Part shown: in pieces, positions 1-64,000 of the stretch
Layout: every line of letters starts with the position of its first letter
Numbering within the stretch: the stretch's first letter is position 1
Source: an uncultured Woeseia sp.
Lineage (GTDB): Bacteria > Pseudomonadota > Gammaproteobacteria > Steroidobacterales > UBA11654
NCBI GenBank assembly: GCA_964454905.1
Contig: CAYVTR010000001.1
Coordinates: 44,436 to 108,435 of the forward strand
Reading direction: 5' to 3'
Length of the DNA: 64,000 nt
Position numbers and translations under genes: made by a program
The notes under the pieces: model-generated
Databases searched by the model: none
What the model saw: the letters and a program-made list of their open reading frames with translations, nothing else
What the model was told of the DNA's origin: nothing

Positions 1-302
1 CAATAGGGCTTCCATCAATATTAATCCCTTACCCTTATGCAATGGATAATCATCAGTTTTATAATGCTCAATTTCTTGAAAATAAAGGAGGAGCACTAAT
101 TATTAAAGATAAAGACCTTAATCCAGAGATCCTTGCAAAAAAAATTCATAGTATTTTTAACAAAGATAGAAAGTTAGAAAGCATGTCCGAGGCTGCTTTT
201 GATATGAATTTTGTTGATGCAACTGAGAACATTGTTAATTTTTGCTATAAAACTATTGAAAAGCATCGGTTATTTCATCTTCATGATGATTATCCGAATT
301 AG
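1..302 (+). CDS. murG: MurG glycosyltransferase, C-terminal fragment (5' end lies outside the window)
   Basis: The frame from nt 3 reads IGLPSILIPYPYAMDNHQFYNAQFLENKGGALII, the conserved MurG C-terminal region. It sits directly upstream of murB/ddl/ftsQ/ftsA. Confidence 0.85.
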   Translation, partial: IGLPSILIPYPYAMDNHQFYNAQFLENKGGALIIKDKDLNPEILAKKIHSIFNKDRKLESMSEAAFDMNFVDATENIVNFCYKTIEKHRLFHLHDDYPN

Positions 303-307
303 ACGTC

Positions 308-1195
308 ATGGGATTAATTAATTGTCTTCGTAATGAACTCTTATCTAATCATATTTCATGGAAGGTAGGAGGTCCGGCAGATATTTTCTTTATGCCAGAT
401 AATCGTGATGATTTATCTCAATTCTTAAAACTTAACGACGATAAGCCCATCACATGGCTGGGCAATGGAACCAATGTCCTAGTTAGGGATGGTGGTATTA
501 GGGGTGTTGTTATTTCAACAAAAAAATCTATAAATAAGATAAATATCGAAGCTAAGAATTCTTGCCGAGTTGAAGTGGGTGCTTCATGTATGGATTTGGC
601 ATTGTTTGCAGAGAAGAATCAATTGGGACCTGCAGCATTCTTCTCTGGAATCCCTGGATCAGTCGGTGGAGCATTGACAATGAATGCGGGTTCATTTGGT
701 CATGAAACTTGGGATTTTGTTGAGTCTATAGAAGTTATTGACGAAGATGGAGTTATAGATCACTTGGATCCAAAAGATTTCAGGTTTTCCTACAGGACAG
801 TTGAATTTCCCTACCCCCTCTGGTTTGTCTCTTGCCTAATGCAATTTCCTGAATCTGAAACAACCACTAAATCAGAATTGAAAGCAATGAGAGACCAGAG
901 ACTTAAAACACAGCCTCTTAGTGAGGACACTTGTGGTTCAGTTTTCAAGAATCCAGAGAAAGGACATGCTGGAGATTATATTGAGAGAGCAGGCTTGAAG
1001 GGGCATAGAATTGGTGGATCTTCTATATCGACTAAGCATGCAAATTTTATTGTCAATGAGGGTAATGCCACCTCAGCAGATATTGAGGATTTGATTAAAC
1101 ATGTTCAAAGCGTCGTCAAAACCAAGTTTAATGTAAACTTAGAGACCGAAGTCAGAATCATAGGCGAGAAAATTCATGTCGATGACAAATATTGA
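308..1195 (+). CDS. murB: UDP-N-acetylenolpyruvoylglucosamine reductase
   Basis: 295 aa. FAD-binding N-terminus (WKVGGPADIFF) and MurB C-terminal block (CGSVFKNP, AGDYIERAGLKG, STKHANFIVN). dcw context. Confidence 0.95.
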   Translation: MGLINCLRNELLSNHISWKVGGPADIFFMPDNRDDLSQFLKLNDDKPITWLGNGTNVLVRDGGIRGVVISTKKSINKINIEAKNSCRVEVGASCMDLALFAEKNQLGPAAFFSGIPGSVGGALTMNAGSFGHETWDFVESIEVIDEDGVIDHLDPKDFRFSYRTVEFPYPLWFVSCLMQFPESETTTKSELKAMRDQRLKTQPLSEDTCGSVFKNPEKGHAGDYIERAGLKGHRIGGSSISTKHANFIVNEGNATSADIEDLIKHVQSVVKTKFNVNLETEVRIIGEKIHVDDKY

Positions 1196-2096
1196 ATTTG
1201 GAAAAGTTGCTGTTTTGTTTGGTGGTAATTCATCAGAACGAGAAATTTCTCTACTATCAGGTGAAGCTGTTTATAACGCCTTAAACTCAAAAGGAGTCGA
1301 TGTTCACCTAATCGACACCAAAGAACCTTTTATAAAGCGATTATTAGATGAACAATTTAATAGTGTTTGGATAGCCCTCCATGGAGCAGATGGAGAGGAC
1401 GGGAAGGTTCAAAGTTTATTAGAACTATCAGATATACCGTTTACGGGTAGTCGAACCTTGAGTTGTTCTTTGACCATGAATAAGTTATTTACAAAAAAAA
1501 TGCTTACTGCTAATAATCACCAGACACCAGATTTTTTGATATTGGATGACACAACAACTTTCTCAGAAATTTCAGATACTTTAGGATCTCCATTCATTAT
1601 TAAGCCTTGTTCTCAAGGATCTAGTTTGGGTATTTTTATTATCAAAGATGAGGATCAATACAATGAGAAATATTTAGAAATTGATCAATTAAATGATTGG
1701 ATAATTGCTGAAGAATATTTTGATGGACCTGAATACACCGCTGGGTTCTTAGCAGATAAGGTGCTGCCCTTGGTAAAAATTGATGCCAGCAATGAAGAGT
1801 TTTATAACTATGAAGCTAAATACTTTAGTGATGAAACAAAATATATTTGCCCAAGCGAGTTAGATAAAGAGGTTGAAGAGAGTATCAAGAAAGAGTGTTT
1901 AATTATTTTCGAACTTTTTAATATAAGAGGATGGGGAAGAATGGACTTTTTCTTAAATGATGAAAATCGACCGGTGATTCTCGAAATCAATACTGTTCCT
2001 GGTATGACAACTCATAGCTTGGTGCCGATGGCAGCTAAAGCACAAGGAATAGATTTCAACACCCTTTGCTTAGAAATTTTAAAAAGCCAGTCTTGA
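1176..2096 (+). CDS. ddl: D-alanine--D-alanine ligase
   Basis: 306 aa. KVAVLFGGNSSEREISLLSG N-terminus and ATP-grasp C-terminus (EINTVPGMT). Overlaps murB by 20 nt. Confidence 0.95.
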   Translation: MSMTNIEFGKVAVLFGGNSSEREISLLSGEAVYNALNSKGVDVHLIDTKEPFIKRLLDEQFNSVWIALHGADGEDGKVQSLLELSDIPFTGSRTLSCSLTMNKLFTKKMLTANNHQTPDFLILDDTTTFSEISDTLGSPFIIKPCSQGSSLGIFIIKDEDQYNEKYLEIDQLNDWIIAEEYFDGPEYTAGFLADKVLPLVKIDASNEEFYNYEAKYFSDETKYICPSELDKEVEESIKKECLIIFELFNIRGWGRMDFFLNDENRPVILEINTVPGMTTHSLVPMAAKAQGIDFNTLCLEILKSQS

Positions 2097-2860
2097 TTAA
2101 TTTGAGTGTTCTAAAAAAAACTAAGAAGAATAAAAAGAAACAGAGCCGTTTTAATTTTTTTAGTAAATTTCGCCGAAGAAACAAAAACAAACGCCCCTAT
2201 AAGTTTCTTATACTTGTTGTAATATTTGCTCTAATACTGTCGTTTGTTCTGGTGTCTTTGAATCAACCCATTCGTGTGATCAATATAGAAGGAGATTTTA
2301 AGCGAGTCTCATTAAAAGCGTTCCAATCTATTACGTTAGATATTAAAAACGAAGGATTTTTAAGTTTTAGACAATCTTTATTTAGAAAGAAATTGGAATC
2401 CCTTGATTGGGTTCAGTCCGTTCAGTTGACTAAAGAATGGCCTGACACTGTTAATATCAATGTTACTGAAGATGATGTCGTTGGAATATGGAATAATGAA
2501 CTCTTATTGAATTCATCTGGCAGTTTATATGCTTTAGATAAAAGAGTTATTCCAGGCGAGTTAATACAGTTTTTCGGTCCTGACGAGTTAGTTGATCAAG
2601 TCTATAAGCAATTCAAACTGTATAATAATGAATTGATTGCAAGGGGTATTCTAATAGAAAAAATAGGCCTCGATTTAAGAGGCTCTTGGAGTCTAACAGT
2701 GAGACCGGGTATAGAAATCAAATTAGGGGATCTGAACACAGATGAAAGATTTAATAGATTTTTAATGATTTGGGATGAATCTCTATTAGAAAATTTTGAA
2801 TTAATTTCTTATATTGATCTTAGGTATGCAGAAGGTTTTGTGATAAAACGGAAGAATTAG
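2066..2860 (+). CDS. ftsQ: Cell division protein FtsQ
   Basis: Lys/Arg-rich N-terminal tail, one TM helix (FLILVVIFALILSFVLVSL) and a POTRA-like region. Lies between ddl and ftsA. The start is uncertain: TTG at 2066 overlaps ddl, and an in-frame TTG at 2102 is the alternative. Confidence 0.8.
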   Translation: MLRNFKKPVLINLSVLKKTKKNKKKQSRFNFFSKFRRRNKNKRPYKFLILVVIFALILSFVLVSLNQPIRVINIEGDFKRVSLKAFQSITLDIKNEGFLSFRQSLFRKKLESLDWVQSVQLTKEWPDTVNINVTEDDVVGIWNNELLLNSSGSLYALDKRVIPGELIQFFGPDELVDQVYKQFKLYNNELIARGILIEKIGLDLRGSWSLTVRPGIEIKLGDLNTDERFNRFLMIWDESLLENFELISYIDLRYAEGFVIKRKN

Positions 2861-2872
2861 GTTGAAAATATA

Positions 2873-4105
2873 ATGTCCAGAAGTAACTCCACTGAAATCA
2901 TAGCTGCCATTGATATTGGCACATCTAAAATAGTTGCTCTTATCGCAGAGATTAGTGATGATTCTGAGCTAAAAATTATTGGAGCAGGTACCCATAGATC
3001 CACAGGACTAAAGAAAGGAGTGGTTGTCAACATAGAAGCCACTATTGATTCCATTGCTAAGGCCATAGAGCAGGCAGAACAGGTAGCAGAGTGTGAGATT
3101 AATACAGTCTTTGCAGGTATAGCTGGAAGCCATGTAAGAAGCTATGATGGTCATGGTTTTGTCAGAATCAATAGCGGGGAAGTTAACCGTCATGATATAG
3201 CAGGTGCTATTGATGCTTCTAAGGCCATGAAAATCCCCTCCGAAGAAAGGATATTACATGTGTTACCAAAAGATTATGTTATAGACGGTCAGGATGGAAT
3301 TAGAGACCCTATGGGGATGTCTGGTATTCGTTTAGAGGCAGATGTTCACATCGTCACTATCTCAAGAAGTGCTGAGGAAAATATTATTAAGTCGCTTGAA
3401 CGTTGCAATTTGGAAGTGCAGGAAATTGTATTAGAACCTCTTGCATCCAGTATGTCTGTATTAACCAAAGATGAGAAAGATCTGGGGGTTTGTCTAATTG
3501 ATATTGGGGGCGGCACAACTGATATTGCTATTTTTAAAGATGGCCAAATTCTTACGACAAAAGTTATACCTATTGGTGGTGATCATGTAACCATAGATAT
3601 CGCTCATGAGTTGAAAACACCAATTGATAGCGCTGAAGAAATAAAAATAAAACACGCCTGTACACTGTCTCAGTTGAACGGATCTAATGACATGATTGAA
3701 GTGCCAAGTGTTGGTGATCGTGCCCCGAGACAAACAGATTTAAAAGTTCTCTCAACAGTTGTTGAACAGCGTTATCAAGAATTATTTGAAGTTGTATTAG
3801 ACGAAATTGGCAAGATGAACACTGACAACCTTAGAGCCGGTATTGTTTTGACGGGCGGCACTTCACAGCTCAGTGGAGCTGTTCAATTAGCAGAGGACGT
3901 TTTTTCTTCTGATGTCAGGCTGGGTTATCCCCGACAAATGAGCGGGGCTTTTGAAACCATAAATAGCCCAGAGAATGCAACTGGTGCAGGGTTACTCTTA
4001 TATGCACTTAAAAAGTTTCGGTCAAACCCTGAAGAATTGATAAAACAAAAGTCCTCTGCCTCGTTAATTGAAAAAACGAAAGCGTGGTTTAACTCAAATC
4101 TTTAA
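2873..4105 (+). CDS. ftsA: Cell division protein FtsA
   Basis: 410 aa. Actin-fold phosphate motifs AAIDIGTSKIVALI and DIGGGTTDIAIF. C-terminal amphipathic tail (LIEKTKAWFNSNL). Confidence 0.95.
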   Translation: MSRSNSTEIIAAIDIGTSKIVALIAEISDDSELKIIGAGTHRSTGLKKGVVVNIEATIDSIAKAIEQAEQVAECEINTVFAGIAGSHVRSYDGHGFVRINSGEVNRHDIAGAIDASKAMKIPSEERILHVLPKDYVIDGQDGIRDPMGMSGIRLEADVHIVTISRSAEENIIKSLERCNLEVQEIVLEPLASSMSVLTKDEKDLGVCLIDIGGGTTDIAIFKDGQILTTKVIPIGGDHVTIDIAHELKTPIDSAEEIKIKHACTLSQLNGSNDMIEVPSVGDRAPRQTDLKVLSTVVEQRYQELFEVVLDEIGKMNTDNLRAGIVLTGGTSQLSGAVQLAEDVFSSDVRLGYPRQMSGAFETINSPENATGAGLLLYALKKFRSNPEELIKQKSSASLIEKTKAWFNSNL

Positions 4106-4202
4106 TTCTCAATAAAAAACAAACATTTGAGTAATAATCTTTGTTTATGATAGTCTTTAGCTGCTTTAGAGATTTCTAAGAAAAAAAGAGAGGGTTAAGA
4201 TA

Positions 4203-5117
4203 ATGCTTCATCAGCGAACCTTAGGTAAAACAATATCTGCAGCAGGCGTTGGACTCCATAGCGGCGAAAAGGTTGAAATGACCTTAAGACCTGCATCTGA
4301 GGATACAGGAATCCGATTTAGAAGAGTTGATTGTAATCCCTCACAAGAAATTGAGGCTCATGCTAACAATGTCACTGATACTCAATTAGGAACCACTATC
4401 TCCCAAAATAATATTTCAGTTATGACAGTTGAGCACCTTTTAGCTGCTTTTGCAGGATTAGGGATCGACAATGCTTATATTGATATCCATGGACCTGAGG
4501 TGCCTATAATGGATGGGAGCGCAGCATCATTTATTTTATTAGTTGAGTTAGCCGGCATCACAGAACAAAGCAAACCAAAGAAATTTCTTAGGATTAAGAA
4601 AAATATTAGAGTTGAAGACGATGATAAATTTGCTGAGTTTAAACCTTTTGATGGTTACCGACTAAGTTTTCAAATTGAATTCGAGCACCCTATGATTCAA
4701 CATAAACTAACAAAATTTAGCTTTGATTTTTCTACTCTAACTTTCCTAAATGAAATCTCAAGAGCTCGGACTTTTGGCTTTCTAAAAGAGATTGAAACAT
4801 TAAGGGCAAATAATTTAGCTCTAGGTGGGAGTTTAGATAATGCCATTGTCCTTGATGATTATCGTATCTTAAACCAAGATGGATTAAGGTTTGAAGATGA
4901 ATTAGTTAGACATAAAATCCTTGATGCTATTGGCGACTTATATCTTATGGGTCATATTTTAGTTGGGGAATTTAATGGCTATAAATCTGGCCATGAACTA
5001 AATAATAAACTGATAAGAAAGCTTTACGCTGATGAATCTGCATGGGAAGAGGTCGAGGAGTCAGAAATCACTGACATACCTATTTCTTATTGGACCGCAG
5101 CTTTAGGTAAAGCTTAG
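4203..5117 (+). CDS. lpxC: UDP-3-O-acyl-N-acetylglucosamine deacetylase
   Basis: 304 aa. N-terminus QRTLGKTISAAGVGLHSGEKV parallels E. coli LpxC ([21 protein letters not shown]). HKILDAIGDL zinc/active-site block. GAGGG ribosome-binding site upstream. Confidence 0.95.
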   Translation: MLHQRTLGKTISAAGVGLHSGEKVEMTLRPASEDTGIRFRRVDCNPSQEIEAHANNVTDTQLGTTISQNNISVMTVEHLLAAFAGLGIDNAYIDIHGPEVPIMDGSAASFILLVELAGITEQSKPKKFLRIKKNIRVEDDDKFAEFKPFDGYRLSFQIEFEHPMIQHKLTKFSFDFSTLTFLNEISRARTFGFLKEIETLRANNLALGGSLDNAIVLDDYRILNQDGLRFEDELVRHKILDAIGDLYLMGHILVGEFNGYKSGHELNNKLIRKLYADESAWEEVEESEITDIPISYWTAALGKA

Positions 5118-5404
5118 TAAGTCTTTTTAACTAAACACTTTATTTTCTTTGGAACAAATCCTATTTGTTCACAAAGTTTTTTAATTCTTATTTCTTCAAA
5201 GCGTATTTTAGATGAGGCCTCAGGATTAATTGATTCGATAATCAAAACATTATTTTTTTCAAGATATGCATCAGTTATATGCTGACCTAGTGCCCCCATA
5301 TTTTTCTTTAAACTTTTTAAGATGATAGTTTTTTGATCTAAAGATTCTGAGATTTTACTAAAATCACTTAAGTCATTTTTTAATACATCTGAAATGTGTT
5401 TCAT
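5114..5404 (-). CDS. Small DUF721/DciA-like protein (putative helicase-loader family)
   Basis: 96 aa on the opposite strand between lpxC and secA, a position where I recall DUF721 genes in other Gammaproteobacteria that lack secM. The pattern LGQHITDAYLEKNNVLIIESINPEASSKIRFEE...L...G...KKIKCLV fits my memory of DUF721. Not verified by HMM. Confidence 0.45.
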   Translation of the reverse strand: MKHISDVLKNDLSDFSKISESLDQKTIILKSLKKNMGALGQHITDAYLEKNNVLIIESINPEASSKIRFEEIRIKKLCEQIGFVPKKIKCLVKKTY

Positions 5405-5532
5405 CGTGCTGCTATCTATTTACTTATGAATGATAATATTTTTTAGCTTCAGGTTATAATATCAGCTCATAAAACCTAATAAACTTAAATACTTATTTTT
5501 ACTTCTGATCTAATTAATATCTGAGGCAACTT

Positions 5533-8244
5533 TTGAAAGAATTATTTAAAAGAATTTTTGGTAGCAGCAATCAAAGATTATTGAATCAGTATTCTAAGAT
5601 TGTTCATCAGATTAATACCTTAGAGGATGAAATTACTAGCTTAAGTGATAGTGATTTATTAGCAAAAACAGATGAACTCAAATCCCTTTATGAGTCAAAT
5701 AAAGATCTAGATAGCTTTTTACCGATGGCTTTCGCAGTGGTCAGAGAAGCTTCAAAAAGAACCATCGGGCTTAGGCATTATGATGTTCAATTGATTGGAG
5801 GCATCACTTTGCATCATGGGAAAATCTCTGAGATGAAAACCGGAGAAGGCAAAACTTTGGTTTCAACATTACCTGCTTATTTAAATTCATTATCTGGTAA
5901 TAGCGTGCATATTATAACTGTTAATGAATATCTCGCAGAAAGAGATGCTGAATGGATGAGACCTATTTATGAATTTTTAGGTTTAACAGTGGGCTGTATT
6001 AAATCAAACCAGAATCATGCGGAAAAGAAAGCGGCCTATGAATGCGATATTACTTATGGCACAAATAATGAGTTTGGTTTCGATTATTTAAGAGACAATT
6101 TATCTTATGAAAGCGAATCACAATCTCAAGGTAAATTAGCTTTTGCTATTGTTGATGAGGTTGACTCGATTCTTATTGATGAAGCAAGAACCCCTTTAAT
6201 TATTTCTGGTCAAGCAGATCAAAGTACTGATTTATATCAAAAAATGAATTCAATAGTTAGCCAATTAAACCCTGCAATAAGTGAATCAGAGACAAATGAT
6301 TACACGATTGATGAGAAAACTAAACAAATCTACCTCACTGAAACAGGACATTCAAATGTAGAAAAGATTTTAATGAAGATGGGTTTATTGGAACAGGGTG
6401 AAAGCTTATACGATCCAAAAAATATAAGATATATGCATCATATTAACGCAGCAATTAGAGCACATAAACTCTTTAATAAGGATGTCGATTATATTGTTAA
6501 AGATGGTGAGGTAGTCATTGTTGATGAATTCACTGGACGAACCATGGCAGGCAGACGTTGGTCAGATGGTCTTCATCAAGCGGTTGAAGCAAAAGAAAGA
6601 TTAAGGATTAAAGAAGAGAATCAAACCATAGCATCAATTACATTCCAGAACTATTTTAGACTCTATGAAAAACTCTCTGGAATGACTGGTACTGCTGACA
6701 CAGAGGCTTTTGAATTTGATCAAATTTATGGCTTAGAAGTGGTTGTTATACCAACTGATGAACCAATGATTAGAGATGATCAGGCTGATTTAGTGTATTT
6801 GAATATGGAAGGGAAGTTTAAAAATATTATTAAAGATATTAAGAATAGACAAGAAAAAAATCAGCCAATTTTAGTTGGAACTGCCTCAATAGAAAATTCG
6901 GAGTATATTTCAAATCTATTAAATAAAGAAGGCATTAAGCACGAAGTACTAAATGCCAAACAACATAAAAAAGAATCAATAATAATTGCACAAGCAGGAA
7001 AACCAGGTGCAGTGACCATTGCTACCAATATGGCAGGAAGAGGAACTGACATAGTACTGGGTGGTAATTTTGAGGCAGAATTGAAATTATCTGGTAATGA
7101 AATCAGCGACGAGAAAATGGCACTTCTCAAAGACGATTGGCAGAAGAAACATGATGTGGTTATTGAAGCTGGGGGACTGCATATCATTGGCACTGAACGT
7201 CATGAATCAAGAAGAATTGATAATCAGCTTAGAGGACGAGCTGGTCGACAAGGTGACCCTGGTTCAAGTAGGTTTTATTTATCTCTAGATGATGATTTAT
7301 TGAGAATTTTTGGTGATCCGGAAAAAACACAGAACATGTTATCTCGAGTTGGCATGGAGGAGGGCGAAGCTATAGAGAGTAATTTGCTGACACGTCAAAT
7401 AGAAAGAGCTCAAAGAAAAGTTGAATCACATAATTTTGACATGAGGAAAAATCTTCTTGAATATGATGATGTTGCGAATGATCAAAGAGCAGTTATTTAT
7501 CAATTAAGAAATGACATTCTTACTGCAGAAAGTATCAACGACATGCTTGAAGGGATAGGCGAAGAAGCTATTCAAGAATTGACTAGCCAATACGTTGATC
7601 CGGATTCCATGGAAGAAACTTGGGATCTTGATGGTTTGAGTCAGTCTATCTATAACGATTTTATGATTTCTTTAGATCTTGAATCAATGATAAATCAAGA
7701 TGATTCATTAAATGCTGACAATATTTGGAAGGTTATTTTTGAAGAATTCACACGAAACTACAGCGCTAAAGAAAGTTCAATAGGCGAAAGACCAATGAGA
7801 GAAATTGAAAAGGCTGTAATGCTTCAGCAACTTGATATGCAATGGCGCGAACACCTAGCAGCAATGGATCATTTAAGACAAGGGATTCATCTAAGGGGTT
7901 ATGCACAAAAGAACCCAAAACAGGAATATAAAAGAGAATCTTTTGAAATGTTCTCTTTTATGATGGATCAGTTGAAATTTAATGTAATTAGTATTCTGTC
8001 TAGAGCGCGATTCAGAGGTGAAGAAGATGCAGAGACTGTGAATGAGCAAATGCCAAATGTTGATGAGGTTCAACTTCAACATAAAGATGCTTCTATATTT
8101 AAGTCTGCCGATACTAAAGCCGAACCTGTACAAAACATAACTAAACCTTTTATAAGAGATCAGAAGAAAATAGGAAGGAATGAACCATGCCCCTGTGGTT
8201 CAGGCAAAAAATATAAAAAATGTCATGGGGCTATCGAGCAATAG
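5533..8244 (+). CDS. secA: Preprotein translocase ATPase SecA
   Basis: 903 aa with a TTG start. Motor motifs [27 protein letters not shown] and [11 protein letters not shown]-terminal zinc finger [14 protein letters not shown]. Confidence 0.97.
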
Positions 8245-8250
8245 GTTTTT

Positions 8251-8649
8251 GTGACTATTCATGAAAAGCCTTTGCAGGTAGTCATTGGCATTATAGGTAA
8301 CTCGAAGGGTGAATTTCTTTTATCAACCAGACACACTAAGCCTATCTATGATGATTATCTAGAATTTCCTGGGGGTAAGGTTAAATCTCCTGAAACAAAT
8401 GAGGATGCCCTAATCAGGGAGCTTAGAGAAGAGATTACCATCCATGCTGAGGAATTCTACGCAATGGATTCTATTGTTTGTCTATTTGATAACCTTAACA
8501 TTGAACTTCATCCTTATAGGGTTAAAAGTTTTTCAGGTAAGCCCATGGCTAATGAAGAAGAGGATATTATATGGGTGAGTAAGGAGCACCTTAAGGAGAA
8601 AAAAATCTTACCTGGAAGCATAGAGGTTTTTGATAATTTATTAAGCTAG
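8251..8649 (+). CDS. mutT: Nudix hydrolase, MutT-like 8-oxo-dGTP diphosphatase
   Basis: 132 aa with a GTG start. Nudix box GGKVKSPETNEDALIRELREEITI. Directly downstream of secA, the classical secA-mutT arrangement. Confidence 0.8.
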   Translation: MTIHEKPLQVVIGIIGNSKGEFLLSTRHTKPIYDDYLEFPGGKVKSPETNEDALIRELREEITIHAEEFYAMDSIVCLFDNLNIELHPYRVKSFSGKPMANEEEDIIWVSKEHLKEKKILPGSIEVFDNLLS

Positions 8650-8650
8650 A

Positions 8651-9421
8651 TCAACAAAGAGAAATTTTGAAATCAACATTCTCTTGATATTGCTGATAAT
8701 TATCGTCACCAGTGTTTTCAAAAAATCGAACGGCAATCAAGTGCTTGCCACCACTAATTTCAGGGAATATTTTCTTATTTTTTAGAAAAATTCTCACAAG
8801 TGAAATTTGAGTTCGCCTTTCTATTTGATGATTATATTGACCTCCGACAGCTATCGTTGCAATTGGTTCACTGCTTTCCCTTATGATCCACATTAATTTA
8901 TCAATGCCTTCACTAATTGGACGGACAATATCAACCCAAGTAGTGATTTTTTTACTAACAAGTCTCTTATCTCCTTCAAGAAAAAATTTGTATTTAGGTA
9001 AATCAAATTCAGCTTTACCACCTGGTAAAGTATGTCGATGTAACAAAGATGCAAGAAATTCATCTGTCCTTAACCGGGTCAGGTAATCAGTTCCTATATC
9101 AACTACCTCTTCTTTAATTAATTCTAGATCTTCAAGGATATTTGTCACCGTATTAGAATCAGCATCAGGAACCGACTGAAATCGTTGCATTTGCATTATG
9201 TATCTATCCAAATCTGCTAAAACTTCTCTGCGCACATCAGTTCTAGATAAAATTGAATATATTTCCAAGATAGTATGAATGACTGTCCGAGTTTCCCAAC
9301 TATCTTTTAAATCAGATGAGAAGTATCTTAGGCGAGCATAAAGGAATTCAATTCTCATGAATGTCCTTAGTCTTTCGTTTAATGGGAGTTCATATACTCC
9401 TTGTTCCATACATAAAGCCAA
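8651..9421 (-). CDS. zapD: Cell division protein ZapD (FtsZ-ring stabiliser)
   Basis: N-terminus YELPLNERLRTFMRIEFLYARL matches E. coli ZapD (FEHPLNEKMRTWLRIEFL). Adjacent to coaE as in E. coli. The true start is more likely the Met at 9409 (MEQGVYELPLNE). Confidence 0.85.
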   Translation of the reverse strand: MALCMEQGVYELPLNERLRTFMRIEFLYARLRYFSSDLKDSWETRTVIHTILEIYSILSRTDVRREVLADLDRYIMQMQRFQSVPDADSNTVTNILEDLELIKEEVVDIGTDYLTRLRTDEFLASLLHRHTLPGGKAEFDLPKYKFFLEGDKRLVSKKITTWVDIVRPISEGIDKLMWIIRESSEPIATIAVGGQYNHQIERRTQISLVRIFLKNKKIFPEISGGKHLIAVRFFENTGDDNYQQYQENVDFKISLC

Positions 9422-9473
9422 TTGTTAGAAAAGTATAAAATAGCACTTAGGGTTATTGATGTAACCTTTTTAT

Positions 9474-10076
9474 TTATAAAGTGCTGTAAAAATCGTTTAG
9501 TTGTATTACTTCAGTTTTGAGTTGATCAAAACTGGTACCTTCTTCATTAACAATGACATCATCACAAATTGCTCTTTTGCTCTCTAAATTTGCTTGGTTT
9601 TCAATAATGCTCTGAGCTTGTTGTTTAGTGCAATTGTCTCTTTTAATCAATCGCCTGATTTGAGTTTCAATTGAGCAATCTATAAGTAAAACTCTATCCA
9701 TTAATTTATTCATGCCTGTTTCAATCATGAGAGGGACAGCGATTATTAAATAAGGCGCAGTTGAATCAGAGATATTGTTATTAATTTCATTAAGTACTTT
9801 TGGATGGATTATATTTTCTAAGGCTTTTTTTTCAGCTACATCATTAAATATTATTGATCTTAATTGCTGTCTATCTAATTCGCCATCTAATCCAAGTATT
9901 TTTTTACCAAAATGATCTAAAATTTCTTCGAAAGCCAGACCATCCTTTTTTGTTATATCGTGTGATATTTTGTCTGCATCGATGATTTCAACAGATAGTT
10001 GTGAGAACAAGTCACAGACAGTTGATTTACCTGAAGCAATGCCACCTGTTAATCCAATTTTTAAAGTATCGTTCAT
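9474..10076 (-). CDS. coaE: Dephospho-CoA kinase
   Basis: 200 aa. P-loop IGLTGGIASGKSTV. coaE-zapD synteny. Confidence 0.9.
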   Translation of the reverse strand: MNDTLKIGLTGGIASGKSTVCDLFSQLSVEIIDADKISHDITKKDGLAFEEILDHFGKKILGLDGELDRQQLRSIIFNDVAEKKALENIIHPKVLNEINNNISDSTAPYLIIAVPLMIETGMNKLMDRVLLIDCSIETQIRRLIKRDNCTKQQAQSIIENQANLESKRAICDDVIVNEEGTSFDQLKTEVIQLNDFYSTL

Positions 10077-10168
10077 AAAAATAATAAAAAGGTTTAATTC
10101 ATTACTAGTTTAGATGAAAATAGCCTTTTGTTATAACTGAGTAATAATTATTTAAATTTTCTCATCTA

Positions 10169-11338
10169 ATGAATTTACACGAATATCAGTCAAAAGAACT
10201 ATTTTTGAACGCAGGCATACCTGTTCTTAAGGGAGCTATGGCGGCAAGCTCAGTCAAGGCAAAGTCTATCGCTGAGCAACTGGGCGGTGACACTTGGGTT
10301 ATTAAGGCACAGGTTCATGCAGGAGGTAGAGGTAAAGCAGGCGGTGTAAAAATAACCAACGATATTAATGAGGTAGAGAGTATTGCATCTTCTATGTTGG
10401 GCTCTAATCTGATTACAAAGCAAACTGATCAGAAAGGATTGCCAGTTGATTCTGTCTATGTTGAATGTGGAACAGAAATAAGATCTGAGTTCTACTTAAG
10501 TCTACTTATAGATCGAGCCAAAGAATCTTGGACCTTTATTGCTTCTTCTGAAGGAGGAGTGGATATAGAGGCTGTTGCAGATAAAACACCAAACAAAATT
10601 CTCAAATACACTGTTAATCCTATCGATGGTTTGAGTGAAACTGAATTATCTCATATGGCCACAGAACTTGGCTTTATGAGTCAGACGGTCAGAGAATTTA
10701 TTGACATCACAACTAAACTTTTTGTATTAGCAAAAAAGACAGACGCTAATTTAATTGAAATTAACCCTCTTATTATTAATTCAGCTGGCCATCTTATTGC
10801 CTTGGACTCTAAAATAAGCATTGATAGCAATGCTCTTTTTAGACAAGAAGTATTGATGCATTATAAAGATCCTAATCAGGAAAATGCACTTGAAGCTAAA
10901 GCCACAGAGAATGATTTAAGTTATGTTTCATTGGATGGAGATATTGCTTGCATGGTTAATGGGGCAGGTTTAGCAATGGCGACGATGGATTTAATTAAAC
11001 TGCACGGTGGAGAGCCTGCTAATTTTCTTGATGTTGGTGGGGGCGCAACCACAGAAAGAGTAAAAGTTGCATTTGAGATTATCATGGAAAACCCTAATGT
11101 TGAGGGCATCCTTATTAATATTTTCGGAGGCATCGTTAGATGCGATGTTATTGCAAGTGGTATTATCGAAGCTTTAAAGGAATCTAATATTGATTTTCCG
11201 ATTGTTGTTAGGTTGGAAGGTACTAACGTAGATTTAGCTAAAACCATGTTAGCTGAAGCAGGGTCAAAAATAATATCAGCAGATGACCTTACTGATGCCG
11301 CCATAAAAATTGTTCAATCAGTAAAGGGATCATTATGA
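10169..11338 (+). CDS. sucC: Succinyl-CoA synthetase beta subunit
   Basis: 389 aa. [13 protein letters not shown]-terminus, ATP-grasp fold, and GGGATTERV plus [10 protein letters not shown] blocks. Confidence 0.97.
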
Positions 11339-12204
11339 GTGTCTTAGTTAATGCCTCTTCAAAAATAATATGTCAGGGGATTACTGGTTCCCAAGGTACT
11401 TTCCACACTGAGCAGTGTATTGCATATGGCACACAGATAATTGGTGGAGTTACTCCAGGGAGAGGCGGCCAAGAACACTTAGGAGTTCCTGTTTTTAATT
11501 CTGTGAGAGAGGCAAAAGAGAGTATAGAGTTTGAGGTTAGTATGATCTTTGTTCCACCTAAATTTGCAGCAGACGCGATAATAGCGGCTGTTGAAGCTGA
11601 GGTTGGATTAATTGTTTGTATTACAGAAGGTATACCTGTGCAAGACATGATTGAGATTAAAGCTTGTTTAAAGAGTTCATCCTCAGTTTTGCTTGGACCA
11701 AATTGCCCAGGCATTATCACACCTGATGAATCTAAAATAGGTATTATGCCTGGTTTTATTCATCAGAAAGGTTCGATTGGAATAATTTCTAGATCAGGAA
11801 CCTTGACTTATGAAGCTGTGCATCAAACGACTAAACATGGTTTGGGTCAAAGCACATGTATAGGGATTGGTGGTGACCCGATTAAAGGTCTAAACTTCAT
11901 TGATTGTTTGAAATTATTTGAATCTGATATTGACACACAAGGTATTGTTTTAGTCGGAGAAATAGGCGGTTCGGATGAAGAAAAAGCAGCTGAATATATA
12001 AAAGAACATGTAACCAAGCCTGTGGTTGCCTATATTGCTGGTGTTTCAGCACCCTCTGGAAAAAGAATGGGACATGCTGGAGCTATTGTTACGGGAACAG
12101 AAGGAACCGCAGACAGTAAATATGAAGCATTTCAAGAGGCTGGCGTTCACACTGTTGAGTCCCCAGCACTCATTGGCGAAAAAATGCAATCAGTTCTGAG
12201 TTAA
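11335..12204 (+). CDS. sucD: Succinyl-CoA synthetase alpha subunit
   Basis: 289 aa. [21 protein letters not shown] and phosphohistidine loop MGHAGAIV. 4-nt overlap with sucC. Confidence 0.97.
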
Positions 12205-12208
12205 ATCT

Positions 12209-12964
12209 TTACCAGATTTTATACCAAGGATCGCTGTCTTCAGCGTCAACAGAAAGATTTGGATCCTTTGATTGATTAGCCAAGTAAATACTTTCTGCTT
12301 GTTCAGCAAGATCTCTCATCCCAAGTTTATCGTAGGCGTTTGCAATGATTTCCAAGGATTGAATGGTAGACGGGGATCCACTGTATTGTTCTAAGGCATA
12401 TTTGGCTCTATTTATAGCCGCGACATAGGCACCTCTTTCCATGTAATGTTGGGCCACATGATTTTCATATTTTGCCAGTCTATTTCTGAGAAAAATCATT
12501 CTTTGTTTAGCATCGCTAACATAGATACTATCGGGGTATCGCCTTATTAATTGTGAAAACACAGAAAAGGCTTCTTCGGTTTTTGTTGGCGGTCGTTTTG
12601 TCAGGTCCACATCAAATATTTCATGATACCATTCATGTTGACCTTCAAATGAAGATAAGCCTCTCATATAAAGTGCGTAATCAACTCTTGGGTGTGTTGG
12701 ATTCTCTTTTTCAAATTGCTTAGCCTCATCAATAGCCTCTTCAAAGGAAGAACTTCGATAATGGGCATAAATTAGATCTAACTGAGCTTGCTTGGCCTGG
12801 TTGCTAAAAGGGAATGAAGTGGTGAGCACTTCTAGGTAACGTGTGGCGTTTCGATAGTTAGCGTTATCAAGAGAAGATTTTGCTTTTTCATAAATAACTT
12901 CAGAAGATGACCTTAGATCTGTTGCTTCATCTTTGCTACAAGCAACGATAAGCAACAGACTCAT
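12209..12964 (-). CDS. bamD: Outer-membrane protein assembly lipoprotein BamD (YfiO/ComL)
   Basis: TPR-like BamD family with lipobox LIVAC. Divergent from rluD as in E. coli. The ATG-defined signal peptide is only 8 aa, so the ORF probably starts upstream at ATT 12997 (see findings). Confidence 0.85.
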   Translation of the reverse strand: MSLLLIVACSKDEATDLRSSSEVIYEKAKSSLDNANYRNATRYLEVLTTSFPFSNQAKQAQLDLIYAHYRSSSFEEAIDEAKQFEKENPTHPRVDYALYMRGLSSFEGQHEWYHEIFDVDLTKRPPTKTEEAFSVFSQLIRRYPDSIYVSDAKQRMIFLRNRLAKYENHVAQHYMERGAYVAAINRAKYALEQYSGSPSTIQSLEIIANAYDKLGMRDLAEQAESIYLANQSKDPNLSVDAEDSDPWYKIW

Positions 12965-13082
12965 TAGAAAAAATATTTTTTGTGTGTTTTTAAAAATTAC
13001 AGTTCCCTTTTATTACCTAGAAAGTTTTATTATGGAATTATAGCCTAAAATAAAATGCCTAGATTTAGGCATAATAGATTAG

Positions 13083-14075
13083 ATGAAAGAAGATGCAATA
13101 GAATTTCTCGTTCCAGCTGAAGATCATAATCAAAGAGTTGATAAGATCGTGACTTCATATCTAAAGGAGTATTCACGTGTAATCATCAAAGATTGGATAG
13201 AAGCAGGAAATATTTTAGTTGATAATCATATAGTTAAACCTAAAACTAAGGTTCATGAAGGGCAGCAGATTATAGTGCACCCTGTGTTAAAGGAACGCAC
13301 TGAGGTCAATCCTCAGAAGATGAATCTCCAGATTATTTTTGAAGATAATGACCTGATCATAGTGGACAAACCACATGGATTAGTTGTTCATCCTGGCCAT
13401 GGTCACCATGAGTCAACTTTGCAAAATGGTCTTTTATATCATCATCCTGAGCTGAAGATATTACCGAGGGCAGGCTTGGTTCATAGATTAGACAAAGACA
13501 CGAGTGGTTTATTAATAGTGGCAAAAAACTCTAACTCTTATAACGCTTTGAACACTGCTTTACAGTCAAGGTTGATAAAAAGAGAGTACCGAGCAATTTG
13601 TATTGGAGAGATGACCAGTGGTGGAACTATTGATGTCAATTTATCTAGGGACCCTAATAACAGAATAAAATATAAAGTATCAAACTTTGGTAAATCTTCA
13701 GTCACGCATTATCGAGTGCTTAAAAAGTTTCAAGGTCACACTTTGATTGGATTGAGATTAGAAACAGGAAGAACACACCAAATTCGAATCCATATGTCTC
13801 ATATTCGCCATGCTATATTAGGTGACCCTCTCTACGGGCAAAGATTAATGATTCCTAAAGGCGCTAGTGAAGACTTAAAAACAATACTTCGGTCCTTTAA
13901 AAGACAGGCTCTTCATGCGTGTCAACTTACATTTCAACACCCCTCTACATCTGAGCTAATCTCTTTCTCATCAAAGCTACCAAAGGATATGGAATCTATT
14001 ATTAAAGAACTATCAGGTAATGAATTGGACGCAGATACAATAAATAATTTGCAGTATCCAGATATTAAAATTTAG
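13083..14075 (+). CDS. rluD: 23S rRNA pseudouridine synthase RluD
   Basis: 330 aa. N-terminal S4 domain and RluA-family catalytic block HRLDKDTSGLLIVAK. bamD/rluD divergent pair. Confidence 0.93.
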   Translation: MKEDAIEFLVPAEDHNQRVDKIVTSYLKEYSRVIIKDWIEAGNILVDNHIVKPKTKVHEGQQIIVHPVLKERTEVNPQKMNLQIIFEDNDLIIVDKPHGLVVHPGHGHHESTLQNGLLYHHPELKILPRAGLVHRLDKDTSGLLIVAKNSNSYNALNTALQSRLIKREYRAICIGEMTSGGTIDVNLSRDPNNRIKYKVSNFGKSSVTHYRVLKKFQGHTLIGLRLETGRTHQIRIHMSHIRHAILGDPLYGQRLMIPKGASEDLKTILRSFKRQALHACQLTFQHPSTSELISFSSKLPKDMESIIKELSGNELDADTINNLQYPDIKI

Positions 14076-14139
14076 AAATTTTGTTGTCTCTATCGTAATA
14101 TACTCGATTTTATTAAGCTGATTATTAGATATAAAAACA

Positions 14140-14454
14140 ATGCCAATATACGAATATGAATGCAAAGAATGTGGCCACCAACTTGATGCTCTTCAGGGCA
14201 TCAATGAGCCGATGTTATCTGAATGCCCAGCTTGCAACACAATATCTTTAAAACGACTAATTTCTGCACCAAACTTTCGATTAAAGGGAGAAGGATGGTA
14301 TGAAACCGATTTCAAAACTAGTAATCGAAAGAACTTAGTAGAGGCAAAAGATGATAGACCTGCAAAGGAAGATAAACCCAAGGAAGATAAAACCAAGGAA
14401 ACACCAAAGAACAATAAAAAAGTTAAAGATAAAACACCCAAAGATAGCGTGTAA
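14140..14454 (+). CDS. FmdB-family zinc-ribbon protein with Lys/Glu-rich tail
   Basis: MPIYEYECKECGH...CPACN is the CxxC-CxxC FmdB zinc-ribbon signature. The C-terminal 40 aa are low-complexity K/E/D. Confidence 0.8.
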   Translation: MPIYEYECKECGHQLDALQGINEPMLSECPACNTISLKRLISAPNFRLKGEGWYETDFKTSNRKNLVEAKDDRPAKEDKPKEDKTKETPKNNKKVKDKTPKDSV

Positions 14455-14472
14455 TGTCATAATTAGAATAGT

Positions 14473-15093
14473 ATGAAAAGATTAAGAAGAATAATTGTAG
14501 CCGGTTTATTAGTTTGGTTACCTTTAGGAATTACAATATTTGTTGTAAAGATTTTGATTGATTTATTAGGCCAAACTTATCTGCTTATTCCTGAAGCATT
14601 AAGACCTGAGAACTTATTTGGCATCACTATTCCGGGTATCGGAATTATCATGGCTATTATAGTTTTATTCGCTACCGGATTGATTGCAGCAAATTATCTA
14701 GGTAAAACATTAGTCGATACCTGGGAGAGATTCCTAGATAAAATTCCATTGGTACGGAGTATCTACTCTCCACTTAAAAAGTTTGCTGAACTAGTTTTAT
14801 CAGATCAGACTCAATCTTTCTCCAAAGTTCTCTTGATTCAATACCCTAGGAAAGGTGTATATAGCTTATGCTTTCAGACATCAAAAGATGTTGGAGAAAT
14901 CAAAGAAAAAAGTGGAGAGAACGTTGTTTGTGTTTTTATTCCAACAACTCCCAACCCAACTTCTGGTTACATTATCATGGTTCCAAAGGATGAAGTTATA
15001 GAGCTAGATATGAGTGTCGAGGATGCCTTAAAAATGATTATATCTCTTGGTGTTGTTGTTCCTTCATCTGACAAAGATCTAACTGAAAGCTAA
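14473..15093 (+). CDS. DUF502 family membrane protein
   Basis: 206 aa, two N-terminal TM helices. Blocks IPGIGIIMAIIVLFATG, KIPLVRSIYSPLKKF and IQYPRKG are typical of DUF502. Confidence 0.75.
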   Translation: MKRLRRIIVAGLLVWLPLGITIFVVKILIDLLGQTYLLIPEALRPENLFGITIPGIGIIMAIIVLFATGLIAANYLGKTLVDTWERFLDKIPLVRSIYSPLKKFAELVLSDQTQSFSKVLLIQYPRKGVYSLCFQTSKDVGEIKEKSGENVVCVFIPTTPNPTSGYIIMVPKDEVIELDMSVEDALKMIISLGVVVPSSDKDLTES

Positions 15094-15101
15094 AAATAAG
15101 C

Positions 15102-16892
15102 ATGAGCAAAGAAAGAACACATAGAAGTCATTACTGTGAAGAATTAAACACCGAACATATTGGTGAGAGCATCACAGTCTCAGGTTGGGTCCATAGAAGA
15201 AGAGATCATGGAGGGGTTATTTTTATTGATTTAAGAGACACTTCGGGCATCCTTCAATTGGTTTTTGATCCATCAAACAAAGAATTATTTGCCGAAGCAG
15301 AAAAGATTCGAAGTGAATATGTACTCTCAGTTTCAGGCAGCATTAGAAATAGGCCCGAAGGGACTGTTAATCCTGACATGGTGACGGGAGAAATCGAGTT
15401 ATTGGTTGAAACAGGTGATGTATTAAACCCCTCATTAACACCTCCTTTTCATCATGATGAATCAGCAAATGAGGACATTAGGTTGAAATACAGATACCTT
15501 GATCTTAGACGCAAAAAAATGTCTAAGAATCTTAAATTAAGACATCAGATTATTAAGACACTAAGAAATTTTCTTGATGCAGATTCTTTTATTGAGATAG
15601 AAACCCCTATATTAACTAAAGCTACTCCTGAAGGTGCTAGAGATTATCTGGTTCCCAGCAGAACACAACACGGTGATTTTTTTGCACTGCCTCAATCACC
15701 TCAATTGTTTAAGCAATTATTGATGATGTCCGGATTTGACAAGTACTATCAGATGGCACGTTGTTTCAGGGATGAAGATTTAAGAGCTGATCGTCAACCT
15801 GAGTTCACACAATTGGACATTGAAATGTCTTTTGTTAATAAAGAACAAGTTAAAGAAGCTATGGAGAAGATGATCAGACATCTCTTTGAAACGATTCTAA
15901 ATTACACATTTGATCAACCGTTTGCTCAAATAACCTATACAGACTCAATGAACCGATTTGGCAGTGATCGACCCCATTTAGGAATTGATATGGAATTGAT
16001 TGAAGTCAGTGATTTAATGCAAGATGTTGAATTTAAAGTCTTTGCTGAGCCCGCTAAAGATAAAGAATCTAGAGTGGCTTGTTTAGTGTTAAAGAATCAA
16101 CCGGATATCAGCAGAAAGCAAATTGATGATTACACAGATTTTGTTGCTAATTATGGCGCCAAGGGACTTGCGTATATTAAAGTTCATGACCATAAGAAGG
16201 GGATAGAAGGAATGCAATCTCCAATATTAAAATTCTTAAGCGAAGACTGTATGGATGCTTTAGCAGACCGTTTAAACTTAGAGAATGGAGACACTATATT
16301 CTTTGGTGCTGATAAATTAGATATTGTTAACGCTTCTCTTGGAGCACTTAGAGAAGAATTAGCAAAAGATTTTAATTTAGTGCAATCTGGCTGGTTTCCA
16401 GTTTGGGTTACTGATTTTCCTATGTTTCACTGGGATTCTAAGGAGAAAAGATGGATGTCAGAACATCATCCATTTACTTCTCCAGTGACTGATAATCCTA
16501 AGGAGCTTACTTCTGATCCAAAAACAGCTGTGTCTTTAGGGTATGATCTGGTGCTGAATGGGAATGAAATTGGCGGAGGTTCAATAAGAATCCATTCTCA
16601 AAAGATGCAATCGGCCGTTTTTGAAATCTTGGGTATTAATGCTGAAGAGGCACAAGAAAAATTTGGTTTTTTCCTTGAGGCTTTAAAGTACGGTTGTCCA
16701 CCACATGGTGGGATAGCTTTTGGTATAGATCGAATAGTAATGCTTATGACTGAATCCACTAGCATTAGAGATGTTATAGCGTTCCCCAAAACTCAAACTG
16801 CAAGTTGCCTATTAACTGAGGCACCCAGCCAAGCTGGCAAGACTCAATTAAAAGAATTAGGCATCGCAGTTAAATCAAAATCTGATTCTTAA
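15102..16892 (+). CDS. aspS: Aspartate--tRNA ligase
   Basis: 596 aa. OB-fold N-terminus (GWVHRRRDHGGVIFIDLRD) and class II motifs (FRDEDLRADRQPEFTQLD, GGGSIRIH, GIAFGIDR). Confidence 0.97.
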   Translation: MSKERTHRSHYCEELNTEHIGESITVSGWVHRRRDHGGVIFIDLRDTSGILQLVFDPSNKELFAEAEKIRSEYVLSVSGSIRNRPEGTVNPDMVTGEIELLVETGDVLNPSLTPPFHHDESANEDIRLKYRYLDLRRKKMSKNLKLRHQIIKTLRNFLDADSFIEIETPILTKATPEGARDYLVPSRTQHGDFFALPQSPQLFKQLLMMSGFDKYYQMARCFRDEDLRADRQPEFTQLDIEMSFVNKEQVKEAMEKMIRHLFETILNYTFDQPFAQITYTDSMNRFGSDRPHLGIDMELIEVSDLMQDVEFKVFAEPAKDKESRVACLVLKNQPDISRKQIDDYTDFVANYGAKGLAYIKVHDHKKGIEGMQSPILKFLSEDCMDALADRLNLENGDTIFFGADKLDIVNASLGALREELAKDFNLVQSGWFPVWVTDFPMFHWDSKEKRWMSEHHPFTSPVTDNPKELTSDPKTAVSLGYDLVLNGNEIGGGSIRIHSQKMQSAVFEILGINAEEAQEKFGFFLEALKYGCPPHGGIAFGIDRIVMLMTESTSIRDVIAFPKTQTASCLLTEAPSQAGKTQLKELGIAVKSKSDS

Positions 16893-16973
16893 ATAAACAA
16901 AAATATTTTCTTTTAATTTTCCTTAAAGATCATTGATAATAGCTTCTATTTTTAAGGACAAGCAACAAACAAG

Positions 16974-17855
16974 ATGTCAACAAACTCCCTAGGTAAAACA
17001 ATAAATCTTATTTATATTGCTGCTAAGGTTCGTTTAGGATTTTTAATTATGGCTTGCACTCTTGCCGGCATAGCTGTTTCACCTTCCTCGACATTAACAC
17101 CTCTTGAAATTCTCTTATTGGCAGTTTGTGTTTTAGTGGCTTCATCAACTTCAGGCGCATTTAACCAATGGTTTGAAAGAGACATTGATTCTATTATGGA
17201 TAGAACGAAAGACAGACCTTTTGTAACCCAACAGCTTCAACCAAGCAATTTATTAAACGTTTGGCTCATTATTATTAGTTGTATCGCACTTTTTTTTACT
17301 TATCGAGTTGCTAATTTAGAAGCCAGCATCTATTTATTTGCAGGGATTTTTACCTATGGAATTATCTACACTGTTTGGTTAAAACGGAAAACATGGATGA
17401 ATATAGTCATTGGAGGACTTGCAGGCACCTTTGCAGTTCTGGTGGGTTCAGCTGCAACAGGTAACACTTTTTCAACAGCGCCCCTTATTTTATCGATCAT
17501 CCTTTTTTTGTGGACACCTCCACATTTTTGGGCTCTGGCTATTTGTTTTAAAGACGATTATGAGAAAGCTTCAGTGCCAATGCTACCTGTTGTAACCAGC
17601 ATTTCGACTACAAGTCATGCCATTTTTTGGCACACTTTATTATTAGTCTTGCTGTCATTCACTCTAATGTTTTACGGCATGCATTGGGTGTATCTAATAT
17701 TTGCATTAACTGGAGGGTTATATTTTCTCTACACCAGTGCTCAATTACTTAGAAAGCAGGACAACAGCTGGGCTAAAAAAACTTTTTTTGCCTCAATAAT
17801 ACATTTAGGTCTACTTTTATTAGGAACCATGTTTGATGCTATGATATTTGCTTAA
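16974..17855 (+). CDS. cyoE: Protoheme IX farnesyltransferase (heme O synthase)
   Basis: 293 aa polytopic UbiA-family protein. NQWFERDIDSIMDRTKDRPF and PPHFWALA blocks are typical of CyoE/CtaB. Confidence 0.85.
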   Translation: MSTNSLGKTINLIYIAAKVRLGFLIMACTLAGIAVSPSSTLTPLEILLLAVCVLVASSTSGAFNQWFERDIDSIMDRTKDRPFVTQQLQPSNLLNVWLIIISCIALFFTYRVANLEASIYLFAGIFTYGIIYTVWLKRKTWMNIVIGGLAGTFAVLVGSAATGNTFSTAPLILSIILFLWTPPHFWALAICFKDDYEKASVPMLPVVTSISTTSHAIFWHTLLLVLLSFTLMFYGMHWVYLIFALTGGLYFLYTSAQLLRKQDNSWAKKTFFASIIHLGLLLLGTMFDAMIFA

Positions 17856-17875
17856 CAAACATTTATCATGATTCT

Positions 17876-19525
17876 ATGAAAACACAGCTTCTGACAGTTC
17901 TCTTAGCCTTAAGTCTCTCGTCTTGTGCAATACAACCTCCGATTCAATTTGATGATGAGAGCTATTCACGTGGTGTTGCTGATGAAGGAGTGAATAGTTC
18001 TGGACCCAGTTTCGTTGATTACGACAATGATGGTGATATGGATATTTATGTTTCTACCGAATACCACGGAGATAATCAGGGTAATCGATTGTTTGAGAAC
18101 AATGGCAACGGTGAATTTATCGATGTTGCCGTTAAGCGGGGGGTTGATAATAAGGGAGGTTTAGGCCGAGGGGCTTCTTGGGGCGATTATGATAATGATG
18201 GTGACATGGATGTCGTGATCTCTAATATGCCCCCTTCAGATCGATCAACTCATGTTCCAACATCATTGTATAAAAATCTTTTAATTGAGACAGGTAGTCC
18301 AAATTTTGAAAATGCTTCAAGAGAAGCAAATTTATTTAGGAAAAACTTTCCTAATGATCAAGAAATAGGCGGTATCGGTAACACTGGTGCAGGGGTGGCT
18401 TGGGCAGACTTTGATAATGACGGCGATCTTGATCTGTATTGGAAGTGTGCAGAATATGATATTGATAACGCTCTTTTTAGAAACAACGGTGACGGCACAT
18501 TCACTGACATTACTGAAGAATCTGGGACCGGCATCTTGGACATGGTGACTGAAGCCAATTCACAGGGTTCTCCTAACTGGACTGATGTTAATCAAGACGG
18601 ATTAATCGATCTTTTGGTGACCAATGAGGGCGATCGAAAAATCATGCTATTAAACCAAGGTGACAGCACTTTTAAAAACATAACAACCTCTTTTAGGCCG
18701 CCTTCAGCTACAGTTTTTCTAAACCCTGGTAATGCCAATGGCGCATGCATCGGGGATATTGATAATGATGGTGATATGGATGTTTTCTTTCCTACCGCTG
18801 ATCAATCAAATCGTTTGTATATTAGTTTGTATAAAGACACGGGCTCAGTTCAGTACAAAGACATCACGTTAACTTCTGGAATAAGTCACAAATCAGGTGC
18901 ACGCGGATGTGCAATGGGTGATTTTGATAATGACGGCTTGCTGGATATTTACGTTAATAACGGAGGATTCCAAGACACACTGATTAATGATGTAATCGAT
19001 TTACCTATATTTGTTCAGTTCTATATAGCTATCGAGCCTGATTACAATAAATTATTCATGAACAATGGTGACCTGACTTTTTCTGACCTGACCAACCGAT
19101 CGAAAACCAAAGGGTTAGGGATTGGCAGTGGGGTCGGAGCTGCTGATATTGATGATGATGGATTTTTGGATTTGTTTTTTACTAACAGGACTTTTTATTC
19201 CTCAGGCAAACAAATCACTCCATCAGACCGTAATTTCTTGCTGAGGAATCAAGGCAATAACAATAATTGGATAAAACTTGATTTAGTGGGTAATGAAAGC
19301 AATAGAAACGGTTATGGAGCCAAGATTAAGTTAGTTTCAGGCTCATTGACTCAGTATCGGGAACACACCAGCGCCCATGGCTATAATTCAGCTAATGATT
19401 ATAGAGTGCATTTTGGTCTTGCAGATAACACCTCAATAGACTTAATAGAAATTCAATGGCCCTCTGGGAAAATTAGTGAATTAAATAATCAGGAGATTAA
19501 TCAAATATTGACTCTAAAAGAATGA
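17876..19525 (+). CDS. FG-GAP/VCBS seven-blade repeat lipoprotein with C-terminal ASPIC/UnbV domain (CRTAC1 family)
   Basis: Lipoprotein signal LALSLSSC. Seven DxDGDxD-type calcium-loop repeats (YDNDGDMDIYV, YDNDGDMDVVI, FDNDGDLDLYW, VNQDGLIDLLV, IDNDGDMDVFF, FDNDGLLDIYV, IDDDGFLDLFF). C-terminal NRNGYGAKIKL...HGYNS...HFGL block of the UnbV/ASPIC type. Confidence 0.8.
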   Translation: MKTQLLTVLLALSLSSCAIQPPIQFDDESYSRGVADEGVNSSGPSFVDYDNDGDMDIYVSTEYHGDNQGNRLFENNGNGEFIDVAVKRGVDNKGGLGRGASWGDYDNDGDMDVVISNMPPSDRSTHVPTSLYKNLLIETGSPNFENASREANLFRKNFPNDQEIGGIGNTGAGVAWADFDNDGDLDLYWKCAEYDIDNALFRNNGDGTFTDITEESGTGILDMVTEANSQGSPNWTDVNQDGLIDLLVTNEGDRKIMLLNQGDSTFKNITTSFRPPSATVFLNPGNANGACIGDIDNDGDMDVFFPTADQSNRLYISLYKDTGSVQYKDITLTSGISHKSGARGCAMGDFDNDGLLDIYVNNGGFQDTLINDVIDLPIFVQFYIAIEPDYNKLFMNNGDLTFSDLTNRSKTKGLGIGSGVGAADIDDDGFLDLFFTNRTFYSSGKQITPSDRNFLLRNQGNNNNWIKLDLVGNESNRNGYGAKIKLVSGSLTQYREHTSAHGYNSANDYRVHFGLADNTSIDLIEIQWPSGKISELNNQEINQILTLKE

Positions 19526-20988
19526 GCAAATTACTGCATTCACAAGTCTCTGAAATTCTATCAATCGATAGACGAACAACCTTAAAAACATTTGCTGCAG
19601 CTTCTGTGGCCTCATTGCTACCTTCGTCCCTTAAAGCTCGAAATCATTCTGACGTGATTGTCATTGGAGCTGGATTATCAGGGTTGTATAGTGCGACTAT
19701 TCTTCAGGATGAGGGATACAAGGTCACTGTATTAGAGGCAGATAGTCGAGTTGGCGGGAGAGTTCTTTCCCAAAAAAATATTCCTGGTAATCCTGAGACC
19801 GGAGGGACTGCATTCGGTTCTGGGTATGCAAGAATTATTGATATTTCCAATCGTTTTAATATTAAGTTGAATGATTTAAGCCCAATACTGCCTTATTTTA
19901 GAAAACAAGAGCTAGCCCTTGATGGTGAGCTAATTAGAATGAGTGAGTGGGCTAATCATCCAAAAAATGTTTTACCAGAAGCAATGAAAGCCATGCCTCC
20001 AAATGCTTTTTTTCAACAATTATTAGGTAACAATAATCCTGTTAAAACCCCAGGGGGGTGGATGAACCCTAAACACTTTATCCATGATATTTCAGTTCAT
20101 GATTGGCTGATTCAAAAGGGTTATAAGCAGGACCTTATTGATTTAGTTTACAACATGAATATTACCCATGGATATAACGCCAAAGATGTTTCTGTCTTAA
20201 TGCTGATGTTTGTAAATGCTTTTGCTAGCTCTCAAAGTCGTTTAGGTTTTAGAACCAGTTTATCTGCCGAAGGCGGCAATATGGTGATTCCAGAAGCTAT
20301 GGCGAATAATCTAGAACAACAAGTGCATTTTAAGAAAAGTGTCAATGCGATTGAAACTTACTCAAACATAGCCAAAGTTAGTTGCGAAGATGGATCAGTC
20401 TATGAAGCAGACCATGTCATATGTTCACTGCCTTTTTCAGTCTTAAAAAACATTTATATCAGACCTTCTGTTCAAGGTCTTCAGGCAGAAGCGATCAATA
20501 ATCTGCGTTCGCAAAAAATTAATATGTTGCATGTTGTTCCTAAGTCTCGATTTTGGGAAAATGATGGAATGAGCCCAAATCTATACACCAATGGACTCTC
20601 AGGAATGATGATTGCAAATCGCCATGTAAATACCCCTGATCAAGTGGATAGCCTCACGGTTTGGTTAAGGGGTCCCATTGCTGAGAGATTGGACAAGATG
20701 AATCAGCAAGAGGCGATACTTTCTGTGATTAAATCAATTGAAGAAATAAGACCAAGCACAAAAAATGCATTAGAGCCGGTCGCATATCATTCTTGGTTTC
20801 TTAGTCCATTCTCGATGGGTGATTGGGCTTATTGGAGTCCAGGCCAAATATCAAAATTTGGATCTTCTATTGGAAATCAACATGGCCAGATTCATTTTTG
20901 TGGTGAGCACACAGCTGTTTCAAATAGAGGAATGGAAGGTGCAATGGAATCAGGAGAAAGGGTGGCTTTTGAGATTATGGGTTTATAG
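19522..20988 (+). CDS. Flavin-containing amine oxidase family protein with twin-arginine signal
   Basis: Tat motif DRRTTLKTFAAASVASLL. FAD dinucleotide fold VIVIGAGLSGLYSATILQDEGYKVTVLEADSRVGGRV. C-terminal FCGEHT block. 4-nt overlap with the upstream gene. Confidence 0.8.
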   Translation: MSKLLHSQVSEILSIDRRTTLKTFAAASVASLLPSSLKARNHSDVIVIGAGLSGLYSATILQDEGYKVTVLEADSRVGGRVLSQKNIPGNPETGGTAFGSGYARIIDISNRFNIKLNDLSPILPYFRKQELALDGELIRMSEWANHPKNVLPEAMKAMPPNAFFQQLLGNNNPVKTPGGWMNPKHFIHDISVHDWLIQKGYKQDLIDLVYNMNITHGYNAKDVSVLMLMFVNAFASSQSRLGFRTSLSAEGGNMVIPEAMANNLEQQVHFKKSVNAIETYSNIAKVSCEDGSVYEADHVICSLPFSVLKNIYIRPSVQGLQAEAINNLRSQKINMLHVVPKSRFWENDGMSPNLYTNGLSGMMIANRHVNTPDQVDSLTVWLRGPIAERLDKMNQQEAILSVIKSIEEIRPSTKNALEPVAYHSWFLSPFSMGDWAYWSPGQISKFGSSIGNQHGQIHFCGEHTAVSNRGMEGAMESGERVAFEIMGL

Positions 20989-21032
20989 TTCAACTTTATA
21001 CTGGTAGACCTCAACCCTGTCAAGGTTAGCTG

Positions 21033-21839
21033 CTACCAAGGAATGGTTCTTCCATCCTCATAGTCAATAAATAAACCATTTTGCTCCATAGTTAGATTCT
21101 CTATTACTGCCATCATTTTAGTCACACTTTCATCTATCTCTATTGCCCCCATTAGAGAAGTGCCTGGTGTAGTATTAACCATGCCGGGTGAGAGAGATAT
21201 CGCGATAACATCTTTTTTCTTGGTTTCAAATGAAAGACTATAAATCATGCTATTTAGTGCAGCCTTACTCATTGCATAGCTATACATCATAGGAATCTTA
21301 AGCCTTTCTCCGAATGAACTAGCTTTACTTGATAAAGCTATAATTTTCCCATTTTCTGATCGCTCAACATTCTTCATAAATGCCTGGATTATCTTCATGG
21401 TGCCTAAAGCATTAATTTCAAAACTTGTTCTGGTGATGTCTTCGTCGACACCAGATAGTTTTCTAAATGCTGAAAAATGTCTGGGCGTTAATCCTGCATT
21501 ATTAAGCAGAATATCTATGGTTTGATTTTTGTATTTAGAAGATAAATTCTCAATGTGTTCATTGTTGGTTATATCAAGAAGTTCAATAACAACATTATTA
21601 TTATTTGCTGCAAACTCTTGTAATTCATCAGCTTCTTCTGGGTTTCTAGCAGTGGCTATGACATTCCAATTCTTTTTTGAAAACTGCTTAACAAATTCAA
21701 GCCCTAGATTCCTATTGGATCCGGTAATAAGGACTGTAGGCTCATCATTCTCGAACGCATGTAAATCATTATTTGGTAACCAACTACAGATAAGCAGAAT
21801 AGCGAGTACTGAAGACAATAATTTATTTTGGTTTTTCAT
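21033..21839 (-). CDS. Short-chain dehydrogenase/reductase family protein with N-terminal signal or anchor
   Basis: 268 aa. Hydrophobic N-terminus (LLSSVLAILLICSWL...LHA), then a Rossmann motif VLITGSNRNLGLEF and a YSYAMSK catalytic Tyr-Lys block. Confidence 0.8.
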   Translation of the reverse strand: MKNQNKLLSSVLAILLICSWLPNNDLHAFENDEPTVLITGSNRNLGLEFVKQFSKKNWNVIATARNPEEADELQEFAANNNNVVIELLDITNNEHIENLSSKYKNQTIDILLNNAGLTPRHFSAFRKLSGVDEDITRTSFEINALGTMKIIQAFMKNVERSENGKIIALSSKASSFGERLKIPMMYSYAMSKAALNSMIYSLSFETKKKDVIAISLSPGMVNTTPGTSLMGAIEIDESVTKMMAVIENLTMEQNGLFIDYEDGRTIPW

Positions 21840-22419
21840 GATGTCCTATTGGAGGAAAACTTTCAGGTTCACAATCCTGTGGTGCCGATAATTTTACATC
21901 GTTATAGAGAGTTTTTTCACTGTTAATGCTTTCTTCTGTCACCCCTGCAATCTGTTTCCAATCTTCAGGTTTGAACACTTGTTTTTCTAGATCATAGGTC
22001 GAATGACGATTTGTTGCCAGCATATTTATAAAAACATCGAGAAAATGAGCTGCTTCTCTTTTAAATAAATCTATCTCGTATAAACCAGATTTGACTAATT
22101 GATCCTTAGCATTATTAAGTTGGGTCATGGATTTCTCCATAGCACCTAAGCCCTTTGATAAGCTTTCAAGTTTATTTTTATACTCTGTATTATCAGCTTC
22201 CACGTGAGGTAAAAGTAAATCATGGAGGATGTAGTCTTGATTTATTAAGCGTTTCAGAGAGAAATCAAAGTAATTTGAGCAAGCAACATAAAAGTTCACT
22301 AGACCAGGGTCAACATTTTGAATCTCTAAGCTTTTTGTAAAAGCTCTTCTCACTTGAGACAAGTGAGTTCTCTCATTTGAGACATGTGATTCGAAATCAT
22401 TTAAAGCTGACCCGCTCAT
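21823..22419 (-). CDS. Hypothetical protein (no family recognised)
   Basis: 198-aa ORF, helical-looking with several His residues. It lies 8 bp downstream of the PON gene and overlaps the downstream SDR gene by 17 nt, so it is probably co-transcribed with both. Confidence 0.5.
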   Translation of the reverse strand: MSGSALNDFESHVSNERTHLSQVRRAFTKSLEIQNVDPGLVNFYVACSNYFDFSLKRLINQDYILHDLLLPHVEADNTEYKNKLESLSKGLGAMEKSMTQLNNAKDQLVKSGLYEIDLFKREAAHFLDVFINMLATNRHSTYDLEKQVFKPEDWKQIAGVTEESINSEKTLYNDVKLSAPQDCEPESFPPIGHHEKPK

Positions 22420-22427
22420 ATATTTAA

Positions 22428-23501
22428 CTATAACTCACAAATGTACATTTGCTTATCATCAATTGAGCCCATAAATAATTTTTCATCCCAGATTACGCCC
22501 ACACTCGTGGTTGACATATCGTAACCCTCACTCATAAAGAGTTCTTTGACTGTATGATTTCCTTTATCATCAAACTCAATTTTAACGACTTGAGATGGGG
22601 CAGGCTTATACTCATTATTCTGCAGGGCGATAAAATGTTGTATTAATGCCCATACCTTAGGAATATTCGCCACCACTAAACTCCCGTCTTCTAGAACATT
22701 AATATTATCGGGAGAGCCTGATAATTTTAATGTGTTTATTTTTACTAAGGATCCATCTTTCAAATTGCGTTTTAAGATTGCCATTCTCTTTGCATTTGTT
22801 TCTGAGGCATAAACCGTTAGCTGATCTGGTGATAGATTAATTCCTGAGACAGAGGACAAATTATCCATAGCAACTTTAGCTGACTTACCGTCAAAATAGA
22901 CCACCGTAGACATAGGTCTTCCCAGTTGCTCTTGAATTTTATCTAAAGCGCTTACTCCGCCCTTATCATTACCCACATAGAATTTTTCTTTATCAACAAG
23001 AAGGACATCGTTAGGGCTTTGAAACAATGGATCAGAGACGCTTCTCACAAAATTAAACACTCCATTGTTTGTCTCAGAAAAGAGATCAATCACTTCGGGT
23101 TCTTCACCTCTATTTTTTGGATGATTAATGATGGCGAGATGACGCTTATCTGCATTGTCTATATATAAGCTCATGCCATGTGGTCTTAGGTGTTCAGGCT
23201 GTTTTGATAAGGCAGAGACCAACGTGTAGGGTTTTTTATTCAGATCAATTTTTCCTATGAACCCTTGAGTATTTTCTCCTTTAATCAAGGCTTCTCTGTC
23301 TTGGATAGAAAGATAAGCTATACCTCTTGTGTAATCGATCTCGATATCCTCAGCACTTCCATTCATTGCAAAACTTTCACAAATCTCTGGGGTATTGTTA
23401 GTGACTGTTTTAAATGTATCCATCCGTTGCAACATCCATAGACTGAATAGAAGAATGAAAAGAATAATCCAGCCAATTATTTTTAATATTTTCTTTATCA
23501 T
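22428..23501 (-). CDS. Paraoxonase/arylesterase (PON) family six-bladed propeller hydrolase, N-terminally anchored; probable lactonase
   Basis: Blocks GSAEDIEI, RPHGMSLY, HLAIINHP, GINLSPD, PDNINV and the C-terminal end MGSIDDKQMYICEL. These parallel human PON1 (GSEDLEI, NPHGIS, LLVVNHP, GINISPD, VDNISV, ...KALYCEL). N-terminal TM helix as in PON1. Confidence 0.8.
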   Translation of the reverse strand: MIKKILKIIGWIILFILLFSLWMLQRMDTFKTVTNNTPEICESFAMNGSAEDIEIDYTRGIAYLSIQDREALIKGENTQGFIGKIDLNKKPYTLVSALSKQPEHLRPHGMSLYIDNADKRHLAIINHPKNRGEEPEVIDLFSETNNGVFNFVRSVSDPLFQSPNDVLLVDKEKFYVGNDKGGVSALDKIQEQLGRPMSTVVYFDGKSAKVAMDNLSSVSGINLSPDQLTVYASETNAKRMAILKRNLKDGSLVKINTLKLSGSPDNINVLEDGSLVVANIPKVWALIQHFIALQNNEYKPAPSQVVKIEFDDKGNHTVKELFMSEGYDMSTTSVGVIWDEKLFMGSIDDKQMYICEL

Positions 23502-23537
23502 AGATGGGTCTTTATTGTTATGCTTTGTTCACATATT

Positions 23538-23559
23538 TATTTTATCAATTGATTATGAA
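23538..23559. promoter_or_regulatory. Palindromic operator, site A (17/22 to consensus, 10-bp core perfect)
   Basis: TATTTTATCAATTGATTATGAA. Overlaps the ATG (23555) of the MFS-DUF1838-TetR operon and lies 37 bp from the divergent PON gene start. Confidence 0.6.
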
Positions 23560-24883
23560 TCAACCAGCAGAATCGTCAAAGAATAATGTTGCAGAAATGG
23601 GGATAAAGTTTGGCCCTATAACGCTCATGCCAGATATTGAGAAGCGTCATCTTTTCACCTTATTTTTTGGTGCATTCTTCGGTATTGCCAGTATGGCATT
23701 AGTAAATGTCTTTGGCCCATTGGTGTTCGATATACTTGAGATTCCTCAAAACGAAACGGGCGCCCTAGCAGGTAAACTGACTGCAATGCAAGAGATAGTT
23801 GTGGTCTGTGTGATCGGATTAGCTGGTGCATTTTCAGATAAAGTTGGAAGAAGAATTGTGTATTCAATGGGATTTGTTTTTCTCGGCATAGGTTATTTTC
23901 TTTATCCGCTAGCTGGAGATAGCACTGAGCTCATCATTTTCCGAATCTTTATTGCCCTAGGCTGTGCTTGCAATACAGTAATGCTGCCTACGACGGCTAA
24001 TGATTACGTTCATGAGAGCACTCGCGGAAAACTAATCGCAACCACATCGATATTGAACGGATTAGGCCTTGTCCTCATCATAGGAAGCTTTAGAAGACTT
24101 CCGGAGTATTTTGTTAATCAAGGTTTTGATAGTGCGATTTCAGGTCAATACACAATTTGGTGTGCTTCAGCAATGGTTTTAATCGTTTCTACTATTCTTT
24201 ATACCAATTTGAAAAAAGGTGCGCCTGCTCAGGTCACCAAAAAAGGGTCTTATTTTTCAACATTAGCAATAGCATTTAAAGAAGCTAGAAACCCAAGAGT
24301 CGCACTTGCTTATACCGCTGGCGTTGTATCAAGAGGAGATTTGTCAGTGGTCAGCACCTTTTTTTCATTATGGCTATTCAACGAGGCTATCACCATGGAC
24401 ATGAGTCGTGCTGAAGCGTTTAAATTATCCACTGGCTTTTATGTGATGGTTCAAGCTTTTGCTATTCCTGGAGCAGTTTTGATCAATTTTTTTATAGATA
24501 AAGTTGATCGTGTCATGGCCTTGGCAATTTCTATGTTTATTGCAGCCTGCGGATATCTGTATCTTGGTTTTATTGATGATATTTTCAGTAACCAAATGTA
24601 TTTCGGGGCAGCGCTTTTAGGTTTGGGTGAAATTTTTGCAAATATTTCTGCGATATCATTGATCGGAAGTGCTGCACCAGCAAAAGGTCGGGGCGCTGTC
24701 ATTGGCGGATTCAGTTTTTTTGGAGCAATTGGCATTCTGTTAGTTGCCAGTATTGGTGGCTATTTATTTGATAATGTAGGCCCAACCGCACCATTCACTA
24801 TGGTTGGTTTTGCTAATGTTGCTCTTTTAATTTTAGCGCTATTGTTGTTATTCTTTGAGAATAGAAAAAATAATTTAAATTGA
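23555..24883 (+). CDS. MFS transporter (paralog of 61767-63092)
   Basis: 12-TM pattern with MFS loop motif DKVGRRIVY. I prefer ATG 23555 (MNQPAESS) over the track start 23504, because 23504-23554 contains the operator palindrome and encodes an implausible N-terminus. Confidence 0.85.
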   Translation: MNQPAESSKNNVAEMGIKFGPITLMPDIEKRHLFTLFFGAFFGIASMALVNVFGPLVFDILEIPQNETGALAGKLTAMQEIVVVCVIGLAGAFSDKVGRRIVYSMGFVFLGIGYFLYPLAGDSTELIIFRIFIALGCACNTVMLPTTANDYVHESTRGKLIATTSILNGLGLVLIIGSFRRLPEYFVNQGFDSAISGQYTIWCASAMVLIVSTILYTNLKKGAPAQVTKKGSYFSTLAIAFKEARNPRVALAYTAGVVSRGDLSVVSTFFSLWLFNEAITMDMSRAEAFKLSTGFYVMVQAFAIPGAVLINFFIDKVDRVMALAISMFIAACGYLYLGFIDDIFSNQMYFGAALLGLGEIFANISAISLIGSAAPAKGRGAVIGGFSFFGAIGILLVASIGGYLFDNVGPTAPFTMVGFANVALLILALLLLFFENRKNNLN

Positions 24884-24895
24884 TTGAGGTTTAAT

Positions 24896-25891
24896 ATGGA
24901 ACGAAGACAATTTTTTAAGAACATAGGTAATTTAGGAGCTTTAAGTGCAGGTGCCGCAGCTCTTAGTATATTCTCAGATCAAGCCAATGCTGATTTACCC
25001 TCTGCCTATGGGGGCGCGAGAGGTGATGCCTTAAACGGACCTTATTTAGATCTTAAAACAGGTGTAGGTAATAAATTAGCCTATTCTAGATTAAATGGTG
25101 ATTTAGATGAATCAAAGCAAAAAATCGGTTGGTTTAAAGGTTATATTATGGCCGTCAGACCCAATAAGCCTATACTTGATGTTCTTGGTGTTGCAGGCTT
25201 TGGAGTGTCTAGATTAGAGCAGCAAGCTGATGGATCCTTTGCCAAGATTCTTAGAGAGGTTGCCCTTTATACTGATCTGAGATCTGGAGAGGTTTTAGAG
25301 GAATATAAGAATCCTATGACCAATGAAATGGTTAAGGTTGTTCCTATTGCTAATGACCCTTTTAATTATGTGATTGAGGATTATTTCCCTCAGCCACCAA
25401 AATTTGGTGATTTAAACACAGAGGAACCACCAAAGATTCCATTTATTTTACCGTGGCAACAACGAGGTGATCGATTGGATATGGAGATACATATCAATCT
25501 TTTTTATCCAAATGCTCTTAATCCAAATAAATGGAAACGCGAATCTTCAGGGCCTATGGTGCAGGTATCTGAGGCCTTTGCTTATCATATTGATGCACAA
25601 AAGATGCAGGATCCAAGTTACACTACACTGCCTTTTAGTGGCACTTGGAATCGAATTACTCCATGGCTTCCTTGGATGTATATGGGTGATACCCCAGGAC
25701 ACATGATATACTCAGCCTTTATGGGTTCTGGTGAAGATCTTGAAGAAGTTCATAGTCGACAGGTATTGGATTATGTAGAAAAAAATTATCCAAAGTATTT
25801 TACTGCCCCTGAGACCTATGATCCAAAAACACCAAGCCTTTCAAGTCTTGAGTTGTATGCGATAGAGCAAACACCAGCTCCAGTGAAGTAA
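24896..25891 (+). CDS. DUF1838-like protein with twin-arginine signal (paralog 1 of 3)
   Basis: Start at ATG 24896, preceded by GAGG. Canonical Tat signal MERRQFFKNIGNLGALSAGAAALSIFSDQANA. The core YKNPMTNEMVKVVPIANDP fits my memory of DUF1838 and is clearly homologous to 46722-47519 and 47516-48391. Confidence 0.6.
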   Translation: MERRQFFKNIGNLGALSAGAAALSIFSDQANADLPSAYGGARGDALNGPYLDLKTGVGNKLAYSRLNGDLDESKQKIGWFKGYIMAVRPNKPILDVLGVAGFGVSRLEQQADGSFAKILREVALYTDLRSGEVLEEYKNPMTNEMVKVVPIANDPFNYVIEDYFPQPPKFGDLNTEEPPKIPFILPWQQRGDRLDMEIHINLFYPNALNPNKWKRESSGPMVQVSEAFAYHIDAQKMQDPSYTTLPFSGTWNRITPWLPWMYMGDTPGHMIYSAFMGSGEDLEEVHSRQVLDYVEKNYPKYFTAPETYDPKTPSLSSLELYAIEQTPAPVK

Positions 25892-25902
25892 AAAAAATAG
25901 TT

Positions 25903-26559
25903 ATGGCAAAAATAGCAAAATTAAAATCAAAAAAAAGGTTAACTCCTAGAGACCGAGAACAAGAGATTGTTGATGAGGCTGTACAATTTTTTGCCGAAGT
26001 TGGTTTTGATGGAAAAACCAGAGACTTAGCAAAAAGAATTGGCATTACACAACCGCTCTTGTATCGATATTTCCCAACAAAAGATGATCTGATAGAAAGA
26101 GTTTATAAGGAAGTTTATTTAAATCAGATGGATTCTGATTGGTCGTTAAAGCTTAAAGACCGATCTGTGCCATTGGAAGAAAGATTGGTTGCTTATTATA
26201 AATCTTATGCCAAAGTAGTTCACCGGTATGAATGGATAAGGATCTATTTCTTCTCAGGTTTAATGGGTAACCCTTTAAACAGGAGATACATAAGAGTTGT
26301 TGAGGAAGAGATTTTAAAGCCCATCTGTGAAGAAATCAGAGTAACTTGTAATTTACCTTCAATCAGCGAAATCCCCATAACACCTATTGAATTGGAACAA
26401 ATATGGGTTTTGCATGGTGGATTATTCTATTACGCTGTTAGAAAGAATATCTATCACAGTAATGTTTTCGATGACTTTGAAGCAATTGTTTCCAGCACTG
26501 TTAAGGTTATGTTGGAGGGCACCAAAGTTTTTAGCATTGAAGAACAAAATTCAACTTAA
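25903..26559 (+). CDS. TetR/AcrR family transcriptional regulator
   Basis: 218 aa. N-terminal HTH REQEIVDEAVQFFAEVGFDGKTRDLAKRIGITQPLLYRYFPTKDDL. It is the only transcription factor in the window. Confidence 0.9.
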   Translation: MAKIAKLKSKKRLTPRDREQEIVDEAVQFFAEVGFDGKTRDLAKRIGITQPLLYRYFPTKDDLIERVYKEVYLNQMDSDWSLKLKDRSVPLEERLVAYYKSYAKVVHRYEWIRIYFFSGLMGNPLNRRYIRVVEEEILKPICEEIRVTCNLPSISEIPITPIELEQIWVLHGGLFYYAVRKNIYHSNVFDDFEAIVSSTVKVMLEGTKVFSIEEQNST

Positions 26560-26593
26560 GCTGAGATTAATACACTCTTAATTAGGACTAGTT

Positions 26594-27484
26594 TTGAATA
26601 GCAAAAATAATATTCATTCTGTAGGAGTGATTGGTTTAGGGATCATTGGTTCTGCTTTATCAAAGCATATACATTTAAGTGATTTTGATGTCATGGGATT
26701 TGATATTGATGATCTTAAAATTGAAGCAGCTATTGCTAACGGAATCGAAGCCACAAAAAAGCTCGCTAATATAACAGAATTTTCCGAAGTCTTAATTACT
26801 TGCTTACCGAGCAATAAATCCTTGGACGATACTGTCAATTATCTAATAGATAATAATTGTGATTCAGTAAAAATTATTATTGATACCAGTACTCTAAGTT
26901 TGGATTGCAAGACTAGGAACAAAAACGCACTGAATAAAATTGGTATTACTTTACTTGATTGCCCAATTAGTGGCACTGGCAAGCAAGCAGAAGATGCTGA
27001 CATTGTTATATACGCCAGCGGTAGTTCAAGTTCCTATGAAACAGTGCTTCCATTGATTAGAAGTTTTTCTAGAGAATGTTTTTATTTAGGTGATTTTGGT
27101 AATGGCACTAAAACAAAATTAATAGCTAACCTCCTTGTAGCTATTCATAATGTTGCCTCTGCTGAAGCCATTTTACTGGGAAAGAAAACCGGTATAGAAA
27201 TGGAGACGTTGTTTAATGTGATTGCTTCAGGTGCAGGAAGCTCAAAAATTTTTGAGCTCCGAGCTCCTATGATGATTGAGCGAGAGTATCAACCTCCAAC
27301 CATGAAAATGAGTGTCTGGAAGAAAGATTTAGAGCTGATTAAAGAGTTAGTGGATGCCCATGGAACTAATACACCTCTTTTTAATCTCACTAAAGAATTG
27401 TATAAAAAAGCAGTTGATCTTGGTTTAGATGATGAGGACACAGCCTCTATTTATGAAATACTTAATGCAAACTCTTCTCGATGA
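26594..27484 (+). CDS. NAD(P)-dependent oxidoreductase, 3-hydroxyisobutyrate dehydrogenase family
   Basis: 296 aa with a TTG start. Rossmann motif VGVIGLGIIGSAL and a GNGTKTKLIANLL block typical of the HIBADH/6-PGDH-like family. Confidence 0.8.
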   Translation: MNSKNNIHSVGVIGLGIIGSALSKHIHLSDFDVMGFDIDDLKIEAAIANGIEATKKLANITEFSEVLITCLPSNKSLDDTVNYLIDNNCDSVKIIIDTSTLSLDCKTRNKNALNKIGITLLDCPISGTGKQAEDADIVIYASGSSSSYETVLPLIRSFSRECFYLGDFGNGTKTKLIANLLVAIHNVASAEAILLGKKTGIEMETLFNVIASGAGSSKIFELRAPMMIEREYQPPTMKMSVWKKDLELIKELVDAHGTNTPLFNLTKELYKKAVDLGLDDEDTASIYEILNANSSR

Positions 27485-27499
27485 GTAGTTTTAAGACTC

Positions 27500-28267
27500 A
27501 TGGCGAATAGCCCAATCAATTTTTATATGCAAGGCAAGGGCCAACCTCTTGTTCTTATCCATCCTCTTGGTTTGGATCATAGACTCTGGGATTATTGTGT
27601 TAGTGGTTTGGCTGAACATCGGACTCTTATCACTTTTGACTTACCGGGACATGGTCAATCACCAGTGCCTGACATTAATTATTCAATTGAGGATATTTCA
27701 AAGAGTCTTTTAGAATCGCTGAGGCTAGCTCAGATCGAAAAAGCTGATTTTTTAGGTTTATCAATTGGCGGCATGATTCTTCAACATTTTGCTTCAGTAA
27801 ATGCGTCTATGGTAGACAAGCTGATTTTAGTGGATACCACGTTCAAATACTCAAAAGATTGGCAACTTAACTGGACTGAACGAGCCAGGACCTCAAGAGA
27901 AGAGGGCTTGGAGGGCATGTTAGAGAAATTACTCGAGGCCTTTTTTACTCCAGAGTATTTAGAAAAAGGATCAGACGACATTGATTATTGTAAGCACGTC
28001 ATTTCCAGAATGTCAGGAGAGGGTTACGCTTTAGCGTGCGAAGCTTTATCAAGATGTAACCTTGAGAAATCTGCGACTGCAATAACCTCAGAGACCTTAA
28101 TCTTATGCGGAGATCGAGACAATGATCTATTCAAAGACGCAACCTTATGGTTGTCTCAAAACATACCTAATGCTCAATATGAATGGCTCTCGCCTGCCCA
28201 ACATTTGTCACCGTTGGAATGCAAGAATGATTTTTTAAAAATTGTAAAACGATTCCTGCAAATATAA
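27500..28267 (+). CDS. Alpha/beta hydrolase (3-oxoadipate enol-lactonase-like)
   Basis: 255 aa. LVLIHPLG oxyanion region and nucleophile elbow GLSIGG. Length and pattern resemble PcaD-type lactonases. Confidence 0.75.
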   Translation: MANSPINFYMQGKGQPLVLIHPLGLDHRLWDYCVSGLAEHRTLITFDLPGHGQSPVPDINYSIEDISKSLLESLRLAQIEKADFLGLSIGGMILQHFASVNASMVDKLILVDTTFKYSKDWQLNWTERARTSREEGLEGMLEKLLEAFFTPEYLEKGSDDIDYCKHVISRMSGEGYALACEALSRCNLEKSATAITSETLILCGDRDNDLFKDATLWLSQNIPNAQYEWLSPAQHLSPLECKNDFLKIVKRFLQI

Positions 28268-28274
28268 GGACGAT

Positions 28275-29351
28275 TTACTTACTCAGTTTAGGGGTTACTT
28301 CTTTTGCCATTAATTCCATGGAGCGTTTTGACAATTCTGGATTAACCCAATCATGAGCCGCATAAACCAATGTGCCAAAGTCACCAGTGATGTCTTTAAA
28401 GGCCTCTATTTGTTCAACCACACTTTCTACAGTCCCGCATATAACCAATGAATCTAGAACATATTCTAGAGTGATATCAGAATCCGCCATGTCTCTGTCG
28501 TGCTTGAAGAGATCCGGCCTTCCATTTCCAATCAGTTTTTGCATGACTTGTTTGAAATAAAAATGATAAGGCCCCTTTGCCCCTTTGCCATATTCTTGAG
28601 CTGTTTTTTCATCATCAGCAACAAATATACTTTTAGCAACCCGCCAGTTTTCTGGTTTCGCTTCATAACCGCCTTGCTCGCAGCCTTTCACATACATAGG
28701 CCAATGCGAAGCCACCCAATTTGGTTGAAGAAAGTTTGCTGAAATCGGTTGCCAACCTCGTTCTGCAGCGGCAACGACGCCTTTAGAAAAAGGAGCGACA
28801 ACCGTCACTACTATTGGAGGGTGGGGTTGTTGATATGGGGTAACAATAACTCCCTGTCCTGTTTCTTCCACGTAGTTTTTTTCAGTAGTGATATCCCAAT
28901 ATTTACCTTTGATGTTATAGGGGGCAGGATTCTGCCATATCTCCAAAATATGATTAATTGATTCAACAAACATTTCGGTTCTATCGTTATCTAGATTTCC
29001 AAAAATTTCTGCATCTGACAATAAACCGCCTGGACTGATACCAAAAAGAAATCTACCTTCAAGCATATTATCAAGCATGGCGACTTGAGCAGCCACTGCA
29101 GCCGGATGGTTATTCGGCAGGTTAACCGTTCCACTGCCCAGTTTAATATTATTTGTAGAGTCAATGAGGCTGGCTATAAACACAAGGCATGAAGTAATTG
29201 CTTCTGCTTTATCTGTTATATGTTCACCAATAAAAGCTTCACTAAAACCTAATTGATCAGCAAGTATTATGGCTTCTCTATCTTCCTTTAGCACATCCAC
29301 ATAATTCCTGCTTGGAGGATGCAAGGGCATTGTAAATAATGAAAGATTCAT
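28275..29351 (-). CDS. Luciferase-like (LLM class) flavin-dependent monooxygenase
   Basis: 358 aa. The TIM-barrel LLM pattern (LGFSEAFIGEH, GSGTVNLPNNHPAAVA, GRFLFGISPG) resembles LimB/alkanal-type monooxygenases. Confidence 0.75.
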   Translation of the reverse strand: MNLSLFTMPLHPPSRNYVDVLKEDREAIILADQLGFSEAFIGEHITDKAEAITSCLVFIASLIDSTNNIKLGSGTVNLPNNHPAAVAAQVAMLDNMLEGRFLFGISPGGLLSDAEIFGNLDNDRTEMFVESINHILEIWQNPAPYNIKGKYWDITTEKNYVEETGQGVIVTPYQQPHPPIVVTVVAPFSKGVVAAAERGWQPISANFLQPNWVASHWPMYVKGCEQGGYEAKPENWRVAKSIFVADDEKTAQEYGKGAKGPYHFYFKQVMQKLIGNGRPDLFKHDRDMADSDITLEYVLDSLVICGTVESVVEQIEAFKDITGDFGTLVYAAHDWVNPELSKRSMELMAKEVTPKLSK

Positions 29352-29378
29352 ATTATTTATGTTATTAAAAAAGATTAT

Positions 29379-29400
29379 TTATTGATCAATTGATAAATAG
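29379..29400. promoter_or_regulatory. Palindromic operator, site B (20/22)
   Basis: TTATTGATCAATTGATAAATAG. Lies between the divergent LLM monooxygenase (start 29351) and the RidA-triple operon (start 29486). Confidence 0.7.
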
Positions 29401-29485
29401 TAGTATATCTGAATTGATTTAACAATTAAGTATCAGATTTAATCGAATACTATTGTTACAAATCAGTTAATATTCAAGGAGATTA

Positions 29486-30772
29486 ATGGCAGAACAACAA
29501 ATAACACCTATCGCAATATGGCCTGGATTGGAGGACGGGGTTCCCAAACCAATTATGCCTTATAGTCCAGCTATAAGACTAGGAGATTGGGTGTTTATAG
29601 CAGGGCAATTAGCCAGTGATTTTAAAACAGGCGTGCCCAAAGAGTTGATCCCTAAATCTGAAGGGGGTAGCACAGGGCTTCAACTTCAATCGGATTTTAT
29701 TTTCAAAAATATGACTCAGACTGTTCAAGCAGCTGAAGCTAATATGAGAACAGATGCTGTCAAACTTTGGGAATGGTTTGTCTCGAATAAACCTGATGCA
29801 CAAGATATTGCCAGTGGTAATAATGCTCATGATGTTGACATTAATAGTTATGAACGGTCACTACATCAGGCATTTGGTAACAAGTGTCCCTCTAGGTCTT
29901 CTATTGGCATTAAAGAACTAATGTGGCTTGGCACTAAAATAGAGTTAGAGGTGATGTGTCTAACCACAGAAGATAAGACCACTTATTATAATTTAGACTC
30001 TGATCCTGAAAAACATGGTGCATTGAGAAAAGGCGATTGGGTCTTTATTTCAAATCAAAATCCAGAGAATAATAAAGGAGAAACCCCAGAATCATTAGAA
30101 GCACAGTTTGATGTTGTTATGAGCAAGATTACAGAATTATCTGAACGCTCAGGTTCATCTTTAGAAAATGCAGTAAAAGCTGAGGTTTTTATCAGTCATC
30201 CAAACGACTTCATCGCAATTGACCAGTTATGGAAGAAATGGTTTCCTAATAACCCTCCAGCACGATTTGTTTTACCAAGATCAGCGATGCAAGCGGGCGA
30301 TTCAAAAGTTGAAGTTTCAATGATGTCTTTGGTTAATGACACTTCACTGTCTAAGAAAATTATTGAGACTTCTGAGGCACCAGAACCACTTGGACATGAA
30401 CCCCAAGCTGTGCAGGTTGATTATCTCTTATTTTACAGCACTCAAATGGCCTTTGATTCTTCAGGGAAGATTGCAGAAGGAATGACCAGGAATAATGCAG
30501 CACCTTGGTATGGCAGACCAGCTCAAGCACAAATGAGATATATGATGTCAAATATCAATACGATTGCTGAAGCAGCCGGTTCCTCAGTGGAGAATATTGT
30601 AAGACGAGCCTGTTTTCATAATGATTTACAGTGGTTTGCAGAATCAATTGAAGAATGGGCCAGGTATTTTCCAAATGATAAACCGGCTTCAACAACTATA
30701 GGCCTTAATGATTCATTGGTTATTGATGGCTCTAATACACTATTAGATTTAATAGCATATGTGCCTAAATAG
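29486..30772 (+). CDS. Triple-domain RidA/YjgF/TdcF-family protein
   Basis: 428 aa in three consecutive ~125-160-aa units, each opening with a RidA-like strand-helix start: PYSPAIRLGDWVFIAGQLA, HGALRKGDWVFISNQNP and EPQAVQVDYLLFYSTQMA. AAGGAG ribosome-binding site upstream. Confidence 0.7.
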   Translation: MAEQQITPIAIWPGLEDGVPKPIMPYSPAIRLGDWVFIAGQLASDFKTGVPKELIPKSEGGSTGLQLQSDFIFKNMTQTVQAAEANMRTDAVKLWEWFVSNKPDAQDIASGNNAHDVDINSYERSLHQAFGNKCPSRSSIGIKELMWLGTKIELEVMCLTTEDKTTYYNLDSDPEKHGALRKGDWVFISNQNPENNKGETPESLEAQFDVVMSKITELSERSGSSLENAVKAEVFISHPNDFIAIDQLWKKWFPNNPPARFVLPRSAMQAGDSKVEVSMMSLVNDTSLSKKIIETSEAPEPLGHEPQAVQVDYLLFYSTQMAFDSSGKIAEGMTRNNAAPWYGRPAQAQMRYMMSNINTIAEAAGSSVENIVRRACFHNDLQWFAESIEEWARYFPNDKPASTTIGLNDSLVIDGSNTLLDLIAYVPK

Positions 30773-30783
30773 CTTTTAAAATA

Positions 30784-31671
30784 ATGAAGAAAATCAGTTT
30801 TTTAGGATTGGGAAAGATGGGTTCAGTAATGGCACCATTATTCATTGAAGCAGGCCATCAACTGACAGTATTTAACCGTAATAAAGATAAAACTGAAGCC
30901 TTGAGAGAGCAGGGAGCTATGATTGCTTCCAGTCCAGCAGAAGCCTCTCAGGCATCTGAATATGTTTTTACTATGTTAAGCGATGATGCAGCGGCGGAGT
31001 CAGTGTTTTTGTCTGAACAGGGTCTGCTCAGCACTGATGTAAAAGATAAGTTGTTTATCGATATGAGCACCTTAAAACCGAGCACTGTTACGATGCTTGC
31101 CAAAAAAGTCTCTGATGCGTCAGCTTATTTTATTGATGCACCCGTTTCTGGAACAGTTGCACCAGCTGCAAAGGGGCAGCTGATGTTTTTTTGCGGCGGT
31201 GCTAGCGAGCAAATTGAAAGAGCTAGACCATTATTAGACATTTTATCTAGACGAATTATCCATGCTGGAGATATTGGGTCTGGCTCGCTTTTAAAGCTGG
31301 TGGTTAATTTGCCGTTGGCAATTTATTGGCAGGCTTTAGCGGAGGCAGTATCACTGGGTTCTTCAGGCGATCTTAGTGATGAGATTATGCTCGATGCAAT
31401 AGCAGATAGCTCAGCTGCTTTAGCAGTTCTGAAGATGAAGATACCTGTCATGCTAGGCGAAGATTTACCCGTGGCGTTTGATATGAACAGTATGGTAAAA
31501 GATTTGAAATCTATTCTTGTAACTGCTGATGAGTCAGGCCTAAGATTACCTACAACCACTTCAGCACTTAATGTGTATATAAAAGCCATTGAAGAGGGTG
31601 GAATGGGCCAAGATGATGCAGTGAAAATATTGAGTTTCGTGAAAACATTAGAAGATATTAAAACCTCTTAA
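30784..31671 (+). CDS. NAD(P)-dependent oxidoreductase, 3-hydroxyisobutyrate/tartronate-semialdehyde reductase family
   Basis: 295 aa. ISFLGLGKMGSVMA Rossmann motif, DAPVSG and GSGSLLKLVVN blocks. Confidence 0.8.
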   Translation: MKKISFLGLGKMGSVMAPLFIEAGHQLTVFNRNKDKTEALREQGAMIASSPAEASQASEYVFTMLSDDAAAESVFLSEQGLLSTDVKDKLFIDMSTLKPSTVTMLAKKVSDASAYFIDAPVSGTVAPAAKGQLMFFCGGASEQIERARPLLDILSRRIIHAGDIGSGSLLKLVVNLPLAIYWQALAEAVSLGSSGDLSDEIMLDAIADSSAALAVLKMKIPVMLGEDLPVAFDMNSMVKDLKSILVTADESGLRLPTTTSALNVYIKAIEEGGMGQDDAVKILSFVKTLEDIKTS

Positions 31672-31679
31672 AACAATCT

Positions 31680-33416
31680 ATGGAACAGTTCTCAGAAATC
31701 AAAGATGGTATGCAAATAGATTGGGATGTCTCAATTGAAATGGATGATGGACTGATCTTAAGAGCAGATATTTTTAGACCAATTAGTGAGGGACAATACC
31801 CTGTTTTAATTACATACGGACCTTATGCTAAAGGGCTTCCTTTTCAGCAGGGCTATCCTAGTGCTTGGGACAGAATGGCTGAAAAACACCCGGATGTTAC
31901 TGCTGGTTCTTCAAATAAATATCAAAATTGGGAAGTGGTTGATCCAGAGAAATGGGTTCCTGATGGATATGTTTGTGTACGAATTGATTCCAGGGGTTGT
32001 GGAGCTTCTCCAGGATATATAGATCATTTTTCTCCCAGAGAAACGCTCGACTTTGTGAATTGCATAGAATGGGCGGGACAACAAGAATGGAGTAACGGTA
32101 ATGTCGGTATTAATGGTGTGTCCTACTATGGTATCAATCAATGGCAGGTAGCTTCAAAGCAACCTAAGTACCTCAAAGCAATGTGCATTTGGGAAGGCGC
32201 GAGTGATTGGTATCGAGACATGACCCACCATGGCGGTATTCTTAGCACCTTTTGGGCCAATTGGTTTGATATGCAGGTTAAAACAGTACAATACGGACTT
32301 GGTCACAATGGCATGATTAATCAATTTAATCATAGACCTATTTGTGGCGATACAGAATTGACAGAAGCTGAGCTTGAGAAGAATCGTTGTAATTTTGGTG
32401 AAGAAATTAAAGCCCATCCAATGATGGATGAATACCATAAAGAAAGATCAGCGGTTTGGGAAAAAATTACAATACCATTCCTATCGGCTGGCAATTGGGG
32501 TGGCCAAGGTCTGCATCTGAGAGGGAATACTGAAGGCTTTGATAGAGCTGCATCCAATAATAAGTGGTTGGAGATGCATGGTCTTGAGCATTGGACGGAG
32601 TTTTATACAGATTATGGTGTCAATCTTCAAAAACGTTTTTTTAATCATTATCTTAAAGGGGCAAATAATGACTGGAGTCAGCAACCTAGAGTTCAACTTC
32701 AGGTCAGGTATATTAATGGTTTTAAGGAGCGTCATGAAAATGAATGGCCAATTGAAAGAACTCAATGGACAAAGATGTACCTTGATGCAGACAACAATTT
32801 GAATCATCAACATTCAGTTACTTCATCATCCTCATTATCATACGAAGCCATAGGTGAGGGTTTAAATTTCAAATCAAAACCCTTTGAGCAAGAGACAGAG
32901 ATCACAGGTCCATTGGCACTTAAATTATTTATTTCTTCTTCTACAGCTGATACAGATCTATTTGTTGCAATGAGATTATTCAGTGATACAGATAAAGAGA
33001 TAGTGTTTCAGGGAGCTGTTGACCCTTATACTCCAATTGCTCAAGGGTGGTTAAGGGCATCTCACAGAAAGCTGGATACAGACCTCTCTAAACCATGGAG
33101 GCCGTATCATAGCCATGATCAAAAGCAGTTATTGGATCCTGATGAAATTGTTGAGCTTGATATAGAGATTTGGCCAACTTCAATTGTTATACCTGAAAAT
33201 TATTATTTAGTCTTAACCGTCAGGGGTAAAGACTATGAATACCCTTTAGCAGAGACACAAATTTTATCTAATTTTAAGAATCAACTGACCGGTTGTGGAC
33301 CCTTCCTACATAATGATCCTTCTGATAGGAATGAGAATCTCGAGAGCATCACCACACTTCACTTTAGTCCAGAGAACCCTTCCTATTTGTTGTTACCAAT
33401 TATTCCTGAAAAATGA
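31680..33416 (+). CDS. CocE/NonD family (S15 X-Pro dipeptidyl-peptidase-like) hydrolase
   Basis: 578 aa. YPVLITYGPY, VRIDSRGCGASPG and serine elbow GINGVSYYG, with the large C-terminal jelly-roll domain typical of CocE/NonD. Confidence 0.8.
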   Translation: MEQFSEIKDGMQIDWDVSIEMDDGLILRADIFRPISEGQYPVLITYGPYAKGLPFQQGYPSAWDRMAEKHPDVTAGSSNKYQNWEVVDPEKWVPDGYVCVRIDSRGCGASPGYIDHFSPRETLDFVNCIEWAGQQEWSNGNVGINGVSYYGINQWQVASKQPKYLKAMCIWEGASDWYRDMTHHGGILSTFWANWFDMQVKTVQYGLGHNGMINQFNHRPICGDTELTEAELEKNRCNFGEEIKAHPMMDEYHKERSAVWEKITIPFLSAGNWGGQGLHLRGNTEGFDRAASNNKWLEMHGLEHWTEFYTDYGVNLQKRFFNHYLKGANNDWSQQPRVQLQVRYINGFKERHENEWPIERTQWTKMYLDADNNLNHQHSVTSSSSLSYEAIGEGLNFKSKPFEQETEITGPLALKLFISSSTADTDLFVAMRLFSDTDKEIVFQGAVDPYTPIAQGWLRASHRKLDTDLSKPWRPYHSHDQKQLLDPDEIVELDIEIWPTSIVIPENYYLVLTVRGKDYEYPLAETQILSNFKNQLTGCGPFLHNDPSDRNENLESITTLHFSPENPSYLLLPIIPEK

Positions 33417-34078
33417 ATATTAATAATCAGAAAATTATAGCTTTAATTCATGCCCTAGAAGAATCTGAAGAACCTATTAAGCAATCATTTAAAAAAATAT
33501 GGCCTGACGTGATATTAAATCAATATGCTGATTTTAAACTGTCTAAAGATAGAGCTAGAGGTGTAGATGAGGCTATTATTAGAGAGAGAATTATTGATCT
33601 GGGGATGGCTGCCATTGAAGATGGAGTCGATGCAATATTATACACTTGCAGCGCTTTCGGGGACGCAATTAATGCCGCTAAAGAGCAAATTAATATTCCA
33701 GTGTTTAGACCAAATGAGTCAGCCTTTGATGAGGCAATCATCAAAGGAAAAACGGTTCACATCTTAGTGACATTTATTCCATCATTAGAGCTGTTGGTCA
33801 ATGAATTTAAAACAATGAGCAAGGGATTAAATATAGATGTGAATGGTTATTTGGTTGACGGTGCTCTGAATGATTTGAAAAATGATCAGGTTGATCTACA
33901 CAACAAAAAAATCATCGAAGCAATAAGAAAGATTCCTGAAAATGAAACGGTCATTCTGGGACAATTCTCAATGGCTAGAGCTTCAGATTTAATTGCAAAA
34001 GAAATGCCAAATCGTCTTGTTCTTAATACTCCTGATGCATCTGTATTAAGACTAAGAGATACTATTGCACCCAAGTAA
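33413..34078 (+). CDS. Asp/Glu/hydantoin racemase-like family protein (assignment tentative)
   Basis: 221 aa with two-lobed alpha/beta organisation. A DAILYTCSAFG block resembles the racemase/arylmalonate decarboxylase superfamily. 4-nt overlap with the upstream gene. Confidence 0.45.
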   Translation: MNINNQKIIALIHALEESEEPIKQSFKKIWPDVILNQYADFKLSKDRARGVDEAIIRERIIDLGMAAIEDGVDAILYTCSAFGDAINAAKEQINIPVFRPNESAFDEAIIKGKTVHILVTFIPSLELLVNEFKTMSKGLNIDVNGYLVDGALNDLKNDQVDLHNKKIIEAIRKIPENETVILGQFSMARASDLIAKEMPNRLVLNTPDASVLRLRDTIAPK

Positions 34079-35546
34079 AACGACTTCTTTTTCTCAAATA
34101 TTGTCTGGAGTCAGTTTCATCCAAAAGCTGTTCTTGCAAATGATCTGATTCTCTTACAACTTCACCATGATCAATAGTTTTATGCTTGCCATTCTCAACA
34201 ACAACTTCTCCTTGAACCATTACTGCTGTAATTGCACCTTGATTCGGTCCATTGCCGTACACTAAATTAGCTATCATCGCACCCATCGGTGTCAAATGAC
34301 TTTCAGATGTTCTATCTATGAGTAGAATATCTGCAAACTTCCCTGACTCCAGAGATCCAATTTTTTCATCCATCATAAGGGCTTTAGCACCATCAATGGT
34401 AGCTAATTCAAGTGCTTGCTCAGCACTGCCATAAAGAACTTCATCACCCGTCCATTTAGTTTGAGTATCAGACATCATGGTGCGATGCTGATCCCCCATT
34501 CTTTGTGCTGTAAGGAAGCTTCTCATTGCCGTCCAAAGATCATGACCATAAGCAACCACTGGCCCATCTAGGCCTAGACCACAAGTTACATTTGATTCCA
34601 AAAACTTTTTTGCATCAAAATTAACTAAACCAAGTACTTGTTCCATATCCGGGACTAAAGCCACAGCTGCTCCACAATCAGCAATTAATTTCTCTTCTCC
34701 TGACCTTAGGTTTTGTGAGTGTGCAGAGATAACATTTGGACCTAGAATTCCAACATGATCTAACCATTCAAAAGAACCGCCTTCCCATCCTCTTCTGGAG
34801 GCAAGATATTTGTGATCTAGTACAGCTGGTGCATGAATATCAAATTGCCTATCATTATCAACAGTCCATTTCCAAAGTTCAATGAGCTGATCAGGTTCAC
34901 AGTAAGTGATTCCTATTGTTGAAGCGGTCACTGATATTTTATCATTCTCCCACTCAGATTTTACCCTTTCGGTTTCAGCTAATCCTTCATCTAATTCTTC
35001 TCTGAAACCATCGGGTACAGCTTCTTTGTCATTGATTGTTAGTCTCGCCATTCGACAACGTATCCCCGAGTCATCAATTGCTTTTAAAACTCCATCAATA
35101 GATCTTTTATGTAGATGTGTAAAATGATCATCAGCTGTTGTGGTTACACCTCTCAGCAGAAGATCCATGATTGGCGGCATTGATGCTATATAGGACCTTT
35201 CTTCATCGCATGCTCCTGTCATAGGGTAATAAAATCCAAACAATCTTTCTTCATAGGTTGTGCCATCTGCCATCCCTCTCATACACCCCTGGATTAAATG
35301 AGAATGTACATTGACTAGTCCTGGTAAAACAATAAAACCATCCCCTCCGAGTTGATTATCAGATTCATATTCACATTCACTTATCGATCCAACTGATTCA
35401 ATTATTCCATTGTTAACTGCAACATATCCATCGAGAAAAACATGTCGCTCTTGATCCATTGAAATAACAATTCCTTTGAGTAAAGTGTCACATTTTTTCT
35501 TCATGACCATTTTAATTATTTTTCCCCAATGACTGTTGATCCACAT
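34062..35546 (-). CDS. Metal-dependent amidohydrolase (TRZ/ATZ, aminohydrolase/deaminase-like)
   Basis: PGLVNVHSHLIQG HxH metal motif, plus later H and D ligands. The likely true start is ATG 35510 (MVMKKKCDTLL), 1 nt after the stop of the upstream MFS gene. Confidence 0.8.
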   Translation of the reverse strand: MWINSHWGKIIKMVMKKKCDTLLKGIVISMDQERHVFLDGYVAVNNGIIESVGSISECEYESDNQLGGDGFIVLPGLVNVHSHLIQGCMRGMADGTTYEERLFGFYYPMTGACDEERSYIASMPPIMDLLLRGVTTTADDHFTHLHKRSIDGVLKAIDDSGIRCRMARLTINDKEAVPDGFREELDEGLAETERVKSEWENDKISVTASTIGITYCEPDQLIELWKWTVDNDRQFDIHAPAVLDHKYLASRRGWEGGSFEWLDHVGILGPNVISAHSQNLRSGEEKLIADCGAAVALVPDMEQVLGLVNFDAKKFLESNVTCGLGLDGPVVAYGHDLWTAMRSFLTAQRMGDQHRTMMSDTQTKWTGDEVLYGSAEQALELATIDGAKALMMDEKIGSLESGKFADILLIDRTSESHLTPMGAMIANLVYGNGPNQGAITAVMVQGEVVVENGKHKTIDHGEVVRESDHLQEQLLDETDSRQYLRKRSRFTWVQ

Positions 35547-36834
35547 TGTAAAGCGTTATTAATAAACAGCTTATAAATAAACATATCACTGGGAAACCCC
35601 CAGCATTGAAATACATCATATTGATCACGCTCTCTGATTGAGAATTTGATGAGGCATCATAATCAACATAACCCAGCAAAATGCCCAAAATCGATGGCCC
35701 TATTGCAAAAGATAATTTCTCGACTGTTGTGTATACACCAGCCAAGATTCCTTCTCGTCTATGACCGCTGGTTTGAAAATCATATTGCATGGTATCTGGT
35801 AGCATCGATTGCCCCACTAAAAGAAGCCCACCTGCACCAATTCCAAGAAATACACCTCTGATGATGATACCTATTTCTGATTCTCCAGAAGTAACAAGCA
35901 TCCATGATAATGCTCCTAATCCCCAAGATATAGAGGCTAAATAGTAGCCATTTTTCTTACCAATCTTATTAACAATTTTTACCCAAATTGGCTGTGAAAT
36001 TAACATAACTGATCCTTGTACCAGAAAGTAGAAGCCCAAATAATTGTAGGAAAGATCCATGACCCTAGTAAATAAATAGGGCAAAGACGCTAAGAAAACT
36101 GCAAAGCCTGTTAATTGTGTAACCTTTATACCCAATAATATTGCAAAAGGTTTGATTTGAAATGCTGTCTTAAATTGTTGAAAGAATGAGCCAGATTCTT
36201 TTGTTTCAATATCTGAATTAACAAATGACGCGTCTTTGGTCATCCATACACAAAGAACTCCTGCTAGAACCATAATGATGGCTAACGTATTGGCCATACC
36301 ACTATGACCAATGATCCCACTACCAAAGAAGACAACCAATGCAGGCCCCAAAGCTGAGCCACCTAACTGGCCAGCCGCAACCGCCATCACTCTGTATGAC
36401 ATTAGATCAGTTCTTGCATTGTAATCCGTTGTAATCTCAGCAGGCATGGCTAAATAAGGCACATTAAAAATGGTATAGCCTGTGGCATTAAGTATCAGAG
36501 CAAATAGTGTAATCAAGATTATATTTTGAGAATCAGAAAAGAGAGCTAAATTGAATAGCAAAATAAAAGATAAAGCACACATTATGGTCCCCAAGAGAAC
36601 ATAGGGTCTTCTTTTCCCCCAAGAGCTTCTTGTTTTGTCACTAATCCTACCCATCACTGGGTCTGTGAGAGCGTCATAAATTTTAGATAACCCGATCAGT
36701 AGACCAGCTGTTGTGGCATTCATATTGACAAAATCAGTCAGGTAAACCAGCAAAAGCAAGCCATTGGCTTGAAACATCAGTGAAACTGTTAGAGTTCCAA
36801 TACCCCAGCCAAATTTTGTTTTAAAAGGGAGCAT
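35512..36834 (-). CDS. GPH-family (MelB-like) cation symporter of the MFS superfamily
   Basis: 440 aa, 12 TM. Signature DPVMGRISDKTRSSWGKRRPY is typical of glycoside-pentoside-hexuronide transporters. Confidence 0.8.
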   Translation of the reverse strand: MLPFKTKFGWGIGTLTVSLMFQANGLLLLVYLTDFVNMNATTAGLLIGLSKIYDALTDPVMGRISDKTRSSWGKRRPYVLLGTIMCALSFILLFNLALFSDSQNIILITLFALILNATGYTIFNVPYLAMPAEITTDYNARTDLMSYRVMAVAAGQLGGSALGPALVVFFGSGIIGHSGMANTLAIIMVLAGVLCVWMTKDASFVNSDIETKESGSFFQQFKTAFQIKPFAILLGIKVTQLTGFAVFLASLPYLFTRVMDLSYNYLGFYFLVQGSVMLISQPIWVKIVNKIGKKNGYYLASISWGLGALSWMLVTSGESEIGIIIRGVFLGIGAGGLLLVGQSMLPDTMQYDFQTSGHRREGILAGVYTTVEKLSFAIGPSILGILLGYVDYDASSNSQSESVINMMYFNAGGFPVICLFISCLLITLYNVDQQSLGKNN

Positions 36835-36849
36835 AAATTGATTGTCCTG

Positions 36850-37992
36850 TTATCTAAGTAGCTCTTTTGCAATCATGCTTCGCAGTGCTTCAGATGTGCC
36901 TTCATATATTCTCATGGGTCTAATATCTCGATAACATCTCTCCAGGATTGTCTCATCAGAGAGTCCAGCAGCACCATGAATTTGCATGGCTTTATCAACA
37001 ACTTTTGTGACCATTTCTGTTGCATGCAATTTGGACATTGCCGTTTGAAGATAAACTTTTTCACCTTCTTGCGCGCGTAAAGCTGTGTCGTAAACCAAAA
37101 GTCTGCAGTTATGTAATTCTAAAGCTGAATCTGCAATCATCCATTGTATAGCTTGTCGAGATGAAAGAGGTTTGCCGAATGTGTGCCTCACTTTTGCATA
37201 TTCTGTTGCCATTTCGAGACAACGATCAGCTATCCCTAAAGCTCTTGCAGCAATCTGAATTCTGCCTGAGAAAAGATAATCAGTGCCTGAAGCCCATGCT
37301 TGTCCTGTTTTGCCAAGTAATTGTTTTGCATCAACCACGCAATTGTCAAAGAATAATTCATATGTATTTTGTCCATGGATCATTTTTTGTTCTCTACCAA
37401 TTGTGAACCCAGGTGTTCCAGCATCCACAATAACCCATTGCAGACCATCATGACGCTCTGTGCCTTTTAGGCGGGTTAGAACTAGAATGAACCTTGCGGT
37501 TTTGGCTTTGAAGATCCAACACTTATTTCCATTGATCACCCAGCCATCTTGGCTTTGCTCAATAGTGGTTTGTATACCTGCCATGTCGCCACCTGCGCCA
37601 GGTTCACTAAATGCACTGGATCCATGAAACTCTCCTTTGACAGCGGGCACCATGTACTTATTTTTTTGTTCTTCTGTGCCTAACTCATAAAGCATTGAGG
37701 CAAATGTTGAAGAAAAAACACTGCAACCCGCAGTTGATCGATGAACTTGTTCTGTGATAATGCAATTATCCAGTGGCCCCAGTCCTGCACCTCCAGCATC
37801 TTCTGGTGTTTCTCTGGCCGTTAATCCCATTTCATGTACTTTTGCAGTTAATTCTAAGTAAATGTCTTCCGGGAGCTCGTAAGAATTTGGTCGATCAGGT
37901 AATTTCTTTTCCAGTGGTATGAGTTCATTGTCCACAAATCGTTTGACGTTATCTTGAAGCATCAAGGTTTCTTCTGGAAGCTTATAAAGCAT
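36850..37992 (-). CDS. Acyl-CoA dehydrogenase
   Basis: 380 aa. The three-domain ACAD pattern ends with IYEGTSEALRSMIAKELL, which carries the catalytic Glu block. Confidence 0.9.
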   Translation of the reverse strand: MLYKLPEETLMLQDNVKRFVDNELIPLEKKLPDRPNSYELPEDIYLELTAKVHEMGLTARETPEDAGGAGLGPLDNCIITEQVHRSTAGCSVFSSTFASMLYELGTEEQKNKYMVPAVKGEFHGSSAFSEPGAGGDMAGIQTTIEQSQDGWVINGNKCWIFKAKTARFILVLTRLKGTERHDGLQWVIVDAGTPGFTIGREQKMIHGQNTYELFFDNCVVDAKQLLGKTGQAWASGTDYLFSGRIQIAARALGIADRCLEMATEYAKVRHTFGKPLSSRQAIQWMIADSALELHNCRLLVYDTALRAQEGEKVYLQTAMSKLHATEMVTKVVDKAMQIHGAAGLSDETILERCYRDIRPMRIYEGTSEALRSMIAKELLR

Positions 37993-38025
37993 TGCTAAAT
38001 CTCTCTATTAATATTCTATTTATTA

Positions 38026-38805
38026 TTATTGAAGAAAATCAGTAAAAGAATCCACCCATTTTTTAGGTTCGTCTCTAATAATGAACACTGATCCTCCTTC
38101 TATTTCTATGTAATTAAAGTCCTCTCTCAGCGCTTGAACTCTTGGAACAACATAATGCAGAGGGTCACCGGTATTGGTGATGACTAGAACCGGTTTTTTT
38201 AGATTTAATATTGTCTTTTTTAAATCATACTGAAAAGCAGCATGATGGCAAAACCACTCATTTTCTCCAGCAAGAAACACATGCAGAAGCGACATCTGAC
38301 AAGATTCAAGGCTGGCTTTATCACCAACTCTGCTTTGAATCCAATTCCAATAATCAAGAAGGTGCGAACCATCTTTCTTCGGTGAGAGATCAACTTTTAG
38401 ATTATGCATTCGTTCCTCTCGTTCTTCAGCAGTATAAAGGGGAACACCATGCAGTATAATTTTCTCAACACGATCAGGAAAAGCATTTGCAAATTCACAC
38501 CCAATTGATGCCCCAGTGTGATGGCCAATCACTGAAGCTTTTTCTATTCCCATCTGATCTAGAACGGCAGTCAGAACTGATGCGTACTCTTCAATAGTCA
38601 ATGGTTGGTCAGGCCTATCTGACATGCCATATCCTAGAGTATCAGGAGCGATTACTTGATAGCCTAAGTTATTCAAAAAATTGAATGTAAAAATAAACTG
38701 AAGGGATGATTGTGGCGTCATGTGCAGCATCAGTAACGGTTTCCCTTCACCGCTTGATAGAAAATGTATCTGGCCTAATTCTGTGTCTGCATAGTTTTTT
38801 TTCAC
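38026..38805 (-). CDS. Alpha/beta hydrolase, epoxide-hydrolase/dehalogenase-like, with atypical GHHTG elbow
   Basis: 259 aa. The LMLHMTPQS...APDTLGYGMSD organisation resembles the HGxP...D.xGxGxS family. The nucleophile elbow reads VIGHHTGASIG instead of GHDWG or GxSxG. Confidence 0.7.
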   Translation of the reverse strand: MKKNYADTELGQIHFLSSGEGKPLLMLHMTPQSSLQFIFTFNFLNNLGYQVIAPDTLGYGMSDRPDQPLTIEEYASVLTAVLDQMGIEKASVIGHHTGASIGCEFANAFPDRVEKIILHGVPLYTAEEREERMHNLKVDLSPKKDGSHLLDYWNWIQSRVGDKASLESCQMSLLHVFLAGENEWFCHHAAFQYDLKKTILNLKKPVLVITNTGDPLHYVVPRVQALREDFNYIEIEGGSVFIIRDEPKKWVDSFTDFLQ

Positions 38806-38821
38806 GCTTTTATTAATCTGA

Positions 38822-41134
38822 CTATTTTATGGGTTTAATTTTAGGGAATCCCCACGGGGTTTTCCAAGGGGCTCTGAGATAGGTTGTGTCTCCATCTTTT
38901 TCAAATATTCCTAGGTATTCAATTTGCGGGTGTTTTACTAGTTCTTTTATGTCTGAAAATTCAACTGCCCAAACTTCATAACGGTTAAAGATTTCTAAAA
39001 CTTGCTTTGATGACATTGTTGTTAAGTATTTATCCCAAAGTGGGCTTGCATCGCTTGCTTTGGTTCCTACTCCAAAAGAATTCCACCAATTCTTTACTAG
39101 GATTTCATCTTCCATGAATTCATCATACATTCCAAATTCCTTAATCATTTTATGGAAGTTATCTTCAGTAAGGGCAGGAGAAGGGGTCGCAAAAATAGAC
39201 TTATCTTTAGTCCGTTGACCAAAGTTAGAGCCGGCAGTTTCATTTTTACAGAAATTTCCTTCCCAACTGTCTGGGTTACTCATTCCTGACCATTGAAGAG
39301 TTTTTAAAGACATCATCGTGCCCAGCATGCTGCCTGAAACTTTTTGTCCATTGCCGGTTTGTAACCGATGATAAAGAGCAGCTAGAATAGCAATAAAGTT
39401 CATTGCTGCGGTACAACCAGCAACAACATCCGCACCCACTCTAATGGGTTCTCCTCCAACATCTCCTAGTGTGCGAAGATATCCAGACATAGCTTGGATA
39501 CTCAAGTCACTCCCAGTCTGATTTTTCATTGGACCATGATGACCAAAAGCGGACAGTGAAAAATTAATGATTTTTGGATTAAATGATTTTAGTTTTTCAT
39601 AGTTATAGACAGAAGATTCATTTGCATCTTCTTTCCAGTCCTCTATCAAGATATCGGTTTCAGACAACATGGATTCAAATTCTTGTCGACCCTTGTCTGA
39701 TTGAATGTCAACTTCTTTAATAGTCTTATTGCGATTAAATGATTGATACAAGGCGCTGACCCCATGTTTTGTTTGTGGGCTTAGTTCTTTGGACCAATCT
39801 CCACCGACCGGTTCAATTTTTGTTACTTCAGCACCAGCCTCTGCAAGCATAAAGCTTAAGTAAGGTCCGGTGTAACCCTCGGTAAGGTCTAGAACACGTA
39901 TTCCTTTCAGCGGGTATTCGGCTTGATCTGTTTTTGCAATAGTCTCTTTTTTTGTAGAATTTTTGAAGCCATTACTCATGGCGTCTTCAGTGTCTGCTCC
40001 AGGCACAGGTATATTAAGATCTATTTGAGGCGGGCTTTCGCTAAACTCCCATGGTAGTCCACCAACATGAAATGGACCAGTGTGCTCACCATCAACTTCA
40101 ACAAGGAAATTGTTTTCGATAATTTGCTGATGTAATTGAAGATCGTCAAAGCATAAATCAAAACTGTGAGGAATGTTTTCATTATCAAATCTTAATGCCC
40201 ACCAACGTGATGGTTTTAAAAGAAATTGTGATTCAAGAATTTGATCTAACTCATCGCGGTTTTTTATTCGATCAACATTATTAATAAACCTGTCATCTTC
40301 AATTAAGTTCTCCATTTCTATTGCTCTGCAAAACCCTAACCATTGATCTTGGTTTTCACATGTGACTGCTATGTATTTATTATCTAAGCATAAATAACAT
40401 CGATTTGGAGCTGAGTTTGAAGAGCCACTGCCGAGTGGTTCTAATTCAGAATCAGCTAACAATACTTCTGAAACTTTACTGTTCATGTTAGCTAGTGCAT
40501 TAGCTAGATGTGAAGTTCTTACCCAACAAGCATGCCCGAAGCGCTCCCTTTCTATAAGGCCAAGCATTAATAACCCACAGAAAAAAATTGCCCCAGTCGG
40601 ATCTAAATGAGTGAAACGAATTAATTGACCGTCTCCACCCCTTGATCCGGTGACACCACTCATTCCACTGAAGGCTTGAAGATGTGGTTCAAGTGCTGCT
40701 AAATTTTTCATGGGCCCGTCATCGCCATAACCAGAGCTAGAGCCAAAAATCAGATTTGGATTTGATGCATGAAGTGTTTCATAACCAATACCCATTCGAT
40801 CAGCGACACCAGGTCTAAAATTTTCGATGAGAATATCTGCTTGATTTGCTAAGTTCAGCATAGCGTTCATGCCTTCAGGTTCTTTAGTATTAAGACCTGC
40901 AGATTTTTGGTTAAGGTTTGTAGAACTGTAAGCAGTTGAGAGATTATTTTGATGTGGGTAGAGCATTCTAAGGAATTCACCTTTTGGAGGTTCCACTTTG
41001 ATAACTTCTGCTCCAAGATAACCCAGTAAGGTTGCAGCCCATGGGCCCACGATTGAAGTGCCAATACTTAAGACTTTAATTCCTGCAAGAGGTCCTTTAT
41101 TTTCCTTCACTTTATCTCCAAAATTGGTGTTCAA
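38822..41134 (-). CDS. Tandem-duplicated family III CoA-transferase (two CaiB/BaiF-type modules in one chain)
   Basis: 770 aa. Module 1 opens GPLAGIKVLSIGTSIVGPWAATLLGYLGAEVIKVEPPKG. Module 2 opens YPLKGIRVLDLTEGYTGPYLSFMLAEAGAEVTKIEPVGGD at about residue 405. Each module has a GxGxxGP...QAxSG block. Confidence 0.85.
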   Translation of the reverse strand: MNTNFGDKVKENKGPLAGIKVLSIGTSIVGPWAATLLGYLGAEVIKVEPPKGEFLRMLYPHQNNLSTAYSSTNLNQKSAGLNTKEPEGMNAMLNLANQADILIENFRPGVADRMGIGYETLHASNPNLIFGSSSGYGDDGPMKNLAALEPHLQAFSGMSGVTGSRGGDGQLIRFTHLDPTGAIFFCGLLMLGLIERERFGHACWVRTSHLANALANMNSKVSEVLLADSELEPLGSGSSNSAPNRCYLCLDNKYIAVTCENQDQWLGFCRAIEMENLIEDDRFINNVDRIKNRDELDQILESQFLLKPSRWWALRFDNENIPHSFDLCFDDLQLHQQIIENNFLVEVDGEHTGPFHVGGLPWEFSESPPQIDLNIPVPGADTEDAMSNGFKNSTKKETIAKTDQAEYPLKGIRVLDLTEGYTGPYLSFMLAEAGAEVTKIEPVGGDWSKELSPQTKHGVSALYQSFNRNKTIKEVDIQSDKGRQEFESMLSETDILIEDWKEDANESSVYNYEKLKSFNPKIINFSLSAFGHHGPMKNQTGSDLSIQAMSGYLRTLGDVGGEPIRVGADVVAGCTAAMNFIAILAALYHRLQTGNGQKVSGSMLGTMMSLKTLQWSGMSNPDSWEGNFCKNETAGSNFGQRTKDKSIFATPSPALTEDNFHKMIKEFGMYDEFMEDEILVKNWWNSFGVGTKASDASPLWDKYLTTMSSKQVLEIFNRYEVWAVEFSDIKELVKHPQIEYLGIFEKDGDTTYLRAPWKTPWGFPKIKPIK

Positions 41135-41142
41135 TATATCAA

Positions 41143-41164
41143 TTATTTATCAGATGATAAATAA
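41143..41164. promoter_or_regulatory. Palindromic operator, site C (20/22)
   Basis: TTATTTATCAGATGATAAATAA. Lies 9 bp upstream of the start of the five-gene CoA-transferase operon (41134 down to 34062). Confidence 0.7.
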
Positions 41165-41240
41165 TAAGGGATATTTATTAAATCTTCTAAGTATTTAATA
41201 ATATCTCTCTCAATCCTTTCTAGCTATGCTATAAAAAATT

Positions 41241-42644
41241 TTATTTATCAGTTTTTACTAGATTCGCTGCGCTAAGTCCTGCTAACCGACCGAAAGTTGT
41301 AGCAGTTAATAAGCCGTTACCTGCAATGTAACCCCAATCTGACGGACCAGAAATACCTCGCGCTGAGCCGCCTCCTGCGAATAGATTAGGTAATGGAACT
41401 TTATTCTTGTTCATTACTTGAGCATGTTCATTTACTACTAACCCTCCTTGAGTATGGAAAAGAGCCCCAGTAACTTTCACTGTGTAATATGGTGACTCAA
41501 GTTTAGGTTTGATAGTGAAATCTCTACCAAAACTATCTTTTCTTTTCCCCTCAACCATCTCTTCAACTTCTATAATTGTTTTATTCAGAGATTCATTATT
41601 TATGCCTGTTAAAGCGCTTAATTCTGTTGTGCTGTCTGCGCTGATTATTGCATTGGCTTCAATCGCATTATTATAGTCTTCAAACTCCTTCATTAGTTCG
41701 TGTAGTCTTTCATCAAAGATATTCCAAGCAATTTTTTTTGGTTGACTAACTACTTTTACTGCTTGTTCCGAATACCCCAAACTTTCATCAGAAAATCGCT
41801 CTCCATTAATATTAACTTGAAAGCCTCCTTCCATAATCATAGGCCATAAGATTGGCACACCTCTGCCTGCAGCAAGTCCGCCATGTCCCTGATATGAGCC
41901 AATATCAGCTAAATCAGCACCTAAAGATTTCCCCCATTTGATGGCATCACCCTTATTACCGGGGTGACCAAAAAATTCAGCTTCTTTAATTTCAGGCATA
42001 TATTCTTCAACCATTTCTGGGTTTCCTGCAAATCCACAACAGGCAAGAATCAAAGCATCACAACCAATTTCTTCCGTTTGACCGTCTGTTCTTAAAACTT
42101 TCACTCCAAGAATCTTATTGTTGGAATCACTATAGAGATCAGTCACTAAAGCATTGGTTAGTACATCAATTCCTGCTCTTTCTGCCGCTCTACATAATGC
42201 ACCCATAAGCTCACTTCCAGTTCTATTTGGCGTTCCATGCATTCTCATGACCGAGTGCCCAGGGTAAAGAAAGCTGTCGACTAAACTGAGAGGAATTTGA
42301 TAGTTATCAATTAACCATTCAATAGTTTTTGAGGATTCAATGGCCAAACTAGTGGCAATCTCTGGATCTGTTTCACCTTTTGTTTTATTAATGATGTCGT
42401 TTGCAAATATTTCAGGGGTGTCCTCTATGCCTGCTGCTCTTTGTAGTTTAGTGTTTGCACCAGGTATTAATCCTGTGGACATTGCTGTTGTGCCCAACGG
42501 AGTTGAATCTCTTTCAATGACCAGGACTTCAGTATTGTTTTCTTTTGCTGACAAAGCTGCAGATAGACCACAACCTCCTGCTCCTACCACAACAATAGGA
42601 ATTGAATATTCAAATTCCTTATGATCATCAAAAACTACACTCAC
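41241..42644 (-). CDS. FAD-dependent oxidoreductase of the fumarate reductase / 3-ketosteroid-1-dehydrogenase type
   Basis: 467 aa. IVVVGAGGCGLSAALSAKENNTEVLVIERDSTPLGTTAMSTG N-terminus and C-terminal FAGGGSARG...G block. Confidence 0.75.
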   Translation of the reverse strand: MSVVFDDHKEFEYSIPIVVVGAGGCGLSAALSAKENNTEVLVIERDSTPLGTTAMSTGLIPGANTKLQRAAGIEDTPEIFANDIINKTKGETDPEIATSLAIESSKTIEWLIDNYQIPLSLVDSFLYPGHSVMRMHGTPNRTGSELMGALCRAAERAGIDVLTNALVTDLYSDSNNKILGVKVLRTDGQTEEIGCDALILACCGFAGNPEMVEEYMPEIKEAEFFGHPGNKGDAIKWGKSLGADLADIGSYQGHGGLAAGRGVPILWPMIMEGGFQVNINGERFSDESLGYSEQAVKVVSQPKKIAWNIFDERLHELMKEFEDYNNAIEANAIISADSTTELSALTGINNESLNKTIIEVEEMVEGKRKDSFGRDFTIKPKLESPYYTVKVTGALFHTQGGLVVNEHAQVMNKNKVPLPNLFAGGGSARGISGPSDWGYIAGNGLLTATTFGRLAGLSAANLVKTDK

Positions 42645-42653
42645 TGTTTACCC

Positions 42654-43691
42654 CTAGGCTCTTGAAAATAAATATAGGCCTTTTTCATCTATAGACTTTA
42701 TAAGTCTATTCTCAGCAACTAAATAATTCAGGTGTGACATGGTTTCACCAACTGCAAGTACTAGCGTGTGCTGATTGATTTTACTATCAAAAAGGACTGG
42801 GAAAAGCTCAGTTACACTTTTAGGCTCATCAATGTATTGATAGATTCTTTCAAGTTTTTCATGATGATTATTGACTATTGTTTCAATTCTTCCATGAGCT
42901 CCTTGATAGGGGTATCCATGAGATGGCAGGACCAGCACATCATGTGGAATACTTTGTTTTATTTTTTCTAAGCTCTCTAACCAATCTCTCAAAGGATTTG
43001 AGTCAGGATGAGCTGGGTTTACACTGACATTGGGTGTGATTCTTGGTAATAGAATATCTCCGCAAATGAAAATATTCTTTTTTTCTGAGTATAAGCAGGC
43101 ATGTTCAGGAGAATGACCTTTAGCTACAATTATTTTCCATTCTCCATCACTGAGTTTAAGAATTTCTTGGTCTTTGATGTGTTTAAAGCTTTTATTTAAT
43201 TTAGAGACTAATGATTTTCGGTACTCTATCCTCTCAATGAAATGTTGAAGTGATTCTTTGTCATAACCACATTTTTTATAATAATCTAGAGATATTTCTC
43301 TTTGTTCATGATCCATGCCATTGCTAATTTTTACTGTTTCTAGGAATTCTTTTTCAGTAAAGTATGGTTCAACATTCCATTCATTAGTCAACCATCCTGC
43401 TAACCCAGAATGATCAAGGTGCATATGAGTAACCAATAACTTTTCAAGCGGTTTTGTCTTGAAGCTATTCTCGAATAGCTTTCTCCAAATTGTTTTAGAT
43501 TCATCTGTTACCATTCCAGTATCAACAATGGTCCAGCCTTCATTGCCTTCCAATAACCAAAGATTGATGTGATTTAAGGCGATAGGTAAAGGCATTCTCA
43601 GCCAGTAAATACTAGACGCAACCTCAAGAGCTTCTCCATCAGGAGGTCTTTTCGAGAATGGATAATACAATTTTGAATTATTTTCTTTCAT
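42654..43691 (-). CDS. Metallo-beta-lactamase-fold hydrolase
   Basis: 345 aa. HxHxDH motif THMHLDHSG, with later H and D ligands (GHSPEH, CGD, PSHG). Confidence 0.85.
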   Translation of the reverse strand: MKENNSKLYYPFSKRPPDGEALEVASSIYWLRMPLPIALNHINLWLLEGNEGWTIVDTGMVTDESKTIWRKLFENSFKTKPLEKLLVTHMHLDHSGLAGWLTNEWNVEPYFTEKEFLETVKISNGMDHEQREISLDYYKKCGYDKESLQHFIERIEYRKSLVSKLNKSFKHIKDQEILKLSDGEWKIIVAKGHSPEHACLYSEKKNIFICGDILLPRITPNVSVNPAHPDSNPLRDWLESLEKIKQSIPHDVLVLPSHGYPYQGAHGRIETIVNNHHEKLERIYQYIDEPKSVTELFPVLFDSKINQHTLVLAVGETMSHLNYLVAENRLIKSIDEKGLYLFSRA

Positions 43692-43738
43692 ATTTAGTTA
43701 TTTTTTTCTTTTTATGTTAATTGCATTTCATTATGAAG

Positions 43739-45688
43739 TCAGTTTTCCTTTGCTAAGTCTCTATAAATAGACAATGAATCGGGGTTAGCTAGAGCATCAA
43801 TATTTTTTATCTCCCGTCCTTCAATTGCTGCTTTAACTGATAATTCAGAAATTTTGCCACTTATAGTTCTGGGTATATCATCAACTTGAATTATATGTTT
43901 TGGAATATGTCTTGGGCTAGCATTGGTTTTTAGCTGATACTTAATTGTTTCAACCAAATCATTAGTGAGTTTTTCCTCTTTTTTTAATACCACGAATAAA
44001 ATTATAGTTGACTCAGATTTTCTAGTTGTTTCAACTACCACAGCGTCGAGTATTTGAGGTAATTTTTCAGTTTGACGATAGATCTCAGCAGTCCCAATCC
44101 TCACTCCTGCAGAATTCAATGTGGCATCTGATCGACCAAAAATAATGACACCATTATTTTCAGTAATTGTTGCAAAATCACCGTGTGCCCATGTCTTCTC
44201 AAATCTTTTAAAGTAGCTTTGTTTATACTTTTCTCTATCCGGATCATTAAAGAACTCAATCGGCATAGAGGGGAAGGGCTGTGTGCAGACCAGCTCACCT
44301 TTCTCTTCTTTTTGTGCCTCTTGTCCTGCCTCGTTAAACACTTTAACAGCCATCCCCAAGCCAATGGATTGAATTTCACCGTCAAACACAGGAACAAGCG
44401 GATTACCCAGAGCAAAGCAAGAAATGATGTCCGTTCCTCCTGAAATGGACGATATCTGAACATCATTTTTGATAGCATCCTGTATATATTGAAAGTGATC
44501 TGAGAGTAATGGTGAGCCAGTAGAAAGAATTGTTTGCAGTGATTTCAGATTGTACTTTTCTAATGGCTTGATGTTTTCTTTCATCATCGTTGTGATATAA
44601 CGAGGACTGATCCCAAAGTGATTGATTTTTTCCTCTTCAGCAACAGTCCATAAAAACTCATTATGTGGATGAAACGGTGATCCTTCATAAAGAATAATTG
44701 TTGCTTTGCTTGCCAATGCACTGACAAGCCAATTCCACATCATCCAACCGCAGGTGGTGAAAAAGAACAATCTGTCATTTGGTTTCAAATCCAAATGCAA
44801 TTGATGTTCTTTCATATGCTGGATGAGTGTTCCTCCGGCAGAGTGGACAATGCACTTTGGTTGACCAGTGGTTCCAGATGAATACATTATGAACAATGGA
44901 TGATCAAAGGGTAGGGCGCTGAATTGAAGCTCTTCATCATGATTTAAATAATCATGAAATGGAACAGCATTTTCTAAGCTCTTATAGTCAATTTGTGTTT
45001 CTGAATCTTGAACGATGAAGATTTTAGATACGTGCTCTAAATTTTTTGAAACAGCTGTTATTTTTTCCATTAAATTAAATGTTTTGCCAGCGTATTCATA
45101 TTGATCTATAGCAACCAATACCTTGGGTTTAACTTGTCCAATTCTGTCCATAATTGCATCAACACCAAAATCTGGTGAGCAAGACGTCCAAATAGCCCCT
45201 ATCGCGCTGCTTGCAAGCATTGCAATTATAGTTTCAGGGCAGTTGGTCATAATGGCACCAACAACGTCGCCTTTGTTGACCCCTTGATCAGTTAGAGCCT
45301 TAGCAAATGAACCAACTTGATCAAAAAGCTCTTTATAAGATAATTCCTTTCTATGACCTCTTTCATCTCTATAGATGATTGCAGGGTGGTTATCCTTCCT
45401 AGATATAAGATGTTCTGCAAAATTAAGTTGTGAACCAACAAACCATTTTGTATCAATCATGTGGTCACCCAGTTCTAGAATTTTAGTTGCCGGTTCTTTG
45501 AAATTAATGCCAGTAAACTGTCTAAAAGATGACCAAAAAATCTCTGGGTGTTCTAATGACCAACGGTGTAACTGCTCATAACTGTCAAAGGTTTGATTAT
45601 GATCAGTGTTTAGACAATTCATGTACTCAGTTAATAGGCTAGATTCACTGTTTTTAGGTAGCCAACTAAGTTTTCTTGAGTGATTCAT
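43739..45688 (-). CDS. Acetoacetate--CoA ligase (acetoacetyl-CoA synthetase)
   Basis: 649 aa. N-terminal W-P-x-S-L-x-Y...LHRWSLEHPEIFW pattern and AMP-binding motif YSSGTTGQPK. The length is typical of acetoacetyl-CoA synthetases. Confidence 0.85.
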   Translation of the reverse strand: MNHSRKLSWLPKNSESSLLTEYMNCLNTDHNQTFDSYEQLHRWSLEHPEIFWSSFRQFTGINFKEPATKILELGDHMIDTKWFVGSQLNFAEHLISRKDNHPAIIYRDERGHRKELSYKELFDQVGSFAKALTDQGVNKGDVVGAIMTNCPETIIAMLASSAIGAIWTSCSPDFGVDAIMDRIGQVKPKVLVAIDQYEYAGKTFNLMEKITAVSKNLEHVSKIFIVQDSETQIDYKSLENAVPFHDYLNHDEELQFSALPFDHPLFIMYSSGTTGQPKCIVHSAGGTLIQHMKEHQLHLDLKPNDRLFFFTTCGWMMWNWLVSALASKATIILYEGSPFHPHNEFLWTVAEEEKINHFGISPRYITTMMKENIKPLEKYNLKSLQTILSTGSPLLSDHFQYIQDAIKNDVQISSISGGTDIISCFALGNPLVPVFDGEIQSIGLGMAVKVFNEAGQEAQKEEKGELVCTQPFPSMPIEFFNDPDREKYKQSYFKRFEKTWAHGDFATITENNGVIIFGRSDATLNSAGVRIGTAEIYRQTEKLPQILDAVVVETTRKSESTIILFVVLKKEEKLTNDLVETIKYQLKTNASPRHIPKHIIQVDDIPRTISGKISELSVKAAIEGREIKNIDALANPDSLSIYRDLAKEN

Positions 45689-45703
45689 TTGACAATAAAG
45701 TAT

Positions 45704-45725
45704 CTATTAATCATTTGATAAATAA
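45704..45725. promoter_or_regulatory. Palindromic operator, site D1 (19/22)
   Basis: CTATTAATCATTTGATAAATAA. Lies 16 bp upstream of the acetoacetyl-CoA synthetase start (45688, minus strand). Confidence 0.7.
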
Positions 45726-45743
45726 AAGATCTAATAATATACT
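45715..45743 (+). promoter_or_regulatory. Candidate sigma-70 promoter for the metF operon (-35 TTGATA, 17-bp spacer, -10 TATACT)
   Basis: TTGATA at 45715-45720 lies inside operator D1, and TATACT lies at 45738-45743. Operator D2 then starts about where transcription would initiate. By-eye prediction only. Confidence 0.35.
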
Positions 45744-45744
45744 C

Positions 45745-45766
45745 TTATTTATCAATTGATAAATAA
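45745..45766. promoter_or_regulatory. Palindromic operator, site D2 (22/22, perfect palindrome)
   Basis: TTATTTATCAATTGATAAATAA equals its own reverse complement. It abuts or overlaps the metF start, and its centre is 41 bp from the D1 centre. Confidence 0.75.
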
Positions 45767-46643
45767 GGAATATAAGTTGGTTAATTTCTCTTTAGAGTAT
45801 TTTCCTCCAGGCGATCAGGATGGACTCAAAAACTTGTCTAATCAGGCAAGGGTTATGTCTGCATATTCACCTCTGTATATGAGTATTACTCATAGTGCAA
45901 ACGGAGCAGAAATAAACGAAACAATGCGCACTGTTCAAATCCTTAAGGAACAACTATCAGTTGAAATTTCACCACATATGACTTGTTCTAGTTATTCTAA
46001 AGCTGAAATCATCAAAATGGCAGAAGATTATCTATCTTTAGGCGTGGAATCTGTGGTTGCATTGAGAGGTCATTTAATAGAGGACGCAACCATAGGCGAA
46101 CTTCGTTATGATAATTCCCCAGATTTTATTAATGCACTCAGTAAAAAGTTTGACTTCAGGATTTCAATTTCAGGTTACCCAGAAGGCCATCCTGAAAAGA
46201 AAGATGATGCATCAGAACTAAAATATTTGAGAAAAAAATGTGACGCTGGTGCTGATGAGATAATTACTCAATGGTTCTTTTCTAATGATTATTTACTTCA
46301 ATTTAGAGATCAGTGTGATGCCACCGGTATCAATATTCCAATTGTTCCTGGCATTTTGCCTATCAGTGATATTAAGAAGGTTAAGAATTTTGCAAAAGCC
46401 TGTGGATCAACGATCCCTAAAGAACTCGAGGAAGCATTTCTCAAAATTGATGGTGACATGGAGGCAACTGAAGAATTGGGCATCCATTATGCTATTCAAC
46501 AAATAGAGAATTTACATAAAGAAGGAATTGATAATTTTCACCTTTATACATTAAATAGAAGTGAGATGACTAAACAAATCATTGAGTATTTTGTAGTATC
46601 GATAACTGAGAATTATATAGCCTCAGAGAAAATGGCATCTTAG
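45756..46643 (+). CDS. metF: 5,10-methylenetetrahydrofolate reductase
   Basis: FSLEYFPP N-terminal strand, then SITHSANG, VALRG and GYPEGHPE blocks of MetF. The track start (TTG 45756) lies inside the operator palindrome. In-frame TTG 45777, preceded by AAGGAA, is an equally good start. Confidence 0.85.
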   Translation: MINKEYKLVNFSLEYFPPGDQDGLKNLSNQARVMSAYSPLYMSITHSANGAEINETMRTVQILKEQLSVEISPHMTCSSYSKAEIIKMAEDYLSLGVESVVALRGHLIEDATIGELRYDNSPDFINALSKKFDFRISISGYPEGHPEKKDDASELKYLRKKCDAGADEIITQWFFSNDYLLQFRDQCDATGINIPIVPGILPISDIKKVKNFAKACGSTIPKELEEAFLKIDGDMEATEELGIHYAIQQIENLHKEGIDNFHLYTLNRSEMTKQIIEYFVVSITENYIASEKMAS

Positions 46644-46721
46644 ACATTTCTTTTGTTCTCTAATAATATTGTCTTTGATTTGGCTGAAAAAGAGGATTAT
46701 TGTCAATATTAGGAATTAAAT

Positions 46722-47519
46722 ATGGATCGCAGAGCTTTATTATCGGGTAAATTTACAGAAGACACACTTAATCTGAGTAATTCAGGTCATAGTCTATATG
46801 CTTATGCAAAGTTATTGGGCTCAACAGATAATGCAATGGTTCACTTTAGTCTAGAGGGGACAATTTTCGCGCTATTACCTAATGGTGCCAAACCATTCAT
46901 AGGTTTTCAGGCCATACAGAAAGGCGTTTGGAAAAAACACGGTCAAAACTCATTTCAATTGAGATTATATGAAACTGGTTTTTTTCATGATCTAGACTCA
47001 AAAGAGCATATCGCGGTTTTTGAAAACCCCATTACCAATCAAACAAATCATCTGTCAGAGATCAGAGGCGGACCTTATGAAACTATAATTAAGCCAACAC
47101 AACATGATTGGGTAGTTTCAGGTGACGATGTTTGGATTCAGGAGCCCAATCCAAGAATAGGTTATTTTGGTTCAGCAGAAGCAAAAAATAAAAATAAACA
47201 AACTGCATTTGCTAACACTATTTTTAGAGGAAAGTTATCTCAGTTAAATGATGAATCATCCATAGCAGCATCAATGATGACTTACAATTATGTAAGTCCA
47301 TGGTATCCATTTTTTGAGATGGACAATGTTGAAGGAAAAATGTATTGGCAAGCTGTTGGAAATAAAACCCAATCTTGGTCTGATGTACCCACATCAATGC
47401 AAGAATTTTTAACAACAACCCAGAACAATTATTTTGAATCAACTAATCCATGGACTGAGAGAACGAGCACATTGAAGCATTTTAGACAATCTAATAAGCG
47501 GGATAAAATAAGACCATGA
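46722..47519 (+). CDS. DUF1838-like protein (paralog 2 of 3), with an RR motif but no hydrophobic signal core
   Basis: 265 aa. Shares YAYAKLLGSTDNAMVHF, GTIFA, KPFIGF, KGVWKK, FENPITN, SPWYPFFEM and YWQAVGNK blocks with 47516-48391. The N-terminus MDRRALLSGKFTED lacks an h-region. Confidence 0.6.
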   Translation: MDRRALLSGKFTEDTLNLSNSGHSLYAYAKLLGSTDNAMVHFSLEGTIFALLPNGAKPFIGFQAIQKGVWKKHGQNSFQLRLYETGFFHDLDSKEHIAVFENPITNQTNHLSEIRGGPYETIIKPTQHDWVVSGDDVWIQEPNPRIGYFGSAEAKNKNKQTAFANTIFRGKLSQLNDESSIAASMMTYNYVSPWYPFFEMDNVEGKMYWQAVGNKTQSWSDVPTSMQEFLTTTQNNYFESTNPWTERTSTLKHFRQSNKRDKIRP

Positions 47520-48391
47520 AAAAACAGATTAACAGGAGGCAAATGATTGGTGGCATGAGTGCTTTAGCGGTCTCGCCTCATTTAGTGTCTGGTCAAGGCC
47601 TTGATATCGTAGATCATAAGATTGATTTAAGTGATCCGGTTCAAAATGCACTAGCTTATGCCAAATTAGTGGGTACATCTGACAGAAGCATGATACACAT
47701 TTACTATAAAGGAACAATATTTGGAATGACTCCAGAGGAGGGCGTTAAGCCTATGATTGGCCACACCGGTGTTTTAAAGGGTGTTTGGAAACCATGGATT
47801 AACAATAGTTTTTACTACACGCTCTACGATGTAGGTTATTTTATGGATCTGAAAACAGGATTACCTGCAGAAGAATTCGAGAATCCTTTTACAGGTGAGA
47901 TTAATCGTCCAGTTAAGATTATTGGCGGCCCATTTGATCGAGTAATTAAACCAGAAGTACGACCATTTGAAAACAGGGGTGATGATCTTTGGTTAGATGA
48001 GCCTGCTTTTCTCAATTTTGTTAACAAGCTTGATCCAAAAATATGGAAGAAAGCTTCAACAGCAGAGAAACTCAGTTTTCTTTATGTTGAAACATATCAT
48101 GGAAAATTATCCGATTTAGCAAATCCTGATATCACAAGTGCACCCATGCAAATTACATCCACACACAATACCAGTTGGTATCCATTCTTTCTCATGGGAC
48201 AACGACCTGGAGGACACTATTGGCAAGCTGTAGGTAAAAAGATCCAGGATCTTGAAAGTGATGTCCCTATTGAATTGATTAATTATATTGAGAAAGAGCA
48301 ACCGGGGTATTTTGAGTCTGAAAAACCTTGGAAAAAAAGAAAAGGTACCTTTCAGGCCTATAAAGATGAGAGGGAGCCTATCCAAGGTTGA
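47516..48391 (+). CDS. DUF1838-like protein (paralog 3 of 3) with twin-arginine signal
   Basis: 291 aa. Tat signal NRRQMIGGMSALAVSPHLVSG. Same conserved blocks as paralog 2. ATGA overlap with the upstream gene. Confidence 0.6.
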   Translation: MKKQINRRQMIGGMSALAVSPHLVSGQGLDIVDHKIDLSDPVQNALAYAKLVGTSDRSMIHIYYKGTIFGMTPEEGVKPMIGHTGVLKGVWKPWINNSFYYTLYDVGYFMDLKTGLPAEEFENPFTGEINRPVKIIGGPFDRVIKPEVRPFENRGDDLWLDEPAFLNFVNKLDPKIWKKASTAEKLSFLYVETYHGKLSDLANPDITSAPMQITSTHNTSWYPFFLMGQRPGGHYWQAVGKKIQDLESDVPIELINYIEKEQPGYFESEKPWKKRKGTFQAYKDEREPIQG

Positions 48392-48399
48392 ACTAGGAG

Positions 48400-49890
48400 C
48401 TAGATCGTCGGCTTAATGTTTGCATTTAATCTGAATAAATTGGTTGGATCATATTTATTCTTGATTTCAACAAGTGTTTCATAATTACCAAGAAAATTGA
48501 GATTGACATCTTTTTGGCTTTCAGAGAATTCATCATTGATATAAAACCCATCCGTATATGGCGAGACTGTTTTCCAGTATCTTCTGGACCAAGCCATATG
48601 TGGTGCTGTATCGACCCCGACAGTCCAAAAGGAACCCGTGATCAAATTGTGTTCAGCATATCGACTAGGGAATGCTGTTGCATCTGAAGCGATGGTGTTG
48701 ATTTTTCCACCTGATTGCTGAAAGAAAGCCATACTTCCTCTTTCTGGATGAGCCTCAAGGTTTTCGACGAGGGCATCAATTAAGCCATCTGAAATATTGA
48801 TTGTATATCCGCCTTTTAGATACTGCGATGCTCCTCGCGGGTCATCATCATCGCCACTCTTTTGTAAATCACGATAGTCAATAATATCTATCTCATCATG
48901 AATCACCTTACCTGCTTTACGCAGAGGTGCGAAGGCCTTATCAGCATCTTTATGTGGCCCCGAGTAACAAACATCAAAGTACACTGTATTTCCATATCCC
49001 ATAGGTGGAGCAAAAACAACAGGATCTTGATACATATCCCATGAGGCTTCTAGAGAATGCTCCCCATGAAATCTTAATAATTGCTTAACATCTTTAAAAT
49101 CAAATGTGATTCTGCCTCCAATAACATCCTTATTCATCTCATGAAGTTTGAATTCAAATGTAGTAACTATTCCGAAATTGCCACCACCACCTCTGACGGC
49201 CCAAAAGAGGTCAGGGTTTTCGTTTTTGTCTGCATATCTTAACTCGCCATCTGCAGTGATGATTTCAATGCTTTTCATGTTATCTAATGTTAGTCCATAT
49301 TTTCTGCCCAATCTTCCAAAGCCACCCCCTGTAGCTAGACCGCCAACACCGGTGTGAGAAACAGTTCCAGCTGTTGTTCCCAGTCCATGAGGTATGGTCG
49401 CCGCATCCACTTCACCGAGCCATGACCCACCTTTTATAAAAAGTCTTTTATTTGCTTTGTCCAGTCTAGTCCCTCTGAAAGGGGAGAGGTCAATCATTAG
49501 ACCTTGGTCACATGTGCCTTTTCCAGAAACACTATGACCGCCGCATTTCACTGCCGTTAAAAGGCTAAATTCTCTTGCAAAATTTACAGCTTTTTGAATG
49601 TCAGTTTCATCAACACATTGAGCAATAAGGGCCGGTTTTTTATCGATGATTCTGTTTCTAACCAATCTAGCAACATCGTATCCATTATCATCTTGTAACA
49701 GCAGTGTGCCCTTAAGGCTGTTTCTAAGGTTTGTTATATCGGCCTTTTTAAGTATGAGATTATCACCATCGCCAGTAATCGCTAGTAATTCACTAGGTAT
49801 TAGATTTTCAGCTGAATATCCTCTCCATGAGGGGAACAGCATAGCTGAAACTGCCATGCTTGAATTAGTGATAAAATCTCTTCTTTTCAT
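48400..49890 (-). CDS. Tat-exported FAD-linked oxidase of the VAO/BBE (berberine-bridge-like) family, copy 1
   Basis: 496 aa. Tat signal MKRRDFITNSSMAVSAMLFPS. FAD_binding_4 blocks (VKCGGHSVSG, GTTAGTVSHTGVGGLATGGGFG, RGGGGNFGIVT). C-terminal BBE-type tail (YDPTNLFRLNANI). Confidence 0.85.
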   Translation of the reverse strand: MKRRDFITNSSMAVSAMLFPSWRGYSAENLIPSELLAITGDGDNLILKKADITNLRNSLKGTLLLQDDNGYDVARLVRNRIIDKKPALIAQCVDETDIQKAVNFAREFSLLTAVKCGGHSVSGKGTCDQGLMIDLSPFRGTRLDKANKRLFIKGGSWLGEVDAATIPHGLGTTAGTVSHTGVGGLATGGGFGRLGRKYGLTLDNMKSIEIITADGELRYADKNENPDLFWAVRGGGGNFGIVTTFEFKLHEMNKDVIGGRITFDFKDVKQLLRFHGEHSLEASWDMYQDPVVFAPPMGYGNTVYFDVCYSGPHKDADKAFAPLRKAGKVIHDEIDIIDYRDLQKSGDDDDPRGASQYLKGGYTINISDGLIDALVENLEAHPERGSMAFFQQSGGKINTIASDATAFPSRYAEHNLITGSFWTVGVDTAPHMAWSRRYWKTVSPYTDGFYINDEFSESQKDVNLNFLGNYETLVEIKNKYDPTNLFRLNANIKPTI

Positions 49891-49921
49891 AAATTTATAT
49901 CTTAATTAGATTCTATATTAC

Positions 49922-49943
49922 TTATTTATCAAATGATAAACAA
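49922..49943. promoter_or_regulatory. Palindromic operator, site E (20/22)
   Basis: TTATTTATCAAATGATAAACAA. Lies 32 bp upstream of the BBE-oxidase copy 1 start (49890, minus strand). Confidence 0.7.
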
Positions 49944-49968
49944 TAGAACTTTTTTATTTAAGATCATT

Positions 49969-50700
49969 TTAGTTTGATATAGTCCCTAAAGATTCGTCTA
50001 TTGCATTCAAAATACGGTTAGTGCAACTATCTTTTAGAATACAATTGACGGTCAATAAAGCTAAATCTTTTCTAGTAACTTTGCCTACAACATTTATATT
50101 GTCGCTTAAAAATGCTTTGTTTGTTGCTGGTGTATCATCATAAACGATAATGCCTGTTTTAATAATTGTGTAATTAAGGCCGCTATTAATTAGAGTATGC
50201 TCTGCTTCACCTTTAGCTATCAATATATCTCTCCACATACTGTGTTCAGGATCTGGACCAGCCCCAACTGATCCGATCAAAATAAAATGTTTTACACCAT
50301 TTATCTTTGACCACTTACTCAGATTAAGTTGTCCAATGGCATGTGGATTCTGACTTTCTCCGACTTTAGCAATTGCATTGATTACAACATCATAAGCGAC
50401 ATCAGTGAACACTTGTTGCATGTCTGTTTCTAGTAAAACGTTGCCTTTGAGGTATTTAATATTTTGGTCCTTTAACCTTCTGCGATTAGAGTCAGATCTA
50501 CTTAAAACGGTTATATCCCTGTAATCATCATGTAATGCTTTCACTATCTCAGAGCCGACTCGCCCTGTTCCACCAATAACTAAAATTTTTTCATTAGACT
50601 CTGCAAAGCCATTAGAGAAAAATAGAATGAAGATAAAGCTAAACTTTAAGGAGCGTTTAACTTTGTTTCCTAACCAAATAAAAAAACCACTATGAAACAT
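49969..50700 (-). CDS. NAD(P)H-binding atypical SDR (NmrA-like) protein with N-terminal hydrophobic signal or anchor
   Basis: 243 aa. LKFSFIFILFFSNGFA hydrophobic segment followed by ILVIGGTGRVGSEIVKAL. Confidence 0.7.
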   Translation of the reverse strand: MFHSGFFIWLGNKVKRSLKFSFIFILFFSNGFAESNEKILVIGGTGRVGSEIVKALHDDYRDITVLSRSDSNRRRLKDQNIKYLKGNVLLETDMQQVFTDVAYDVVINAIAKVGESQNPHAIGQLNLSKWSKINGVKHFILIGSVGAGPDPEHSMWRDILIAKGEAEHTLINSGLNYTIIKTGIIVYDDTPATNKAFLSDNINVVGKVTRKDLALLTVNCILKDSCTNRILNAIDESLGTISN

Positions 50701-50734
50701 ATTTTTAGTTTATTACTTTACAGTCTAGAGTATT

Positions 50735-50758
50735 TTATTAAAGATTAATCTTTTATAA
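50735..50758. promoter_or_regulatory. Second, different palindrome (TTATTAAAGATTAATCTTTTATAA; 14-bp perfect core AAAGATTAATCTTT)
   Basis: Lies 35 bp upstream of the NmrA-like gene start (50700, minus strand). It shares the TTATTA/TATAA flanks of the main motif but has a different core. Confidence 0.4.
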
Positions 50759-50778
50759 ATAATCTATAAGCTTATTGC

Positions 50779-50800
50779 TTATTAATCAAATGATAAATAG
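50779..50800. promoter_or_regulatory. Palindromic operator, site F (19/22)
   Basis: TTATTAATCAAATGATAAATAG. Lies 36 bp upstream of the MBL-fusion/FGE/cytochrome c operon start (50836). Confidence 0.7.
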
Positions 50801-50835
50801 TATAGAATTCAAGAAAATAATCTAAAGGGATACGA

Positions 50836-52653
50836 ATGAAACTTAAAGCCTTTCATATAGTTATAATTTTATGTTTTGTTGCAAAAAGCACTTTTATCCA
50901 CTCCACAGAACAGGGTAATAATGAAGCATTAGAGAACGCCATATCTGGTTTAGGTGGAACTTTGGCTTTGAGTCAACTGGAAGGCTATAAGATAGTGAGC
51001 GAAAGAGACGAGTACATTATGGGTCAAGGAGCTGAACCCGGAAAAGGCATGATGTTATTGGCTGCTCCTTCCACAATTGTTGCTCATAGACTTGATAACA
51101 AATCCATTAGGGTAGATTTAATCACCACTCTGGCGGCTAGAGAGGGAGGTTACTTAACTAGAGAAAGTAACATTTTACTGCTTGGAGATGCTGGGTACCT
51201 CAGTGAGGATGACGCTATGGGCATAGTGAAAGAAAGAGACAAAGTTCTTTCTCCTGATAAGGCAGCAGCAAATATAAAAACAGAACGACTTCTTAATCCA
51301 CATCTACTAATCAAAGAGGTTTTGAATGACCCTAGCTTGTTGTTAGATCAAAAAATTCAAACAAATTCTGAGCGAGGCTGGAGATATCATCAAGATGAAG
51401 TTATGCCCGTCACCATAGATCGTATTCGTCAAACAGGCTTAAGAACACTCATAGCGACTCAAGAGTGGGAGAATGAAGCGAGCAAGAAAGTTTTCTATCC
51501 AAAGATGATCAATAAAACAGTCATTAATCCTGAGTGGTTTAATGATTGGAAGAGTAATACCCAAATTGATGAAGAAAAGTTTGATCAATTCAGTTTAAGA
51601 GATAAAGTTTATCCCATCACTTTTTTCGTTAATAAAAAAACAGGCTTAATAGAAAAGTTAAGCACCATGGAGTGGGATGTTGTCTATGGCGATATTGAAA
51701 TTGAGGTAAAATTTGATGATTGGAACATGGACAATAAAATTCCTTTCCCTATGACGGTGAAAATGTCGCAAGGCGGCGCACCAAGATGGGAAATCAGGCG
51801 AAAAAGCATAGAACTCAATCCAGATTATTCGCCTGATTATTTTAGCCCTCCAAAGCAGCTAGATTATGTTCATGATGTGGGATCAGCTAAAAGAGGTTGG
51901 GAAGTAAGCCAAACAATGAGGATGTTTACCTTATCAGTTGCCTACAGACCTGAAATTAATGCATTAGAATTAGATGATGGAGTTCATTATCTTTCTGCTC
52001 TACCTATTGATGGGGTGTACACGATGGTTGTTGAGCAAGAGAATGGAGTAGTAGTAGTAGAGCCTGGGATGAATGACTTAAAGGGCGAAGAGATTATTAA
52101 ATGGATACAACAAAACATACCCGGTAAGCCCATCACACATATAATTCCTACACATCATCATAATGATCATGGTGCAGGCATTAGACCCTATGTCGCTGAA
52201 GGAGCAGCTCTCGTAGCACATGAGACAGCAGTAGATTTTTACCGTACTCAAATTAATCGACCAAAATCATCTGTGGTTATTGATGCGCTTGATAGGGAAT
52301 TTAAAAAAGGATCAGAAACGGTCATCGGTGTCACAAGTAATGATGCGTATACAATTGAAGATACCGATCGACCCGTTGTGATCTATCCTGTGTTGAATGG
52401 GCATGTGGAAGATATGGTTATTATCTTGGTGGGCAATAAAAATTTTCTATATGCAGGTGATCTATACGTTAGTGGTATTGCTAGGGATAAAAGATCAGGA
52501 ACCAAAAGAGGACCCAATGTTGTACCATATCATTCAGCCATATCATTGAATGAGACGATAATGAAATTTAACATTCCCAGAGGGCCTCTATTGGGTTCCC
52601 ATGATAAAGAAGCAGTCAGTTATCAAGATTTAATTGATTACATCACCGATTGA
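50836..52653 (+). CDS. Secreted two-part protein: unrecognised ~370-aa N-terminal domain plus C-terminal metallo-beta-lactamase fold
   Basis: 605 aa. Signal peptide (IVIILCFVAKSTFIHS). MBL motif IIPTHHHNDHGAG at about residue 438 with later His/Asp ligands. I recognise no family for the N-terminal part. Confidence 0.7.
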   Translation: MKLKAFHIVIILCFVAKSTFIHSTEQGNNEALENAISGLGGTLALSQLEGYKIVSERDEYIMGQGAEPGKGMMLLAAPSTIVAHRLDNKSIRVDLITTLAAREGGYLTRESNILLLGDAGYLSEDDAMGIVKERDKVLSPDKAAANIKTERLLNPHLLIKEVLNDPSLLLDQKIQTNSERGWRYHQDEVMPVTIDRIRQTGLRTLIATQEWENEASKKVFYPKMINKTVINPEWFNDWKSNTQIDEEKFDQFSLRDKVYPITFFVNKKTGLIEKLSTMEWDVVYGDIEIEVKFDDWNMDNKIPFPMTVKMSQGGAPRWEIRRKSIELNPDYSPDYFSPPKQLDYVHDVGSAKRGWEVSQTMRMFTLSVAYRPEINALELDDGVHYLSALPIDGVYTMVVEQENGVVVVEPGMNDLKGEEIIKWIQQNIPGKPITHIIPTHHHNDHGAGIRPYVAEGAALVAHETAVDFYRTQINRPKSSVVIDALDREFKKGSETVIGVTSNDAYTIEDTDRPVVIYPVLNGHVEDMVIILVGNKNFLYAGDLYVSGIARDKRSGTKRGPNVVPYHSAISLNETIMKFNIPRGPLLGSHDKEAVSYQDLIDYITD

Positions 52654-53651
52654 GAATTACATTGAGAAGGGTGTATCAGTTTTGTCAAATTACAGCGCCT
52701 CTGCTCTGTTTATCATTTATAGCTTTGAATATTAATTCCCATGAAATTAATGCATCACAATTGATCAAGGATTGTGAGCATTGCCCACAAATGATTATTA
52801 TAGAACCTGGTGAATTCATTATGGGCTCGTCATCAAGCGTTGAAGGATCTAGGGATGATGAGCGACCACAGCATCAAGTTCGCATAGAGTATTTTTTTGC
52901 TGCGGGACAGTATGAGGTCAAAAGAATTGAGTTTGAGCAATTTATACGAAGCACAGGATATGACATGTCAGGTGGTTGTTATGGAGCAACGGAAAATGGT
53001 ATTCAACTTGGAAAAAATTTAGATTGGAATGATCCTGGTTATCCTATTTCAGATGATCATCCAGTTGTATGTGTGAGCTGGAATGATGCCAAGGCATACA
53101 CAAGTTGGTTATCAAAAAAGACTGGTTACAGATATCGACTTTTTTCTGAATCTGAGTGGGAGTATGTAGCCAGAGCAGGAACAAACACCATTCGCTTCTG
53201 GGGAGACAGCGAAGAGGGGTGTGAATTTGCAAATGGTGCAGATCTTGATATTACACCAGAAGCATTTCTGGAAGAAATGCGAGCCAGACAAACAAAAATT
53301 GTGTTACCTGAAAACTGGAAAGTTGCAAACTGTCATGATGGTTTTATTACCTCAGCTTCTGTAGGTTCCTTCAAGCCCAATGCATTTGGTATTTACGATA
53401 TCTTAGGTAATGTTGCAGAGTGGGTAGAGGATTGTTATAACGATTCCTATATAAATGCCCCAAATGACGGCTCAGCAAGATTATACGGGGACTGTGATAG
53501 ACCTATTTTAAGAGGCGCTTCATATTACGACATGCCGATCTACTTGAGATCATCAAATCATTATGGTTTTCAATCAGATCAATCAAAAAATAAAGATACT
53601 CGTTACATCAATTTCGGTTTTAGAGTAATGCGAGAAGTGACAGAACATTAA
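52650..53651 (+). CDS. Formylglycine-generating-enzyme (SUMF1/EgtB/PvdO) family protein, predicted exported
   Basis: 333 aa with a TTG start overlapping the upstream stop. CEHCPQMIIIEPGEFIMGS, HPVVCVSWNDAKAYTSWLS, LFSESEWEYVARAG, GNVAEWVEDC and RGASYY blocks of the FGE fold. Confidence 0.85.
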   Translation: MRITLRRVYQFCQITAPLLCLSFIALNINSHEINASQLIKDCEHCPQMIIIEPGEFIMGSSSSVEGSRDDERPQHQVRIEYFFAAGQYEVKRIEFEQFIRSTGYDMSGGCYGATENGIQLGKNLDWNDPGYPISDDHPVVCVSWNDAKAYTSWLSKKTGYRYRLFSESEWEYVARAGTNTIRFWGDSEEGCEFANGADLDITPEAFLEEMRARQTKIVLPENWKVANCHDGFITSASVGSFKPNAFGIYDILGNVAEWVEDCYNDSYINAPNDGSARLYGDCDRPILRGASYYDMPIYLRSSNHYGFQSDQSKNKDTRYINFGFRVMREVTEH

Positions 53652-54277
53652 TGAGATCAATAACTGTTTTACTGAGCCTTGTATTTATTGTTATTTTCTC
53701 TAACGTGGTTTATGCCAATCCAAGTAATCTTCAATCTTTACCTTTATGCCAATCTTGTCATGGCGAATCACTTCAAGGGAATCAATCCCTCCAGGCGCCA
53801 TTATTATCAGGATTAAGTCAATGGTATTTATATCGTCAGATGAAAAATTATAGAGATGGTATTAGAGGTACCCATCCTCAGGATATTTTTGGTCAAAGCA
53901 TGCGACTAAGCATCATGAATCTGAATGATAGTGAGGTTCAAGCACTTGCAGAATATATTTCTAAAATCAGTGTTGATAAACAGCCAATAAGCATTCAAGG
54001 AGACATAGAGACAGGCAAATTTGTATTTGAACATTGTATTTCATGTCACGGTGAATTTGGAGAAGGCGATCAGACCATAGGTGCACCAAGATTAACAGGA
54101 CAAAGTGATTGGTATCTTTATGAGCAAATGATTAATTTTCAAAAAGACATAAGAGGTAACCATCAAGACGATCTATATGGAAAGCTAATGAAGGACATGG
54201 CATACATGTTTGATGAGCAAATGTTGAGAGATGTGGTGTCTTATATTTCAACCATTGATCAAGAAGACAATCAATAA
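53651..54277 (+). CDS. Diheme c-type cytochrome (c4-like), periplasmic
   Basis: 208 aa with a signal peptide. Two CxxCH motifs (CQSCHG, CISCHG), each followed by a repeat of the form AP.L.G.S.WYLY.QM.N...IRG. The start overlaps the upstream stop (TAATG). Confidence 0.9.
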   Translation: MRSITVLLSLVFIVIFSNVVYANPSNLQSLPLCQSCHGESLQGNQSLQAPLLSGLSQWYLYRQMKNYRDGIRGTHPQDIFGQSMRLSIMNLNDSEVQALAEYISKISVDKQPISIQGDIETGKFVFEHCISCHGEFGEGDQTIGAPRLTGQSDWYLYEQMINFQKDIRGNHQDDLYGKLMKDMAYMFDEQMLRDVVSYISTIDQEDNQ

Positions 54278-54281
54278 TCAG

Positions 54282-55763
54282 TTAAATAATTTCCTTAAAT
54301 TTTTCTTCAATAGTTTCCAAAAGTTCGGGAAACTCTTCTCTGAGGCATGCAATATTCATTTTTGAAAATGGTTTGTCAGTTTGGCTTTCTGTAGCATTTC
54401 TGGTTGCATCAATGATGATCCTGCTCCCTACGCCCTTTTCAGAGGAACTGGGATCTCCACTCAATGCATTAGCATTGTCAATTATTTCTGATGACCTCTG
54501 CGGCTGCCATCTTGACCCTAGTGCATGAAGCACCTGATTTAAGTTATGTATATCAACATCCTCATCAAGGAGAACGGTTATTTTTGCAATTTTCAAAGAT
54601 GTAGATATAGATCGACCTATATCAAAGGTTTTCTTAGTGCTAGTTGTTTTTATTTTTGCAAAACAAAAACCTGGAAATTCTAGTGGATAGTGTAAGCCAA
54701 TGAAATCATCAAACTCGTCACGATACTTTCTGTTCAGATTGGCTTCAATGGGTGCAGTTAAGCAACCTCGGGTAATACCTGTGAATTGATTTGGAACAAT
54801 AGGGTTATGTCTATGTGTGATGGTTTTAACATTCATCAAGAAGTTTTCCTTTTGCAGTTCACCGATGTATCCATACATCTCTCCAAATGGCCCTTCTTCT
54901 TCCATTTCATCAAGAGGTATTTCACCTTCTATGATCAATTCAGCATGAGCAGGCACAGATATAGCTGAGGTTTCACATTTAACAATTTCTATAGCTTGAC
55001 CCATGAGCCCGCCTGCTATAGCTAATTCATCTTCACCATATTTTGCTACTTTTGATCCACTCATGGAGAAAGTGATAGGGTCGGTACCTATTACAATTGC
55101 AACTTGAGCAGTGACTCTTCCTTGTGCTTTTAGTTGTTGAAGAAATTTCCAACCGTCTTGATTCACCTGAGGATTGATCCCAATTTTTTTTGAGCTTTTG
55201 ATTTGGCAACGATAAGTGCCCACATTTCTTCCCAGTTCATTATCCTCCAGAATCACGCTCCCAGTATTGATGTAACACCCATTATCTGCAGGGTTGGTTT
55301 GTAGGAATGGAAAATTGAAAAGATCCATGTTGTCTCCTTCGACAATATTTTCTTTGCACGGTGCCTTACTTGCATCAATGGTTACGGGTTTTATGATCGG
55401 CCATTTGCCATCTTGATCAATATGCTGCTCAATTTTCTCTATTGCCGACTGATAATTTTGTTCTGATGAAGACCCGTAAGGCATGATGCCAAGTGCTAGT
55501 GCCTCAAGATCCCATTTGCCGTATAAATTTCCAACGGATGATTGTTCAAATACATTGTCTCTGGAACGAATTTTGTCGAAAAATAAGACTGGTGCTTCAC
55601 GGACATTGTGTTTTTCAATGATTCGATACATTAAAGCAGTCGCTTCGTAGTTGTTTTGATTAATATCGTCAATATGGAGAATATGACCAAAATGCTCTAA
55701 GGCATCAAGGTATTGTCTTAATGATTGATAAGGGCCGAGATATTTATCCTTCATAAGGATCAA
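54282..55763 (-). CDS. UbiD-family (prFMN-dependent) decarboxylase
   Basis: 493 aa. UbiD blocks DLFNFPFLQTNPADNGCYINTG, NVGTYRCQ, DELAIAGGL, VPAHAELIIEGEI and EGPFGEMYGY. Confidence 0.85.
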   Translation of the reverse strand: MILMKDKYLGPYQSLRQYLDALEHFGHILHIDDINQNNYEATALMYRIIEKHNVREAPVLFFDKIRSRDNVFEQSSVGNLYGKWDLEALALGIMPYGSSSEQNYQSAIEKIEQHIDQDGKWPIIKPVTIDASKAPCKENIVEGDNMDLFNFPFLQTNPADNGCYINTGSVILEDNELGRNVGTYRCQIKSSKKIGINPQVNQDGWKFLQQLKAQGRVTAQVAIVIGTDPITFSMSGSKVAKYGEDELAIAGGLMGQAIEIVKCETSAISVPAHAELIIEGEIPLDEMEEEGPFGEMYGYIGELQKENFLMNVKTITHRHNPIVPNQFTGITRGCLTAPIEANLNRKYRDEFDDFIGLHYPLEFPGFCFAKIKTTSTKKTFDIGRSISTSLKIAKITVLLDEDVDIHNLNQVLHALGSRWQPQRSSEIIDNANALSGDPSSSEKGVGSRIIIDATRNATESQTDKPFSKMNIACLREEFPELLETIEEKFKEII

Positions 55764-55796
55764 AAAATAATTGTTTTTATTAAAAGAGTGATCATT

Positions 55797-56465
55797 TTAT
55801 AAGGGCTTCAACTCACCTAGGAATGCCATCAGAATAACCAAAACCCAAATAAGCAAGGCGGCTTTATTTAAAACTGCTTGCTCTTTCTTAATTGACTCTT
55901 CTCCTTGTGTTTTAGTTTCAGCGTCTTGCGCTAAGTGAATAGACTTTCGCATTCTCCCTACTATAGCTCTTATCCAGATGCCATTAACAAGAATTAGACC
56001 AAAGATTATAATTTTCCAAGACAGCCAGTCACTTTGTATAATTTGATTCGTAATAAGACAATAAATTCCTAAAGTAATTAATAAGCCTGACAGTATATAT
56101 CTTATAAGCAGATCTAATTTTCTTAGTAACTCTCCAAAGGCGGTTTCTTTTTTAAAATGAACCAGCCATATTAGTCCTAACCACACAAAGCTAAATAGCC
56201 ATATGACTGTTAAGGCTGTCCCTTTAATTTCTGAACCAAAGGTTGTTGCTAAGGTAAAGCCGATAGGTAGGAGTAGGACTAAGCTGGTTCTAGCAGACAT
56301 ATCAACAAGAAAACGCATCGATCTCACTCTCAGTCTTTCTTCAATAGTTAGTTCCTCTTTAGTGATGTAATTGCCTATAAAATAAACAGCAATGTCCCCT
56401 CCAATTGCATAAACAAAGAGAACAACATGAAAAAATGCCATTAGGTCATGAAAGTTAATAATCAT
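55797..56465 (-). CDS. Integral membrane protein, unknown family
   Basis: 222 aa with about six predicted TM helices. Sits between the UbiD and BBE-oxidase genes on the same strand. Confidence 0.55.
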   Translation of the reverse strand: MIINFHDLMAFFHVVLFVYAIGGDIAVYFIGNYITKEELTIEERLRVRSMRFLVDMSARTSLVLLLPIGFTLATTFGSEIKGTALTVIWLFSFVWLGLIWLVHFKKETAFGELLRKLDLLIRYILSGLLITLGIYCLITNQIIQSDWLSWKIIIFGLILVNGIWIRAIVGRMRKSIHLAQDAETKTQGEESIKKEQAVLNKAALLIWVLVILMAFLGELKPL

Positions 56466-56493
56466 AATGACAGTCTAGCGGAAATTTTTTGAT

Positions 56494-57969
56494 TCAAATA
56501 CTAGGTTTAATATTACCATTGAGCCTGAAAAGATTTCTCGGATCGTATTTATTCTTAATTTTCACCAGTCTTCCATAATTCTGACCGTAACTAGTGGCAA
56601 CAAATTGCTGATCTTCATCCATTAATTCATTGATATATATTCTATCAGCACAATACGGAGTTAGGGCTTTCCAGTAATCTCTTCCCCATTGTGTATAAGC
56701 CTCATTTTTTTCGTCATCAACCCAGTGTCCACCGACTTCAATGTCCCATTTAGCGTTTCTTCCAACCCAAGCTGTTTCATCTTCAGCAACTTCTGTAATT
56801 GCTCCTCCGAAGCGAACCACTCGCATGGTATCAAAACGACCTTCTTGGTAACCCCAACCTTCCATGAGTTCATCTGTTAACTTTGGATTGTATTCGTCAA
56901 TATGCCTGCCTTTTATATAATAATTTCTATGGTGGGCATTTCTTTTATCAGCAATTTGCTGATGATCACTGAAGTTTTTCTTTGATACGTCATCAGAAAT
57001 TGGTTTTCCAAAACTTCTAATCGTTTTAAGGGCCTTTTCTGCTTTATTTTCATCACCTAGATATAAGGCTCCTAGAAAAAAGTAACCTTCACCTTCAGCA
57101 ACATTCCACATGCCTGCATTAAGCATGATTTTCGAGTCCATGTCTTCAGAGTAATCGTAATAGAAATCCCAAAGTTCTTTTGCGTACTTAAGATCATAAA
57201 GATTAACGCCGACAATAATTTCTCCGTTTGGAAGAGGGCGAAGATTGTATTCAAATGAGGTCACGACACCAAAATTACCGCCGCCACCTCTGATTCCCCA
57301 GAAAAGATCTGGATTTTCATCTGCACTTGCTTTTCTCATAACACCGTCAGTCGTGATGATATCAACGCTTCTTAAGTTATCTATTGTGAGCCCATACATT
57401 CTCATTAGCGACCCTATACCTCCTCCGAGGGTTAAGCCGGCAACTCCAGTATGAGAAACAACTCCAGCAGGTACGACATACCCATACGGCAGTGTTTTTG
57501 AATCCAGATCATATAAGGTACAACCCGGTTCGACAGTAACTATTTTTCTTTGCAGGTCCACACCGGTTTTTCTCATTCTTGAAAGATCAATAATGATTCC
57601 TCCATCGCAGGTTGATTTGCCCGATATGCTATGACCTCCGCTACGAATTGCGGTGAGTATATTTTGTTCTCTTGAAAAATTAATTGCCTGTTGGATATCT
57701 GCAGCAGACTCACAAAAAGCTATGAGTGCAGGGCGTTTATCCCAAACCCCATTCCAAACCAATCTAGCTGTATCATAATCATAGTGTTCTTTTGTGATAA
57801 CACTGCCTTGAAAGCTAGCCATGAAGTCCAGTATATCGACTCTATCTAGAATTATTTCATTACCATTCAATGACAACGCCACTGTATCTTGGATTGCAGC
57901 ATTACTTATGGGCACGTAGGAGGCTAAAGAAATAATCCCTGCATTTTTAATAAATTCTCTTCTTTTCAT
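56494..57969 (-). CDS. Tat-exported FAD-linked oxidase of the VAO/BBE family, copy 2
   Basis: 491 aa. Tat signal MKRREFIKNAGIISLASYV. IRSGGHSISG, VSHTGVAGLTLGGGIG and RGGGGNFGVVT blocks, with tail YDPRNLFRLNGNI. Paralog of 48400-49890. Confidence 0.85.
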   Translation of the reverse strand: MKRREFIKNAGIISLASYVPISNAAIQDTVALSLNGNEIILDRVDILDFMASFQGSVITKEHYDYDTARLVWNGVWDKRPALIAFCESAADIQQAINFSREQNILTAIRSGGHSISGKSTCDGGIIIDLSRMRKTGVDLQRKIVTVEPGCTLYDLDSKTLPYGYVVPAGVVSHTGVAGLTLGGGIGSLMRMYGLTIDNLRSVDIITTDGVMRKASADENPDLFWGIRGGGGNFGVVTSFEYNLRPLPNGEIIVGVNLYDLKYAKELWDFYYDYSEDMDSKIMLNAGMWNVAEGEGYFFLGALYLGDENKAEKALKTIRSFGKPISDDVSKKNFSDHQQIADKRNAHHRNYYIKGRHIDEYNPKLTDELMEGWGYQEGRFDTMRVVRFGGAITEVAEDETAWVGRNAKWDIEVGGHWVDDEKNEAYTQWGRDYWKALTPYCADRIYINELMDEDQQFVATSYGQNYGRLVKIKNKYDPRNLFRLNGNIKPSI

Positions 57970-58078
57970 GGTGTCATAGTCCTCTTAAAATACTACTCAG
58001 CAGTTCAATTTATTGCACGTTTAACTGTAAAGAAAGGAATCTCTACTTGCTAAGGGTTAAAATTTTATACATTTTTCC

Positions 58079-58100
58079 TTATTAATCAATTGATAAATAA
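58079..58100. promoter_or_regulatory. Palindromic operator, site G1 (21/22)
   Basis: TTATTAATCAATTGATAAATAA. Lies in the 267-bp divergent region between BBE-oxidase copy 2 (start 57969) and the TonB-dependent receptor (start 58237). Confidence 0.75.
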
Positions 58101-58124
58101 ACTTTGCACTTGTCAGCGGTTTAT

Positions 58125-58138
58125 TATATATATATATA
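58125..58138. repeat. (TA)7 dinucleotide tract between operators G1 and G2
   Basis: TATATATATATATA, read directly from the sequence. Confidence 0.9.
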
Positions 58139-58146
58139 GGATATAT

Positions 58147-58168
58147 TTATTTATCGATCGATAATTGA
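58147..58168. promoter_or_regulatory. Palindromic operator, site G2 (18/22; own 14-bp perfect palindrome TTATCGATCGATAA)
   Basis: TTATTTATCGATCGATAATTGA. Lies 69 bp upstream of the TonB-dependent receptor start, with its centre 68 bp from the G1 centre. Confidence 0.55.
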
Positions 58169-58236
58169 TCTAAATCAAGACTGATTTGATCTTAATCATT
58201 GAAAATGAATGAAATTATATTTAAAGGGACAAGAAT

Positions 58237-60906
58237 ATGAAATTAATGCATAAATTAACTGTGTTATCACTAACGATAGCTATGGTGTCATTTGCTTTAC
58301 CGTCTAGTCTTTATGCTCAAGATGGATTGGCGATTGAGGAAATAACAGTAACAGCCAGAAAAAAAGAAGAATCATTAGCCGATGCGCCTTACACCATAAC
58401 GGCTTTAACATCACAGCAAATAGAGTTAGCAGGTATTAAACAACTCTCCGATGTGGTCGCGTATACACCCGGCTTCTTCTATTCAGACAACAATGTTGGT
58501 AAGAATAGTCGGTCGCATAAGAGATTGATCTTTAGAGGCATGAATCCAAGAACCGATATACCAACCCGACAAGCTTCCACGATGTTTATCGATGGCGCTG
58601 CGAGTGTTGGTGCTGAGTTTGGAGGTATTGAAAACGTAGAACGTATTGAAGTACTGAAAGGTCCTCAGGGAGCTCATTTTGGGCGATCAACTTATACCGG
58701 CGCAATTAATATAGTCACCAAGGATCCAGGGGATGAATTCTCAGGAAGAATCAATCTTGAAGCCGGTGATCATGGAACTACAAGAGCTGGCATAATTTTA
58801 GACGGACCACTGGGTGATAATTTAGGTTATCGCTTAACAACCAGTACCTATGACATGGACGGTATGTATGATAATGCCAATGTTGCAGGGCAAAAACTAG
58901 GAGAACAATCAACAGATGATGTCTCTTTGACTTTAGTCTTTGAACCTAATGATGTTTTTAAACTTAAAGCTCGATTCCATTCATGGGAAGATAGCGACGG
59001 CCCTGATGCAGGTACTGCTTATGATTACAGAAGCGGTCATCACAATTGTAGCCCAGGAGGTCTAGTTGAAAGATGGGACCCTGTGATGACTCAAGCAGCA
59101 GCAGCTTGGGTTTTTAATCCTGCAACCAATGTAGCCCATACAACTATTTGTGGGAAGGTAGCAGTTCCAACAGCGGCTGAAATTGGTCAAGACACTGGAT
59201 CTGCTAGAGCACTACAATTGCTAGGAATGAGAATTGATGGCCATCTTTTCCCTATTGCTAATGGGGTAAGAGATGTTCCTGATTTTATGGTTCCAAACCA
59301 CTTCGGAATGGAAAGAGAGGCTGAAGAATTAAGTATTATCGTTGATGTTAATTTTGATAATGGCATGAATTTAAATATTATCACGGCCAAACATGAGAAC
59401 GCCTATAGTAGTCATAACGATGTGGACAGAAGAGTCACTGAAGGACTTTACCTTGAAGGAAAGGGCGGAGGAATGTTTGGTGGGTTTGGTGCTAATCACC
59501 CAGCCGATGCCTCTGATCTAAGAATGAACTCCATGGAAGATAGCTCAATAGAAGTCAGATTGAGTTCAAATCAAGATCAAAGATTTCGATGGATGTTTGG
59601 TTACAGTGATGTTGACATGGATTGGTTCACCCAAAATATTGGTTCTATGATCGTTTACTATCCATCTGATGGTATTGATAATGGTGCAAGAGTGGCTGCA
59701 GGACAAATGCCGGTTAGCTATAACCCTTATTGGCCATTCTATGGCGCTGGTTTAGCTGGAAGTAATGCTGGTGGAGCTTATGGCGATGTCACTTCGAACA
59801 ATAATGACTTCAAATGGGACACAGTGAACACGTCTTCATTCTACGCTTCCTTGGAGGCTGATTTTACAGATAAGTTAACAGTGAGTCTTGATCTTCGAAG
59901 ACAAGAAGACGATGTGACCTCGGGAGGCCTAAGTGCATGGACAGGCACAGCTCCTAAAGTTGTCGGTACTCCAACTAACGTCCAACAAGATGTCTTTAAA
60001 TCCACACTCCCAAGAGTCATCTTTGATTACAAACCCAATGAAGACAGAACGATTTATTTCAGTTATTCAGAAGGTACTTTACCTGGGTTATTTAATCCTG
60101 CACTAGCATCACTCAGTGCAAGTCAATTAGATCAAGTGAAGGCACAAACCGGTGGAGCAGGAGTTAAGATTGATGAGGAAACCTCTGAAAATATTGAATT
60201 TGGAATTAAGAGTAGCATCATGGATGGTCGAGGCTTCGTTGCAGTAGCGTTCTATCAAACTGACCTTACCAATGTGCACACACCTTTATTTGCAGTTTCA
60301 TATACTGGCGATGATGGCACACAACAAGTGATAAGTGGTAACACCACCTCTCAAGGCGGTAAAGCAGAACTTTCAGGTATAGAACTTGATGGTACTATTC
60401 TGCTTAATGATCTGTGGTCACTTGATTTTACTTACGCTAAGAATGACAGTGAAATTAAATCAGATTTCCAAAGTGCTGATACTTTTGATCTGATGGGTGA
60501 CAGGAATGCTGTTATAGGGAATGAGTTCTCAAGATATCCGAAGAACAGCGGAAGCATCTCTGCAAATTATGCAAAAGAAATCGATGCTGAAAGGACAAGG
60601 TTTGCAAGGATGGATTATCTGTATACAGGAAAAATGTATGCATCTAATGCAATGCTTGCACACACAGGCTCTGGTGCGAAGATCAATTTAAGAGTAGGCC
60701 AGGAAACTGATAACTATCGAATTGAAGCTTATTGCACAAATTGTTTCAATGATAATCAGCCTAAAGGTTTACAACAGTTGTATGATTTATCTGGCATCAC
60801 CGGCGGATTTGGTGATGGTGCGACAACTGCCACTGGACCTAGGATAGTGTCTATTGCCTTGGCTGATAAAAGAGTGATTGGAATTAGAGCATCTTATAAG
60901 TTCTAA
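58237..60906 (+). CDS. TonB-dependent outer-membrane receptor
   Basis: 889 aa with a signal peptide. Plug domain (EEITVTARKKEESLADAPYTITAL, IEVLKGPQGAHFGRSTYTGAINIVTK), a long beta-barrel and a terminal aromatic residue (ASYKF). Confidence 0.92.
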   Translation: MKLMHKLTVLSLTIAMVSFALPSSLYAQDGLAIEEITVTARKKEESLADAPYTITALTSQQIELAGIKQLSDVVAYTPGFFYSDNNVGKNSRSHKRLIFRGMNPRTDIPTRQASTMFIDGAASVGAEFGGIENVERIEVLKGPQGAHFGRSTYTGAINIVTKDPGDEFSGRINLEAGDHGTTRAGIILDGPLGDNLGYRLTTSTYDMDGMYDNANVAGQKLGEQSTDDVSLTLVFEPNDVFKLKARFHSWEDSDGPDAGTAYDYRSGHHNCSPGGLVERWDPVMTQAAAAWVFNPATNVAHTTICGKVAVPTAAEIGQDTGSARALQLLGMRIDGHLFPIANGVRDVPDFMVPNHFGMEREAEELSIIVDVNFDNGMNLNIITAKHENAYSSHNDVDRRVTEGLYLEGKGGGMFGGFGANHPADASDLRMNSMEDSSIEVRLSSNQDQRFRWMFGYSDVDMDWFTQNIGSMIVYYPSDGIDNGARVAAGQMPVSYNPYWPFYGAGLAGSNAGGAYGDVTSNNNDFKWDTVNTSSFYASLEADFTDKLTVSLDLRRQEDDVTSGGLSAWTGTAPKVVGTPTNVQQDVFKSTLPRVIFDYKPNEDRTIYFSYSEGTLPGLFNPALASLSASQLDQVKAQTGGAGVKIDEETSENIEFGIKSSIMDGRGFVAVAFYQTDLTNVHTPLFAVSYTGDDGTQQVISGNTTSQGGKAELSGIELDGTILLNDLWSLDFTYAKNDSEIKSDFQSADTFDLMGDRNAVIGNEFSRYPKNSGSISANYAKEIDAERTRFARMDYLYTGKMYASNAMLAHTGSGAKINLRVGQETDNYRIEAYCTNCFNDNQPKGLQQLYDLSGITGGFGDGATTATGPRIVSIALADKRVIGIRASYKF

Positions 60907-60918
60907 TTTGTCCCCAAT

Positions 60919-60958
60919 AAAAAGGGAACAGGTCGCCTCCAAACCTGTTCCCTTTTTT
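60919..60958. terminator. Bidirectional rho-independent terminator
   Basis: AAAAA-GGGAACAGGT-cgcctccaa-ACCTGTTCCC-TTTTTT. A perfect 10-bp GC-containing stem with a 9-nt loop, an A-tract on one side and a T-tract on the other. It lies between the convergent TonB-dependent receptor gene and the 100-aa ORF. Confidence 0.85.
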
Positions 60959-61259
60959 AGTTTCCGATAACAAAAATACCAAGAACTTGAGTATCGAATG
61001 TAGCTATCCCTTTGTCCCAATTGACCTGAATGTTTTGTCCACCTGGTACATCAAAAATCAGATCATATTTTCTTGAAAGATCATTAAATATGTAAGCGCT
61101 TCTTTGGGCAATGCCTTGATAATAGCTCTCAGAAAATCCTTCAGGTTGACCCCAGTCGGTGACTACAAGGGCTACTTTATCATTATTGAGTACCCGAAAT
61201 GTGAACAGAGTAAGCAACCAAATAGCGGCTAATAAGAGTAAAATTTTAAGTATTTTCAT
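60957..61259 (-). CDS. Hypothetical small protein with N-terminal hydrophobic signal or anchor
   Basis: 100-aa ORF with N-terminus KILKILLLLAAIWLLTLFTF. No family recognised. Confidence 0.45.
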   Translation of the reverse strand: MKILKILLLLAAIWLLTLFTFRVLNNDKVALVVTDWGQPEGFSESYYQGIAQRSAYIFNDLSRKYDLIFDVPGGQNIQVNWDKGIATFDTQVLGIFVIGN

Positions 61260-61287
61260 AAATTAACACATATAAATAATTTATCGA

Positions 61288-61686
61288 TTATGCATTTTTT
61301 TCTGGAACAATGCCTTCATGATGATGGGTAATTTTCCATTCTTTATCTTCTAGGATAAACACATCAGTTATTCTAACCTTGCCAGAAATTGGATTTGGTT
61401 CTTTGTAAGAAAAATCAAGATAATAGAGTGCAATAGCTACTGCACCGTTAACTTTAATTATTGGCTTACCAACATTGATCGATAGTTCGCCTCGACTCTC
61501 CTTTTGTTCTTGATCCCTTTGGTGAAATGCTTCTAATTCATTTTTACCGTTTATCAATTCAGGCGTAAAGATATCCCAAACAGTTGCCTGAGGGTGGAGA
61601 TGATCTTCAATTGCTTTTGTGTTTCCGACTTTAAATGCATCAAAAATGGAAAAAATAATATTTTCTATGTCTTTGTTTATTGTCAT
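61288..61686 (-). CDS. NTF2-like (SnoaL/DUF4440-type) small protein
   Basis: 132 aa. The pattern IFDAFKVGNTKAIEDHLHPQATVWD...ITDVFILEDKEWKITHHH is typical of NTF2-like cone folds. Confidence 0.55.
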   Translation of the reverse strand: MTINKDIENIIFSIFDAFKVGNTKAIEDHLHPQATVWDIFTPELINGKNELEAFHQRDQEQKESRGELSINVGKPIIKVNGAVAIALYYLDFSYKEPNPISGKVRITDVFILEDKEWKITHHHEGIVPEKNA

Positions 61687-61766
61687 ACTTCACTATAATA
61701 ATGAGAGATCTTTAGTCTATAATCTTTAATTATATTTTTCGACATTTGTAGGGAGTTTCAAGATTA

Positions 61767-63092
61767 ATGAGTCAGTCATTTTTAAGTTTAAATTTTTTAC
61801 CTAAAGGTAGGTTCAGAGTTGATTTAGTTGAAGGGGTCACTAAAACTAATTTCTTTTCTATTTGTTATGGGGCCTTAACCACAATCGGTTTGTTAACCTT
61901 TATATCTTATGCAACCACTTACGTTTTGATAGAGAACCTTGACTATCAGCGAAATCAAATTGGTACGATTGTAGGTGATCTACAAGTAGTAGCAGAAATT
62001 GCTCTATTAATTATTTTTCTTCCTGTTGGTTTAATTGCCGATAAGATCGGAAGACGACAAGTCTATTCGTTTGGTATGTTTGCTATGGGCTTATCTTATT
62101 TTCTTTATCCTTTGGCCACAGGGATAGGTGAATTAACGATTTACCGAATCATCTATGCCATTGGGATGGGTGCAGCCACAGGCATGTTGGGCACGGTTAC
62201 TGCGGATTATCCACAAAACCACACGCGTGGGAAAATGATTGCAGTGACCGGGATTTTAAACGCCACCGGCGTTATTATTGTGTCTTTAGTGTTCGCACGT
62301 TTACCTGAGAACTTTGCACAGATGGGTTACGACCAAGTAACAGCAGGACAATATGCGATGTGGGTTGTGGCCGGCATGTGTTTAATAACCTCAGTAGTGG
62401 TTGCCTTTGGGTTACAAAAAGGAACACCAACAGAAGAACAAAAGAAAATACCATATATTCAGCAAATTAAGTCTGGTTTAGAGGAAGGCAAAAAACCAAG
62501 AATACTATTAGCTTATGCTTCAGCTTTTGTGGCTAGAAGTGATTTGGTTATTTTAGGCACGTTTCTTGTCCTCTGGGGTGTTGCAACGGGAACCGATATG
62601 GGCATGACTACCTCGGAGGCAACAAAAGCGGCAAGATTAGTGTTTGTAACATCCTCCATGTCAGCTCTTATTGCATCACCAATAATTGGTTATTTGATTG
62701 ATAAAGTTGACCGTATTCTCGCTGTCAGTGTTTGTATGGCTCTCGCCTCAGCCGGTTACCTTTCCATGTTTTTTATTGATAATGTTCTCGATCCAGGATC
62801 AAAACCGTTTTTTATTCTTCTCGGTGTTGGCCAGCAATGCGCTTTTTTTGCTGCAACAACATTATTAGGTCAAGAGGCCCCTAAGATGAAACGAGGGGCA
62901 ATTGTTGGGGTATTCAATCTTGCTGGAGCATTAGGTATTCTCTTTTCAACTGGAGTTGGAGGACGACTATTTGATGCTATTAACCCATCAGCACCATTTA
63001 TATTTATAGGTTTTTGTAATGTACTTGTGAGCTTATTTGCTTTGTATGTAAATAAAGTGTCGCCAACACCTAAAGAACCGATCGGAACTTAA
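61767..63092 (+). CDS. MFS transporter (paralog of 23555-24883)
   Basis: 441 aa. Shares long blocks with the other MFS: DKIGRRQVYSFG, YFLYPLA, TRGKMIAVTGILNA and PSAPFIFIGFCNV. Confidence 0.85.
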   Translation: MSQSFLSLNFLPKGRFRVDLVEGVTKTNFFSICYGALTTIGLLTFISYATTYVLIENLDYQRNQIGTIVGDLQVVAEIALLIIFLPVGLIADKIGRRQVYSFGMFAMGLSYFLYPLATGIGELTIYRIIYAIGMGAATGMLGTVTADYPQNHTRGKMIAVTGILNATGVIIVSLVFARLPENFAQMGYDQVTAGQYAMWVVAGMCLITSVVVAFGLQKGTPTEEQKKIPYIQQIKSGLEEGKKPRILLAYASAFVARSDLVILGTFLVLWGVATGTDMGMTTSEATKAARLVFVTSSMSALIASPIIGYLIDKVDRILAVSVCMALASAGYLSMFFIDNVLDPGSKPFFILLGVGQQCAFFAATTLLGQEAPKMKRGAIVGVFNLAGALGILFSTGVGGRLFDAINPSAPFIFIGFCNVLVSLFALYVNKVSPTPKEPIGT

Positions 63093-63553
63093 TTAGCTGC
63101 CGGGTAAAACCAATCAGGACCAACGCACTGTTGAGTCAACTCAATTGTGAAACTCTGATTTGAATTTGGAAAATCTTCATTTAAGTCAATTCCAGCAATA
63201 TCATTACGGGACTGGGTTGTGCACATGATGCCGTCTTGGTCAATATCCAACCAAGCATAGACGACCAAGCCTGTATTTCCTGAAGAATCATAAAGAAATG
63301 TATGATTAAAAGTCTGAGATTGACTAGTAAATGATTCTATTTCATATAGAGGGTGTTGTTGAAATCCAATCCCGGATTGAGCGTGAAAAACACTTAAGTT
63401 GAAAGCTCTACCCTGGACGTTTTCACTAGTTATTATTTGTCCTGAGATGGTTATTTCTTCGCCCTCTGGCTCAGATTCAGAGCAAGCATTGATTAGGAGT
63501 GCTAATGAGAGTAGGCAAATGCAATGAATGGTGTGTTTAATTTTTATCTTCAT
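63089..63553 (-). CDS. Hypothetical lipoprotein
   Basis: 154 aa. Lipobox LLINAC after a hydrophobic signal. No family recognised. Its 3' end overlaps the convergent MFS gene by 4 nt. Confidence 0.5.
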   Translation of the reverse strand: MKIKIKHTIHCICLLSLALLINACSESEPEGEEITISGQIITSENVQGRAFNLSVFHAQSGIGFQQHPLYEIESFTSQSQTFNHTFLYDSSGNTGLVVYAWLDIDQDGIMCTTQSRNDIAGIDLNEDFPNSNQSFTIELTQQCVGPDWFYPAAN

Positions 63554-63613
63554 GGTTATGAATTGTAATAAATAAAAACAAAGGCAGGTAGAAAATATGT
63601 TTATAATTTCATT

Positions 63614-64000
63614 ATGTCATTATTTGGTAAGATTCAGATTCCTCTTATATCATTTATTTTTCTTGCTTTTATTATTCAATCATGTTCTGTCATCCCAACA
63701 AATTTTACTGTTACAGAACCTCAGTATGAAATTAAAACCGAAGAATTTTCTTTAGAGTTTCAAAAACTAAATAAACAGTTACCCGTTAGAATTTCTTATC
63801 CTGTTGGTAAAATTCGATTTCCTGTTATTGTTTTTTCTCATGGAAACGGCTCAAAAGGAGACATGTATAAGGGGTTTACAGATTATTGGGCCAGCCATGG
63901 CTATGTTGTCATTCAACCAACACATATGGATTCTACCTCCTTGGGTTTTGAGACCAAAACAAATTTGAGGGAATTATATACGCAAATGCTCATCGTTACC
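63614..64000 (+). CDS. Alpha/beta hydrolase lipoprotein (PAF-acetylhydrolase / dienelactone-hydrolase-like), 5' fragment running off the window
   Basis: Not in the ORF track because it has no stop. My translation from ATG 63614 is MSLFGKIQIPLISFIFLAFIIQSC...RFPVIVFSHGNGSKGDMYKGFTDYWASHGYVVIQPTHMDS. It has a lipobox IQSC, and the VIVFSHG...ASHGYVV pattern is typical of this hydrolase group. Confidence 0.6.
   Translation, partial: MSLFGKIQIPLISFIFLAFIIQSCSVIPTNFTVTEPQYEIKTEEFSLEFQKLNKQLPVRISYPVGKIRFPVIVFSHGNGSKGDMYKGFTDYWASHGYVVIQPTHMDSTSLGFETKTNLRELYTQMLIVT

Follow-up and report, generated by a model that had tools for sequence, protein, structure and literature searches.

A differentiated 3x-Rid protein with three diverged RidA-type domains in a conserved catabolic operon of an uncultured Woeseia sp.

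A single gene in a 64,000-nucleotide stretch of DNA from an uncultured Woeseia sp. (GenBank assembly GCA_964454905.1, contig CAYVTR010000001.1, positions 44,436 to 108,435, forward strand; hereafter the window) raises the question of what becomes of a homotrimeric enzyme, and of its active sites, once three copies of its subunit are joined in one polypeptide. The gene (29486..30772, + strand) codes for a single chain holding three RidA-type domains that have diverged from one another. This architecture has been named '3x-RidA' and described as 'presumably covalently linked trimer units', with EF_0115 of Enterococcus faecalis V583 as an example (Niehaus et al., 2015, BMC Genomics 16:382; PMC4433059). 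The window protein shares with that class the tandem fusion of three Rid domains in one polypeptide and is an uncharacterised member of an architecture that has been known since 2015 and is common in databases. In the literature collection searched, no biochemical or structural study of the class turned up, the architecture was found nowhere beyond the 2015 report, and no account joined CocE/NonD hydrolases with RidA and LLM proteins. A preliminary description of the locus had proposed a covalent pseudo-trimer and a survey of databases for its architecture; the survey did yield hundreds of homologues with three fused domains, but the idea itself had been anticipated. The lineage of the window protein is a differentiated one, in which the first, second and third domains (D1, D2 and D3) each carry their own signatures and follow the arginine pattern R-R-S (S-R-S in most relatives), whereas other 3x families resemble three generic RidA domains and some of them keep the arginine in all three (RRR).

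The reading frame opens with ATG, contains no internal stop and is intact according to both the list of open reading frames and the translation, which together with a threefold match to PF01042 define a gene of 428 codons plus a stop codon. A Shine-Dalgarno sequence, AAGGAG, read directly from the DNA at 29476-29481 (+), lies 4 nt 5' of the start codon. Pfam PF01042 (Ribonuc_L-PSP) matches the protein in three stretches with a total of 129.6 bits. When the thirds of the protein were scanned separately, each exceeded the gathering score of 27.3 on its own: residues 1-165 with 38.4 bits (E 1.5e-9), residues 166-293 with 52.8 bits (E 4.9e-14) and residues 294-428 with 49.9 bits (E 3.9e-13). By this domain HMM all three belong to the Rid/YjgF-YER057c-UK114 superfamily (PF01042), so the possibility that domain parsing would recover only one or two YjgF/Rid domains falls away, and the three consecutive RidA-like units first described are upheld; the three motif segments quoted for them were located at aa 25-43, 178-193 and 307-322. 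D1 (aa 1-163; 29486..29974, +), placed by the Pfam match, by alignment to Escherichia coli RidA and by the site table described below, is a Rid domain with insertions totalling about 30 aa. D2 (aa 164-287; 29975..30346, +) is the most RidA-like of the three and D3 (aa 288-428; 30347..30769, +) the most conserved. Typing with domain HMMs marks D1 and D3 as specialised relative to D2, and the pairwise identity among the three in the domain alignment is 20-27%.

Homologues of the whole protein number 547, and nearly all of the best 120 span its full length (415-484 aa; one has 309 aa), with identities of 43-98%. A profile search gave 10,446 hits, which puts 3x-Rid sequences in the thousands. The 66 genome loci collected fall in Woeseiaceae, Porticoccaceae, Steroidobacteraceae, Rhodospirillaceae, Hyphomonadaceae and Thermoleophilia; Ponticaulis profundi CGMCC 1.15741, Porticoccaceae nBUS_09 and Woeseia oceani are examples of carriers in culture. 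Database labels are generic ('RidA family protein', 'enamine deaminase RidA'), and among 20 representatives of distant clusters there was no characterised member, all names again being generic. Some of the MAGs that hold these loci also carry paralogues in other catabolic contexts. Where paralogues lie outside the CocE context, the adjacent genes are a mixed set (isochorismatase, SDR, Amidohydro_2, DUF1989, glyoxalase-like and Vgb-lyase-like proteins) and provide no single clue to a substrate.

The 3x-Rid protein is predicted by AlphaFold2 to form a single compact body (pLDDT 91.0, pTM 0.93) composed of three beta-alpha-beta-alpha-beta-beta units (aa 9-159, 165-283 and 290-425) separated by linkers of only about 5-6 residues; the boundaries given in the preliminary description (1-160, 161-285 and 286-428) agree with these units. 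In Foldseek, single solved RidA chains match one domain of the model (target-normalised TM 0.81-0.89, identity 22-27%) and, with the predicted secondary structure, identify the chorismate-mutase-like fold, which every 3x-Rid domain has in common with the homotrimeric RidA/TdcF/YjgF/UK114 proteins; the 3x-Rid protein differs from these in using one chain instead of three. The best structural match to the whole chain is to chorismatases (4bps, 5a3k and 5ag3; target-normalised TM 0.59-0.64 over 374-387 columns, E 6.7e-13), whose solved structures are single chains. We take the chorismatases (FkbO/Hyg5/XanB2; 4BPS, 5A3K, 5AG3) to be single-chain pseudo-trimers of YjgF-like domains; their pseudo-threefold symmetry reportedly resembles the RidA trimer, and they are said to use one specialised site.

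The two groups of single chains with three YjgF-like units superpose along their whole length, but their identity in the Foldseek alignments is merely 11-12%, the 3x-Rid domains are each still recognisable as PF01042, and the chorismatases belong to shikimate-derived biosynthesis whereas the 3x-Rid gene lies in a catabolic context. No chorismatase model was found among the NCBIfam matches at E <= 0.1 and no chorismatase chain among the 60 listed of 64 PDB profile matches (E <= 10; the remaining four all have E > 0.35), and identity of the 3x-Rid protein as a chorismatase was rejected on these sequence comparisons and on genomic context. As to the arrangement of the three units, D1-D3 pairs are among the top inter-domain covariation and suggest closure into a ring, since closure requires contact between D1 and D3. 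Taken with the pTM and the chorismatase match, this indicates that the chain most likely folds into a built-in RidA-like trimer. The covalent pseudo-trimer proposed earlier is thereby supported by the model, with one compact body and a whole-chain counterpart, while the RidA-like closure of the ring is predicted.

In TdcF seven conserved residues line the pocket, Y17, G31, N56, N88, R105, P114 and E120, and Asn88 and Arg105 are in contact (PMC1884159). Five of the seven (Y17, G31, N88, R105 and E120) were mapped in each 3x-Rid domain in a site table of 61 sequences, the equivalent of N56 was placed by eye in D3 only (N356), and arginine patterns were counted in 244 sequences. D1 retains Y26, G40 and E153, the equivalents of Tyr17, Gly31 and Glu120, each in 61/61 sequences. 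Its Arg105 equivalent, R137 (codon 29894..29896, +), is Arg in 11/61 and Ser in 40/61, being Arg only in the subclade of the window protein and Ser in most of the family. D2 carries R260 (codon 30263..30265, +), present in 61/61 and the sole family-wide invariant equivalent of Arg105, within an invariant P258-A259-R260; D246 and E276 are its equivalents of Asn88 and Glu120, the Tyr is missing and N/A occupies the Gly31 position. The Arg-Asn(Asp) pair and the PAR motif of RidA/TdcF are in this way preserved in D2, and the Tyr, Gly and Glu in D1.

D3 shows E, T, L, I and S at the five mapped positions, with Tyr17 replaced by E305 and Arg105 by S402 (codon 30689..30691, +), a Ser that is invariant (61/61). 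Its conservation is 0.81 vs 0.66 for D1 and 0.65 for D2; it contains 34 invariant residues, and a D3-specific insert bears the invariant R335 and Y342. Among the 244 sequences the pattern over D1, D2 and D3 is R-R-S in 19 and S-R-S in 87. The preliminary description had predicted three non-equivalent interface sites and asked which of them keeps the conserved arginine. The sites are indeed non-equivalent: D2 alone has the arginine throughout the family (R260), D3 has an invariant Ser in its place, and D1 varies, R137 being confined to the window's subclade.

Which domains face each other across a cleft was approached through covariation, scored as MIp over 60,149 inter-domain pairs (Neff about 95) and uncorrected for phylogeny. 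Within domains, the D246-R260 pair ranks second and recovers the Asn88-Arg105 contact of TdcF. Between domains, the top pairs include D246-E305, R260-E305 and D246-H304 (ranks 1, 2 and 5; z = 6.9). H304 and E305 (codons 30395..30400, +) belong to the beta1-beta2 loop of D3, at the positions of Pro16 and Tyr17, and their covariation with D246 and R260 of D2 gives a Fisher p of 6e-7; on this basis the Arg-bearing cleft is placed between D2 and D3. For all three domains the Arg side of one domain couples more strongly to the Tyr/Gly/Glu side of the next domain than to that of the preceding one, and the conservation of loop and strand tracks the same pairing. The assignment of domain pairs to clefts is inferred from this covariation and conservation. 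Under the favoured pairing the seven-residue set of RidA/TdcF never comes together in one 3x-Rid cleft and, judged at the five mapped positions, none of the clefts unites the canonical pocket that marks the RidA subfamily; imine deaminase activity is therefore not assured. If D2 instead turned its Arg side towards D1, the opposite pairing, R260 would join Y26, G40 and E153 in one fully canonical RidA site, and the clefts would have to be described anew.

The surroundings of the gene indicate catabolism. Only 11 nt downstream of the 3x-Rid gene is a HIBADH-type beta-hydroxyacid dehydrogenase (30784..31671, +; PF03446, PF14833), whose matches to NCBIfam HIBADH-type dehydrogenases all fall below the cutoffs; such a gene is directly downstream in 35/51 related loci. 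After a further gap of 8 nt comes a CocE/NonD-family serine hydrolase with the motif GVSYYG (31680..33416, +; TIGR00976, 209 bits vs a cutoff of 66), found on the same strand within 1.3 kb downstream in 39/51 loci, and overlapping it by 4 nt an Asp/Glu/hydantoin-racemase-like protein (33413..34078, +; PF01177, 38.9 bits; 25/51 loci). Convergent with these lies a TRZ/ATZ-type amidohydrolase or deaminase (34062..35546, -; PF01979; 23/51 loci), whose NCBIfam deaminase-family matches are all below cutoffs; a GPH-family cation symporter (35512..36834, -; TIGR00792, 210 bits) is also present. On the other side, a luciferase-like (LLM) flavin monooxygenase (28275..29351, -; PF00296, 115 bits; 31/51 loci) is divergent from the 3x-Rid gene. 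The segment 25903..28267 (+) encodes a TetR regulator (25903-26559), another HIBADH-type dehydrogenase and an alpha/beta hydrolase resembling PcaD, which are co-conserved in many loci. The divergent intergenic region holds a palindromic operator-like site of inverted repeats, TTATTGATCAATTGATAA (29379..29396); the motif, also written TTATCAATTGATAA, has 17 matches in the 64-kb window vs 0.44 expected. The operon with dehydrogenase, hydrolase and racemase-like protein, as well as the divergent monooxygenase, had been recognised from the outset; that account of the neighbours is correct, and the operon is conserved across loci. Its conserved core contains no enzyme that would obviously generate an imine or enamine, and no shikimate or aromatic-polyketide genes.

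The Rut pyrimidine pathway comprises an LLM protein (RutA), a Rid protein (RutC), an alpha/beta hydrolase (RutD) and a TetR regulator (RutR). The window recalls it in its enzyme types (LLM, Rid, alpha/beta hydrolase, reductase, permease and TetR). However, the 3x-Rid protein scores 67.3 bits against the RutC equivalog TIGR03610 (cutoff 169.1), the RutD model reaches 45 bits vs a cutoff of 238, and RutA does not occur among the 25 listed of 29 LLM matches. Orthology to the Rut pathway was rejected, since neither the RutC nor the RutD model comes near its cutoff, and the likeness is a loose analogy only. The LLM protein and the alpha/beta hydrolase are, moreover, missing from many 3x-Rid loci, in which CocE/NonD is the constant partner.

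We propose that the 3x-Rid protein is probably a differentiated pseudo-trimer that acts as a pathway-specific enamine/imine hydrolase in a catabolic operon. Its three Rid/YjgF domains, of ancient divergence and joined in a chain of 47 kDa, would fold together into a compact pseudo-trimer in imitation of the RidA homotrimer, and the copies could specialise because they are fused. In the predicted D2|D3 cleft, the substrate-binding R260 would be kept and held by D246, and an invariant His-Glu loop from D3 would form the cap where canonical sites have a Tyr. In the D3|D1 cleft, an invariant Ser-Thr-Thr strand would meet the side of D1 that carries the canonical Tyr, Gly and Glu. The D1|D2 cleft would be the least conserved, its arginine (R137) having apparently been regained in the window's subclade. 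The enzyme would protonate an enamine/imine-type carboxylate intermediate and add water, yielding an oxo acid and ammonia, within an operon that appears to be controlled by TetR and whose conserved core consists of the 3x-Rid protein, the beta-hydroxyacid dehydrogenase and the CocE/NonD serine hydrolase. Enamine/imine hydrolysis is the most likely function.

An unlikely alternative is that the same pseudo-trimer scaffold performs chemistry other than imine deamination at one specialised site, as in chorismatases. Protonation-driven hydrolysis of an enol ether or enol ester, tautomerisation or decarboxylation might take place on the product of the CocE/NonD hydrolase, with either the D2|D3 cleft (His/Glu/Arg) or the D3|D1 cleft (Ser/Thr) as the site. 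In favour of this are the whole-chain match to chorismatases, the lack of the canonical TdcF set in any predicted cleft and the strong conservation of D3, whose invariant H304, E305, R335, Y342, R373, R374, C376, H378 and S402-T403-T404 are absent from canonical RidA. The sequence searches, however, returned no chorismatase within the limits given above, the conserved core is without shikimate or aromatic-polyketide genes, and the generic Rid domain is still the best-scoring model for each domain.

It is less probable still that the protein is a fused housekeeping RidA with three equivalent sites, detoxifying 2-aminoacrylate like stand-alone RidA trimers. The current database labels agree with such a role, and the whole protein scores 129.3 bits against TIGR00004 (Rid family detoxifying hydrolase; cutoff 106.25), but this score is a sum over three stretches, one for each domain. 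No member has the arginine in D3 and most lack it in D1, pairwise identity among the domains is only 20-27%, and the gene lies in a conserved, operator-controlled catabolic operon and not near amino-acid biosynthesis genes; paralogues in other catabolic contexts within some of the same MAGs also argue against a housekeeping role. Very improbable is a non-catalytic carboxylate binder or scaffold that would use its Arg cleft as, for example, a sensor or a chaperone for neighbouring enzymes. Rid clefts do hold carboxylates without turnover in TdcF crystals (PMC1884159), and the canonical catalytic residues are mostly replaced in 3x-Rid; against this, the gene is translationally coupled in an operon of enzymes, polar residues of catalytic type are strongly conserved, and a TetR regulator is already present in the operon. 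The idea that three adjacent rid genes were misread as one, through an error of assembly or annotation, has no point in its favour among our results and is effectively refuted by the uninterrupted frame, the short linkers and the recurrence of the 415-484-aa architecture in hundreds of independent assemblies, including the complete chromosomes CP179212.1 and OZ220696.1.

The architecture itself, named in 2015 (Niehaus et al., 2015; PMC4433059), is no discovery, and the interest of the family lies in what followed the fusion. Joining a homotrimer into one chain frees its three active sites from having to stay identical, and the predicted 3x-Rid clefts would illustrate three fates: the arginine kept with a new His-Glu cap, the arginine exchanged for Ser, and decay. 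The family is therefore a convenient case, supplied by nature, in which to study how the Rid fold loses its symmetry. Annotation is affected as well: hundreds of its members carry the name 'RidA family protein' or 'enamine deaminase' though no predicted cleft is canonical. A bolder reading, which we hold to be rather doubtful, is that this D1-D2-D3 lineage represents a second independent, symmetry-broken fused YjgF triplication after the chorismatases, catalysing a non-imine reaction on the CocE/NonD product in a widespread unrecognised pathway. If this were true, the D2|D3 cleft would hold a new Arg-Asp/His-Glu active site, perhaps with a second Ser/Thr site in the D3|D1 cleft, and marine Gamma- and Alphaproteobacteria would be the carriers of the pathway. 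Tightly linked, and widely conserved in that linkage, the 3x-Rid protein, the CocE/NonD hydrolase and the beta-hydroxyacid dehydrogenase mark a catabolic module, as yet uncharacterised, whose carriers are abundant bacteria of marine sediment and the water column.

The gene at 29486..30772 (+ strand) begins with ATG, follows an AAGGAG ribosome-binding site read from the sequence (29476-29481, + strand) and encodes a protein of 428 amino acids, here termed 3x-Rid, with no internal stops in translation. The Pfam domain PF01042 (Ribonuc_L-PSP; Rid/YjgF domain) matches this product in three stretches with a sum of 129.6 bits. The preliminary description had claimed three consecutive RidA-like units, and HMM domain parsing bears this out: when the protein is split into thirds and each is scanned separately, D1 (amino acids 1-163, scanned as 1-165), D2 (amino acids 164-287, scanned as 166-293) and D3 (amino acids 288-428, scanned as 294-428) score 38.4, 52.8 and 49.9 bits, respectively, each exceeding the gathering score of 27.3 alone (E-values 1.5e-9 to 4.9e-14). 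This three-domain signal is far beyond chance, and the domain boundaries and motif segments originally quoted are correct. Pairwise identity among the domains is 20-27%, and the identity of each to Escherichia coli RidA (in a sequence that fits the published residue numbering) is 26-29%. Since the domains differ from each other about as much as from E. coli RidA, the triplication is old.

An AlphaFold2 model built from a 61-sequence alignment (mean pLDDT 91.0, pTM 0.93) consists of three beta-alpha-beta-alpha-beta-beta units (residues 9-159, 165-283 and 290-425), with approximately 5-6 linker residues between one unit and the next; because this pTM is reached in a three-domain chain, the inter-domain packing is predicted confidently. 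In Foldseek comparison with the PDB, single RidA chains cover one domain of the model (target-normalised TM 0.81-0.89, ~140 columns, 22-27% identity), and the chorismatases 4BPS, 5A3K and 5AG3 (331-335 amino acids) cover the whole chain (374-387 columns, target-normalised TM 0.59-0.64, 11-12% identity). Chorismatases are single chains with a pseudo-threefold symmetry resembling the RidA trimer, and their solved structures are the established precedent for single-chain pseudo-trimers of the YjgF fold. Their match to the whole chain means that a solved covalent pseudo-trimer has the same overall layout of domains as the model. Among the PDB sequence matches listed, none carries three Rid domains that are recognisable by sequence in a single chain. 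The covalent pseudo-trimer originally proposed gains support from both the pTM and the whole-chain match, and closure of 3x-Rid into a RidA-like ring is strongly suggested as a prediction.

Seven conserved pocket residues are listed for TdcF: Y17, G31, N56, N88, R105, P114 and E120 (PMC1884159). According to that pocket description, one subunit contributes R105, C107 and N88 to each cleft as its 'Arg side', with E120 on the opposite side; from the fold topology we infer that Y17 and G31 lie on the side of E120. These positions were mapped onto the 61-sequence 3x-Rid alignment. In D1, Y26, G40 and E153 are invariant and the Arg position is occupied by Ser in 40 and Arg in 11 of the 61 sequences, R137 being confined to the subclade of the window protein. 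D2 carries R260 in 61/61 sequences, invariant P258 and A259 and D246 in 58/61; it is without a Tyr equivalent and has N, A, S or G at the G31 position. D3 has S402 at the Arg position and E305 at the Tyr position (both 61/61), with T319 replacing Gly and L419 replacing Glu. It is also the most conserved domain, with 34 invariant residues and a mean conservation of 0.81 versus 0.66 in D1 and 0.65 in D2, and its invariant residues of catalytic type comprise H304, E305, R335, Y342, R373, R374, C376, H378, S402-T403-T404 and D421. Of the D1/D2/D3 patterns at the Arg position among 244 full-length sequences, S-R-S accounts for 87, the R-R-S of the window protein for 19 and R-R-R for four. The three sites are non-equivalent, as had been anticipated: the catalytic Arg is invariantly kept only in D2 and is joined by that of D1 in the window subclade, D1 otherwise being variable and D3 having an invariant Ser.

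Which domains share a cleft was approached through mutual information with APC correction (MIp) over 199 distinct 3x-Rid sequences (Neff ~95). As a positive control, D246-R260, equivalent to the known N88-R105 contact, ranks second of 28,291 intra-domain pairs. Without correction for phylogeny, the top two of 60,149 inter-domain pairs are D246(D2)-E305(D3) and R260(D2)-E305(D3) (z = 6.9), and D246(D2)-H304(D3) ranks fifth. In each of the three domains, the Arg side has a higher mean and maximum MIp against the Tyr/Gly/Glu side of the following domain than against that of the preceding one. Residue associations among 85 representatives clustered at 50% identity, again phylogeny-uncorrected, link an acidic or amide side chain at position 305 of D3 to R260 (46/62 versus 3/23, p = 6e-7), D3 S402 to D1 E153 (p = 0.008) and D1 S137 to D2 G190 (p = 0.003). 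In the same set no association was found between S402 and D2 E276 (p = 1), between S137 and D3 E305 (p = 0.8) or between R260 and D1 Y26 or E153 (p = 0.46); the opposite pairing would bring R260 together with Y26, G40 and E153 in a single site of fully canonical make-up. Short linkers and the sheet order, as we reason from the SCOP topology, agree with the covariation, and the clefts probably pair the Arg side of each domain with the next domain. Conservation fits this pairing: it is 0.92, 0.38 and 0.81 for the beta1-beta2 loop and 0.67, 0.92 and 0.89 for the Arg-side strand in D1, D2 and D3, respectively, so that both faces of the D2|D3 and D3|D1 clefts are conserved and both faces of D1|D2 are only weakly so. 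The top inter-domain MIp pairs also include some between D1 and D3, C158-W383 and C158-T418 being examples; high D1-D3 covariation is what ring closure requires.

3x-Rid is the first gene of a tight four-gene unit. A HIBADH-type dehydrogenase begins after 11 nt, a CocE/NonD serine hydrolase with the motif GVSYYG after another gap of 8 nt, and an Asp/Glu-racemase-like protein comes last with a 4-nt overlap; a divergent LLM monooxygenase lies upstream, and gene types and order agree with the preliminary description. Flanking genes encode a TetR regulator, a second HIBADH, a PcaD-like alpha/beta hydrolase, a TRZ/ATZ-type amidohydrolase and a GPH symporter. The racemase-like gene, which ends at 34078, and the convergent amidohydrolase gene, whose lowest coordinate is 34062, share 17 nt of their 3' ends (34062-34078), leaving no room for an intergenic terminator there. 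In the 51 related loci whose flanks are long enough, CocE/NonD lies on the same strand and within 1.3 kb downstream in 39 and HIBADH directly downstream in 35; LLM occurs in 31, the racemase-like gene and an alpha/beta hydrolase in 25 each, the amidohydrolase in 23 and TetR in 21. The constant core is 3x-Rid, HIBADH and CocE/NonD.

Most likely, we infer, 3x-Rid acts as a monomer, folded into a pseudo-trimer, that would hydrolyse an enamine/imine-type intermediate in its D2|D3 cleft. Such an intermediate would arise from ester or amide cleavage by the CocE/NonD hydrolase; a carboxylate would be held in the cleft by R260/D246, the His-Glu loop of D3, standing in for the canonical Tyr/Glu, would protonate and hydrate the intermediate, and the HIBADH enzyme would then handle the resulting oxo or hydroxy acid. 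Non-deaminase chemistry in the specialised cleft has a precedent in the chorismatases, whose specialised cleft has been turned to such chemistry, and is a serious, if rather unlikely, alternative here. The enzyme set (LLM, Rid, alpha/beta hydrolase, reductase, permease and TetR) loosely parallels the Rut pathway, orthology with which was rejected (RutC 67 bits against a cutoff of 169; RutD 45 bits against 238).

The divergent LLM/3x-Rid intergenic region contains an operator-like inverted repeat, the palindrome TTATTGATCAATTGATAA (29379-29396), presumably the 'operator B' of the preliminary description. Its motif, with the core TTATCAATTGATAA, has 17 matches with <=3 mismatches in the 64-kb window versus 0.44 expected, including copies at 23542, 41143, 45704, 45745, 49922, 50779, 58079 and 58147 and also at 1674 and 7493, and recurs upstream of several other catabolic operons. 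Copies whose neighbours were examined lie at or just upstream of the starts of an MFS gene, a double CoA-transferase operon and MTHFR. Others are found in the neighbourhood of genes for BBE-like oxidase, NmrA-like, MBL-fold and TonB-receptor proteins. This recurrence suggests a single regulon across much of the island. The double CoA-transferase is a 770-amino-acid family-III fusion with two CoA_transf_3 stretches (38822-41134, - strand), and its operon partners are an acyl-CoA dehydrogenase, an alpha/beta hydrolase, an FAD_binding_2 oxidoreductase, an MBL-fold protein and an AMP-ligase. The island also has genes for three DUF1838 proteins (24884-25891, 46722-47519 and 47516-48391), two of them in tandem beside MTHFR. 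Two BBE-like FAD oxidases (48400-49890; 56494-57969, - strand) and a UbiD-family decarboxylase (54282-55763, - strand) in the operator-marked island hint that aromatic, phenolic or alkaloid-like compounds are broken down.

The triple-Rid architecture is widespread. A word-indexed search returned 547 homologues, the best 120 of which are chiefly from marine metagenomes, share 43-98% identity and, except for one of 309 amino acids, are full length (415-484 amino acids); database names are all generic ('RidA family protein', 'Rid family hydrolase', 'enamine deaminase RidA'). A scan of one genome per species found 66 loci in Woeseia/Woeseiaceae (the nearest, 86% identity), Porticoccaceae, Steroidobacteraceae, Rhodospirillaceae, Hyphomonas, Ponticaulis and Thermoleophilia; from the nearest match, the source of the window is probably a gammaproteobacterium resembling Woeseia. 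An exhaustive profile search over 1.84 billion cluster representatives yielded 10,446 matches at E <= 1e-3, of which 209 reach E <= 1e-30; lengths of 400-470 amino acids prevail among the best 150 listed. Typing by one HMM each for D1, D2 and D3 gives most of them the colinear D1-D2-D3 order of the window protein; other 3x families, such as a Rhizobium cluster including WP_017958468.1, resemble three generic D2-like RidA domains. By the same typing, one chain of 803 amino acids (P0256) has six Rid-like stretches and is possibly a covalent double trimer. Some MAGs hold two paralogues (locus pairs L004/L019, L003/L034, L014/L025 and L026/L047), one within a CocE/NonD operon and the other elsewhere: in an LLM...alpha/beta-hydrolase-3xRid arrangement, beside isochorismatase, Vgb-lyase-like or glyoxalase-like genes, or in other hydrolase/dehydrogenase settings. 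Four loci occur in bins of unexpected taxa, likely through mis-binning or possibly recent transfer: an Akkermansiaceae bin (L016) with a TetR-HIBADH-3xRid-HIBADH-CocE cluster identical in identities to Porticoccaceae locus L015, a Marinimicrobia bin (L028) with the full cluster in the gene order of Rhodospirillaceae locus L033, and a Candidatus Uhrbacteria bin (L029) and a Marinimicrobia bin (L043) that show the 3x-Rid gene only.

Niehaus et al. (2015) described triple-Rid fusions (e.g. EF_0115) as 'presumably covalently linked trimer units' without taking them further, and of other fusions cite 2x and 4x only, as rare (PMC4433059). In our literature search the term 3x-RidA was used by these authors only, and no functional study of EF_0115 turned up. 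The architecture itself has been published before, and the window protein is an uncharacterised member. What is added here is modest but concrete: a large, differentiated D1-D2-D3 lineage is defined, its sites follow an S/R-R-S pattern, R260 and D246 covary with H304 and E305, and 3x-Rid has a conserved partnership with CocE/NonD and HIBADH.

Follow-up and report, generated by a model that had tools for sequence, protein, structure and literature searches.

Predicted periplasmic EncM-like flavoproteins and a c4-type cytochrome under a common operator in a putative catabolic island of an uncultured marine gammaproteobacterium

p-Cresol methylhydroxylase (PCMH; PchCF) pairs a periplasmic flavoprotein of the VAO superfamily with a c-type cytochrome. 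Its flavoprotein belongs to the 4-phenol-oxidising VAO branch and carries 8-alpha-O-tyrosyl FAD, and its monoheme cytochrome subunit is encoded adjacent to it and co-purifies with it. 6-Hydroxy-D-nicotine oxidase (6-HDNO; Arthrobacter, PDB 2BVF) is an O2-using catabolic oxidase with monocovalent His-FAD, and lies in the same branch of the BBE family as the flavoproteins described here. EncM (PDB 3W8W, 6FOQ), the enterocin flavin-N5-oxide oxygenase of Streptomyces maritimus, is a cytoplasmic enzyme with an ACP-bound polyketide substrate that is encoded in a type II PKS cluster. The FAD of EncM is held as 8-alpha-histidyl FAD by His78, while V135, V136 and T139 bind O2 and have H138 and L144 beside them (PMC7662398). 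The use of cytochrome c by periplasmic Tat flavoproteins is well documented for PCMH and for NicA2 and Pnao with CycN in Pseudomonas putida S16, and a cytochrome c that accompanies a Tat flavoprotein points to a dehydrogenase; among members of the flavin amine oxidase superfamily that carry a Tat signal but lack an operonic cytochrome, most were periplasmic oxidases (PMC12224317).

In a 64-kb window, the whole stretch of DNA that was analysed, two BBE-type flavoprotein genes (BBE1 and BBE2) flank a gene for a diheme cytochrome c (Table 1). The earlier note had read these genes, with the adjacent TonB-dependent receptor (TBDR) and MFS carriers, as a flavocytochrome-style periplasmic dehydrogenase system. 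All of these components are present as it described them. Our best explanation, which we hold with middling confidence, is that BBE1 and BBE2 are periplasmic O2-using oxidases or oxygenases rather than halves of a dedicated flavocytochrome, and that the cytochrome was added in this lineage alone and probably serves a PvdO-like protein.

Table 1. Genes and operator sites of the island, in window coordinates
Feature	Position	Strand	Details
Two DUF1838 genes, convergent on BBE1	46722-47519, 47516-48391	+	Pfam DUF1838 E 1.2e-12, 7.7e-19
BBE1, EncM-like BBE flavoprotein with Tat signal and flavinylation His	48400-49890	-	496 aa
Operator palindrome upstream of BBE1	49926-49939		TTATCAAATGATAA, 1 mismatch
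NmrA/NAD_binding_10 Rossmann protein (SDR), upstream of BBE1	49969-50700	-	Pfam NAD_binding_10 E 4.7e-26
Operator palindrome, SDR/MBL divergent region	50783-50796		~40 nt upstream of MBL/PvdO-like/cytochrome operon
MBL-fold protein, signal-bearing, first gene of its operon	50836-52653	+	605 aa
PvdO-like FGE-sulfatase-fold periplasmic protein	52650-53651	+	333 aa, signal peptide
c4-type diheme cytochrome c, Sec signal	53651-54277	+	208 aa
UbiD-family (prFMN-type) decarboxylase	54282-55763	-	Pfam UbiD E 2.5e-56
222-aa membrane protein, between BBE2 and UbiD	55797-56465	-	222 aa
BBE2, EncM-like BBE flavoprotein with Tat signal and flavinylation His	56494-57969	-	491 aa
Two operator palindromes, BBE2/TBDR divergent region	58083-58096, 58151-58164
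TonB-dependent receptor (TBDR), divergent from BBE2	58237-60906	+	Pfam Plug and TonB_dep_Rec_b-barrel
MFS transporter	61767-63092	+	Pfam MFS_1 E 4.3e-43

BBE1 and BBE2 share 40% identity from end to end, and both match the Pfam families FAD_binding_4 (E 3.5e-23 and 1.4e-29, respectively) and BBE (E 1.3e-08 and 1.6e-12). The GGHS block is found in each (VKCGGHSVSG in BBE1, IRSGGHSISG in BBE2), and its His, H113 in BBE2, aligns with EncM His78 and is invariant among 42 aligned sequences. As in EncM, the His is present with no second Cys linkage. The covalent 8-alpha-histidyl FAD site proposed previously is retained, probably in monocovalent form. The proposal of Tat export also holds at the level of prediction. 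After the RRxF-type N-termini (MKRRDFI in BBE1, MKRREFI in BBE2), both proteins continue with hydrophobic residues and a site of the A-x-A type. Conservation of M1, R3 and R4 is at least 90% in the 42-sequence alignment, and a Tat-like N-terminus is found in 98 of the 107 full-length top homologs. Residues 1-21 are disordered in the AF2 model. With the TIGR01409 profile, the BBE1 N-terminus reaches 15.0 bits against a cutoff of 16.7 and the BBE2 N-terminus has no match. Both flavoproteins are predicted to be periplasmic, and these Tat signals, together with a TonB/MFS catabolic setting, set them apart from EncM.

Within the BBE family, the two proteins fall in the branch that holds EncM and 6-HDNO, and not in the 4-phenol branch of PCMH and VAO, contrary to a PCMH-like placement. 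EncM is the best solved relative of BBE2 by sequence (E 2.7e-87), and 6-HDNO is the third distinct protein, after EncM and entry 9p1o. Foldseek with the BBE2 AF2 model (pLDDT 89) likewise returns EncM at the top (TM 0.84-0.91, ~35% identity), with 6-HDNO as the next distinct protein; the latter differs in being cytoplasmic, in its ~26% identity in the structural alignment and in its pathway context. The EncM O2-pocket residues V-V-S-H-T...L are identical here, with V170, V171, T174, H173 and L179 of BBE2 corresponding to V135, V136, T139, H138 and L144, and BBE1 carries T-V-S-H-T within the motif GTVSHTGVGGL. In BBE2, G169, V171, S172, T174 and L179 are invariant across the 42 sequences, and G[VT]VSHTG is near-universal among the 107 full-length homologs. 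According to a published gatekeeper rule, Gly with Val makes the enzyme an oxidase, and Ala or Leu/Ile makes it a dehydrogenase (PMC4898691). PDB titles fit this rule, with BBE G164A named a dehydrogenase and Phl p 4 I153V an oxidase. The gatekeepers of BBE1 and BBE2 are Gly and Thr; the rule itself was set for Val versus Leu/Ile and not Thr. Both positions match the O2 pocket of EncM and are predicted to be of the O2-reactive type. The inspection of oxygen-gating residues that the earlier note had suggested points away from a dehydrogenase.

The cytochrome has CxxCH motifs at residues 33 and 129, matches Pfam Cytochrom_C in two stretches (E 6.6e-20) and has a Sec-type N-terminus. Its best solved relative is cytochrome c4 of Pseudomonas (PDB 6Q2U, E 1.7e-11; see also 1ETP), with which it shares two class-I heme c domains and CxxCH and Met ligands; both heme motifs and Met180 are invariant among its homologs, and Met84 is at least 90% conserved. 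Unlike cytochrome c4, it sits inside a substrate-regulated catabolic operon and not in a respiratory locus. Its gene is the third of a plus-strand operon, after those for the MBL-fold and PvdO-like proteins, and the PvdO-like stop codon overlaps its ATG (TAATG), an arrangement that couples the two genes translationally. The BBE genes, at a distance of 2.2-3.8 kb, are on the opposite strand, and the cytochrome gene is co-transcribed with neither of them. This arrangement differs from PCMH, in that the flavoproteins here carry His-FAD and the cytochrome is diheme, has its gene in a different operon and does not accompany them in other lineages. It also differs from the NicA2/CycN system, which shares the combination of a Tat flavoprotein and a Sec cytochrome c in a catabolic cluster (PMC12224317): there the flavoproteins are of another superfamily and a single operon holds cycN flanked by nicA2 and pnao, whereas here the cytochrome gene is in a separate, opposite operon and most BBE family members have a Tat signal only.

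The PvdO-like protein matches Pfam FGE-sulfatase (E 1.9e-52), and its closest solved relative is PvdO (PDB 5HHA, E 1.3e-48), a periplasmic protein needed for dihydropyoverdine oxidation. It differs from PvdO in scoring 218.6 bits against the 500-bit cutoff of the NCBIfam PvdO model, and no pyoverdine genes, including pvdM, pvdN and pvdP, are found in the window. It resembles PvdO in carrying a signal peptide and in having no Cys in its C-terminal region, where the FGE catalytic Cys pair would presumably fall. FGE-fold proteins are often non-enzymatic, and PvdO is not known to be coupled to a cytochrome c4 gene. For PvdO, no cofactor or in vitro activity has been demonstrated (PMC6206403). What ties the PvdO-like protein to the cytochrome is thus gene order and a single naturally occurring protein (P0264) in which a PvdO-like domain is fused to a cytochrome c domain.

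It is unlikely that BBE1 and BBE2 are instead cytochrome-c-dependent periplasmic dehydrogenases, with the c4-type cytochrome as the acceptor that feeds the respiratory chain, as in PCMH or NicA2-CycN. Several observations nevertheless speak for such a pairing and count against our best explanation. Beyond the export signals of all three proteins and the dehydrogenase precedent, the cytochrome is encoded by the sole CxxCH ORF in the window. In addition, a palindromic operator of 14-22 bp precedes all three operons (BBE1, MBL/PvdO-like/cytochrome and BBE2). With up to 2 mismatches, TTATCAATTGATAA occurs at 10 sites in the window versus 1.5 expected, a number that none of 100 shuffles reached. 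The site at 49926 overlaps a -35-like hexamer, and in orthologous loci that have diverged, sites recur in the three corresponding intergenic regions. Because the cytochrome operon and both BBE operons share this operator, all three are probably co-induced. Within one lineage, moreover, the whole cluster keeps its synteny in loci whose cytochromes are 95%, 88%, 61% and 54% identical to this one, and the cytochrome gene is always clustered with BBE1 and/or BBE2 across several divergence levels; in the rearranged locus L099, it is divergently adjacent to BBE1.

What weighs against this pairing, besides the separate operon and the invariant O2 pocket with its open gatekeepers, is the distribution of the genes. 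The earlier note had named co-conservation of cytochrome and flavoproteins as one test of its proposal. Outside the lineage, cytochrome c is absent within 6-10 kb of the Tat-BBE gene in 14 loci, six of them L004, L005, L007, L008, L174 and L176, and eight from a genome scan (L017, L019, L027, L052, L064, L067, L074 and L078). One of them, L008 from a Porticoccaceae MAG, encodes a BBE2 ortholog with 79% identity, and subsets of the 14 keep the ~600-aa MBL-fold gene, the PvdO-like gene, UbiD with the 222-aa protein, or DUF1838. No BBE-cytochrome fusion was found among the 120 best BBE2 homologs. BBE proteins elsewhere may still use cytochromes from other loci despite the lack of an adjacent gene. 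What stays next to the cytochrome gene throughout is the PvdO-like gene and not a BBE gene: all cytochrome homologs of at least 51% identity lie directly after a PvdO-like gene (L088-L090 and L092-L103, counting L095, whose contig starts ~150 nt upstream of the cytochrome gene and cuts off the gene before it). This order is kept in L099, whose neighbourhood holds neither the MBL gene nor BBE2. Cytochrome homologs of at most 45% identity (71 loci) have no BBE or PvdO-like gene nearby. The flavocytochrome proposal is thus supported for its predicted exported parts, FAD site, common operator and flanking TonB-dependent receptor and MFS carriers, and is not supported for the PCMH-style pairing of flavoprotein and cytochrome.

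That the cytochrome has no single dedicated partner and instead takes up electrons in the periplasm from several of the island's redox enzymes seems to us more doubtful still. Candidate donors would be the PvdO-like protein, one or both BBE proteins and, in other variants of the island, a Tat-exported FAD_binding_2 flavoprotein or a Tat-signal amine oxidase. The window holds several Tat-signal redox proteins for its one cytochrome, the operator is common to the island, and the operon headed by the PvdO-like/cytochrome pair in L099 also encodes a Tat-signal FAD_binding_2 protein; yet the cytochrome gene is so tightly and invariably coupled to the PvdO-like gene that a specific partner is the more likely. 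Chance insertion of an ordinary respiratory c4 with no pathway role is very improbable. In its favour, the homologs of at most 45% identity adjoin cytochrome oxidase genes in 15 of the 71 loci (L091 and 14 of L104-L173), and no other protein of the cluster is as weakly conserved (54-61% identity; BBE2 73-86%, PvdO-like protein 74-82%), but its gene is coupled within an operator-controlled operon, keeps its place after the PvdO-like gene through rearrangements and has a fused counterpart.

The remaining genes suggest the pathway in which O2-using BBE enzymes would act. The MBL-fold protein has a Lactamase_B match (Pfam, residues 392-545, E 4.8e-13) in a C-terminal domain with an HHHNDH motif and no family match in its N-terminal ~390 aa, and its homologs adjoin BBE homologs in L004, L005/6, L007 and L008. 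DUF1838 genes cluster with BBE homologs in L005, L099 and L176, and the second gene of the pair here has an RR signal (N-terminus NRRQMIGGMSALAV). The SDR has a signal-like N-terminus, whose hydrophobicity is kept in L098 and L099. The UbiD gene is the last of the BBE2 operon and convergent with the cytochrome gene; its product scores 240.8 bits against the 244.85 cutoff of TIGR00148 and 224 against 650 for VdcC. The 222-aa protein has no Pfam or NCBIfam match, and its homologs (52-57% identity) are paired with UbiD in the distant L174 and L176. The TonB-dependent receptor is syntenic in L001, L092, L094 and L098, and the MFS transporter in L001. Unlike the setting of EncM, the island contains no PKS genes.

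Together, these genes are consistent with a catabolic island of ~45 kb under the control of a repressor; the organism is abundant and has a low GC content. A putative substrate, perhaps phenolic or aromatic as the UbiD neighbours and related loci suggest, would be taken up by the TonB-dependent receptor and processed in the periplasm by the conserved exported set of BBE enzymes, ~600-aa MBL-fold hydrolase, PvdO-like protein and DUF1838 proteins, and the products would enter the cell via the MFS carriers for UbiD decarboxylase and CoA-dependent enzymes. The BBE flavins would most likely be reoxidised by O2, with the enzymes acting either as oxidases or, in the manner of EncM, as oxygenases that need no NAD(P)H. 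The cytochrome would be a respiratory carrier of the c4 type that entered the island in a single lineage, most plausibly carrying electrons from a PvdO-like-dependent step to a terminal oxidase. A catabolic regulon with periplasmic EncM-like flavoproteins of this kind would be an as yet uncharacterised system.

BBE1 and BBE2, the two flavoproteins of the island, share 40% identity and belong to the BBE-like family of the VAO superfamily (PF01565 plus PF08031). Each has an N-terminal FAD_binding_4 (PCMH-type) domain (E 3.5e-23 in BBE1 and 1.4e-29 in BBE2, each exceeding the Pfam gathering score) and a C-terminal BBE domain (35.1 and 47.7 bits, respectively, against a Pfam cutoff of 20.6). The histidine of the GGHS block sits at the 8-alpha-histidyl FAD position, aligns with H78 of EncM, and is invariant (H113) in our 42-sequence alignment. 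In EncM, His78 is the site of covalent FAD attachment (PMC7662398), and a His-linked covalent FAD is predicted for both BBE proteins, as the earlier note had proposed. The position of the second, 6-S-cysteinyl linkage is occupied by Val in GV-V-SHTG and that of its partner His by Leu, and by these residues both proteins are assigned to the monocovalent subgroup, like EncM and 6-hydroxy-D-nicotine oxidase (6-HDNO). The Tat signals claimed for the two flavoproteins are also well supported. Both N-termini combine RRxF, a hydrophobic stretch and an AxA site; the twin arginine reaches at least 90% conservation across the 42-sequence alignment and is found in 98 of the 107 full-length top homologs, and such an N-terminus is absent from cytoplasmic relatives such as EncM. 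Applied to 40-aa N-termini, TIGR01409 scored 15.0 bits for BBE1, just under its 16.7-bit threshold, and was silent for BBE2, so the Tat assignment, which we consider strong, depends on the conserved motif and on the lack of it in cytoplasmic relatives.

The closest solved relative of these proteins is EncM, both by sequence (E 2.7e-87) and by fold (Foldseek TM 0.84-0.91, using a predicted model of pLDDT 89). By Foldseek, 6-HDNO follows as the next distinct protein. Neither the best 60 matches by sequence nor the top 50 by fold include a PCMH or VAO entry, which places the flavoproteins in the EncM/6-HDNO branch rather than with PCMH. In PCMH-type flavocytochromes c, the flavoprotein belongs to the 4-phenol-oxidising VAO/PCMH branch and carries Tyr-linked FAD, whereas BBE1 and BBE2 lie in the BBE/EncM branch with His-FAD predicted. 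The setting also differs from that of EncM itself, which acts within a type II PKS system on a poly-beta-carbonyl substrate tethered to an ACP, whereas the BBE proteins are predicted to be exported and the window holds no PKS or ACP genes.

The earlier note had proposed inspecting the oxygen-gating residues, and these point to O2 reactivity rather than to a dehydrogenase. In the BBE family, a gatekeeper Gly and Val admit O2, while Ala or Leu/Ile block it (PMC4898691); PDB entry titles agree, with BBE G164A described as a dehydrogenase and Phl p 4 I153V as an oxidase. By this rule BBE1 and BBE2, with gatekeeper Gly and Thr, would fall on the O2-reactive side. The O2 site of EncM comprises V135, V136 and T139, with H138 and L144 adjacent (PMC7662398). 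BBE2 has an identical pocket (V-V-S-H-T...L) and BBE1 reads T-V-S-H-T...L. Residues G169, V171, S172, T174 and L179 of BBE2 are invariant in the 42-sequence alignment, and the pocket motif is near-universal among the 107 full-length homologs.

The proposed electron acceptor, a signal-bearing diheme cytochrome c encoded between the BBE genes, is present as described; the 64 kb window has no other CxxCH ORF. It has a Sec-type signal and two class-I domains, each with a CxxCH motif and a Met sixth ligand (C33/C36/H37 with M84; C129/C132/H133 with M180; Met ligands conserved), as in cytochrome c4, which also provides its best solved matches. Its gene lies on the strand opposite to the BBE genes, 2.2 and 3.8 kb away from them, and is coupled to a gene for a PvdO-like protein of the FGE-sulfatase fold. 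The operon B junctions overlap by 4 nt and then by 1 nt, the second as TAATG. Thus, unlike in PCMH-type flavocytochromes c, the cytochrome gene is neither adjacent to nor co-transcribed with the flavoprotein genes. The cytochrome is also the fastest-evolving protein of the cluster, at 54-61% identity between the window and two orthologous loci (L088 and L092), compared with 73-86% for BBE2 and 74-82% for the PvdO-like protein.

Features of the island and related loci (window coordinates unless a locus is named)
Feature	Position	Strand	Context
Housekeeping genes murB, ddl, ftsQA, lpxC, secA, sucCD, bamD, aspS	first 17 kb
Catabolic island	~17 kb onward
FG-GAP/ASPIC and flavin amine oxidase region	17876-20988
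Flavin amine oxidase family protein	19522-20988		downstream of FG-GAP/ASPIC protein
DUF1838	24884-25891
TetR	25903-26559
Gene set common with L004	26594-34078; L004 14389-21476		beside BBE genes
CoA-transferase fusion, 770 aa	38822-41134
DUF1838 (two genes)	46722-47519; 47516-48391		convergent on BBE1
BBE1	49890..48400	minus	operon A, second gene
NmrA-like Rossmann protein with signal	50700..49969	minus	operon A, first gene
605-aa MBL protein	50836-52653	plus	operon B, first gene; divergent from A
PvdO-like	52650-53651	plus	operon B, second gene
Diheme cytochrome c	53651-54277	plus	operon B, third gene
PvdO-like/cytochrome pair	52650-54277; L099 7006-8624
UbiD-family decarboxylase	55763..54282	minus	operon C, third gene; operon convergent on cytochrome gene
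222-aa membrane protein	56465..55797	minus	operon C, second gene
BBE2	57969..56494	minus	operon C, first gene
UbiD and membrane protein module	54282-56465; L174 288-2539; L176 3119-5281
TonB-dependent receptor	58237-60906		divergent from BBE2
Operator sites, window	23542, 29383, 41147, 45708, 45749, 49926, 50783, 58083, 58151
Operator sites, distant loci	L005 7477, 9925; L174 2602, 7694; L176 5356, 7994

Co-conservation of the cytochrome with the flavoproteins, which the earlier note had set as its own test, is confined to one lineage. Within that lineage, synteny extends over the entire cluster, at cytochrome identities of 95, 88, 61 and 54%. Outside it, no credible cytochrome c is encoded within 6-10 kb of a Tat-BBE gene at 14 loci (L004, L005, L007, L008, L174 and L176, together with L017, L019, L027, L052, L064, L067, L074 and L078 from a genome scan). 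These include a Porticoccaceae MAG (L008) with a BBE2 ortholog 79% identical and a Rhodospirillaceae MAG (L004) with three tandem BBE genes. Near L064, L067 and L074 there are CxxCH ORFs, but these lack a signal peptide and lie in an alternative frame of GC-rich DNA, and they were discounted as spurious. The scan of genome contigs with the BBE alignment returned mostly 35-40% identical relatives lacking Tat signals and in unrelated contexts, leaving about a dozen Tat-bearing loci of use. The genes that do recur with BBE genes, each in subsets of the outside loci, encode an MBL-fold protein of about 600 aa (MBL-600), whose gene often overlaps or adjoins the BBE gene, the PvdO-like protein, UbiD with the 222-aa membrane protein, and DUF1838.

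The constant neighbour of the cytochrome gene is the PvdO-like gene. In a metagenome scan, all 10 loci with a cytochrome homolog of at least 51% identity had a PvdO-like gene directly upstream, wherever the contig reaches that far; the contig of one locus (L095) starts roughly 150 nt before the cytochrome gene and cuts off the preceding gene. The translationally coupled pair is kept through cluster rearrangement, as at L099, where the MBL gene and BBE2 are gone from the neighbourhood. In one metagenomic protein (P0264), a PvdO-like domain and a cytochrome c domain are naturally fused in a single polypeptide. Homologs of at most 45% identity never have BBE or PvdO-like neighbours, and cytochrome oxidase genes occur at 15 of the 71 loci with such homologs; at L091 the order is cytochrome, small ORF, COX2, COX1, COX3, COX4. 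These neighbourhoods indicate that a respiratory c4-type carrier was recruited once into the island, beside the PvdO-like gene.

The invariant gene pair, its translational coupling and the single fusion lead us to infer that the PvdO-like protein and the cytochrome are linked. The protein is termed PvdO-like only, as it scores 218.6 bits against the 500-bit NCBIfam equivalog cutoff, and there are no pvd genes in the window. Formylglycine-generating enzyme (FGE) was rejected as its identity: PvdO is a far better match, and no Cys occurs in the region presumed to correspond to the FGE catalytic Cys pair. FGE-fold proteins are often non-catalytic, which counts against the link to the cytochrome. 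PvdO itself was purified inactive with no detectable cofactor (PMC6206403), and together these two points weaken the case.

A common operator upstream of all three operons, as described in the earlier note, is well supported. The palindrome TTATCAATTGATAA occurs 10 times in the window with at most two mismatches, against 1.5 expected. Nine of the sites are intergenic and head island operons; they occur, among other places, ahead of BBE1, in the gap separating operons A and B, and twice in the gap that separates BBE2 from the receptor gene. A 22-bp extended form (TTATTWATCAAWTGATAAATAA) is kept at the corresponding three positions of orthologous loci whose cytochromes are 54-95% identical. The same form occurs in GC-rich distant loci (L005, L174 and L176; 50-53% GC, compared with 33-40% in the window), adjoining BBE, PvdO-like or UbiD-module genes, which implies an old, conserved regulon. 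This enrichment and conservation of sites argues well for co-regulation of the three operons. However, the regulon spans at least 35 kb and at least six operator-bearing intergenic regions, and hence does not single out the BBE genes as partners of the cytochrome. A promoter and terminator scan gave fewer sites than shuffled sequences and was set aside, save that two operator sites overlap -35-like hexamers. The TetR gene is a candidate regulator; related loci have GntR, IclR or LysR genes instead.

We give about an even chance to a reading in which both BBE proteins depend on O2 in the periplasm, either as oxidases or as EncM-style oxygenases, and the cytochrome would serve the PvdO-like protein itself or a step dependent on it. 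Both chemistries work without NAD(P)H, which fits a periplasmic location. The flavocytochrome system proposed earlier holds as regards periplasmic location, shared regulon and an uptake and import context. Its core, a PCMH-like pairing of the BBE proteins with the cytochrome, is unlikely given the family branch, the flavin linkage, the lack of an adjacent co-transcribed cytochrome gene and the lack of wider co-conservation. For flavin amine oxidoreductases, a Tat signal with an operonic cytochrome predicted a dehydrogenase, and Tat-only proteins were mostly periplasmic oxidases (PMC12224317). Compared with this NicA2/Pnao rule, the BBE proteins have the Tat signal, but the Sec-signal cytochrome is encoded in a different operon and on the opposite strand. 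By that analogy, most members of the BBE clade would count as Tat-only, and the window genes appear ambiguous (same regulon, other operon). If the pairing were correct, the rule that a Tat flavoprotein with a cytochrome c is a dehydrogenase (PCMH, NicA2) would reach the BBE/EncM branch, an extension that is unlikely. A cytochrome acting as a shared electron sink, set beside the common regulon on one side and the constant PvdO-like neighbour on the other, is rather improbable.

Several neighbouring genes are of interest in their own right. The 605-aa MBL protein is predicted to be exported and has an intact, C-terminal HHHNDH metallo-beta-lactamase motif; its roughly 390 N-terminal residues have no match in Pfam, NCBIfam or PDB sequences, and it is the window gene that most often recurs beside BBE (BBE2-type loci L004, L005, L007 and L008). 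The Rossmann protein of operon A (NmrA/NAD_binding_10) has a conserved N-terminus resembling a signal peptide; an exported NAD(P)-binding protein is odd in a compartment without a nicotinamide pool, and it may be membrane-anchored or bind something else. At least two of the three DUF1838 paralogs have twin-arginine N-termini, DUF1838 is found alongside BBE genes in several lineages, and we know of no function for it. The UbiD gene is preceded each time by a gene for a polytopic membrane protein of 215-223 aa, which is 52-57% identical across distant lineages and has no family match; no gene for UbiX, the prFMN synthase, was found in the window. The flavin amine oxidase has a Tat-like N-terminus (DRRTTLKTFAAASVASLL) and belongs to the superfamily in which Tat plus cytochrome c predicts a dehydrogenase, yet it has no adjacent cytochrome gene. 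The 770-aa protein consists of two fused CoA-transferase family III modules and has a 51%-identical homolog near BBE, MBL and PvdO-like genes in L007. The gene set common to the window and L004 (two 3-hydroxyisobutyrate-dehydrogenase-like proteins, a 428-aa triple RidA, an S15 peptidase, an Asp/Glu racemase and a luciferase-like monooxygenase) indicates that the conserved island extends beyond the BBE and cytochrome genes.

The substrate class is weakly suggested to be phenolic or aromatic acids. The nearest relatives of the UbiD protein are hydroxyarylic acid decarboxylases (VdcC, 224 bits, below the NCBIfam cutoff), genes for tannase, FAA hydrolase, GST, PEP-utilising and hydantoinase proteins occur at related loci, and the island has an MTHFR gene. 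A bagremycin/ferroverdin analogy was rejected as regards membership, since the NCBIfam hits lie well under their cutoffs (BagG/BagK 169 against 850 bits; BagN 116 against 1000 bits).

The EncM-like periplasmic clade is abundant in ocean metagenomes, in clusters of tens to hundreds of members (Tara, JGI, ENA), and appears to have no characterised member. Our literature searches found no report on Tat-exported EncM-like enzymes or on this gene module, and nothing relevant on periplasmic BBE-like proteins or on DUF1838. BBE1 and BBE2 add new members to an established enzyme family, in a widespread marine island without prior characterisation. The new aspects, offered as proposals, are the PvdO-like/cytochrome c4 pairing and NAD(P)H-independent periplasmic oxygenation. 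A review of pyoverdine describes the electron pathway as 'not yet clarified' (PMC6206403), and the pair provides a testable lead on electron disposal by PvdO-type proteins; if true, the pair and the fusion would point to the class of the PvdO electron acceptor. The BBE, PvdO-like, MBL-600, DUF1838, UbiD and 222-aa membrane proteins may form a widespread marine catabolic module whose operator is conserved from 37%-GC to 53%-GC genomes. It is tempting, though on balance doubtful as a joint claim, to see the PvdO family as cytochrome-c-linked periplasmic oxidoreductases and the large EncM-like clade, almost all of it Tat-exported, as NAD(P)H-independent periplasmic oxygenases or oxidases at the core of this module. 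The island, operator-controlled and conserved, probably acts in the breakdown of some constituent of marine dissolved organic matter.
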